From positions 1-24,355 of the forward strand of contig JAADHR010000131.1 of the NCBI GenBank assembly GCA_013151735.1: 24,355 nt of DNA, written 5' to 3'. The stretch comes from Calditrichota bacterium (GTDB taxonomy: Bacteria; Zhuqueibacterota; JdFR-76; BMS3Abin05). Numbering within the stretch: position 1 is the first letter of the stretch; each line of letters opens with the position of its first letter. The position numbers were made by a program, and so were the translations under genes. The notes beneath the pieces were generated by a model, which was not told where the DNA came from, made no database searches, and was given only the letters and a program-made list of their open reading frames with translations. Positions 1 through 24,355 of this stretch are shown here, in pieces.

Positions 1-457
1 TAGAATATTCTGAATTGATTATTCGAATTCTTAAAGATCTAATATCTTTGCACAAAAACCCCGGCAGAACCAAAAGGGTTTACCAATCCGTATATGAGAG
101 CGCCGTCAGGTGCGAGATGTTTGTAGAATAGGGTGCCTCATTAATTTAAGTGCCGTAGATACGAAAGGTTCACTAACCTGCATGATTCACAAATTTTCGC
201 CATAAAGGCCCTAAGTCACAAAGGTTATTTTAAATAAAATAATTAGCCCGTTGAAACTCAGTTCGTTTGGTATGGTTTTCTGTTTTAATAACTCGCTGGT
301 TATCTTTTTATTAATAATACATTGTGAGCAAAATGCCCGCAAAAATTCCAGGTGAATCGTTTTACAAAACCTGCAGCAGCAGAAATTTTGATTCCCAAAG
401 GCTAACTTTTTGGTAAGTTCTTCGTCAAAATAAACAGAACTGAATAATGAGGCAGGG

Positions 458-1024
458 TTGAGCGAATCTGATTTAATTGTACGCGCACAAAAGGGCGAGA
501 TTCAGGCGTTTGAAATGCTTGTCCGTTCTTATGATCGTAAGGTACTCGGTTTTGCCCTTCGACTTCTGAAAAACGCCGAAGATGCCCGGGATGCCTATCA
601 GGACATCTTCCTAAAGGCGTTTCAGGCGCTGCCCGCTTTCAGGGGGAAAAGTCACTTTTCAACCTGGCTTTATCAGATTGCCTATCACACGTGCGTGAAT
701 TACCTGCGGAAACGCGGTCGGATAAATGGAATCTCATTTTTTTCTGAAGAGGACGCGGGCAGCGATGTTTCTGTTCAGAAAGACAAACACGGACTCAATC
801 CGGAAGAGGAACTGCTTCAAAAAGAAATGATAGAGGAGATTGAACGAATCGTTCAGACCTTTTCGCCAAAACTGCAGGGTGTATTCCATCTGCGGTACCA
901 GAACGGACTTCCGCTGAAGGAAATTAGTGCCATTACCGGGCTGTCTTTACCGGCCGTCAAACATGCGTTGTTTCGCATGCACGAAAAATTCAGGCGCAAT
1001 TTGAGGGCATACTTAACCGAGTAA
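458..1024 (+). CDS. ECF-family RNA polymerase sigma-70 factor (RpoE-like), TTG start
   Basis: Region 2 motifs DAYQDIFLKAF and FSTWLYQIAYHTCVNYLRKR are present, as is the region 4 HTH LKEISAITGLSLPAVKHALFRMHEKFR. The 188-aa size is typical of ECF sigma factors. GAGG lies 6 nt upstream of the TTG start, and the stop is 8 nt before the next gene. Confidence 0.88.
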   Translation: MSESDLIVRAQKGEIQAFEMLVRSYDRKVLGFALRLLKNAEDARDAYQDIFLKAFQALPAFRGKSHFSTWLYQIAYHTCVNYLRKRGRINGISFFSEEDAGSDVSVQKDKHGLNPEEELLQKEMIEEIERIVQTFSPKLQGVFHLRYQNGLPLKEISAITGLSLPAVKHALFRMHEKFRRNLRAYLTE

Positions 1025-1032
1025 GGAGAAAG

Positions 1033-2016
1033 ATGAACGCGTGTAAAAAAATTCAATCGATCATTCCCGATTACGTTTCAGGGGATTTGCCCGCCGCTCA
1101 GAAAAAGCGGGTAGACGAGCACATTCGCAGCTGTTCTGCCTGCCGGACGGCATTGGAACAGGAAAAGAAACTTGCGGCCGTGCTCGGGAAAAGCAAAGCG
1201 GCCGTGCCGGAGAGTTTTTTGCAGGAGAATCGCGAACGGCTTCATGCCCGCCTCTTACAGGCAAATCAAAAACGAAAACGAATTTCCGGCTCAGAAAAGC
1301 CCTTTTGGAGAATAAGATCCCTGACGATTTTATACCGGGTTGCGGCTGTTGCTGTGGTTTTTGTGGCGGGTGTCTGGTTGGGTACTCATCTGGGTACCTG
1401 GTTTGGTTGGTTTGGTTATCCCCCGCCATTGGAAACAACCGGCACGAGCCTATCAAGTGGAGGACTGCATCTGGCGAATTGGAATCCCCGGAAAGAAAGC
1501 GTGCGCATTTTAAATTTTGATCCGAAAACACAAACGGTTACCTTTGAGGTCGAGGAAAACCGCCGGTTAATTCTGAAAAAAAATGTGAACGATCCCCAGC
1601 TGCAGCAGATGGTGGCGTCTGTTCTTCGGCCTGCTTCACAGGATGGACAGCGGCTTCGGGCGATTCGCATTCTTAATCAAACCGGGAGGGTGCTTTCAAA
1701 AGAAAAAAATCTTTCGGAAGATGTTGTTCGTGCCATTTGCTGGGCCGCCAGAAGGGATGCCAATCCGGGTGTCCGGCTGAAGGCCATCCGTACACTGGGT
1801 CATCTCAGTGCGGATTCACTGGCCAAAGGGACATTGATGGCGATCCTTCAAAATGATTCGATCCCGGCCATTCGCTATGAGGCTCTAAATGCTCTGATCG
1901 GCGAGCCTTCGGACAATGTGGAACCCATTCTCAAAATGCTGGTCCGGGAGGATTCAAGCAGTGTGCTGCGCATGCGGGCGGAAAATGCCCTGCGAAAAAT
2001 CGAGCGCAGAGAGTGA
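1033..2016 (+). CDS. anti-sigma factor with N-terminal zinc-finger (ZAS-type HxxxCxxC), one TM helix and C-terminal HEAT-like repeats
   Basis: Strong SD (AAGGAGAAAG) precedes the ATG, and the gene is coupled to the upstream sigma gene. The motif H-IRS-CSAC matches HxxxCxxC. A hydrophobic segment LTILYRVAAVAVVFVAGVWLG follows. The C-terminus has repeated LRAIRILNQTG / RLKAIRTLGHL / AIRYEALNALIG / LRMRAENALRKI units resembling PBS-lyase HEAT repeats. Confidence 0.7.
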   Translation: MNACKKIQSIIPDYVSGDLPAAQKKRVDEHIRSCSACRTALEQEKKLAAVLGKSKAAVPESFLQENRERLHARLLQANQKRKRISGSEKPFWRIRSLTILYRVAAVAVVFVAGVWLGTHLGTWFGWFGYPPPLETTGTSLSSGGLHLANWNPRKESVRILNFDPKTQTVTFEVEENRRLILKKNVNDPQLQQMVASVLRPASQDGQRLRAIRILNQTGRVLSKEKNLSEDVVRAICWAARRDANPGVRLKAIRTLGHLSADSLAKGTLMAILQNDSIPAIRYEALNALIGEPSDNVEPILKMLVREDSSSVLRMRAENALRKIERRE

Positions 2017-2121
2017 AAAGAATGAGCCGTGAATACGTGACTGATTATTTTTCATAGGTGTTGAAATTCTATTTCTTCCTAATTTTTACGAATAACGAGA
2101 TGGAAAAGAAAGGATGGTTTT

Positions 2122-3432
2122 ATGAGAAGAAAGGTCTCGGTAGAATTTGTCGCAGTTTCACTCATGCTTTTGTTCATGGTTACCCATGCCATGGCTCAGG
2201 AAAAACTTTATCGAAAGGGGCCTTATTTTATAGGCGAAATCACCAAGACCCTTTCTGCAGGGAGAGCGGGCATTCTGGACATTCGGAATAAAAAGGGGGA
2301 CATCACCGTAAAGGGGTGGGATCAACCCAGGGTTCGCATTCAGCAGAAAGTTAAAATGGATGTGATAACGAAATCAGAAGCACAAAAGGGATTTGAATTG
2401 GTGAAAAATTCACTGCATGTGTCCGGGAAACGGATTCTTGTGGACGGGCAAGACTTCCGGTCGTGGATGCGGGTGGATTTTGTTGTGATGGTACCGAGGG
2501 CGTTTAATGTAAACCTGAGGACCAGCGGGGGGGATTTAATCCTTACGAGGCTGAAGGGGAGTGAAGAACTCACGACCAGCGGCGGTGATATTGAAATCCG
2601 TCATGCAGAGGGACAAATTCAAGCCAGAACGTCCGGAGGGGATATTTTGGTAAGAGAAGCCAAAGGGACGCTTGCGCTGGCAACCTCTGGCGGCGATTTG
2701 GAACTCAGCGCAATTACAGGGGTACTGAGTGCGTCGACCTCTGGCGGCGATATTCGTCTGAAAAACTGCGGGGACAGAATTGCGGTGGCAACTTCTGGCG
2801 GGGATATTCAAATCGTAAATACGCGGGGGTATATGAATGCACGAACCTCGGGCGGGAATATTGATGTGAGAGATGCCAATGGACCCTTGCACATCACGAC
2901 GTCGGGCGGTGACATTCAGGCGGTCCGGGTCAGCGGAAATGTGACGGCCAAGACTTCCGGGGGCGACATCGGGATTGAGGATGTTTTAAAACGCGCAACG
3001 GCCATAACCTCCGGCGGGGATATTTCCTTGATGAATATAGGGGATGCGGTAGTTGCCAAAACCTCCGGAGGTGACATAGACATAAAAAATGCAGGGAGCT
3101 CCGTGAATGCAGTCACTTCCGGCGGGAATATCAGCGTTAATATGAACCCCCGCAATTTCAAAACCGATCACCATGCCAAAATCATTTCCTCCGGGGGCGA
3201 TTTGGAGCTGAGTTTGCCTGCAAAGCTCCCGGCATCCATCCATGCCGTTATTCGGATTGAGCACAAATTGTTGCAATCCTATTCCATTACATCTGACTTT
3301 CCGCTTCAGATTCAAAAAAGGGATGAAAAGGGGTGGATTAAACTCATTGAGGCAACCGGCGATATTAACGGCGGCGGAGATAAAATTGAATTGAAAACCG
3401 TTAATGGAAATATTGTGATCAAAAAGAGATGA
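2122..3432 (+). CDS. secreted DUF4097-like putative adhesin / beta-helix protein built from ~13 tandem 18-aa TSGGDI repeats
   Basis: The signal peptide MRRKVSVEFVAVSLMLLFMVTHAMA ends in an AxA site. Twelve consecutive units follow, each TSGG[DN][IL] plus 12 residues, for example TSGGDIEIRHAEGQIQAR. DUF4097 proteins typically sit downstream of sigma/anti-sigma pairs. Confidence 0.75.
   Translation: MRRKVSVEFVAVSLMLLFMVTHAMAQEKLYRKGPYFIGEITKTLSAGRAGILDIRNKKGDITVKGWDQPRVRIQQKVKMDVITKSEAQKGFELVKNSLHVSGKRILVDGQDFRSWMRVDFVVMVPRAFNVNLRTSGGDLILTRLKGSEELTTSGGDIEIRHAEGQIQARTSGGDILVREAKGTLALATSGGDLELSAITGVLSASTSGGDIRLKNCGDRIAVATSGGDIQIVNTRGYMNARTSGGNIDVRDANGPLHITTSGGDIQAVRVSGNVTAKTSGGDIGIEDVLKRATAITSGGDISLMNIGDAVVAKTSGGDIDIKNAGSSVNAVTSGGNISVNMNPRNFKTDHHAKIISSGGDLELSLPAKLPASIHAVIRIEHKLLQSYSITSDFPLQIQKRDEKGWIKLIEATGDINGGGDKIELKTVNGNIVIKKR
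2521..3215 (+). repeat. intragenic 54-nt tandem repeat array (12-13 units) encoding the TSGGDI beta-helix rungs
   Basis: The nucleotide-level motif acctctggcggcgat / acttccggcggggat recurs every 54 nt. The protein shows a strict 18-aa periodicity. Confidence 0.8.
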
Positions 3433-3455
3433 GCCTTATCGGAAAAGCGTTTGCC

Positions 3456-3515
3456 CACGAATTTCACGAATTCTGAACAAGCGATTTTGTTAAAATAAAA
3501 TTCGTGTCATTCGTG
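3456..3515. terminator. long imperfect inverted repeat between convergent genes, candidate bidirectional terminator
   Basis: cacgaatttcacgaatt (3456-3472) pairs with aattcgtgtcattcgtg (3499-3515). The ~17-bp stem has 2 mismatches and a 26-nt AT-rich loop. It lies between the DUF4097 stop (3432) and the Nramp stop (3543). Confidence 0.4.
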
Positions 3516-3542
3516 TAATTTGTGGGCATTAAAATAAATTCT

Positions 3543-5441
3543 TTATTTATCTACCGGGGAAGTCATTCCGCTTGTGTGAACAATCAAAACCGGGATGCTG
3601 ATTTCGTGCCGAACCTTGTCAATAGTCGCTCCGTGAACCCAATCCTCAACACCACGGTGACCATGAGCACCGACAATCAAAAGATCAAAATCATTTTCAT
3701 TAATGGCCTTGATTAATTCATTGGCCGGGTCTCCAAAAAGAAGCAGTGTCTCCACGGGTAAATCTTTCTCTTCTATTTCCCGGGCCAGGTCCTCCAGATA
3801 CGCTTCATCCTGACGGCTGTGGAGACTGGCGCTTTTATCACCGTAAACGATTGTTCCCGGAGCATCCGCAACGTGGATAAGGGTCAAACGCGAGTGATAT
3901 TTTTTGGCCATGGTGACAGCGGCAGAAACAATTTCGGCATCGCGGTCGGAATTTTCAAGCGCCACCGCAATAGTCTTGAATGAAAACGAATGAAGCCGCC
4001 GGGCAATCTTGGCGCCGGTACGCACAATCCCGCTTTCCCACTCCCGGGACACTCCAAAAAACGGGGAAAATGTGATGTAGGCCAGAACCCCCAAAATAAA
4101 AGCGGCTGCCGGAATAATCAACAGCCAGAGGAAAAATGAAGCCCCTGTAAGCCAGCGGGTGAGTTCATCCACAGCCAGTTTTATGTTCAGCACAATGATA
4201 ATGGCGGCCACCGACCAGCTCAGAAATTTCACCCAGTTTTTATTGGCAAATTCGCCCATCTTTTTCTTGTCCGATGTAAAATGAATCAAGGGAATGGTGG
4301 CGAATGGAAGCTGAAGACTTAAAATGACCTGAGACAAAATAAGCAGCCGGTAGGTTCCTTCGCTGCCGGAAATGGCAATAACCACAATAGCCGGCAAAAG
4401 GGCGATGCTGCGTGTGATCAATCGTCTGAGCCAGGGCTGAAGTCGAATGTTTAAAAACCCTTCCATTATGATTTGTCCGGTTAGGGTGCCGGTGAGAGTG
4501 GAGCTTTGTCCGGCGGCAATCAGGGCCACGGCAAAAGCGACCGGCGCAATATGAGTGCCGAGAATGGGTTTTAGCAGTTGATGAGCCTGCTGAATTTCAG
4601 TGACTACAATACCGCGGGAAAAGAAGACGGCTGCCGCCATTATCAAAATAGCCGCATTTACAAAAAAGGCCGCGTTTAATGCCACGGCTGAATCGATGAA
4701 ATTGAATTTGCAGGCTTCGGCTTTTCCGGTGTACGTATTTGAAACGGCCCGGGATTGAACCAGGGAGGAGTGCAGATAGAGGTTGTGCGGCATCACCGTG
4801 GCGCCAATAATTCCGATGGCAATGAAGAGGGCTGACGGCGGCAGGTGAGGCACAAATCCGGCCAAAATTCCTCCCCAATCCGGTTTGGCCAGAAAAATTT
4901 CAATCAGGAAGCAAGAACCAATCATCGCAATAAGGGCCACAATGAACGCTTCCATTTTTCGTACACCCAGCCGTTGAATGGCCAGAAGCAAAAACGTGTC
5001 CAACGCCGTAAGTGCAGCTCCCCAGAGCAGAGGCAATCCGAACAATAAATTCAATCCGATAATTGTTCCCAACAATTCAGCCAGGTCCGTGGCCGCTATG
5101 GCAATTTCGGCCAGAATGTACAGAAAAAAATTCAAGGGTTTGGGATATTCCCGTTTGCAGCCCTGGGCCAAATCGTACCCGGTTACAATTCCAAGTCGTG
5201 CCGAGAGGGTTTGCAAGAGGACCGCCATCATATTCGACATCAACAGAACCCAGATGAGCGTGTAGCCAAACCGGGCGCCCCCTTCAATGTCCGTTGCCCA
5301 GTTTCCGGGGTCCATGTAGCCTACGCTGACGAGATAGGCAGGACCGATAAACGCAAACAGGCGCCGAAACCATCCCCGCTTCCTGACGGGAACCAAATCT
5401 TCCGAAGAGTCTGACTTTGTCGATTGGGTTGTGAAATTCAT
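3543..5441 (-). CDS. mntH: Nramp-family divalent metal (Mn2+/Fe2+) transporter MntH fused to a C-terminal universal stress protein (UspA) domain
   Basis: The Nramp TM1 signature GYMDPGNWATDIEGG and the TM6 signature MPHNLYLHSSLV are both present, with multiple TM helices. The C-terminal ~150 aa read TIAVALENSDRD...LLIVGAHGHRGVEDWVHGATIDKVRHEISIPVLIVH, a typical UspA fold motif. AAGGA lies before the ATG. Confidence 0.85.
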   Translation of the reverse strand: MNFTTQSTKSDSSEDLVPVRKRGWFRRLFAFIGPAYLVSVGYMDPGNWATDIEGGARFGYTLIWVLLMSNMMAVLLQTLSARLGIVTGYDLAQGCKREYPKPLNFFLYILAEIAIAATDLAELLGTIIGLNLLFGLPLLWGAALTALDTFLLLAIQRLGVRKMEAFIVALIAMIGSCFLIEIFLAKPDWGGILAGFVPHLPPSALFIAIGIIGATVMPHNLYLHSSLVQSRAVSNTYTGKAEACKFNFIDSAVALNAAFFVNAAILIMAAAVFFSRGIVVTEIQQAHQLLKPILGTHIAPVAFAVALIAAGQSSTLTGTLTGQIIMEGFLNIRLQPWLRRLITRSIALLPAIVVIAISGSEGTYRLLILSQVILSLQLPFATIPLIHFTSDKKKMGEFANKNWVKFLSWSVAAIIIVLNIKLAVDELTRWLTGASFFLWLLIIPAAAFILGVLAYITFSPFFGVSREWESGIVRTGAKIARRLHSFSFKTIAVALENSDRDAEIVSAAVTMAKKYHSRLTLIHVADAPGTIVYGDKSASLHSRQDEAYLEDLAREIEEKDLPVETLLLFGDPANELIKAINENDFDLLIVGAHGHRGVEDWVHGATIDKVRHEISIPVLIVHTSGMTSPVDK

Positions 5442-5753
5442 AAGTAATCCTTTTTGTCATTTCTTCTTTGTGAAAATAAAAAATCAGGGTGTCCCTATTT
5501 ATTGGGCGGTTCAAGTTGAAGAATTATCATTAAAAATTTCAGCATTTTCAATTTGCTTAATACCTCAAAATGATTGGACTTATCCAAAAATATATTTATA
5601 TTTATCCAAAGAATTTTTCAAAATCAAGCTTTTTTATTTTTATTTGTTTTTCCTCTTGCAATAGGCGCAAGAAGGGATTATATTAAAAAAATTTATTTTG
5701 GGTCAAATCTGCCTGTATACATAAAAAAACAACCCCAATCGAGAGGAATTCCG

Positions 5754-6719
5754 ATGATTTTCTGGTATATTCTCTTAGGTCTTATCGTTTTTCTGGTGAT
5801 TTTATTTGTCATTCTTGCGAAGGCTCGTCGTCCCGATCAGTTGTTGCTCATCGAAAAACACGGCACCGTTCAGCCTTATCTGAAACGCTGGTATTTTTCG
5901 AAATCCGTGCTGGCTTTGCCGGCGACAGTAAAGACCATTTCAACGGAAGTAAAGACGCAGGCCCGCGGGAAAATTGATGTCATTATCAAACTGTCGGTAT
6001 CCTTTTTCCCCGACCCGGAACGCGCCGGAAACCTGATTCGGGTGGGAGGATGGACTCCCGATGCCGTTGACCGCGTCGCTCAAGAGCTGTCCGGGACTGT
6101 GCAGGGGCTGGTTGGGGAACTGGTGGAACCCCTTAACATCACGCAGGTGACGCGGGAGAAATTGTCTCACATGCTGCGGCAAAAGCTTCAGGCTCTGGCG
6201 CCAAGTTTTGGAATTACGGTAACCTCTGTGGTTGTTTCCGACGCGGAGGCAGCGGATCAAAAGATTGCAGACGCCATTCGAAAGCAGGAAGAAGCCCGCA
6301 TTCAGGAGGAAATGGAAAAATCGAGCCAGCGATCCCGAATTGCCACAGAAAAACTGCGTTTGGCGGCGGATGATGAAATTGAGCGCATGAAGCACAAAAT
6401 GGAAATGGAACATCTCAAATTACGGGAAATTGAGGAGCTAAAAGCGGCCGAGCTGGAACAAAAACTACTGGAAAAGGAAACCGAAAAAAAGCGTCTGACG
6501 CTGGCGTTAGAGCAGGAGGAAGCCGAACTGCTGAGCCGGCATCCGGAACTGATGATGCTTACGCCGCAGTTAACCCGATTGGTAGAGGCCAGCCAGCAGC
6601 TTAAGAGCGCGAAAACGGTTATTTCACTTTCGCCTGAAATTCAAGACGGATTACCCAGAATTTTACAGACTCTGCTGGAACTGCTTCAGTCCCGTAAGGG
6701 TCAGGAAAAGGAATCGTGA
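5754..6719 (+). CDS. SPFH/band-7 (flotillin/stomatin-like) membrane protein with C-terminal coiled coil
   Basis: GAGAGG lies 7 nt before the ATG at 5754. The longer ORF from 5574 runs through an AT-rich promoter region and is rejected. An N-terminal TM (MIFWYILLGLIVFLVILFVILA) is followed by a ~200-aa domain with SPFH-like motifs (GITVTSVVVSDAEAADQKIADAIRKQEEARIQ). The C-terminus is a charged heptad region rich in E, K and L. Confidence 0.5.
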   Translation: MIFWYILLGLIVFLVILFVILAKARRPDQLLLIEKHGTVQPYLKRWYFSKSVLALPATVKTISTEVKTQARGKIDVIIKLSVSFFPDPERAGNLIRVGGWTPDAVDRVAQELSGTVQGLVGELVEPLNITQVTREKLSHMLRQKLQALAPSFGITVTSVVVSDAEAADQKIADAIRKQEEARIQEEMEKSSQRSRIATEKLRLAADDEIERMKHKMEMEHLKLREIEELKAAELEQKLLEKETEKKRLTLALEQEEAELLSRHPELMMLTPQLTRLVEASQQLKSAKTVISLSPEIQDGLPRILQTLLELLQSRKGQEKES

Positions 6720-6789
6720 TTCAGTGAAGAATAAAAAGAGACTGCTTTCACGAGACAACAGGGGAATTGCGGCCGTTTTTCTGCACCTC

Positions 6790-6843
6790 AATCTTAATCT
6801 TAGTCTTAATTTTAATCTTAGTCTTAATTTTAATCTTAATCTT
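6790..6843. repeat. nine tandem hexamers (consensus AATCTT) organised as 2 x 18-bp higher-order units (AATCTT-AGTCTT-AATTTT), ending 5 nt before the start codon of the giant ORF
   Basis: The sequence reads aatctt aatctt agtctt aatttt aatctt agtctt aatttt aatctt aatctt. The theme continues into the first codons (atg tcc ttc tta agg). Confidence 0.95.
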
Positions 6844-6848
6844 AAACA

Positions 6849-9800
6849 ATGTCCTTCTTAAGGCTCAAACCCTCTTTCCCATCGCTTGTCGGAGAAATTA
6901 GCAAGCGCACGGCTGATGCACCTGTCGATCCCGAACGGCGCGTGGATTTTCACATTGGGAATCCTGTGCAGGATGACTCACTCGACCGGCTCTACAACGC
7001 CGTTCTTTCCGGAGCAGAGTTTCTACAGCCTTTTGCAGAAGATTTCAACGAAAGCGATTTTCTCTCGGATCTCGATGATCCCGATCTGTCCGAATATTTT
7101 AAGCTTTTGTTTGAAACCTCCCGGAAATCGGTGGCGTATTCGCCGGCCGGCGGATTTTCGCCGGGGAACCCGGGAACCCTGACGCGCAAACTGGAGGCCT
7201 TTTTTAATCGTGTTCAAGACTCACCCACACGATACCATTTTGGGGAAAAAGGCGCTCCGGAATTTGCCCTGGCCTCCGGCGGACGCTGGCAGGCCCTAAA
7301 GCTCTTGCTGCAAGTTCTCTTTGAACAGACCGAATATACCTCAACGCAGGGTCTTGTTTTGGGCCGTTTGCCATACCCCCAAATTCTTGCGGCCTGTTCA
7401 AATCAGGTAACTCTCGTCGAGAATTCAGGCCCTTCCTTCTTTCGGAAGCTGGAAGCCGCCCGCAAAAACTCCAAATCCGACGCGCTGCTGTTTGTTTTGC
7501 TGCTTCAAAAAGTACCCCAGGAGGATCGCAAGCGCCTGGGCGACTTTCTGCAGCAGCACCCCGTTCTTTTGATCGAAGCGAACGACTCTTTGCAGGCCGA
7601 AAGTCTGGCATCTTTTTCAAAACTAAAAGGCCAAATGATTCGCATTTTGTCACCGGCTGTCATTCATCCTTACCTGAACTGGTCCAGCCTGTCTTTCATT
7701 TTGGCTCCGGCGGATGTCATTGCGGCCTTTAACCGCCAGCATTTTAAAAAGATGGGGACACCGTCGGCAAGTGAAATCAAACTGCTGAATTTCTTTTTGG
7801 CAGAAGACGGAACCCTTCTGCCAGATCGGATACCGGGGGGGAAAACGCCCGATTTTTCGCGGTCTGAAACGGCTCAGACAAAGGGCCTCGTTTCAGATGT
7901 GCCGTTTCCGGCAGGCCTGTCTACTTTTCTCAAACGTATCCCCAAAATAGCCGAAGCCATCAGTCAAAATATTCAGCACGAAGCGGCTCGTTTGACCGCC
8001 CGTTCCGAACAGATGGCGGCCCGCCTTTCCGAAAGCATCCCGGGGCGCGGAGAGAAGCAGGGATACCCGCCGGCTCAGGATCCGTTTCTTGGAAGGCGCC
8101 AGGAAGACATGGTTCGGGATTTTTTTCGGAATTTGGGGAATCCGTCGTATCAGGAGGACCTGCAAAAATCGTTTCTGTCCGTTTTTCAATACCTTCATCC
8201 GGAGTATCAGCCGGATCATCTGATTCCGGTGAGCGGTTCCGCACGTACGGCGCTGAGCGCCATGGCCGAATTTTGGGACATTCGGGAAGTGATTGTTCCC
8301 GATTTTAGCTGGACTGTAAATGATGCCTTCCCCCGGGTAACGGCCGTTCCTCTCGGGGAAAACCTTCAATTGGATGCCCGCCGTTTCACTTCAGTCCTGC
8401 AAGAGAAAATGGCGGCTGATTCCAACTGGCGTAACACCGGGGCGGTCATTTTGAACAACCCGCACAACGCGACGGGAAAAATCTGGAATGAACGGGACGT
8501 TGAAGCTGTTTTACTTTTTTGTCTGCAAAACGGAATCCGGGTGATCGACGATCTCTCCTATTCAAATGTGGTGATCGCCTCTGCGGACGCGCGGGCGGAG
8601 CGTGTTCCCGTGAAAACCCTCAAAATGCTGGCCATCGGGGCCGTTTCACAGGGTAAACTTCGCCAGAGTCAGGTACGATTTCTGGTGACACTTCAATCCA
8701 TTTCCAAAACCGATTGTAAAGCCGGTGCCCGGCTGGCCGTCTGTGACGTGCCGGACCCGGTGCTTCGGAAAAAACTTTCTGCAGCACTTGCTCCCATTCC
8801 TCCCAACCTAATGGCTGTTTTCATGAGCACGCTGTTTTACCGGCAGGGGGAGGACAAGGTTGCCCGGTTTGCCCGGCTGAGGGATTGGATTATGTCGGAG
8901 CGGACAAAAGCGCTTCAGCGGGAATTTGAATCGTTGTCGTCGGAGGCGAATCCATATCACATGATTTATGTCTCTCCCGAAGGAGCCATGTACCCGCGTC
9001 TGTTTGTAACCGACATGCCCGGCACGGTTCAGATTGAAAAAATCGCTTTTCAACTGGCCGGGCAGGGGATTGGTCTGATTCCAATGACCAATTTTTCACA
9101 AACGGTGGAAGGATTTGATCTGGCCCGGCGGACGTTTCGACTGACCCTTGGCGGGCGGTTGGAAATGGATACCATTCCTCAAAAGGTTCGGCGGTTGGTC
9201 ACGGAATTGTCGGAACAAATCCGACGCCAGGCCGAAAATTACCACTATTATTCTCTGACGGAATCCGATCTTTTTCGGCAGGTGAAAGCCGATGCGGTTA
9301 CCCAACAGCGGCTGAGGGCGGTTCGGGAAAAATCAGATGCCGTGTTTGAAGAAATTCGAAATCTGGCAGCGAGCGAATTTTTGAACGCATGTCCGGAATG
9401 GGCCCGAAAAAACATGGCCGATTCAACGGCTTTGCAGGATTTCTTGACCCAGTTTTTGCCCAGTCGCTGGAGATTTTTCCAGAACCGGCTTTCTGACTGG
9501 CTTCTGATTCGGGAGGCGGTCCGCCTGAACGCGGAGAGTCCCGTTTTCAGGACCACCGTTCAGGAAAATTTTCTGAAGGAATTACAGATGGAGTCGTCCG
9601 GAACCCGCCGAAGACGCTTTTCGAGGCGCCTGTTCGATCGAACGGTTCATCCCACACAGATGTACTCCCTTCAGGTGGAACAGTGGCTCACACGGCTGGC
9701 AAAGGCGAGTGTGGCTCCGGAGGTGTACACGCCGGTATCCGCAAAAATGCTGTTTCGGGCTCTCGTCCAGGAATACGTTGGCGAAAACGTTCCGATTTCT

Positions 9801-12497
9801 TCCCAGATGGAAGCACAGGAAGCCATTTGCGACCTGGAGGCGCTTCATCTGGCCGAAATCTTCAATGAAATCTTTTTCGGGCACTCGCCGGGCGTCGTTC
9901 TTTCTCTGTGGGGCGATTGGGACGGCAGCACCCGCCCGAGTGGTCAGGGGCACACGTTGGTCAGCGGACCGCTCATTGCCAATATTCGGGCACTAACCCT
10001 GTTGGTTCACGGTCTTCAGAAAGAAAACCGGCTGACCGAGGAGGACCTAAAGCAGTTGGAGAAGATTGGGTCGATTGAAAAGCGAATCGAAAATTTTCAA
10101 AATATTCTGCAAAAGATTACCGGTTTGACCAGCCGCCTGGAAGAAAAATACCGGAAAACCATTCCCCTGGAATATTCACCGGGCAAAATACGGCAGTTTT
10201 TACGAAAGCTCGGCCTCTTGCGCGATCCCCTGAAGTCTATTTGGAAACACAACGACCGGAACGAACGCCGGATGCAGCAGTACCGAAAGCAGCGGTCATC
10301 TGAAATCAAACAATTATTCGAAATCAATCGTATCCTGACCGGGATGGTCGAGGCGGCCGTTTCCCGGAACCGGGAAACACTGCAAACTGCGGACACGTTG
10401 TTTTATTTGCAATCCTACAAAAACTATCTCAAGCGATTTTATTTGACGCCTCGCATCCACCAAAAAATTATTCTGGATAAAGATCAGTTTACAATTGACA
10501 CAACGGTTTACAATTTGGTGGAACTCAATGTTCTGGCTAACCAGTACGGGTACGATGGATTTGTCCTGGTGATTCAGGTCAGCATGGCCAGCAGTGCCAG
10601 GGCCATTTTAACCCTTTACCAGAAATTGTGTGAGGAGAAGGCGCGGGTTTTGCGAAAAATACCGGGTCTGCATTTGCCGGATATCCGGGTTGTTCCCCTG
10701 TTTGAAGAGCTGGAGGCTATTCGGCACATTCCGGAATTCCTGGATGAAATCTGGGCGTTTTCCGAGACCACGCGCAAATTGGGTCAGCCTACGGCCGATC
10801 GTTTTCGGGAAATTATTGGGGAGTTTTTTATTGCGGGTTCTGATTTGAGCCAGCAGGTGGGACAATTGAAGGCGTATTCGCTCTATCAGGATGCGCGGGA
10901 AATGCTGGATCGCTGGATGTGGGAAAAGAACCTGTTGGGGAGAATTCGTATTAAATTCGGCTCGGGAGAATCGCCGCAACGACAGGGAGGCTATTACGAT
11001 GCCACGGGAGGCCGGCCGGTTTTTGTTGAAGAATTTTACGAAAAAAACCCAATCGTTGAGTCAATGGAACCCCTGAAAAGGGTTTCTCTCCGCCACGCCC
11101 GGTCCCCTCTGTCCGGAATTCTCAGCCACAGCGATTTTCGAACCTTCCAGTCAAATGTGATGGAACAGCTCCGCGGACTTCGGGCCCAGGAATTGGCGAA
11201 TGTTTTTAATCACATTCGAATCAAGCAGCAAGACTTCTGGACTCGCGTGCTTTCAAGGGCTTCCCGGCTTCCGGTTGAAGGAGACAAAACCTGGACGATT
11301 CTCCGCCACCTCATTCGCAGGGAGGATGATGCCGTATTTCTGGAATTTCTGGATGATGTACAGACCAATTTTAAGCAGATTGTCTACGGCCGCCCTGAAG
11401 ACATGACGGGTATTCACGTGGTTTCCTATTTCTTGTCCCGGACCCTTTTGCCGCTTCGCGACCGCCCCACGGTCCGGCCAAGCAAGGAACCGGCAGTGGA
11501 TCGAAGCCGGGAAATTGTGGAACGCCTTTCCAGTACACTGCCCCTGGCTACTCACGGAACGCTTTTGCGGGCAATCGGCCACAACAAGGCGCAGACGATT
11601 TTGCTGGGAGTCAATCAATTTACGACAGGGCTTTTCCGCGCGACTTACCAATTTTTGGAACGGGGAAACAGGAACCGACTGGAGTTGTTTCAACAACATA
11701 TTTTGCCTCATCTGCCCGTCCGGGATATTTTGAATACCCTTCGGCTGTATCACGATCCTGAATTAACCTGCGTCCGGCAGGTTGAAGATGTGTTCCCGCC
11801 GGGGAATTCGGCCCTGAAAGCCCTGAAAGAGGATCAGTCCGTTTTGAAAGATTTTGTCCCCCTGTTTCAGGAAGAATTACTGCGGAAAAACGGTGTGTTG
11901 GCAAAAGGGCAACTGCCATCCAGAAAAGAATGGGATGATCTGATTCCATTTCTTCGCCCGGATTTGGCGGTTCTTTTACAGGAAGATATTTTTAACACAC
12001 AGCCTGAAGTGCTGCCCGGATGGGCGCACGTCCCTGAAAGCCTTCGTCCGAAATGGGAAGAGGAGTTTATCAGGCGCCGGATTATTGCTGACACTCGTGA
12101 AAAAATGTGGCACATGCTCCGGGAGCCGATTTCCGAACAGGTGCGGAGTTTTATTGAACTGGCCCGGGCGGTGAAATCGCTGTTTTCGCGCGAGTCCCGA
12201 TTTGAGCCTCCAACAGGCAGTGTTTCGCGTGGGCGTGTGACGCGCCTGGCCTCCCAAATTAATGATATGCTCCGAAATGTAGTGGACGACAGCATGCGTC
12301 AGTTTTTACTGACCGCCGTGCAGTATTTTATTTATTTGCCCGAAACCATGAAAGATATTCCGGAAGAGGTGCTCCTTGCCCTGCGGGACATGGAGAAAAT
12401 TCTCAAATTGGATGAAGAGGCACTCACGCGGGAACAACAAAAAATCCTGCTTTCCTATTTTTTGAAAATGGCACGAATCAGTGGAAATAGCGGATAG
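6849..12497 (+). CDS. 1882-aa multidomain protein: degenerate class I/II aminotransferase-like fold + intact class I/II PLP aminotransferase fold + divergent phosphoenolpyruvate carboxylase (PEPC)-like C-terminal domain
   Basis: This is a single uninterrupted 5.6-kb ORF. Residues ~25-300 carry aminotransferase-like landmarks (VDFHIGNP, YSPAGG, ALASGGRWQAL) but no PLP lysine. Residues ~425-700 carry NLGNPS, IPVSGSARTAL, NNPHNATG, IDDLSYSN and SISKTDCKAGARLA, the class I NPxNPTG motif and the SxSKxxxxxGxRxG PLP-lysine motif. Residues ~790-1882 carry the PEPC motifs in canonical order: TVHPTQ (TAHPTE), SLWGDWDGSTRP (SWMGGDRDGNP), FVLVIQVSMASSARAIL (YVISMAKTPSDVL), VVPLFEELEAI (VVPLFETLDDL), IAGSDLSQQVG (IGYSDSAKDAG), KFGSGESPQRQGG (FHGRGGSIGRGG), LLRAIGHNKAQTILLG (LRAIPWIFAWTQNRLML) and a C-terminal ...ARISGNSG (...AGMRNTG). 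Confidence 0.8.
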   Translation: MSFLRLKPSFPSLVGEISKRTADAPVDPERRVDFHIGNPVQDDSLDRLYNAVLSGAEFLQPFAEDFNESDFLSDLDDPDLSEYFKLLFETSRKSVAYSPAGGFSPGNPGTLTRKLEAFFNRVQDSPTRYHFGEKGAPEFALASGGRWQALKLLLQVLFEQTEYTSTQGLVLGRLPYPQILAACSNQVTLVENSGPSFFRKLEAARKNSKSDALLFVLLLQKVPQEDRKRLGDFLQQHPVLLIEANDSLQAESLASFSKLKGQMIRILSPAVIHPYLNWSSLSFILAPADVIAAFNRQHFKKMGTPSASEIKLLNFFLAEDGTLLPDRIPGGKTPDFSRSETAQTKGLVSDVPFPAGLSTFLKRIPKIAEAISQNIQHEAARLTARSEQMAARLSESIPGRGEKQGYPPAQDPFLGRRQEDMVRDFFRNLGNPSYQEDLQKSFLSVFQYLHPEYQPDHLIPVSGSARTALSAMAEFWDIREVIVPDFSWTVNDAFPRVTAVPLGENLQLDARRFTSVLQEKMAADSNWRNTGAVILNNPHNATGKIWNERDVEAVLLFCLQNGIRVIDDLSYSNVVIASADARAERVPVKTLKMLAIGAVSQGKLRQSQVRFLVTLQSISKTDCKAGARLAVCDVPDPVLRKKLSAALAPIPPNLMAVFMSTLFYRQGEDKVARFARLRDWIMSERTKALQREFESLSSEANPYHMIYVSPEGAMYPRLFVTDMPGTVQIEKIAFQLAGQGIGLIPMTNFSQTVEGFDLARRTFRLTLGGRLEMDTIPQKVRRLVTELSEQIRRQAENYHYYSLTESDLFRQVKADAVTQQRLRAVREKSDAVFEEIRNLAASEFLNACPEWARKNMADSTALQDFLTQFLPSRWRFFQNRLSDWLLIREAVRLNAESPVFRTTVQENFLKELQMESSGTRRRRFSRRLFDRTVHPTQMYSLQVEQWLTRLAKASVAPEVYTPVSAKMLFRALVQEYVGENVPISSQMEAQEAICDLEALHLAEIFNEIFFGHSPGVVLSLWGDWDGSTRPSGQGHTLVSGPLIANIRALTLLVHGLQKENRLTEEDLKQLEKIGSIEKRIENFQNILQKITGLTSRLEEKYRKTIPLEYSPGKIRQFLRKLGLLRDPLKSIWKHNDRNERRMQQYRKQRSSEIKQLFEINRILTGMVEAAVSRNRETLQTADTLFYLQSYKNYLKRFYLTPRIHQKIILDKDQFTIDTTVYNLVELNVLANQYGYDGFVLVIQVSMASSARAILTLYQKLCEEKARVLRKIPGLHLPDIRVVPLFEELEAIRHIPEFLDEIWAFSETTRKLGQPTADRFREIIGEFFIAGSDLSQQVGQLKAYSLYQDAREMLDRWMWEKNLLGRIRIKFGSGESPQRQGGYYDATGGRPVFVEEFYEKNPIVESMEPLKRVSLRHARSPLSGILSHSDFRTFQSNVMEQLRGLRAQELANVFNHIRIKQQDFWTRVLSRASRLPVEGDKTWTILRHLIRREDDAVFLEFLDDVQTNFKQIVYGRPEDMTGIHVVSYFLSRTLLPLRDRPTVRPSKEPAVDRSREIVERLSSTLPLATHGTLLRAIGHNKAQTILLGVNQFTTGLFRATYQFLERGNRNRLELFQQHILPHLPVRDILNTLRLYHDPELTCVRQVEDVFPPGNSALKALKEDQSVLKDFVPLFQEELLRKNGVLAKGQLPSRKEWDDLIPFLRPDLAVLLQEDIFNTQPEVLPGWAHVPESLRPKWEEEFIRRRIIADTREKMWHMLREPISEQVRSFIELARAVKSLFSRESRFEPPTGSVSRGRVTRLASQINDMLRNVVDDSMRQFLLTAVQYFIYLPETMKDIPEEVLLALRDMEKILKLDEEALTREQQKILLSYFLKMARISGNSG

Positions 12498-12501
12498 AAG
12501 A

Positions 12502-13030
12502 AAGACACACCCCTAAATCCGCCTCTTAATAGAGGGGACTTTGGTGGGGTGGTCTTGGGGAGAGCGGGGAAAAAGGTGAAATGCGCTGTTTTTGGTAAGA
12601 TTTTAGGACTTTGCAAGAATAAAAATCCCCTCTTGAGAGGGGTGGTCTGCCTCCGGCAGAGCGGGGTGTGTGACGGTGTTTATTTTTGAGGGTAGTATTT
12701 GAATTTCAAATGGGAAAAGTAAAAGGACACACCCCTAAATCCCCTCTTAATAGAGGGGACTTTGGTGGGGTGGTTTTGGGGAGAGCAGGAAAAAAGTGAA
12801 ATGCGCTGTTTTTGGTAAGATTTTAGGATTTTGCAAGAATTAAAAATCCCCTCTTGAGAGGGGTGGTCGGCCTCCGGCAGAGCGGGGTGTGTGACGGTGT
12901 TTATTTTTGAGGGTAGTATTTGAATTTCAAATGGGAAAAGTGAAAGGACACACCCCTAAATCCCCTCTTAATAGAGGGGACTTTAGTTAAGTGGCTTTGG
13001 GAAAGAAGGGGAAAAAGGGGAAAAGAATTA
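12502..13030. repeat. ~221-bp tandem direct repeat, 2 full near-identical copies (~96%) plus a diverging third partial copy, filling the intergenic region
   Basis: Unit starts (gacacacccc) are at 12504, 12726 and 12947. Each unit has two GC-rich hairpins: cccctc-ttaata-gagggg and cccctc-ttga-gagggg. The second is flanked by an A/T run, giving a minus-strand intrinsic-terminator shape. Each unit also has 9-10-bp terminal inverted repeats gacacacccc...ggggtgtgtgac, a T-tract, and a perfect 15-bp palindrome ATTTGAATTTCAAAT. Confidence 0.9.
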
Positions 13031-13122
13031 CCCCATTCGGGTAAAAATCTGCTTCACACATCTTACATCATTCATCCCCTGATTTGTCAGGGAATACTAC
13101 TCACCCTATCGAGGAGTTAAAA

Positions 13123-14436
13123 ATGAAACCAGAGATTTACGTCATCAGTTTGGGCGCGGATAAACCCAAAGGTGTACCGGGATGGCCAAATGCCGAATTG
13201 GATCCAAAGGAACGGGCAGCAGAACTTTTCAAAAAGGTGAAATCCTTTTTCCCCAATTACACCTTTAGCGGCGGTGAGCTTTTGGACAGTACAAACGATG
13301 CGTTCAATGCATTTAAGGCCCGCGTCGAAAAGGCCCAACCGGATGGTGTGCTCATCTTCGGGCTGGCCATTCCACACCATACCGTGAAGCGTTTTGGTGA
13401 ATTAAACATACCCATGCTCTGGGTGAATGATCCTTATGGCGGCGATCTTTATTATTTGGACGCGATGGAGGTGGGACTTCAGGAGAAATGGCCGTTTGTG
13501 GGGTTGAGTTCGTCCCGTTTTTCCGATATTGGGAAAAAACTGCGTTATTTCGACGTCATTCGTGGATTGCGCGACTCCAGAATTCTGGCCGTCCGGGATC
13601 GTGCGTATCCGGCAGACTATGTGGAAAAAATCAGGCGAAACCTGGGGGTCGAGATTCTTGTTTTGAATCACGAGGCCTTTAATGCCGTGTACGAGAATGT
13701 GTCTGAGGAAGAAGCCAAACAGTGGGCAGAGCGCTGGATTTCGGAAGCAGAAAAGGTGATGGAACCGCAATTTGAGGATGTTCTGGCGGGAGCCAAAACC
13801 TACCTGGCCCTGAAGGAACTCATGGCCCGGGAAAAGGCCAACACCGTCACGGTGGATTGCCTTGATTTGGTTTACAGAAAAAAGATTTCCGCCTATCCCT
13901 GTCTGGCGTTTTTTCAGTTGAACAATGAGGGCTCCACCGGTATTTGCGAGGCAGACATCGATTCGGCCCTCACGCAATTGATTATCCGCTTTTTGGCTGA
14001 ACGTCCGGGGTATGTTTCCGATCCTGTGATTGATCAGGGAACCGGACAGATTGTTTACGCCCATTGTGTAGCGGCCTCCAGGATGAAAGGGCCGAAGCGG
14101 GAAGCCATGCCGTACATTTTGCGGTCGCATGCCGAGGACAATTCGGGCGCCTCGGTTCAGGTAAAAATGACGCCGGGTGAAATTATGTCGACCATAAAAT
14201 TTGATATCAAAACCAATCGGATTGCGTTTCACAAGGGTAAAATCGCAGGCAACATTGACACCGATCGGGCCTGCCGAACAAAGGTAGCCGTGGAAGTGGA
14301 CACGGACGCCCTGGCCCGAAATTACCAGGTGTCAAAATTTGGCTGGCACCGCGTTTCCTTTTACGGCGACTGGGAGACGGAAATCCGCGAGTTGGCTCAG
14401 CTCATGCAGTGGGAATTTTGGGACGAATTAAAATAG
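13123..14436 (+). CDS. hypothetical 438-aa cytoplasmic protein of unknown function (weak, unverified resemblance to sugar-isomerase-like folds)
   Basis: GAGGAG lies 6 nt upstream of the ATG at 13123. The TTG at 13084 is a less likely start. The composition is protein-like, and the internal antisense ORF 13402-14232 looks like a shadow. No motif I can assign with confidence. CEADIDSAL and VYAHCVA are only loosely reminiscent of FucI/AraA-type metal-site motifs. Confidence 0.55.
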   Translation: MKPEIYVISLGADKPKGVPGWPNAELDPKERAAELFKKVKSFFPNYTFSGGELLDSTNDAFNAFKARVEKAQPDGVLIFGLAIPHHTVKRFGELNIPMLWVNDPYGGDLYYLDAMEVGLQEKWPFVGLSSSRFSDIGKKLRYFDVIRGLRDSRILAVRDRAYPADYVEKIRRNLGVEILVLNHEAFNAVYENVSEEEAKQWAERWISEAEKVMEPQFEDVLAGAKTYLALKELMAREKANTVTVDCLDLVYRKKISAYPCLAFFQLNNEGSTGICEADIDSALTQLIIRFLAERPGYVSDPVIDQGTGQIVYAHCVAASRMKGPKREAMPYILRSHAEDNSGASVQVKMTPGEIMSTIKFDIKTNRIAFHKGKIAGNIDTDRACRTKVAVEVDTDALARNYQVSKFGWHRVSFYGDWETEIRELAQLMQWEFWDELK

Positions 14437-14608
14437 GCCAAAAAATATTGCAGCCAGAGTGCGGAGGAGATTTTCTTATGTTCAGTCAAAAAACAATGAA
14501 TTAAACGAATCGCCCTGATTTTTGTTTTAATAAAATCGCTTTGTGAAAATTCGTGGAATGGGTGGAAAAAAAGCTTTTTAAAGTAAACTCGTTCCTGGAT
14601 CCTGATTC

Positions 14609-15268
14609 TTACTTGATTTTTGCTTGTGCTTGTTTCGTTTCTAACTCCACACGAAAACAACGTTCGCCCTCCAATATAAAGGGGGAAAATCCCATTCGGT
14701 GCAAATACCGCTCGTGGACTTTGCCGCCGGGTCGGGTGTAAATAATGAAAAAACCGCGTGAAGTAAAAAACTCGGCTTTGCGGTGGTACACATATTTCCC
14801 AATCTTAAAGTCCCGATATCCGGGAATAACGAAATCGAGTGTAACAAAAAGACTGTGTGTGTCCTGAACGTCGGCAATAAACAGGCCGGCGGGTACCATG
14901 TTGCGCAATACGAAAAAAATAATCAGGTTTTTATCCGGATTGAATTTGAAATCGGGTTGAAATTTTTCAATCTCCGTGGCGTAAAACTCGAGAAAATAGT
15001 TTAAATATTTGGAATCCTTTTTTACCTCCAAAAGCGTGAAGTATTCCTTTGTCCCGAAGATCTGGATTAAAAAGTAGAGGTCAATCAAAACAATTAAAAA
15101 ATTCAGAATCACAATTGGGTACGCATGAATCAGAAATCCGTAAAGCGTAAATGCAGCGGCTCCAATCAAATTTATGATACGCAATTTTAGAATCGAGCTC
15201 ATCATGAGCGAAATGGCAACCAGAATGGAAGCAAAATAGCCAATCAATTCAAATGTACCGATGTGCAT
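14609..15268 (-). CDS. hypothetical membrane protein (3 N-terminal TM helices + ~130-aa soluble C-terminal domain)
   Basis: Hydrophobic stretches are ELIGYFASILVAISLMM, LIGAAAFTLYGFLIHAY and IVILNFLIVLIDLYFLIQIF. The gene is divergent from the histidine kinase gene. No recognisable catalytic motif. Confidence 0.5.
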   Translation of the reverse strand: MHIGTFELIGYFASILVAISLMMSSILKLRIINLIGAAAFTLYGFLIHAYPIVILNFLIVLIDLYFLIQIFGTKEYFTLLEVKKDSKYLNYFLEFYATEIEKFQPDFKFNPDKNLIIFFVLRNMVPAGLFIADVQDTHSLFVTLDFVIPGYRDFKIGKYVYHRKAEFFTSRGFFIIYTRPGGKVHERYLHRMGFSPFILEGERCFRVELETKQAQAKIK

Positions 15269-15448
15269 GAAAAAGGTGTCCTTTTTTATCGTTTAAGCCA
15301 ACTCCGGGGAATGACAAAAAAAGAGAAGCCATCTAACATCCGCATGAGAGGGCTCGTCTCTAAGAGAGTTTTCCGCGCTTACACCGATTAGGCAATCCTC
15401 ACTTGTTTGATGCAAAAGCCAAACTATCCGGCATAAATAAAATAAATT

Positions 15449-15463
15449 TGGCATAAAAATGCA
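15449..15463 (+). promoter_or_regulatory. TGGCAT-N5-TGCA element resembling a sigma-54 -24/-12 promoter but with GG-to-GC spacing one nt short (11 instead of 12)
   Basis: The sequence is ttTGGCATaaaaaTGCAaag, 85 bp upstream of the histidine kinase start. The same core recurs at 20306 with canonical spacing. Confidence 0.25.
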
Positions 15464-15547
15464 AAGATAATTAAAATGACATAAATTTGAAAATCATTGC
15501 GGATGATTTCAAAATTCTATATATTATTATAAATATAAGAGGAAGAT

Positions 15548-16681
15548 ATGACTCCTAAGTATTCTGCTTTAATTATTAAGCTGAGTCAACTGGTTAAAAT
15601 AGTTTTTATTGCCATTTTGATACTGATTGTAACGCTTTTGCACTACAGTACCAAAACATCTATGCCCCATTGGCACGAAGTCTACAAAACCCTCTATTTT
15701 ATTCCGATTATTTTGGCTGCTTTCTGGTACGATCTGGCAGGTGCTCTCACGACCTCGCTAATTATTAGCCTGGTTTATCTTCCTCATGTTATTTTTCAAT
15801 GGGGAGGAAGTTTCTCTTTCAATAGCAGCCGCATTTTAATGATTCTTCTCTATAATATTATTGCGCTGGTCACGGGCTATCTGGCTCAGCGAGAAAAACA
15901 AGAACGGGCGCGGTATCAGGAGGCAGCAGAAAAACTGGACGATTCGTATGAACGCTTGAAAGCACAGTCCGATCAACTCAGATTGATTGAAGAAAAGCTT
16001 CGTCAAACGGAAAGGCTCTCCACACTGGGGGAGCTGACAGCCAGTTTGGCTCACGAGGTCAGAAATCCGCTGGGGTCCATTAAGGGTGTGGCCGAAATTC
16101 TTTCTGAAGAGTATGCGGAATCGGGAAAGAATCGGGAGTTTGTGGATATTTTGCAGACGGAGGTTTCTCGTCTGAATGAAGTCGTAGGGAACTATTTAAA
16201 TTTTGCCCGGACAAATCGTGTTCAAAAGAAGCCCACAAATATAGTTGAAGTCTTACAGTCCACACTGGCGCTGGTGCGGGTAAAGATAAACCATGCAGGC
16301 ATCCGAATGCGCATTCACCTTCCGGAAGAGGAAGTACCTGTTTTGGGGGATGAGCATTTGCTGCGGCAGGCGCTTTTGAATCTTGTTTTGAATGCAATTA
16401 ATGCCATGCCTAACGGAGGGGATTTGGCGGTAAATTTAAATGAAAAAGAAGAATTGGTCGAAATTTGTTTGAAGGATTCCGGTACAGGTATTCCCCGGAA
16501 TAAGATGAAGGATATTTTTAGGGTATTTTATACCACTCGGGAATCCGGTACCGGATTGGGACTTCCGATTTCGAAGCGAATTATTGAAGAACATGGGGGA
16601 AAATTGCTGCTAAAAAGCGAGTATCAAAAGGGCACACAGGCCATTATTATTTTGCCCAAAATGACTGAAAACCATTCGTAA
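15548..16681 (+). CDS. two-component sensor histidine kinase (membrane-anchored, HisKA + HATPase_c)
   Basis: About four N-terminal TM segments are present. The H-box is LAHEVRNPLGSIKG, the N-box is LLNLVLNAINAM, the G1 box is DSGTGIP and the G2 box is GTGLGL. A coiled-coil linker is present. Confidence 0.85.
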   Translation: MTPKYSALIIKLSQLVKIVFIAILILIVTLLHYSTKTSMPHWHEVYKTLYFIPIILAAFWYDLAGALTTSLIISLVYLPHVIFQWGGSFSFNSSRILMILLYNIIALVTGYLAQREKQERARYQEAAEKLDDSYERLKAQSDQLRLIEEKLRQTERLSTLGELTASLAHEVRNPLGSIKGVAEILSEEYAESGKNREFVDILQTEVSRLNEVVGNYLNFARTNRVQKKPTNIVEVLQSTLALVRVKINHAGIRMRIHLPEEEVPVLGDEHLLRQALLNLVLNAINAMPNGGDLAVNLNEKEELVEICLKDSGTGIPRNKMKDIFRVFYTTRESGTGLGLPISKRIIEEHGGKLLLKSEYQKGTQAIIILPKMTENHS

Positions 16682-16711
16682 GATTTGTGATTTATTTTCA
16701 GGGTACATAAA

Positions 16712-18049
16712 ATGATGAAATTATTACTTGTTGATGATGATGAGAGTCTGTGCCGGGTTATTGCGCACCAACTCAGGCAAATGGATTTTCAAGTGGATAT
16801 CGCCTTTACGGGTGAGAAGGGACTGGCGCTATTTAAGGCCAACTCATATGACGTGATTCTTTCAGATATTAACTTGCCCGGGATAACCGGAATGGATGTT
16901 CTAAAGAGCGTCCGGGAGCGCGATAAAGAAGTTATTTTTATTTTGATTACGGCTTACGGCTCTGTAGAAAATGCCGTGGCGGCCTCTAAATTTGGCGCAG
17001 ATGATTATTTAATTAAACCCTTTGGAAAAGAGGCCATGCGCTTTGTAATTGAGAAAGCGCTTCGTTTCAGACAACTCCGTCAGGAAAATCGCAGGCTAAA
17101 AATTGAACTCTCGCAAAAGTTTGGATTCGATGCGTTGGTAGGGAGAAGCCCCAAAATGGAGGCTCTTGTGCAAATGGCTTTTCGGATGGCCGCCAGCGAT
17201 TCTACGGTTCTGATTTTGGGGGAGAGCGGTACCGGGAAAGAATTGCTTGCCAGGGGGATCCATGCCAACAGCGGCCGGCGGGAAGGCCCCTTTGTAACCG
17301 TAAATTGTCCGTCTATTCCTGAACAATTATTGGAAAGTGAGTTGTTTGGGCATGTGAAGGGAGCCTTTACAGGAGCGGTCAAAGACAGACGGGGCAAATT
17401 TGAAATGGCCAATGGCGGGACGTTGTTCCTGGATGAAATCGGGGATTTGAAATTTGATCTCCAGTCAAAGTTGCTTCGTGTTTTACAAGAACGGGAAATT
17501 GAACGGGTGGGCGAGAATAAGCCTATTCCTGTCGATGTGCGCATTATTGCGGCGACAAATAGGAATCTGGAGCAAATGATGAAAGACGGACAGTTCCGGG
17601 AGGACCTGTACTATCGCTTGCGTGTATTGCCCCTGGTTATCCCTCCTCTTCGGGAAAGAAAAGAGGACATCATCCCGCTTGTTCACCATTTTATCAAGAA
17701 GCATGGCAATGGCGTGGATTACAAAATTGACCCGGATGTTCTGGAGTTGCTGGAGAATTATGATTGGCCGGGAAATGTGAGGGAATTGGAGAACGTGATT
17801 GAACGTGCGGTTGTTTTGAGTGCCGATGGGCGAATTACATCGGATTTGCTTCCCGAGGAATTCCGTTTTCCTGCCCCCCATCGGATAAGCGGAGGTGAAG
17901 GGTCAAAATCGACTTTGCTGGAAGTAGAAAGGCAGGTTATTGAAGATGCGTTGCGCAAGGCTAACGGGAATCAGTCCAAAGCGGCCAAACTGTTGGGAAT
18001 CCCCCGGCACGTCTTGCTGTATCGGCTGAAGAAATATGAGAAGGGATGA
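16712..18049 (+). CDS. sigma-54-dependent response regulator (NtrC/AtoC family: REC + AAA+ sigma-54 activator + Fis-type HTH)
   Basis: The receiver motif is LLVDDDESL...DVILSDINLPGITG. The Walker A is GESGTGKE. The sigma-54-contact motif GAFTGA, plus ESELFGH and a Walker B DEIGDL, are present. The C-terminal HTH is QSKAAKLLGIPRHVLLYRLKKY. The start lies 30 nt after the HK stop, consistent with an operon. Confidence 0.9.
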   Translation: MMKLLLVDDDESLCRVIAHQLRQMDFQVDIAFTGEKGLALFKANSYDVILSDINLPGITGMDVLKSVRERDKEVIFILITAYGSVENAVAASKFGADDYLIKPFGKEAMRFVIEKALRFRQLRQENRRLKIELSQKFGFDALVGRSPKMEALVQMAFRMAASDSTVLILGESGTGKELLARGIHANSGRREGPFVTVNCPSIPEQLLESELFGHVKGAFTGAVKDRRGKFEMANGGTLFLDEIGDLKFDLQSKLLRVLQEREIERVGENKPIPVDVRIIAATNRNLEQMMKDGQFREDLYYRLRVLPLVIPPLRERKEDIIPLVHHFIKKHGNGVDYKIDPDVLELLENYDWPGNVRELENVIERAVVLSADGRITSDLLPEEFRFPAPHRISGGEGSKSTLLEVERQVIEDALRKANGNQSKAAKLLGIPRHVLLYRLKKYEKG

Positions 18050-18229
18050 GAGAAAGCAGGATACATGCGTTCAGATAACATGCCTATATTCAAACGATCC
18101 ATCAAATAAACGGTAAGAATAAGAACAGGCATCAAAAGGGGGAAGTCAAATCATTCTTGGATTTCTAAACGTGCAGCACTGACGTATCACTTTGGATTGA
18201 TGAAATAATTACAATGAGCTTTGAATATT

Positions 18230-18844
18230 CTATGTGGGGGGCAAGAAATCTTTTGGCAGATCACGTCCTAAGATCGTTATAAAAATCAGTCTTAGATCAG
18301 AAAAGAAGTGGCGATTCTTAAGATAATGCGCTGAAAGTTTAATTTTATGGGGTAAAACCTTTTCCAAATAGTACTTTTCCCAATTCGATGATTGAGCCAA
18401 TACCCTTTCTTCGTTTCTGTAAACCAGGGATGCCGGATCGGTCATTCCGGGTCTGTTTTGAAGTAAGAATTTATAATCATTTTTATAGAACTGAACATAT
18501 TTTGGAACTTCTGGCCTTGATCCTACAAAACTCATCTCTCCCCGAAGAATATTAATGAGCTGTGGAAGCTCATCCAATTTATATTTTCTTAGAAGTTGAC
18601 CCATCCTTGTTATCCGAGAATCGCCGGAAACGGTAATTGAGGCTCCGTTAATATCCCGTTCATTGACCATTGTACGGAATTTTAGGATATCGAACAAAAT
18701 GAGGTTTTTCCCCACCCTTTTTTGTTTAAAAAAAACAGGCCCCCTGGAATCCAATTTAATAAACAATGCAATGAGTAAAAAGAGTGGCAGGAGTACAGCA
18801 AGTGAGATGAGTGAAACGACAAAATCAAAACTTTTTTGAATCAA
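18230..18844 (-). CDS. polyprenyl-phosphate sugar-1-phosphate transferase (PglC/WbaP C-terminal-domain type, Bac_transf family)
   Basis: A single N-terminal TM is followed by the conserved core DSRGPVFFKQKRVGKN...RMGQLLRKYKLDELPQLINILRGEMSFVGSRPE. A 4-nt ATGA overlap with the upstream DegT gene gives translational coupling. Confidence 0.8.
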   Translation of the reverse strand: MIQKSFDFVVSLISLAVLLPLFLLIALFIKLDSRGPVFFKQKRVGKNLILFDILKFRTMVNERDINGASITVSGDSRITRMGQLLRKYKLDELPQLINILRGEMSFVGSRPEVPKYVQFYKNDYKFLLQNRPGMTDPASLVYRNEERVLAQSSNWEKYYLEKVLPHKIKLSAHYLKNRHFFSDLRLIFITILGRDLPKDFLPPT

Positions 18845-20079
18845 TTTTGCCTCGTCAAAATTGCAGATTTTTCATTTGATATTCCATGTCTGCCCACGGG
18901 ATAATATTTTTTCTTCCTGTATATCTGAATAATCCTTAGTACCGATTTTATTACCCGATTAACTTCCGATTGTGTCATTCCCGGGAAGATCGGCAGAGAA
19001 ATTGTGCGTTTATAAAGCCATTCTGAATTTGGAAAATCCCCTTTTTTATAATTGTACGTTTTTTTATAGAACGGATGGTGATAGAGAGGAATAAAATGCA
19101 CGGATGTTCCGATACCGTCGTGAGCCAACTCCTGAATAAATTGATTCCGGCTGATGGTTAAGCGGTCAATATCTAATATAAGAGTAAACAAGTGCCAGGC
19201 ATTGGTTATGCCGGAATTGGGCTTGTATGGGATAATTTCGCTAATTCCTTGAAAAGACTGTAGATACGCTCTGGCAACATCTCTTCGTTTTTTCCACATC
19301 CATTCCAATTTTCGCAGTTGTGCCAACCCCAAAGCTGCTTGAATGTCTGTCATATTATATTTAAAACCCGCGTCAACCACTTCATAATACCATGAACCGT
19401 TTGTTGAATAGCGCTTCCACACATCGGATGAAATACCGTGCAGGCGCGCTGTTCTAATACTTTCGGCCCATTCCTTGTTGTTTGTGGTTACCATCCCGCC
19501 TTCCCCAGTAGTCAGGGTTTTTGTGGCGTAAAAACTGAAGCAGGTCAAATCGCCAATTGTCCCAATTTTATTGCTGTTGTACCAGGCAGGTAAAGCGTGA
19601 GCCGCATCCTCAATAACTTTTAGGTTAAACTTTTTTGCGATCTTTTTTATGGCGTTCATTTCGCAAGGAATACCACCAAAATGCACAGGGATAATCGCCT
19701 TAACATTGCCTGGATCTGCTTTCTTTTCAAGTAATTTCGAAATGGCATGAGGGTCTATGTTCGCAGTGTCCTTCTCAATATCCACAAGAATTGGCTTGGC
19801 ACCAAAGTAAGCGACCACTTCTCCAGTAGCCGTAAACGTAACTGCAGGGATCACGACCTCATCTCCCCTCTTGATACCGACAGCTTTCAGGGCCAAGTGA
19901 AGAGCCGCTGTCCCGGAATTGACGCTTATTGCCTCAGAGACACCAATATAATCAGCAAAAGCCTTTTCAAATTTGATGGTTTTGGGGCCCATGGTAAGCC
20001 AACCCGATCGAATAGAATCAATTACTTCGTTAATTTCTTCATCCGTAATATAGGGGCGGTGAAAGGGAATATTTTTCAT
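18841..20079 (-). CDS. DegT/DnrJ/EryC1/StrS-family PLP-dependent sugar aminotransferase
   Basis: The N-terminus IPFHRPYITDEEINEVIDSIRSGWLTMGPKTIKFEKAFADYIG is family-typical. The PLP-lysine region is FSFYATKTLTTGEGGMV. The full-length family fold is present. Confidence 0.88.
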   Translation of the reverse strand: MKNIPFHRPYITDEEINEVIDSIRSGWLTMGPKTIKFEKAFADYIGVSEAISVNSGTAALHLALKAVGIKRGDEVVIPAVTFTATGEVVAYFGAKPILVDIEKDTANIDPHAISKLLEKKADPGNVKAIIPVHFGGIPCEMNAIKKIAKKFNLKVIEDAAHALPAWYNSNKIGTIGDLTCFSFYATKTLTTGEGGMVTTNNKEWAESIRTARLHGISSDVWKRYSTNGSWYYEVVDAGFKYNMTDIQAALGLAQLRKLEWMWKKRRDVARAYLQSFQGISEIIPYKPNSGITNAWHLFTLILDIDRLTISRNQFIQELAHDGIGTSVHFIPLYHHPFYKKTYNYKKGDFPNSEWLYKRTISLPIFPGMTQSEVNRVIKSVLRIIQIYRKKKYYPVGRHGISNEKSAILTRQN

Positions 20080-20305
20080 TGAAGGTGTTCCTGTTTTATA
20101 GTCAGCATTTTTATTGACGTTGGCATCATGAATTTTCTAAAATACCAAAAATTATGTGATTTTTTTATGAATTATTTCTATATTGAAATACAAAATTGTA
20201 ACTGCTCCGGTTTGTAGTCGTTAGATTCCTAAAGACTGTTAGTTGGGGATCACGCCACTGGTTAGAATTATATGGCTGTTTCGTATTAATATAGTGGTAA
20301 TAAAA

Positions 20306-20321
20306 TGGCATAAAATATGCA
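20306..20321 (+). promoter_or_regulatory. candidate sigma-54 (-24/-12) promoter TGGCATaaaatATGCA upstream of the secreted beta-helix gene
   Basis: GG is at 20307-8 and GC at 20319-20, with the canonical 12-nt register of TGGCACG-N4-TTGCA. There are 3 mismatches at non-core positions. The element is 68 bp upstream of the ATG at 20389, and an NtrC-family activator is encoded 2.3 kb away. Confidence 0.35.
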
Positions 20322-20388
20322 GGTAATTCCAGATGAATGCAATCGATTTGCGGCATTTTATTTATTATATCAAAAGAAAGAAGTTCGT

Positions 20389-22752
20389 ATGAAAAAGAAT
20401 AAAATTAAATATTACATAAAAGGCCAGATCTTTTTATTTATTTTATTTTTAAGTATCGCCCGCCCTATAGCTGCCAAAACCTATTTTATTGATCCAAACG
20501 GATCAAATCAAAATCCAGGAACGGAATCACTTCCTTTGGCTACATTTGAATATGCTATGAACGTTCTCCAACCCGGCGATGTGCTCTTGCTAAAAGACGG
20601 TGTCTATCGGCAAACATTGAATGTAACCCTTTCGGGAAAAGAAAATGCCCCCATCGCATTTCGGGCTCAAAATGATGGAAAGGCTGTCGTTGATGGTGAA
20701 TATGTTCGCTCGGTATTGACCATTGTAGATCAGCATGATATTACGATCGGGGGCATTGTATTTAAGAATTCGAATGGGAGTGTAATAAGGGTTACCCGTT
20801 CGTCTCGTGTTATTTTAAGACGGGTCTCCGCCTATAATGCCGGTTCCGGCAATTACCATGTATTTGACATCTGGTTGGATCATGACATTCTTTTGGAGGA
20901 TTGCGCCGCCTCAGGTTCTGGTAGAATGATGTACGATGTTCTTAACTCTCGGGATATTACACTTCGCCGATGCTGGGGACGCTGGCAATCCCATTCCGGC
21001 GGCGGCGGAGATAACGGCATTATTGAAATTTATGGCACAAATAATTCTTTGGTTGAAAACTGTATTGGTACGAAAGATACCCATGCTTCGGTGAATGTTC
21101 AAGGTATTGGAGTCTGGGCAAACTGGTACAACGAACGGGCGGATAGCAATCGCTTTTTCGGAAATATCACATTTAATCTTTCATCTTGGTCATTTTTCAA
21201 TACCAGTGCCCAGCACCGCACGATTGCCAATCAATTTATTGACAATGCCTCCATTCAATCACCTTATGGATATATTCAACGCGGAGATGCCAATTGCACG
21301 GTGCGACAGATGACGATTGTGGGCGCCCAAAAAATCGCTTTCTCGTTGGATCCCAATTCCCTCCCATTGGACTCTGACTATTTTATTAAAAGCGACGTGA
21401 GAAATTCTGTTTTTATCGACGCCGGTATTGGATTTTCTGTGAATAATCGATTTCCTTCAAGGATTTCCCTATTTGAAAAATATAATGATCTTTTTCGGGT
21501 AGATCGACCCTATAGCGGCTTTTCTCCTGCCAATTCCCATGATATTCAACAAGATCCAGAATTTTTGGTCAATCGCTATGGAAAGGGAGGATATTTGTTT
21601 GTTCCTGATTCTTCCCCTGTCAAAAATTTGGGTGAAGCGGGGACGAGGATTGGAGCAAAAATACTCTATCGTTACGAAAATGGTTCTCTTTCAACTATTC
21701 CTCTTTGGCCATGGCCTATGGAAGAACGCATTCTTAACGAGACGGGGCAGAGTGTGACCTATGAATCAAAAGGTGGGCTCTGGAAAACGCTTGACGGACT
21801 TTATACTGAAACACAATCCCCCTTTGACTTCAGTATCTCAAGTGAAAGTGAGATTGATTTACCGGTCAGGGGAGAGGCCGACGCCAACATTTCGATTAAA
21901 TTAATATCGGGGAGTTCATCCCCCGTTACATTGTCTGCAGAAAAACTCCCACGGGGAGTGACTGTTCAATTTCAGCGGGAACCGTACACCCCTACCTGTG
22001 AGGCAAAAGCAATTTTTAAGGCCGATTCAACAGCTATTCCCGGAAACTACTATGTTAGCCTTTGGGCTGATGGGAAAACCGTTCAACACTCTGTAAATTT
22101 GAGGCTGGTTATCACGAAACCCCTGACAAATGAATTAACCAGTTTCCATGTAATATCGGCTATTACTGTTGATGGTTTCCTGAGGGAAAAAGCCTGGAAC
22201 TATGCAGATTCTGTTATATTTAATAACCCACAAAAAAGCGATAATCAAGTCACCGCTTTTAGTCTATGGAATGATCAAAACCTTTATTTTGCTTTTCGTG
22301 TTAAAGATAACCAATTAGAAGTTTCAAATTCTGCACTTTGGTTAGATGATGGTATTGAAATTTATTTGGATACCCAGAACAATAGATCCACTTCTTTAGA
22401 TTCTGATGACTATCATTTTATTGTGACTATAAATAAAATATCTAATATTTCGGGGATACCCATTGGTTTTCATCAAAGTGAGCAGGGTTATGTTCTCGAG
22501 ATAGCGATACCATGGTCCCTGATCAATACAGTTCCTGCAGCTAACCAAACAATGGGATTTCTTCTCGGGAATAATGACCGTGACAATGAAAAAACGGTAC
22601 AGTTTGACTGGCTAAATCTGATTCAATTAGGAAGTTATGCTCATCCCAATTTATGGGGAACTCTGTTTCTCTCTAATAAACCTGTAGGGTCTGTGGATGA
22701 CAAGCCCCCCCAACAGCCGTCCGGCATTCGTGTCCGGCCGGGGGGAAATTAG
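20389..22752 (+). CDS. secreted right-handed parallel beta-helix protein (polysaccharide lyase/hydrolase-like) with C-terminal CBM9/DOMON-like carbohydrate-binding domain
   Basis: The ATG at 20389 gives a classical signal peptide MKKNKIKYYIKGQIFLFILFLSIARPIAA. The upstream ORF extension from 20317 is rejected. The N-terminal region GDVLLLKDGVYRQTLNVTLSG...IAFRAQNDGKAVVDGE is typical of beta-helix (pectate-lyase-fold) proteins. The C-terminal region DGFLREKAWNYADSV...LWLDDGIEIYLDTQNN resembles family 9 CBMs. Confidence 0.6.
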   Translation: MKKNKIKYYIKGQIFLFILFLSIARPIAAKTYFIDPNGSNQNPGTESLPLATFEYAMNVLQPGDVLLLKDGVYRQTLNVTLSGKENAPIAFRAQNDGKAVVDGEYVRSVLTIVDQHDITIGGIVFKNSNGSVIRVTRSSRVILRRVSAYNAGSGNYHVFDIWLDHDILLEDCAASGSGRMMYDVLNSRDITLRRCWGRWQSHSGGGGDNGIIEIYGTNNSLVENCIGTKDTHASVNVQGIGVWANWYNERADSNRFFGNITFNLSSWSFFNTSAQHRTIANQFIDNASIQSPYGYIQRGDANCTVRQMTIVGAQKIAFSLDPNSLPLDSDYFIKSDVRNSVFIDAGIGFSVNNRFPSRISLFEKYNDLFRVDRPYSGFSPANSHDIQQDPEFLVNRYGKGGYLFVPDSSPVKNLGEAGTRIGAKILYRYENGSLSTIPLWPWPMEERILNETGQSVTYESKGGLWKTLDGLYTETQSPFDFSISSESEIDLPVRGEADANISIKLISGSSSPVTLSAEKLPRGVTVQFQREPYTPTCEAKAIFKADSTAIPGNYYVSLWADGKTVQHSVNLRLVITKPLTNELTSFHVISAITVDGFLREKAWNYADSVIFNNPQKSDNQVTAFSLWNDQNLYFAFRVKDNQLEVSNSALWLDDGIEIYLDTQNNRSTSLDSDDYHFIVTINKISNISGIPIGFHQSEQGYVLEIAIPWSLINTVPAANQTMGFLLGNNDRDNEKTVQFDWLNLIQLGSYAHPNLWGTLFLSNKPVGSVDDKPPQQPSGIRVRPGGN

Positions 22753-22815
22753 CTAACATAAAAAGTTCATGTAAAAAAGCTCATCCAATGAAATGTGTTC
22801 TGGCTATTCGCAATT

Positions 22816-23847
22816 CTATCGGTTGGGCGGAATTTCCAATAACACGGCTGGCTTATTCTTCCCCTTGAGAATAAAAAAATCCCAGATGCCTTTTATATAT
22901 CCCATTCCATAACTGAAATGCAGAATTGTGAATGCGGCCGGAAGGTAAAATATTTCCTTCCAATTTTTCCGAAAGGCCCTTTTAAGGGACACAAAAAGGC
23001 TTATCGAAAAATAAAACCCTAATAAACCCAAAAGTGCCATACGACCCAGTGGATAAAGAAAGGCTAAAGGGATTAAAAGGGTTAGGGAGCTCACAAAGAG
23101 CCCGGGGATTAATTGGCGCCAACTCAATATCTTCCCCAATTTTTGTACCACTCGTGGCTTAAAATAACCATATTGGAAGTACATTTGCCACAATTTGAGA
23201 AAATTATCTCTGGCGTGATAATAGCTTACAATTTGAGGAACGAGGAGAATTGTGCCCCCGTTATTGATAATACGATAGTTAAATTCATCATCCTGATTGC
23301 GCGTTAATTCTTCGTCAAAATAACCAAATCTTGCAAAAACGGAACGCCGATAACAGCCGAAGGGTACTGTGTCCACGTAGCGAATTCTGTCCGTTCCAAT
23401 TCGAAAATAGGAGTTTCCCATTCCAAAGGGATGGGAAAGCGCGCTGGCAATTGCCCTGGATTTTGGAGAATTTGTTGCGGGGATTGTAACCAAAACGCCT
23501 CCGACACAATCAACCTGGTGTTTCTCCATCATTTGAACATTTAGGGAAATGAAGTCTGGTGTTATTTTGGAATGGCTTCCCAATATAATGACATACTTGC
23601 CGGAGGAAGAACGAATGCCAATATTCAGTGCAATCGGCGTTGTGAGGCCGGGATTTTCAAAAAAGCGAATGTAAGAATATTTTTTTGCATAATGTTGGGC
23701 GATTTTAGTCGTTCCATCATTACTCTTTCCATCAATAACCAGAATTTCTAAATTTTCCTTCGGGAATGTACTCTCAATAATTGAATCCAGGCATGGAGCC
23801 AGATATTTTTCTTCATTTCGGCAAGGGATAATAATTGATACAATCAT
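22816..23847 (-). CDS. family 2 glycosyltransferase (GT-A fold) with C-terminal TM helices
   Basis: The N-terminus is MIVSIIIPCRNEEKYLAPCLDSIIES...LEILVIDGKSNDGT, a typical GT2 signature. The C-terminal ~100 aa are hydrophobic, as in membrane-embedded polysaccharide-synthase-like GT2 proteins. Confidence 0.8.
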   Translation of the reverse strand: MIVSIIIPCRNEEKYLAPCLDSIIESTFPKENLEILVIDGKSNDGTTKIAQHYAKKYSYIRFFENPGLTTPIALNIGIRSSSGKYVIILGSHSKITPDFISLNVQMMEKHQVDCVGGVLVTIPATNSPKSRAIASALSHPFGMGNSYFRIGTDRIRYVDTVPFGCYRRSVFARFGYFDEELTRNQDDEFNYRIINNGGTILLVPQIVSYYHARDNFLKLWQMYFQYGYFKPRVVQKLGKILSWRQLIPGLFVSSLTLLIPLAFLYPLGRMALLGLLGFYFSISLFVSLKRAFRKNWKEIFYLPAAFTILHFSYGMGYIKGIWDFFILKGKNKPAVLLEIPPNR

Positions 23848-23947
23848 TTATAAAAAGTCCTGTGTTTCTTAAGGGGAAGGTAAATGGGAAACTCGCGGTC
23901 TAAATGTTCTAAGTCTCAAGACAGGGTTTAAGGTTGTTTTATTGTGT

Positions 23948-24355
23948 TTAATCAATAAATTCACGCAACCAAAGCTCCAAGTTTACCCAACGCCAGATAT
24001 AACCACTTATGTTCCGTTTGCCCTCACAGTGTATTGCAAACATTTGTTTTGCCTCATCAGCATTAAAAAACGGCCTTGATGCAAAACTTCTGGAGTTTAG
24101 AATCTGCGTTATAACAGCCTTCAATTCTCCTCTGAACCAGCTATCTTCTGGTGTAGAAAATCCCATTTTATCCAGTCTATTATGTACAAGCTTGGGCAAA
24201 ACCTCCTTCGTCGCATTACGAAGTATGTGCTTTGTAACCCCACGCTGTATCTTTTGAGAAGAAGGCAGGGAAAAAGCGAATTCCACTAACCTGTGATCCA
24301 GGAATGGAACTCTGGATTCTATGGAATGCGCCATGGAATTTCTATCGTCAAATCG
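23948..24355 (-). CDS. asparagine synthetase (glutamine-hydrolysing) AsnB-like amidotransferase, C-terminal fragment (gene continues beyond window end)
   Basis: SIESRVPFLDHRLVEFAFSLP...GVTKHILR is the conserved asparagine synthase C-terminal region. Only the final ~130 aa are in the window. The reading frame runs off the 3' edge. Confidence 0.7.
   Translation of the reverse strand, partial: RFDDRNSMAHSIESRVPFLDHRLVEFAFSLPSSQKIQRGVTKHILRNATKEVLPKLVHNRLDKMGFSTPEDSWFRGELKAVITQILNSRSFASRPFFNADEAKQMFAIHCEGKRNISGYIWRWVNLELWLREFID

Follow-up and report, generated by a model that had tools for sequence, protein, structure and literature searches.

We analysed a 24,355-nt stretch of DNA from a Calditrichota bacterium (hereafter the window), in which a preliminary description had noted a giant gene whose product would join two aminotransferase-like folds and a PEP carboxylase (PEPC)-like domain in a single chain. 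The features of the locus are the following.

5754..6719, + strand: SPFH/Band-7 (stomatin-like) partner gene of ~321 aa, based on Pfam Band_7 and an alignment of orthologues
6849..12497, + strand: whole ORF, 1882 aa plus stop codon
6849..7838, + strand: domain 1, aa 1-330, probably a degenerate fold-type-I PLP-like domain without the lysine (tentative assignment)
7839..8099, + strand: linker, aa 331-417, with a loop of low confidence and then a single long helix (aa 355-396)
8100..9233, + strand: domain 2, aa 418-795, class-I aminotransferase domain with the full set of PLP-site residues
9234..12494, + strand: domain 3, aa 796-1882, complete and highly divergent PEPC-superfamily barrel

Region 6849..12497 of the + strand is indeed one ORF, encoding 1882 aa and ending at a stop codon, so that the single-chain giant fusion was borne out, and the landmark motifs quoted in the preliminary description were all found at the residues given there. 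A hydropathy scan did not reveal a TM segment in the 1882-aa protein. The ORF product is 100% identical to P0001, a protein of a Calditrichaeota MAG that is annotated only as aminotransferase. Rfam gave no match in the window. The best explanation of the locus is a two-gene unit, in which the gene for a membrane-anchored SPFH scaffold is followed by that for a cytoplasmic three-module enzyme of 1,882 aa.

At the N-terminus of the partner protein lies one TM helix, seen as a hydropathy peak over aa 1-28 and followed by the sequence KARR; next come an SPFH domain and a C-terminal half that is charged and rich in E, K, R and A. The protein matched Pfam Band_7 (PF01145) with E=1.9e-6 and 28.5 bits, the cut-off being 23.6, and there was a weak PH stomatin match; the alignment of the partner contained 5 orthologues. 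Mechanically, the partner ORF opens at TTG 5574; homologues and an SD-like GAGAGGA sequence favour ATG 5754 as its start. The preliminary description made no mention of this SPFH/Band-7 neighbour.

In 73 of the 74 genome loci with upstream sequence, the gene directly upstream of the giant gene is an SPFH gene in the same orientation, and the pairing was recovered also when distant SPFH homologues were taken as the starting point. All-vs-all clustering of the flanking ORFs of 80 loci did not identify conserved neighbours other than the SPFH gene, and the PADLOC models for anti-phage defence gave no match for the SPFH protein, the giant protein or two unknown neighbours.

The preliminary description had proposed a search for colinear homologues, and these proved to be abundant. 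More than 100 full-length protein clusters share the colinear architecture, and the fused family is carried by at least 347 species genomes from several phyla. Carriers include Calditrichota, Ignavibacteriota, KSB1, Marinimicrobia, Bacteroidota, Acidobacteriota and Anaerolineae, and the carrier lineages are from sediment, groundwater and soil; one carrier is a MAG labelled Melioribacter roseus. An assembly or gene-fusion artefact is ruled out by the >100 independent full-length clusters and the 347 genomes, all colinear. Thus, the whole architecture, together with the SPFH neighbour, is conserved across several phyla. Residue conservation was scored in an alignment of 56 full-length homologues displaying 32-82% identity.

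For the central part of the protein, a class I/II aminotransferase had been read from residues ~425-700. Residues 457-711 matched PF00155 with 43.2 bits (cut-off 19.7; E=3.8e-11), and domain 2 has the structure of fold type I. The landmarks are NNPHNATG (536-543), IDDLSY (566-571) and SISKTDCKAGARLA (617-630), and K620, encoded by AAA at nt 8706-8708, corresponds in the alignment to the lysine of the SxSK motif in 3dzz. The PLP-site set consists of W488, N540, D568, Y571, S617/S619, K620, R628 and R764; of these, N540, D568, Y571, S619, K620, R628 and R764 are invariant in 56 out of 56 full-length homologues, and W488 is invariant across phyla. Together these results establish that aa ~418-795 constitute a class-I aminotransferase domain in which every PLP-binding and substrate-carboxylate residue is invariant. 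Its best structural neighbours are LysN, kynurenine and glutamine aminotransferases and C-S lyases, and not specifically aspartate aminotransferases.

The second aminotransferase-like fold of the preliminary description, at aa 1-320, was borne out to a lesser extent. Domain 1 did not produce a Pfam match. In hhalign it gave a weak, in-register alignment with domain 2 (E=0.008) and likewise a weak, in-register one with canonical aminotransferases (E=0.046 over 226 colinear columns). The AF2 model (pLDDT 88.8, pTM 0.87) shows beta/alpha units in domain 1, with seven listed strands in a pattern that parallels domain 2. In addition, domain 1 has retained two class-I motifs of the N-terminal part, HIGNP (35-39) and Y97-x-P-x-G-G, in which Y97, G37, P39, G101 and G102 are invariant, and it has P or A at the position where a canonical aminotransferase carries the PLP lysine. 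These observations tentatively point to a degenerate, lysine-less fold-type-I PLP-like domain at aa 1-330. The linker that follows is poorly conserved, and its pLDDT drops below 50 at aa 332-354 and 396-403, on either side of the helix at 355-396. We infer that domain 1 would be a dead PLP-domain copy that pairs with domain 2 within the chain; the resulting pseudo-dimer would have one active site only, in which the invariant Y97 would serve as the in-trans tyrosine touching the PLP phosphate.

A tandem PLP module could also act as an amino-acid sensor of the GabR/MocR type, exerting allosteric control on the PEPC-like domain in place of the Asp/malate site found in classical PEPC, and would then not turn over substrate. 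The effector domain of GabR/MocR proteins binds PLP and an amino-acid effector. We consider this distinctly unlikely, since R764, which would contact the alpha-carboxylate, as well as N540, D568, Y571, R628 and W488 are invariant across phyla, as in working aminotransferases, and the best structural matches are enzymes. Moreover, the Pfam scan did not detect an HTH or any other signalling output domain, and the N-terminal winged-HTH domain of MocR/GabR-type proteins is absent from the 1,882-aa protein.

PEPC is a central anaplerotic, carbon-fixing enzyme, of which two structural types, bacterial/plant and archaeal, are in common use. The preliminary description had read PEPC landmark motifs, in the canonical order, from residues ~790-1882. 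Their positions were verified: VHPTQ 933-937, LWGDWDGS 1020-1027, IQVSMA 1242-1247, VVPLFEE 1281-1287, IAGSDLSQQ 1328-1336, KFGSGESPQRQGG 1369-1381, LRAIGHN 1573-1579 and a C-terminal GNSG. An alignment to 11 PEPCs showed that these motifs are colinear with the PEPC hallmark motifs. Since the best 120 homologues of E. coli Ppc were all enterobacterial and at least 81% identical, we used instead this diverse 11-sequence set, which was built from plasmid and chromid records.

Profile searches gave a different picture. The preliminary description had named a match to PF00311 as support; however, neither PF00311 nor PF14010 was matched at E<1 in a Pfam scan of the 1,882-aa protein, and TIGR02751 scored 11.6 bits against a cut-off of 146 in the NCBIfam scan. 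Similarity to E. coli Ppc was not significant in BLASTP, PDB sequences searched with a profile of the 56 aligned homologues gave aminotransferases only among the best 60 of 70 matches, and in hhalign the family profile aligned weakly with E. coli Ppc (E=0.08) and with the 11 PEPCs (E=0.031). Taken alone, the missing Pfam match and the BLASTP and PDB results would favour the view that the motif matches are coincidental and that the C-terminal ~1,090 aa form an unrelated helical domain. We give this view practically no credence, as it is refuted by two observations. First, the predicted fold of the C-terminal module is that of PEPC, and hence the structural similarity to PEPC expected for the C-terminal ~1100 aa was indeed obtained. 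Second, domain 3 aligned in hhalign with E=1.4e-42 over 655 columns to a family of divergent PEPC-like proteins from metagenomes, which are stand-alone and 865-1070 aa long (P0319, P0324, P0328, P0352 and others). The sequence link between domain 3 and PEPC is thus only transitive, through these stand-alone relatives.

Conservation of individual residues leads to the same conclusion. In the 56 homologues, H934 (nt 9648-9650) aligns to the E. coli catalytic H138, E1286 (nt 10704-10706) and D1332 (nt 10842-10844) to the metal ligands E506 and D543, R1378 (nt 10980-10982) to the mobile-loop R587, and R1574 to the PEP-phosphate-binding R699, and each is invariant (56/56). R1539 and R1543, which align to PEP-phosphate binders, are equally invariant, as is R1029, the match of which to R396 comes only from a low-confidence alignment; 55 of the 56 end in a glycine at the position of G1882. 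R396 and R713 are, like R699, PEP-phosphate binders, and no equivalent of R713 was found in domain 3 in the alignment to PEPCs. That the motifs are (nearly) invariant in 56 homologues, colinear with those of PEPC and accompanied by a PEPC predicted fold shows that they are not due to chance. Thus, aa ~796-1882 constitute a full-length PEPC-superfamily barrel in which the catalytic His and the two ligands of the divalent metal have been kept, as have, by alignment, several of the Arg residues that bind phosphate. Altogether, the fold and architecture statements for the 1,882-aa protein are very probably correct.

The active site of the barrel has been remodelled in other respects. GGDRDGNP appears in domain 3 as WDGSxRPSGQGH, and the loop of the fused family reads K-x-G-S-G-E-x-x-Q-R-Q-G-G in place of FHGRGGxxGRGG. 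The equivalent of H579 is L, M or F and that of R581 is S, A or C in the 56 homologues, and the equivalent of K546 is Q in all 56; of H579, R581, R587 and K546, therefore, only the R587 equivalent is kept. The maize equivalent of K546 has been linked to bicarbonate handling, and its replacement implies that carboxylation itself may be lost or changed. A rival possibility is that the barrel carries out other chemistry without PEP carboxylation, acting as an oxaloacetate decarboxylase/lyase, a PEP phosphotransferase/hydrolase, or a carboxylase on another enolate. The barrel and the aminotransferase would then work in a two-step pathway that is possibly catabolic, such as Asp to oxaloacetate to pyruvate. 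Altered chemistry of this kind is a rather unlikely alternative, given that the HPT His and the invariant R1029, R1378, R1539, R1543 and R1574, including the mobile-loop Arg, have been retained; this His and Arg cluster argues for a phosphorylated substrate and for phosphoryl transfer of the PEPC type rather than plain decarboxylation.

A reaction sequence can be proposed for the retained sites. The barrel would bind Mg2+/Mn2+ and PEP, or a closely related phospho-enol/oxo-acid, and would produce an oxo-acid, most simply oxaloacetate from PEP and HCO3-. The fused aminotransferase would turn this oxo-acid into an amino acid, which would be aspartate if the oxo-acid is oxaloacetate. A generic coupled enzyme that forms and transaminates an oxo-acid is quite possible, and we put it forward tentatively; the specific reaction from PEP through oxaloacetate to Asp would be a less probable case. 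The channelling of PEP, HCO3- and Glu to Asp is likewise putative, though plausible.

The pairing with the SPFH gene has to be accounted for as well. The bulk of the SPFH scaffold would face the cytoplasm, and the SPFH protein would hold or organise the enzyme at the inner face of the membrane. To our knowledge, few enzyme clients of SPFH proteins are known, and one would not expect a plain anaplerotic enzyme to come almost obligatorily with an SPFH membrane scaffold. The strict coupling to the scaffold gene, the already degenerate state of one PLP-like domain and the altered PEPC loop residues are what would be seen if the giant protein were a non-catalytic, structural or regulatory partner of the SPFH assembly, such as the cargo or an adaptor in a membrane microdomain, with both of its modules being pseudo-enzymes. 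The catalysis and cofactor residues K620, D568, H934, E1286, D1332 and R1378, however, are invariant at 32-37% overall identity, which makes such a role very improbable. The enzymatic reading can be extended further, although this extension is doubtful: the SPFH scaffold and the tri-modular protein might form an unrecognised membrane-associated enzyme system, in which a remodelled PEPC-type barrel and a single PLP site carry out coupled chemistry new to both parent families. In one version of it, a scaffolded PEP-to-amino-acid synthase would replace the separate anaplerotic and transaminase steps in the FCB group, Acidobacteriota and Anaerolineae; in another version, a new PEP-dependent reaction would take place on a PLP-bound intermediate.

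In agreement with the novelty claimed in the preliminary description, our literature search did not find a paper describing an aminotransferase-PEPC fusion or a link between SPFH proteins and PEPC. Public annotation labels the fused family only "aminotransferase", leaving the PEPC part undetected. A pseudo-dimeric, single-site aminotransferase joined covalently to the PEPC-like barrel would represent a new organisation of carbon and nitrogen entry into the aspartate family, and the same would apply to a dedicated SPFH membrane scaffold. The central metabolism of the carrier lineages is inferred almost wholly from annotation, and a mis-annotated anaplerotic step would alter metabolic reconstructions. 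For SPFH biology, too, the pairing with an enzyme is of interest.

The systems closest to domain 2 are the class-I aminotransferases (PF00155), such as LysN (2EGY), kynurenine aminotransferase (3AOV), glutamine aminotransferase (1V2D) and the PatB/MalY C-S lyases. Whereas these are homodimers of identical subunits, domain 2 would follow a lysine-less copy in the same chain. Such a proposed arrangement would have a counterpart in single-chain GcvP, the glycine decarboxylase P-protein, in which a lysine-less N-terminal PLP-fold half and a lysine-bearing C-terminal half form one active site per chain. The likeness lies in the tandem of a dead and an active fold-type-I domain; there is no sequence-family relationship, and the 1,882-aa protein gave no GDC-P Pfam match. 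An aminotransferase fused N-terminally to another enzyme is found in Mycoplasma penetrans MetRS, for which substrate supply or channelling has been proposed (PMC13215547, PMC7694997). That aminotransferase is of the AGAT class, is joined to a different enzyme and forms a true dimer (PMC13215547, PMC7694997), whereas a pseudo-dimer would be formed here.

Domain 3 shares its fold, catalytic His and metal ligands with bacterial/plant-type PEPC (PF00311; E. coli Ppc, 1JQN; Flaveria, 3ZGE), but its scores do not reach the thresholds of Pfam and NCBIfam, and it is ~200 aa longer. It is also preceded in the chain by 800 aa of PLP-fold domains, and its gene is operonic with that of an SPFH protein. 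Archaeal-type PEPC (PepcA; PF14010, TIGR02751; Clostridium perfringens, 3ODM) is a stand-alone protein of ~525 aa, as compared with ~1,087 aa for domain 3. The stand-alone PEPC-like proteins are clear homologues of domain 3, with which they share HP(S/T)Q, WxD(F/W)DG..R, AGSD(L/S)S and K(L/F)G(T/S)GE..(F/Q)RQ. Unlike the fused family, they are without aminotransferase domains and have kept the SDSxK Lys that is Q in the fused family; in three genomic contexts their genes had neither an SPFH neighbour nor an adjacent aminotransferase gene. Together with these relatives, the fused family would be a third, very divergent PEPC clade. Finally, the partner protein resembles SPFH/Band-7 scaffolds such as stomatin, HflK/C and flotillin in having an N-terminal membrane anchor and an SPFH domain. 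The usual operon partners of SPFH genes encode NfeD proteins or the FtsH protease, whereas the dedicated partner here is a giant enzyme of metabolic type.

The giant ORF had been read from its translation as a fusion of two aminotransferase-like folds with a divergent PEP carboxylase (PEPC)-like domain.

6849..12497, plus strand: giant ORF, a single uninterrupted reading frame of 1,882 aa

All landmarks of that preliminary description were recovered at the residues claimed. The aminotransferase landmarks NNPHNATG (residues 536-543), IDDLSY (566-571) and SISKTDCKAGARLA (617-630) are present, the codon of the PLP-lysine K620 being AAA at nt 8706-8708, and so are the C-terminal landmarks VHPTQ (933-937), LWGDWDGS (1020-1027), IQVSMA (1242-1247), VVPLFEE (1281-1287), IAGSDLSQQ (1328-1336), KFGSGESPQRQGG (1369-1381), LRAIGHN (1573-1579) and a C-terminal GNSG. 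The protein matches at 100% P0001, a Calditrichaeota MAG protein whose sole annotation is "aminotransferase class I/II-fold PLP-dependent enzyme". When colinear homologues were sought among 5.8 billion protein clusters, 103 matches were obtained, nearly all of them 1,800-1,920 aa long and colinear across 98-100% of the query (32-82% identity); all 103 carry the PF00155 label only. With one genome scanned per GTDB species, relatives were encoded in 347 genomes, the best 80 of which are all MAGs, with labels that include Calditrichota/Caldithrix, Ignavibacteriota/Melioribacter, KSB1, Marinimicrobia, Bacteroidota, Acidobacteriota (Bryobacteraceae, Solibacteraceae), Chloroflexota/Anaerolineae and Kryptoniota. 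The alignment of 56 full-length homologues has a mean column identity of 53%, and its ~190 invariant columns are grouped in the landmark motifs. The giant protein is real and conserved, and not an assembly artefact.

Judged by its sequence, domain 2 (aa 418-795) is a bona fide PF00155 member, generic as to subfamily and substrate. Pfam confirmed the aminotransferase claim: residues 457-711 match PF00155 with 43.2 bits (cut-off 19.7; E=3.8e-11). In NCBIfam and among PDB sequences the matches were generic class-I aminotransferases or C-S lyases only (for the PDB profile search, among the best 60 of 70 matches), and the SxSK lysine of PDB 3dzz pairs with K620. W488, N540, D568, Y571, S619, K620, R628 and R764 are invariant in all 56 sequences, and S617 in 55; from class-I family knowledge we take these residues to serve in PLP stacking, in binding of O3', N1 and phosphate, in Schiff base formation and in holding the substrate alpha-carboxylate.

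An aminotransferase-like fold is likely also for domain 1 (aa 1-330), although the family profiles of Pfam, NCBIfam and PDB sequences gave no match to this region. AF2 models it confidently as an alpha/beta domain with a strand/helix order like that of domain 2, seven listed strands each. Profile comparison was weak both with domain 2 (E=0.008) and with two canonical aminotransferases encoded at locus L003 (E=0.046, 226 colinear columns), but these independent comparisons share one register. In that register PYxPRGG, with the invariant Y97, corresponds to the canonical YxPxxG, ILASGG corresponds to S/T-x-G, and the PLP-lysine position is P or A. Domain 1 would be a degenerate copy lacking the lysine; paired with domain 2 as a pseudo-dimer within the chain, it would leave one active site, to which Y97 may supply the in-trans tyrosine. 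Such a pairing of lysine-less and active copies has a known precedent in the single-chain form of glycine decarboxylase P-protein.

The claim that the C-terminal part is a PEPC failed in Pfam, where neither PF00311 nor PF14010 gave a match at E<1. TIGR02751 reached only E=0.091 (aa 1271-1353), the fused-family profile aligned to E. coli Ppc at E=0.08 (hhalign), and BLASTP against E. coli Ppc gave no significant match. phmmer, run exhaustively over 1.84 billion representatives with the C-terminal 1,093 aa as query, recovered the fused family and also stand-alone proteins of 865-1,070 aa without aminotransferase domains (E=1e-13 to 1e-6 across the catalytic core). The stand-alone proteins match TIGR02751 at 7e-11, and several exceed the Pfam PEPcase_2 cut-off (P0328, 32.8 bits; P0352, 29.9 bits) or, for P0352, also that of PF00311 (25.2 bits), the match spanning only ~100-150 residues in some of them. 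In local profile-profile comparison the fused domain aligned with the stand-alone family (E=1.4e-42, 655 columns) and the latter with a diverse set of 11 canonical PEPCs (87% probability, E=3.7e-6), which closed the chain from fused domain to canonical PEPC. Coincidental motif matches are ruled out by the predicted PEPC fold together with this chain. Because PF00311 and PF14010/TIGR02751 membership failed and three conserved PEPC residues are absent, we do not call domain 3 (aa 796-1882) a PEPC but place it, with the stand-alone relatives, in a new and divergent PEPC-superfamily branch.

The stand-alone family (P0319, P0324, P0328, P0340, P0347, P0351, P0352, P0356, P0358, P0360, P0361 and P0363; 865-1,108 aa) is separate and uncharacterised, with its own motif set HPSQ, WxDFDGAKR, AGSDxSK, KLGTGExxFRQGG and C-terminal GxGM; it is represented at loci L017, L098 and L099, where gene contexts are uninformative. 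Another architecture is seen in P0339 (1694 aa), in which the same divergent core, truncated, lies at the C-terminus (aa ~1300-1694) behind ~1,250 aa consisting of a helix-rich stretch and then a glycine-/hydrophobic-rich stretch that may be membrane-embedded; P0339 had no Pfam match.

Active-site residues were paired by a permissive hhalign comparison of the fused-domain profile with the 11 PEPCs, a single colinear alignment of 617 columns that alone reaches only E=0.031.

Residues and motifs of E. coli PEPC (left) and their counterparts in the giant protein (right)
TAHPTE H138: H934
WxGGDR R396: WDGSxR R1029
YVISMA: LQVSMS
PLFE E506: E1286
GYSDS D543: D1332
GRGG R587: R1378
GSRPxxR: RDRPTVR, R1539 and R1543
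LRAIPW R699: R1574
LQxELL: FQxELL
C-terminal Gly: G1882

The paired residues are invariant (56/56) save G1882 (55/56), and since H934 minus 138 gives 796, the module starts where a whole PEPC would. The fused family also differs from E. coli PEPC, at K546, which is Q1335 in the giant protein and Q in 56/56 sequences, whereas the stand-alone relatives keep this Lys of SDSxK; at H579, replaced by L/M/F; at R581, replaced by S/A/C; and at GGDRDGNP, rebuilt as WDGSxRPSGQGH. No equivalent of R713 was identified in the alignment to the 11 PEPCs. As far as can be read from these pairings, the barrel keeps its catalytic His, its metal ligands and most Arg residues that bind phosphate. On the E. coli residue roles that we take from the PEPC structural literature, the catalytic His and the sites for metal and PEP phosphate appear to be preserved, and parts of the mobile loop are changed, as is the Lys that has been linked to bicarbonate handling. 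An altered barrel chemistry is suggested by K546Q, H579L and R581S, which are invariant changes, and by the position of the barrel in a separate clade; we consider it possible but doubtful.

The giant gene is preceded by a gene for an SPFH protein.

5754..6719, plus strand: SPFH gene (mechanical ORF 5574-6719); start most likely ATG 5754, from orthologue alignment and an SD-like GAGAGGA

Its product is a ~321-aa Band_7/SPFH protein (Pfam E=1.9e-6; the PH stomatin match is weak) whose C-terminal half is rich in charged residues. KARR comes directly after its single, N-terminal TM helix, and by the positive-inside rule its bulk should face the cytoplasm. Of the 80 genome loci scanned with an HMM built from five orthologues, 74 hold upstream sequence, and in 73 of these an orthologue directly precedes the giant gene on its strand, with gaps mostly of 20-200 nt; the lone exception, L057, is one and the same contig as L004. 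No other conserved neighbour emerged when the flank ORFs of the 80 loci were all clustered. In the reverse direction, the SPFH homologues of lowest identity (30-39%) among those found directly precede an aminotransferase-labelled gene for 1,884 aa (L100) and, at L101, a gene cut by the contig end. The giant gene is strictly co-conserved with a membrane-anchored SPFH protein. No TM segment was found in the giant protein, and PADLOC defence models matched neither protein.

At L003 (15746-19565), a distant carrier with 36% identity, PEP/OAA/Asp-related genes come after the giant gene: one for a SIS-domain regulator, one for a class-I aminotransferase of its own and one for an ATP-dependent PEP carboxykinase. 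Other loci do not keep this arrangement. Two genes upstream of the giant ORF, a single gene (3543-5441, minus strand, 632 aa) encodes a divalent-metal transporter of the Nramp family with a universal stress protein (Usp) domain fused at its C-terminus; L002, a relative with 57% identity, has this Nramp-Usp gene in the corresponding position. As PEPC-type enzymes require Mn2+ or Mg2+, a link is conceivable.

Directly before the giant ATG lies a simple repeat (6790-6845; (AATCTT) x ~9, or an 18-nt unit x 3.1), and no Shine-Dalgarno-like sequence is evident before the start codon. The two closest relatives (L018, L019) have shorter versions there, so repeat length varies within the lineage; the repeat is absent from more distant ones. 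Right after the stop codon, a tandem direct repeat (12496-13022; unit ~221 nt, ~2.4 copies, 88-92% identity) carries in each unit two GC-rich hairpins, CCCCTCTTAATAGAGGGG and CCCCTCTTGAGAGGGG, some terminator-like by score; the hairpin motif was not found elsewhere in the window and had no Rfam match. Next come ORFs of 450 aa (13084-14436, plus strand) and 219 aa (14609-15268, minus strand) without Pfam or PADLOC match, and L002 has unannotated genes of similar size in these positions (403 aa, plus; 214 aa, minus). At 458-2016 (plus strand) lie genes for an ECF sigma factor (188 aa) and then an anti-sigma-like protein (zf-HC2 with C-terminal HEAT repeats, 327 aa), followed by a 436-aa ORF (2122-3432) without family match. 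Region 15548-24334, with a GC content of ~0.38-0.44 over most of its length against ~0.48-0.54 over the giant ORF, encodes a histidine kinase, a sigma-54-dependent response regulator and a polysaccharide-type cluster (Bac_transf sugar transferase, DegT aminotransferase, an 811-aa beta-helix/CBM9 protein, a GT2 glycosyltransferase and an asparagine synthase gene end).

We regard it as very probable that the giant protein combines a PLP-equipped class-I aminotransferase domain with a complete PEPC-superfamily barrel; that it is a pseudo-enzyme or scaffold partner seems highly improbable. In the proposed mechanism a barrel with bound Mg2+/Mn2+ and PEP, or a near relative of PEP, would make an oxo-acid, most simply oxaloacetate from PEP and HCO3-, which the single-site pseudo-dimeric aminotransferase would turn into an amino acid, aspartate if the oxo-acid is oxaloacetate, and an SPFH assembly may keep the enzyme at the inner membrane face. 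Such coupling of oxo-acid formation to transamination is a tentative proposal, with chances somewhat short of even, and the specific route from PEP through oxaloacetate to aspartate is rather unlikely.

Full-text literature searching turned up neither a PEPC-aminotransferase fusion nor an SPFH-PEPC pairing. The family is notable for being widespread and mis-annotated, for its remodelled active site and for its tie to an SPFH scaffold; the component folds were already known. The giant protein resembles a PEPC joined to an aminotransferase, yet lies outside PF00311 and PF14010/TIGR02751 membership; the closest conceptual precedent found is the MetRS-aminotransferase fusion of M. penetrans (PMC13215547), and what is new here is the architecture in which the known folds are combined, together with the partner.

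Follow-up and report, generated by a model that had tools for sequence, protein, structure and literature searches.

Can a class-I aminotransferase carry its own inactive dimer partner within a single polypeptide? This question is raised by a locus in the window analysed here (a stretch of 24,355 nucleotides from a Calditrichota bacterium), where an initial annotation had placed two aminotransferase-like folds in tandem at positions 6921-8950. The first was said to have lost the PLP lysine and the second to be intact, and the pair was interpreted as a duplicated and degenerated half that supplies the dimer partner in cis. The strings on which this proposal was built (VDFHIGNP, YSPAGG, ALASGGRWQALKLL, LQKVPQ and LSPAV) are all present in one forward-strand frame, but the two folds do not form a product of about 700 residues by themselves. 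Both belong to an open reading frame at 6849..12497 (+ strand), complete in the ORF list from ATG to stop and encoding 1882 amino acids, and the end assigned at position 8950 (aa 700) truncates the second fold, which extends to about aa 797 (nt 9239). The order of modules is a catalytically dead aminotransferase fold (module 1), a live aminotransferase (module 2) and a PEP-carboxylase (PEPC)-like module (module 3), so that the tandem folds make up the N-terminal 40% of a conserved protein.

Full-length homologs (n=103) are between 1796 and 1924 aa long. Relatives of the three-module protein occur in at least 384 species genomes spread over several phyla, the carriers including Calditrichota, Ignavibacteriota (among them Melioribacter roseus), KSB1, Marinimicrobia, Anaerolineae and Acidobacteriota; a second search gave 634 clusters, with possible overlap between the two sets. 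The named database entries for this family read only "aminotransferase". A frame of such length could in principle be an assembly or annotation artefact, in which an aminotransferase gene and a PEPC gene were fused, and a few shorter database entries (P0102, P0103 and P0233) would agree with that. However, the same unbroken frame of about 1870 aa recurs on over 100 contigs assembled independently from different samples, and the apparent stand-alone PEPC-like relative that was checked (P0233) sits at a contig edge and was rejected as a fragment. We deem the artefact refuted, its remaining probability being negligible.

Pfam, PDB matches and hhalign identify module 2 (8079..9239, + strand; aa 411-797) as a complete class-I aminotransferase domain. 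Specifically, the Pfam model PF00155 (Aminotran_1_2) matches aa 457-711 with 43.2 bits (cut-off 19.7), and the alignment to the Thermus aspartate aminotransferase AspAT (1BJW) has an E-value of 5e-10. In the latter, Lys620, Asp568, Asn540, Tyr571, Arg628 and Arg764 fall on Lys234, Asp203, Asn175, Tyr206, Arg242 and Arg361, which we take to be, respectively, the Schiff-base lysine, the residue facing the pyridine nitrogen, the two residues at O3′ (Asn and Tyr), the phosphate-binding arginine and the arginine for the alpha-carboxylate. All six are invariant (54/54 sequences), in agreement with the initial description of this fold as intact. By its Pfam score and catalytic residues module 2 is a class I/II aminotransferase, and it is predicted to be active, with the codon of the putative PLP Schiff-base lysine, Lys620, at 8706..8708 (+ strand) within the motif SISKTD (nt 8697-8714). 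The module also carries Trp488, Ser617 and Ser619. Trp488 aligns by hhalign with Trp125 of the Thermus enzyme and the invariant Arg466 adjoins the position of its Lys101, both of which were counted in favour of a dicarboxylate substrate. None of the NCBIfam equivalog models reached its cut-off against module 2 (best scores of 20-40 bits, cut-offs of 290-620).

The first fold is of a different kind. Module 1 (6849..7823, + strand; aa 1-325) was linked to aminotransferases by predicted structure only: its AF2 model is confident and well folded and shows the fold-type I large-domain fold, the large domain being present together with the N-terminal segment, and the C-terminal small domain being absent. 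At the sequence level the module falls outside the class I/II family, and no link to aminotransferases emerged from BLASTP of module 1 against module 2 or from phmmer and family-profile searches of the PDB. Pfam returned no match in any of 25 module 1 members, and none of the 138 matches obtained when the profile was run against 1.84 billion representative proteins is an aminotransferase. Two tandem fold-type I folds are nonetheless present as first proposed, the one recognized by predicted structure and the other by Pfam and 1BJW. For finer comparison hhalign was run locally on three pairs (module 1-module 2, module 1-1BJW and module 3-Ppc); all three alignments are collinear with motifs in register, and their E-values of 0.02-0.06 allow residue mapping but do not prove homology.

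Where an S-x-S-K site would be expected in module 1, at the end of strand f, the sequence reads LSPAV (7647..7661, + strand; aa 267-271), and the family consensus is L-(T/S)-P-(A/G/S)-(I/V). A lysine might have appeared nearby after proper alignment, but none is found at positions 266-273 in any of the 90 sequences examined, so the loss of the PLP lysine is confirmed. An N-P-x-N-P-T-G motif, whose place had been assigned to LQKVPQ (aa 219-224), was not found in the module either. The other cofactor ligands (Asp/Asn/Tyr/Arg) are lost as well: in the hhalign register Asp203 of 1BJW corresponds to Ala244, which is variable, Tyr206 to Asn245 and Arg242 to Ser280. Between the two folds lies a variable linker of 85 residues and low conservation (7824..8078, + strand; aa 326-410), of which aa 355-396 are predicted as a 42-residue helix (AF2 secondary structure).

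Having lost all PLP-binding residues and all detectable sequence similarity to aminotransferases, module 1 might be a decaying, functionless remnant of an internal duplication. This is very improbable, since 23 positions are invariant and 18 nearly so across 25 sequences that share only about 28% identity, relatives in several phyla retain the whole module, and its model is confident and well folded. To call this half degenerated is misleading in view of the same 23 invariant residues, and an origin by internal duplication has no support from hhalign: the halves resemble each other (E 0.019) no better than module 1 resembles AspAT (E 0.054), and neither is nearer to its neighbour than to class-I aminotransferases in general.

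Some of what is conserved in module 1 would not be needed by a pure scaffold. The module keeps the G-x-P motif (FHIGNP, within RVDFHIGNP, aa 31-39), and the surroundings of the former cofactor pocket are rich in invariant Arg, Glu and Asn, so a ligand-binding role is possible. Likewise, the invariant Glu243 beside the Asp position may point to some residual ligand binding. The segment ALASGGRWQALKLL occupies aa 140-153.

Which function, then, would maintain such a fold in front of an active aminotransferase? The active sites of fold-type I enzymes are formed from two subunits, and module 1 is most likely the built-in partner of module 2 for this reason. One polypeptide holds both an active and a lysine-less half, as a pseudo-heterodimer would, and one loop of module 1 is of interest here. 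The YSPAGG loop (7137..7154, + strand; aa 97-102, placed by translation, hhalign register and column counts), in which Tyr97, Pro99, Gly101 and Gly102 are invariant, corresponds by hhalign to Tyr64*-x-Pro-x-x-Gly of the Thermus AspAT. We take Tyr64* to be Tyr70* in pig AspAT numbering, a residue donated to the active site of the partner subunit. The placement of Tyr97 on Tyr64* is the most confident stretch of the module 1-1BJW alignment, which as a whole is not significant (E 0.054). In module 2 the equivalent column (about aa 429-430) is variable and has no conserved tyrosine. A donated tyrosine kept in the dead domain and missing from the live one is an asymmetry that fits a partner in cis. 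Further relatives of the tandem are informative here: P0222 (650 aa) and P0225 (726 aa) are complete genes, distantly related, that encode the dead-plus-live tandem alone, with neither the PEPC part nor the SPFH neighbour described below. The persistence of the tandem in these genes, together with the strong conservation of module 1, favours a cis pseudo-dimer of modules 1 and 2, which is plausible on this comparative evidence. Residue coupling added no inter-domain signal: in a mean-field DCA of 280 full-length sequences (Meff 229) the first module 1-module 2 pair ranked 326th, and the top couplings, above which no such signal rose, were gap or alignment artefacts of the variable loop at aa 59-75. 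Separately, it may be recorded that the PLP synthase genes pdxS/pdxT adjoin one of the two short tandem genes.

The main competing explanation is that the live domains pair in trans across two chains through oligomerisation of the PEPC part, which could happen because PEPCs are tetramers. In that case the dead domain would not be the dimer partner and would have been repurposed for ligand sensing or docking, for instance as an allosteric site or as the surface that the SPFH protein or the PEPC module contacts, in the manner of the GabR/MocR/PdxR regulators, whose effector domain has an aminotransferase fold. We hold this to be possible but somewhat unlikely: with the partner-donated tyrosine invariant in the dead domain and without a conserved equivalent in the live one, both sites of a trans homodimer would miss that residue, and the tandem persists in relatives that possess neither the PEPC module nor the SPFH neighbour.

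The remainder of the chain, module 3 (9240..12494, + strand; aa 798-1882), was overlooked in the initial annotation, as was the obligate SPFH neighbour. Its 1085 residues are assigned a PEP-carboxylase fold by AF2, Foldseek and hhalign. The model is of high quality (pLDDT 88.6, pTM 0.91), and all 35 Foldseek matches at E<=1e-3 are PEPCs (35/35), the next match having an E-value of 0.06; as modelled, the module has the PEPC fold. Sequence models scarcely recognize it. The Pfam PEPC models (PF00311, PF14010) gave no match on module 3, TIGR02751 reached 11.6 bits (cut-off 146), a profile search of the PDB with module 3 found no PEPC, and the Pfam and NCBIfam PEPC models applied to the window protein and 26 members yielded one faint match only. 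The alignment to E. coli Ppc is collinear and fits the motifs, its E-value of 0.056 not being significant alone. These motifs are TVHPTQ (His934), WGDWDGSxRPSGQG, QVSMS, IPLFE (Glu1286), AGSDLSQ (Asp1332), GSGExxQRQGG (Arg1378), RDRPTVR (Arg1539) and LRAIGH (Arg1574). In this register His934 corresponds to His138 and Glu1286/Asp1332 to Glu506/Asp543 of the E. coli enzyme, while Arg1146 or Arg1149, Arg1378, Arg1539 and Arg1574 correspond to Arg396, Arg587, Arg699 and Arg713, all of them invariant; in E. coli we take these to be the catalytic histidine, the metal ligands and the PEP-binding arginines, respectively. Two replacements, both conserved, are Gln1335 for Lys546 and Ser1372 for Arg581, residues of the bicarbonate/Gly-rich loop region (the latter two being the places of the G-Y-S-D-S-x-K motif and the Gly-rich loop). 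With these two equivalents lost and no PEPC threshold reached, the chemistry of module 3 may differ from that of PEPC.

Upstream of the large gene lies a gene for an SPFH/Band-7 membrane protein (5754..6719, + strand; 321 aa when started from Met61 of the listed ORF), identified by Pfam PF01145 (Band_7; 28.5 bits, cut-off 23.6) and with an N-terminal membrane helix visible in the translation as the hydrophobic stretch MIFWYILLGLIVFLVILFVIL. An SPFH homolog is found upstream on the same strand at 74/74 loci, directly adjoining the large gene at 72/74 and lying no more than 905 nt away at the remaining two; beyond the SPFH gene no conservation of the neighbourhood was seen. Such co-inheritance suggests that the enzyme is active on, or close to, an SPFH assembly bound to the membrane. 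The PADLOC defence-system models had no match to the large protein or the SPFH protein, and literature searches gave nothing relevant on an aminotransferase-PEPC fusion or an SPFH link.

Taken jointly, these observations lead to a reading that we consider slightly more probable than not, namely a cis partner in module 1, a route from PEPC through oxaloacetate to aspartate, and a membrane site linked to SPFH. Module 1 would serve module 2 as an internal dimer partner, giving one active site per chain; Tyr97 would stand in for the partner-derived Tyr70* in the module 2 site, whose entrance would be bordered by the conserved HF-x-L-K-G-T-P-S-A-S-E segment (aa 298-309). The conserved lysine of its KGTPS motif is K302 in most members, and the window protein carries K300, K301 and M302. 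Module 3, joined to the aminotransferase without a linker, would be a divergent PEP carboxylase, so that PEP and bicarbonate could be converted to oxaloacetate and immediately transaminated to aspartate, all in one protein. A bolder version would see an unrecognised third PEPC lineage in permanent fusion with a single-chain, half-live and half-dead pseudo-dimeric aminotransferase, which with the obligate SPFH partner would make up a membrane-tethered assembly for channelling PEP and bicarbonate to aspartate, with the dead pocket reused for allostery or docking; this we put forward as speculative and rather unlikely.

Should modules 1 and 2 indeed form a pseudo-dimer in cis, this would be (i) to our knowledge the first class-I aminotransferase with an inactive partner in the same chain, (ii) a design, found in nature, in which each single chain has one active site and (iii) a clear case of a PLP pseudoenzyme domain maintained by selection. 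Free oxaloacetate is unstable, and a fusion to a divergent PEPC, by avoiding it, would be a new organisation of the PEP-oxaloacetate-aspartate node. The PEPC-like module would widen the known PEPC family, and because the entries are named only "aminotransferase", metabolic reconstructions of the carrier groups may miss an anaplerotic enzyme. Finally, the client proteins of the bacterial SPFH family are, as far as we know, mostly unknown, and the strict pairing ties a metabolic enzyme to this membrane-scaffold family.

How does this protein compare with known systems? Class I/II aminotransferases (PF00155; 1BJW, E. coli YbdL, kynurenine aminotransferases and PatB-type C-S lyases) share the fold and catalytic residues of module 2 and the large-domain fold of module 1. 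They are, however, single-domain homodimers of about 400 aa, whereas here a lysine-less and a live copy are joined in one chain by an 85-residue linker and fused to a further module (about 1085 aa), and module 2 is far from all curated substrate-specific families. Similarly, PEPCs (E. coli Ppc 1JQN and Arabidopsis PPC1; archaeal 3ODM) have the fold of module 3 over about 1050-1200 aligned columns, and the module keeps their motif order, catalytic histidine, two metal ligands and four arginines. It differs in having no significant sequence match to either family, in exceeding E. coli Ppc by about 200 residues, in its Gln and Ser for Lys546 and Arg581 with an altered Gly-rich loop, and in always being fused to the aminotransferase tandem. 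The MocR/GabR/PdxR regulators also use an aminotransferase fold as a domain other than a normal enzyme, but theirs keeps the PLP lysine and is fused to a DNA-binding domain.

The closest parallels concern the pairing itself, and in view of them the description of the arrangement as an unusual evolutionary solution for this fold was overstated. In the heterotetrameric aminotransferase SerTA (Ser4/Ser5) of Serratia sp. ATCC 39006, a shortened, lysine-less fold-type I subunit partners a complete one, and residues of the inactive partner are required for activity (PMC11726168). Modules 1 and 2 resemble this pair, yet Ser4 and Ser5 are distinct chains, of the sugar-aminotransferase type, whose genes lie in a secondary-metabolite cluster, whereas the present protein is one chain, of class-I type and fused to a PEPC-like module. 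The LCB1 half of serine palmitoyltransferase (SPT, LCB1/LCB2) likewise has no PLP lysine. In most EhV (coccolithovirus) genomes the LCB1 and LCB2 halves are fused into one gene (PMC5371807, citing Han et al. 2006). The fused SPT is a fold-type I pair in which one half is without the PLP lysine, an intramolecular pseudo-dimer like the one proposed here; unlike the three-module protein, it belongs to the alpha-oxoamine synthase subfamily, performs a different chemistry and carries no third enzymatic module.

In the window, which is the entire contig of a Calditrichaeota MAG, the span 6921-8950 falls within a single forward-strand ORF of the ORF list (6849..12497, 1882 aa), whose product carries only the name "aminotransferase" in the database. 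The initial annotation had described here two aminotransferase folds in tandem, the first without its PLP lysine and the second complete, and the strings that it quoted are all found in this ORF: RVDFHIGNP (aa 31-39), YSPAGG (aa 97-102), ALASGGRWQALKLL (aa 140-153), LQKVPQ (aa 219-224), LSPAV (aa 267-271) and SISKTD, which contains K620. Structure prediction and alignments confirm this tandem (module 1, aa 1-325; module 2, aa 411-797), with a third module (aa 798-1882) behind it. The end at 8950 was placed too early: module 2 extends to about aa 797, so that this coordinate truncates the second fold.

Sequence searches with module 1 gave little. BLASTP against the second half of the tandem returned an E-value of 27, phmmer and a 25-sequence profile found nothing in the PDB, and Pfam matched none of the 25 members. 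Against 1.84 billion representative proteins the profile retrieved 138 proteins, with no ordinary aminotransferase among them; the full-length matches and two shorter ones that were examined share the architecture of the large protein and the others are short fragments, with one exception, the repetitive MyTH4-domain protein P0228 (E 3e-6). It is structure prediction only that reveals the aminotransferase fold of module 1, and there it is clear. Specifically, the AlphaFold2 model of aa 1-420, built from a 90-sequence alignment (pLDDT 85, pTM 0.77), has a seven-stranded alpha/beta core and gave 662 Foldseek matches in the PDB at E<=1e-3, the 50 listed ones all being class-I-type aminotransferase-fold PLP enzymes. 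The matches cover the large domain; past aa 316 the model continues with a low-confidence stretch and a 42-residue helix (aa 355-396), and the C-terminal small domain is absent from it.

The initial annotation had named two outcomes that would count against a Lys-less first half: another fold, or a lysine in the corresponding place. The fold is aminotransferase-like and no lysine occurs at positions 266-273 in any of 90 relatives, where strand f (aa 263-267) is followed by S-P-A-V, so the observation survives its own test. The sole conserved lysine, K302 (83 of 90 sequences), lies 30 residues downstream of the strand f region, within the most conserved block of the module, HF-x-L-K-G-T-P-S-A-S-E (aa 298-309, nt 7740-7775, + strand); the window protein and its closest relatives have Met at position 302 and two Lys immediately before it (HFKKMGTPSASE). 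The N-P-x-N-P-T-G motif is missing from module 1 as well, and the hhalign register to the Thermus thermophilus AspAT (the sequence used is identical to 1BJW chain A across all 382 residues) pairs D203 with the variable A244, Y206 with N245 and R242 with S280. Module 1 is under strong selection: 23 positions never vary in a set of 25 sequences that share about 28% identity. Also conserved around the former cofactor pocket are FHIGNP, S143-G144-G145, E243, N245, S252, R255 and R265.

Module 2 is, by its conserved residues, a complete class-I aminotransferase. Pfam Aminotran_1_2 covers aa 457-711 (43 bits, cut-off 19.7), and the PDB matches are PatB-type C-S lyases, kynurenine aminotransferases, YbdL and AspATs. 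With hhalign, the profile built from aa 400-800 matches 1BJW at E 5e-10 and places W488, N540, D568, Y571, K620, R628 and R764 on W125, N175, D203, Y206, K234, R242 and R361; each of the seven is found unchanged in all 54 relatives compared. Sequence alone gives no substrate, the module falling far under the cut-off of every curated substrate-specific model. The invariant Arg466 adjoins the position of Lys101 in the 1BJW alignment, and together with Trp488 it would be compatible with a dicarboxylate substrate.

How the two halves might pair is suggested by module 1, in which Tyr97, Pro99, Gly101 and Gly102 are invariant. The counterpart of the Tyr97 loop in 1BJW is Y64-A-P-P-A-G, within the most reliable stretch of an alignment that as a whole has only E 0.054, and both loops have the same helix-loop-helix-strand surroundings. 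In AspAT, Tyr70* (pig numbering; the asterisk marks a residue donated to the active site of the partner subunit) binds the partner's PLP phosphate, and the aligned Tyr64 of 1BJW corresponds to this residue. Module 2 has no conserved Tyr at the equivalent site, the column around aa 429-430 being variable; thus each half retains what a complementary pair would need. K302 and the G-T-P-S segment presumably lie, in an approximate mapping, at Arg292*-Ser296* of AspAT, part of the partner's active site, which roughly favours the same arrangement. The strong conservation of module 1 and the existence of relatives that encode the tandem alone (below) point the same way. We therefore lean slightly towards modules 1 and 2 forming a pseudo-dimer in cis, a plausible reading of this indirect evidence. 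Mean-field DCA on 280 sequences yielded alignment artefacts only. Given that PEPCs form tetramers, two live domains could instead pair with each other in trans, leaving module 1 a regulatory role, and the residues conserved around its former pocket do hint at ligand binding or docking; we consider this less likely, as Tyr97 is invariant in module 1 but has no conserved counterpart in module 2. The proposal that the first half is "duplicated and degenerated" finds no support here, since the two halves (hhalign E 0.019) are no closer to each other than module 1 is to the Thermus AspAT.

A divergent PEPC-fold module begins directly after module 2, at about aa 797. Its AlphaFold2 model (aa 801-1882, pLDDT 88.6, pTM 0.91) has significant Foldseek matches exclusively to PEP carboxylases, namely 28 plant/E. 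coli chains (about 1050-1200 aligned columns, E about 1e-10) and 7 archaeal-type chains (E about 1e-6), the next match having E 0.06. The module reaches no PEPC family model threshold; its profile is collinear with E. coli Ppc (from NC_000913.3) across 734 columns (E 0.056), with the PEPC motifs in order: DRTVHPTQ (LTAHPTE in E. coli), WGDWDGSxRPSGQG (SWMGGDRDGNP), QVSMS (VISMA), IPLFE (APLFE), AGSDLSQ (GYSDSAK), GSGEPMQRQGG (GRGGSIGRGG), RDRPTVR (GSRPAKR) and LRAIGH (LRAIPW). The equivalents of His138, Arg396, Glu506, Asp543, Arg587, Arg699 and Arg713 are invariant, and conserved Gln1335 and Ser1372 stand for Lys546 and Arg581. Module 3 probably still binds Mg-PEP, and carboxylation is putative and unproven. 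The obvious reading would be a route from PEP to aspartate within one protein, in which PEP and HCO3- would give oxaloacetate, to be converted with glutamate to aspartate.

The family is widespread: searching with the whole protein retrieved 103 full-length homologs and the module 3 query 634 clusters, and a relative is encoded in at least 384 species genomes, among them Calditrichota, Ignavibacteriota (including Melioribacter roseus), KSB1, Marinimicrobia, Anaerolineae, Acidobacteriota and Kryptoniota. Among the 120 listed clusters PF00155 occurs in nearly all and PF00311 in none; the five in which Pfam recognises no domain are shorter (940-1315 aa). Two complete genes of relatives, P0222 (L085:452-2404, 650 aa) and P0225 (L086:8001-10181, 726 aa), encode the dead-plus-live tandem alone: they lack the PEPC part, have no SPFH gene beside them, and the lysine is again missing from the first half. 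The tandem is therefore an independent unit. After the P0225 gene come pdxT/pdxS, which encode PLP synthase, and the live domain of P0225 has IIENNAY vs the family's VIDDLSY, so that Asn may replace the Asp partner of the pyridine nitrogen.

A gene for an SPFH/Band-7 membrane protein (5754..6719, + strand; listed as ORF 5574-6719, the TTG start of which adds about 60 residues and is likely spurious, the true start probably being 5754) immediately precedes the large gene. An SPFH homolog (41-82% identity) is found upstream on the same strand in all 74 related loci with sufficient flanking sequence, from several phyla; in 72 of them 24-382 nt separate its end from the large gene, and in the remaining two it lies no more than 905 nt away. 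Across phyla it is better conserved than the large protein (41-53% vs 34-37% identity). The remaining neighbours are not conserved across these loci, and defence-system models matched neither protein. On an Ignavibacteriota-like contig (L002:14705-17565) genes for an HTH_6/SIS regulator, an aminotransferase and an ATP-dependent PEP carboxykinase come after the large gene, and in locus L004 those for 2-oxoglutarate dehydrogenase E1 and E2 are found upstream of it; both arrangements fit the PEP/oxaloacetate node, and neither is conserved. Tandem repeats flank the large gene in the window: about 9 copies of AATCTT (or an 18-nt unit about three times) at 6790-6845, ending 3 nt before the ATG, and about 2.5 copies of a unit of about 221 nt at 12496-13022, from the stop codon onward, each with one or two short GC-rich hairpins (CCCCTCT-TAAT-AGAGGGG, +; CCCCTCT-CAAG-AGGGG, -). 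Past these, ORF 13084-14436 (+) has a weak NCBIfam likeness to sulfoquinovose isomerase/L-arabinose isomerase (E 2e-11, far under cut-off) and no Pfam match.

A literature search turned up no paper on a fusion of aminotransferase and PEPC, nor on a link to SPFH, and the combination of three-module protein and SPFH partner seems not to have been described; this full architecture is a more interesting result than the tandem alone. Active and inactive fold-type I subunits are known as partners in SerTA (Ser4/Ser5), where a short Lys-less subunit is needed for activity, in a paper that presents itself as the first on a heterooligomeric aminotransferase (PMC11726168), whereas here both halves lie in a single chain. 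Such a single-chain fusion of two halves, as in modules 1 and 2, is reported for SPT in most coccolithoviruses (PMC5371807). Because SerTA and fused SPT already show active/inactive pairing or fusion, the dead-plus-live tandem varies an established principle and extends it to a new subfamily.

Follow-up and report, generated by a model that had tools for sequence, protein, structure and literature searches.

What is the tandem structured repeat that separates two genes in a 24,355-nt stretch of DNA from a Calditrichota bacterium (hereafter, the window)? The upstream gene, termed the giant gene, encodes a protein of 1882 amino acids with an aminotransferase class I/II domain (6849-12497, plus strand). 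The downstream gene, a neighbor outside the repeat element, encodes a 437-amino acid protein (13123-14436, plus strand) that has no Pfam match and whose homologues are named "L-fucose isomerase-like protein" by JGI. A first-pass annotation had proposed tandem small RNA (sRNA) genes or nested MITE-like insertions. Our analysis indicates instead that the array is probably a recent local tandem duplication of one interspersed, hairpin-forming element resembling REPINs and BIMEs, whose family is tied to genes for DUF559 proteins. The rest of the window is ordinary chromosome, with genes for an ECF sigma factor, an Nramp-Usp protein, a two-component sigma-54 system and sugar-modifying enzymes. No named relative of the Nramp-Usp protein exceeds 74% identity, and the nearest ones are from a mixture of FCB-group and other MAGs.

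Tandem Repeats Finder places the array at positions 12504 to 12984, with a period of 221, 2.2 copies, 96% matches and a score of 895. Thus, the ~221-bp tandem repeat of 2.3 copies described earlier is real. Copy 1 (12504-12724) and copy 2 (12726-12946) are nearly identical, as had been observed, with 6 mismatches and 4 gap columns in their alignment rather than about eight differences. Each unit consists of a 167-nt element bounded by the inverted 9-mers ACACACCCC and GGGGTGTGT, followed by a 55-nt linker. The inverted boundaries that had been recognized are exact in both full copies. The 17-mer GACACACCCCTAAATCC occurs three times, versus 0.06 occurrences expected by chance, and the 24-kb window contains no further copy of the element outside the array.

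Copy 1 of the composite element (12505-12671, plus strand, 167 nt) has a left and a right arm. The left arm (plus strand) consists of the head ACACACCCC (12505-12513), TAAAT and hairpin P1b (12519-12537). Beyond an internal spacer (12538-12620, plus strand) lies the right arm (plus strand), which consists of AAAAAT (12621-12626), hairpin P1 (12627-12642), TG, the variable hairpin P2 (12645-12662) and the tail GGGGTGTGT (12663-12671). Hence each unit carries three hairpins, where two stem-loops had been counted: P1b is CC(G)CCTC-TTAATA-GAGGGG, P1 is CCCCTC-TTGA-GAGGGG and P2 is CTGCC-TCC-GGCAG. In copy 2 (12727-12892, plus strand), the corresponding positions are 12727-12735 for the head, 12741-12758 for P1b, 12848-12863 for P1, 12866-12883 for P2 and 12884-12892 for the tail; a single T-to-G change in its P2 breaks one pair. 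The third copy (12948-13023, plus strand) is indeed decaying, as had been stated. It retains only the left arm (head 12948-12956, P1b 12962-12979), matches perfectly for ~40 nt, continues for ~45 nt at ~75% identity to the spacer until ~13023, and lacks the right arm.

Linker 1 (12672-12726), which was co-duplicated with the element, carries sigma-70-like hexamers (TTGAAA-16-AAAAAT) on the minus strand at 12709..12682, and linker 2 (12893-12947, also 55 nt) carries promoter-like hexamers on the same strand at 12930..12903. The minus strand also reads CCCCTC-TCAA-GAGGGG followed by ATTTTTA in both units (12642..12627 and 12863..12848), and P1 scores as an intrinsic terminator, which bears out the Rho-independent terminator and T-tract noted previously. 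The unit folds better than shuffled sequences on both strands, with z-scores of -3.3 and, for the minus strand, -3.8.

The internal spacer has features of its own. At 12534-12567 and 12755-12788, four G4 runs on the plus strand (GGGG-N8-GGGG-N7-GGGG-N5-GGGG) correspond to a canonical G-quadruplex pattern, and the 500-nt bin that holds them has a GC skew of 0.345, the maximum in the window. This stretch aligns with the right arm (AAATCC.CCTCTT..GAGGGG..TGGTCT..AGAGCGGGG), which points to an older internal sub-repeat within the unit.

The history of the array can be followed in related loci. The gene order Band_7, giant gene, 437-amino acid gene is conserved in five of them (L001 to L005). In L005, whose neighboring protein is 85% identical, a single orthologous copy (8090-8262, 74% identity) is located at the same distance from the giant-gene stop codon as in the window, where the first repeat head begins 7 nt beyond the TAG at 12495-12497. 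This copy retains the 25 nt around P1 and the 12-nt tail sequence without change while its surroundings have fallen to ~70%, and the right arm is the best-conserved part. Its P2 differs from that of the window by two compensatory pair changes and a new loop, and the linker is not conserved. L001 (90%) retains only the head and a small hairpin, and in L002 and L003 (80%) the element is absent and the spacers are unrelated. The element is therefore present in the window and L005, a remnant in L001 and missing from L002 and L003, at orthologous sites whose intergenic sequences have diverged too far for an empty site to be defined. The lone L005 copy at the matching position after the stop codon implies one ancestral copy in the lineages of L005 and the window. 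Because L005 has only that one, the window array is a younger duplication of element plus linker, rather than the nested insertions proposed by the first-pass annotation.

Other repeats and structured sequences occur nearby. In L005 the same intergenic region contains, at ~8400-8560, a different long inverted repeat (AATCCCGAATATCGAAATTTGAAACAAATCC... / ...GGATTTCGGATTTCG), and the spacer between the two genes seems to collect repeats. The leader of the 437-amino acid gene (13047-13092; ATCTGCTTCACACATCTTACA followed by the hairpin CCCTGA-TTTG-TCAGGG at 13077-13092) is kept in L005 at ~8634-8680, whereas the rest of the spacer differs; this leader is a possible 5' UTR element. Elsewhere in the window, a 54-nt sequence is found in inverted orientation at 3450-3503 and 14517-14570, with 78% complementarity, each time between convergent genes; the pair may belong to a further family of small repeats or be a bidirectional terminator common to both sites. 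At 6790-6845 there are 3.1 tandem copies of an 18-nt unit, AATTTTAATCTTAGTCTT, and this run stops 4 nt short of the giant-gene start codon. A 54-nt (18-amino acid) periodic repeat occurs at least seven times at 2623-3132, inside a 436-amino acid ORF (2122-3432) without a Pfam match.

The first-pass annotation had raised the prospect of dispersed copies, and these were found. The matches listed for the 21-mer ATCCCCTCTTGAGAGGGGTGG, the family probe common to the window and L005, amount to at least 120 contigs from metagenomes and at least 120 from GTDB species representatives. The genome matches listed cover at least 15 phylum-level groups; those named among them are Verrucomicrobia, Desulfobacterales, Cloacimonadota, Aminicenantes, Glassbacteria, Desantisbacteria, Bacteroidota, Ignavibacteria, Rhodothermaceae, Balneolaceae, Pelosinus, Chlamydiota, Dehalococcoidia, Zixibacteria, Cyanobacteria and several candidate-phyla-radiation groups. 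Three cultured isolates are among the matches listed (Mucilaginibacter oryzae DSM 19975, Aliifodinibius salipaludis WN023 and Pelosinus baikalensis Bkl1), and several genomes contribute 5 to 14 matching contigs each to the first 120 listed. The two bounding 10/12-mers at fixed spacing have no match in species-representative genomes, and so the long-spacer form of the window is missing there. The core is also absent from the 2.9 million viral contigs and 72,556 plasmids scanned, which leaves a phage or plasmid vehicle unsupported. A 25-nt core that is nearly identical across phyla, combined with this absence from viral contigs and plasmids, is not explained by ordinary selfish spread.

The family copies define a module, which corresponds to the right arm of the window element: (A)AAT, CCCCTCTTGAGAGGGG, TG, the variable hairpin P2, C and GGGGTGTGT. 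Nearly all matches continue with a hairpin and GGGGTGTGT, both of which lie outside the query, and among 273 unique right-arm copies conservation ends at AAAT on the 5' side and directly after the tail on the 3' side. P2 is ~10 to 60 nt long and occurs in 187 distinct versions, almost always as a hairpin; its pairing is 93% Watson-Crick, with a median z-score of -3.0 versus shuffles of these 187 hairpins. A second module type lacks P2 (CCCCTC-TATTAA-GAGGGG-ATTTA-GGGGTGTGT) and, when reversed, is the left arm of the window element. The usual higher-order form is a doublet, ACACACCCC...GGGGTGTGT, in which the P1 hairpins face one another. The head-to-tail doublets number 54, of which 31 are 100 to 120 nt long. 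The 167-nt element in the window is a long-spacer doublet, and the one in L017 is built alike. Single modules also occur head to tail without spacers, at a period of 45 to 48 nt, in L012 (44-140), L095 (217-310) and L069 (4535-4620), where they abut as ...GGGGTGTGT-(AT)AAAT-CCCCTC....

An origin of P2 by insertion into a P2-less ancestor with duplication of GGGGTG was set aside, as only two P2-less copies were found. The idea that the modules are transposon ends was rejected, in that the 1.7-kb interval between inverted modules in L182 contains the housekeeping gene miaB. No target-site duplication was found, the flanks beyond AAAT and the tail being random and unduplicated, and no filled and empty pair was found at nucleotide resolution; mobility is thus deduced from distribution only. 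Of the MITE-like reading, the dispersed palindromic family stands, but a classical MITE does not fit, because target-site duplications and transposase-derived terminal repeats are lacking.

Roughly 12% of copies reside inside long ORFs, where they are translated in frame, for example in gatB (L026), in a restriction/methylase-like gene (L116) and in condensation domains of nonribosomal peptide synthetases (NRPS; L045, L137 and L226). The three NRPS modules, from Aminicenantes and a metagenome, add ..IHTP..HPSQEGI.. just before MHHxISDG at the same position in three diverged domains, and their core is identical where the flanking codons have diverged. In L026 (1057-1108) the module contributes ~14 to 17 residues, SPLERGGSSDSEGRGV, to a gatB-like ORF before the motif QETRGW. 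Removal of 42 nt would restore the typical ..LEGGVLRQETR.. there, which suggests that the tail resembles the original target at this site. That the tail is part of the target site is suggested by gatB and is unsupported by the NRPS cases. The extra in-frame segments in gatB and the NRPS domains suggest insertion.

These data bear on whether the array encodes RNA. If it consisted of tandem sRNA genes on the minus strand, a promoter in each linker would direct transcription from near GTCACACACCCC through P2 to P1 and its U-tract, yielding an RNA of ~55 nt with a C-rich 5' seed. The promoter-like sites and terminator-like hairpins are indeed correctly ordered on the minus strand of both units, the right arm is the part best conserved between the window and L005, and the minus-strand fold has a z-score of -3.8. 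However, the two promoter-like sites compare with 1.0 expected by chance, and the linker that contains them is not conserved in L005. Moreover, hundreds of module copies, in both orientations and also inside ORFs, occur without such a promoter: 116 modules have a same-strand ORF end upstream and 97 a convergent one. Hence promoter and terminator are not conserved together on one strand. RNA would be expected to favor G.U over A.C mismatches in P2, but 169 distinct P2 stems contain 52 G.T and 44 A.C mismatches, with no strand-specific wobble bias (stems were counted directly, as an alignment of modules of mixed length lost the P2 register). Rfam covariance models find nothing at the gathering score, whether in the window or across 84 kb of sequence from module-rich loci, and permissive thresholds yield only chance-level sub-threshold matches in both. 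Mixed orientations, in-frame copies, absence of a G.T excess, the unconserved linker and the lack of an Rfam match together leave the sRNA reading unsupported, and we regard it as improbable.

A cis-acting structure at the 3' end of the giant-gene mRNA, acting as a terminator or stabilizer and as an insulator ahead of the downstream gene, could also have been selected locally, with its resemblance to the family being incidental. In the window, L005 and L001 alike, the left arm starts 7 nt past the stop codon. ACTTT comes after its hairpin, and many family copies start a few nucleotides after a stop codon; effects of this terminator or stabilizer type are known for REP elements in E. coli. Such selection is nevertheless unlikely, because the left hairpin has degenerated in L005 and is missing from L001, L002 and L003, copies across the family are oriented without regard to the upstream gene, and the best terminator of the unit points the wrong way for both neighbors. 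Simple duplication of neutral intergenic DNA with chance hairpins and no family behind it would account for an array that is the sole one in the window and whose copies are 96% identical, as a young duplication predicts. Yet core and tail recur exactly in at least 240 unrelated contigs, and the orthologous copy kept both as its surroundings fell to ~70%. The family matches refute neutral duplication as a complete explanation, which makes it extremely improbable; they leave the duplication step intact.

ORFs within 1.5 kb of modules were clustered, and the top cluster is a protein of 120 to 140 amino acids from 14 loci, which matches Pfam DUF559 (PF04480) with an E-value of 7e-33 and PDB entry 3hrl with an E-value of 8e-19. 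By tblastn, DUF559 is present in 17 of about 240 module-selected loci, and all 17 genes adjoin modules. In the orientation of the gene, the layout is AAAT-P1-P2-GGGGTGTGT, 1 to 39 nt, the ORF, 1 to 31 nt, and ACACACCCC-P2'-P1-ATTT. GGGGTGTGT precedes the start codon at this distance in 13 of 15 loci, and ACACACCCC follows the stop codon in 10 of 15; L057 and L105 have whole doublets on either side of the gene. The association also holds in reverse. A protein search retrieved 3437 DUF559 homologues at E <= 1e-10, and all five loci chosen from five phyla by protein homology, regardless of DNA motifs, carry GGGGTGTGT and/or ACACACCCC plus CCCCTC...GAGGGG hairpins next to the gene. The window and L001 to L006 contain no DUF559 gene. 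The two modules around one DUF559 gene bear different P2 hairpins. Because the tails of the usual doublet point outward and DUF559 is located between inward-facing tails, doublets did not arise simply by deletion from a module-gene-module unit.

No transposase was associated with modules by the same ORF clustering, and a RAYT partner was rejected, since Y1-like genes are rare (4 weak, non-adjacent matches in 261 loci). In L249, an Elusimicrobiota MAG, a RAYT/IS200-like Y1 transposase ORF interrupted by short tandem peptide repeats (1-554) lies 1 kb upstream of DUF559; such adjacency of Y1 genes to modules is not general. Many DUF559 homologues are found on contigs shorter than 1.5 kb, which would follow if short-read assemblies break at the flanking repeats. 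Identical DUF559 proteins were seen in one genomic context each, which resembles single-copy RAYTs more than insertion sequences and does not point to ongoing homing. One member of the Vsr/DUF559 clade is a homing endonuclease of a group I intron (PMC3424549), and a selfish or DNA-targeting role is therefore plausible.

The nearest NCBIfam model to the module-linked DUF559 proteins is the YcjD family. In E. coli, ycjD is the stand-alone DUF559 gene, and in strain K-12 it resides beside fabI. At ~140 to 200 nt downstream of ycjD in K-12 there is a GC-rich palindromic repeat, CCCCTCGCCCCTCTGGGGAGAGGGTTAGGGTGAGGGG, with CCCCTC...GAGGGG stems, and E. coli genomes carry this 64-mer at a median of 16 places. 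We take this repeat to be BoxC, which reportedly was first described next to envM/fabI. BoxC is present in 22 to 32 copies of ~56 bp (PMC2267715). The literature searched contains no link between BoxC and YcjD, and we treat the connection as a lead. At the same locus (L261; NC_000913.3, 1351040-1351406), ~50 nt of the ycjD 3' end (GAGACGGTGCTGGAGAATATTC...) are duplicated beside the BoxC-like repeat, which hints at a past rearrangement at the gene end.

As an interspersed element of this family, the window repeat is a doublet of inverted modules: a left arm of ACACACCCC and a hairpin, and a right arm of AAAT, CCCCTCTTGAGAGGGG, TG, a variable hairpin, C and GGGGTGTGT, with a spacer between. The ancestor shared by the window and L005 lineages presumably had a single copy just past the giant-gene stop codon. 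Unequal exchange or replication slippage between two left-arm copies would then most likely have duplicated the element together with its 55-nt linker, with the partial third copy probably providing the downstream homology for an unequal exchange that duplicated the 221-bp unit. The hairpins at this locus may also serve as terminators or stabilizers of RNA ends, presumably as a side effect rather than the reason for the sequence. In itself, the window locus is selfish or structural DNA of an ordinary kind.

RAYT transposases are thought to spread or maintain REPINs. In a similar fashion, the putative Vsr-like, PD-(D/E)XK nuclease encoded between inward-facing tails (GGGGTGTGT, gene, ACACACCCC) may recognize or nick the modules and so spread or maintain them; the genetic layout is what suggests this role. 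Apart from REP-RAYT, we know of no enzyme that makes or keeps palindromic repeats of the REP, BIME, BoxC or RPE type. The literature searched contains no description of the repeat family, and both the family and its tie to DUF559 appear to be undescribed there. We advance only tentatively the broader proposal that modules and stand-alone DUF559 genes form an undescribed pan-bacterial partnership of repeat and nuclease, a PD-(D/E)XK counterpart of REPIN-RAYT, of which E. coli BoxC and YcjD may be a diverged branch. If this is true, putative recognition by the nuclease of the invariant CCCCTCTTGAGAGGGG hairpin and/or the GGGGTGTGT tail would explain the near-constancy of the 25-nt core across more than 15 phylum-level groups, and DUF559 and BoxC would both gain a function.

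A repeat with an almost invariant core is thus common to very distant phyla and consistently surrounds a small nuclease of unknown function. The result is a hypothesis that can be tested directly for DUF559, a large orphan family with E. coli YcjD among its members, and that may extend to BoxC. There are also practical consequences, because the repeat breaks metagenome assemblies, inserts peptide segments into enzymes such as GatB and NRPS condensation domains, and can pass for sRNA genes, as in the earlier reading of the array.

Several known systems share some of these characteristics. The array is not a CRISPR array, as the first-pass annotation had correctly concluded: unique spacers are missing, and everything between the repeats is duplicated too, with a 221-bp period. 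Tandem sRNA genes likewise form near-identical structured units in tandem between two genes, but the family described here is free of strand or orientation constraint, lacks an Rfam match and has copies inside ORFs. RPEs, and MITEs such as Correia/NEMIS, are small non-coding palindromes that can sit in frame in genes. However, RPEs are restricted to one genus whereas this family spans many phyla, and the transposase-derived terminal inverted repeats and target-site duplications of a classical MITE are not seen.

The Vsr-like (EDxHD) homing endonucleases (PMC3424549) belong to the same nuclease clade as DUF559 and likewise are encoded by small, selfish-looking genes. The palindromic context of tail, gene and head could be a split recognition site for such an enzyme, although no intron or intein is involved here. 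BIMEs and BoxC of E. coli resemble the family in that palindromic units alternate in orientation, form mosaics and are iterated in tandem, and the BoxC-like DNA by ycjD has CCCCTC...GAGGGG stems. For BoxC, sequence likeness is restricted to these CCCCTC/GAGGGG stems, and the repeat is present on only one side of ycjD.

The REP/REPIN-RAYT system differs in several respects. Its tags are GTAG or CGTC, which are absent here, where ACACACCCC/GGGGTGTGT takes their place; the module described here has two hairpins, one invariant in sequence and one variable; the gene between these modules encodes a PD-(D/E)XK DUF559 nuclease rather than a Y1 (HUH) transposase; and the module core hardly differs from phylum to phylum, in contrast to the lineage-specific REP sequences. 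In both systems, however, short GC-rich palindromes with a conserved single-stranded "tag," usually arranged as inverted doublets, are present in many chromosomal copies, mostly in intergenic regions, and both include a small nuclease gene, seemingly about one per genome, with repeats on both sides.
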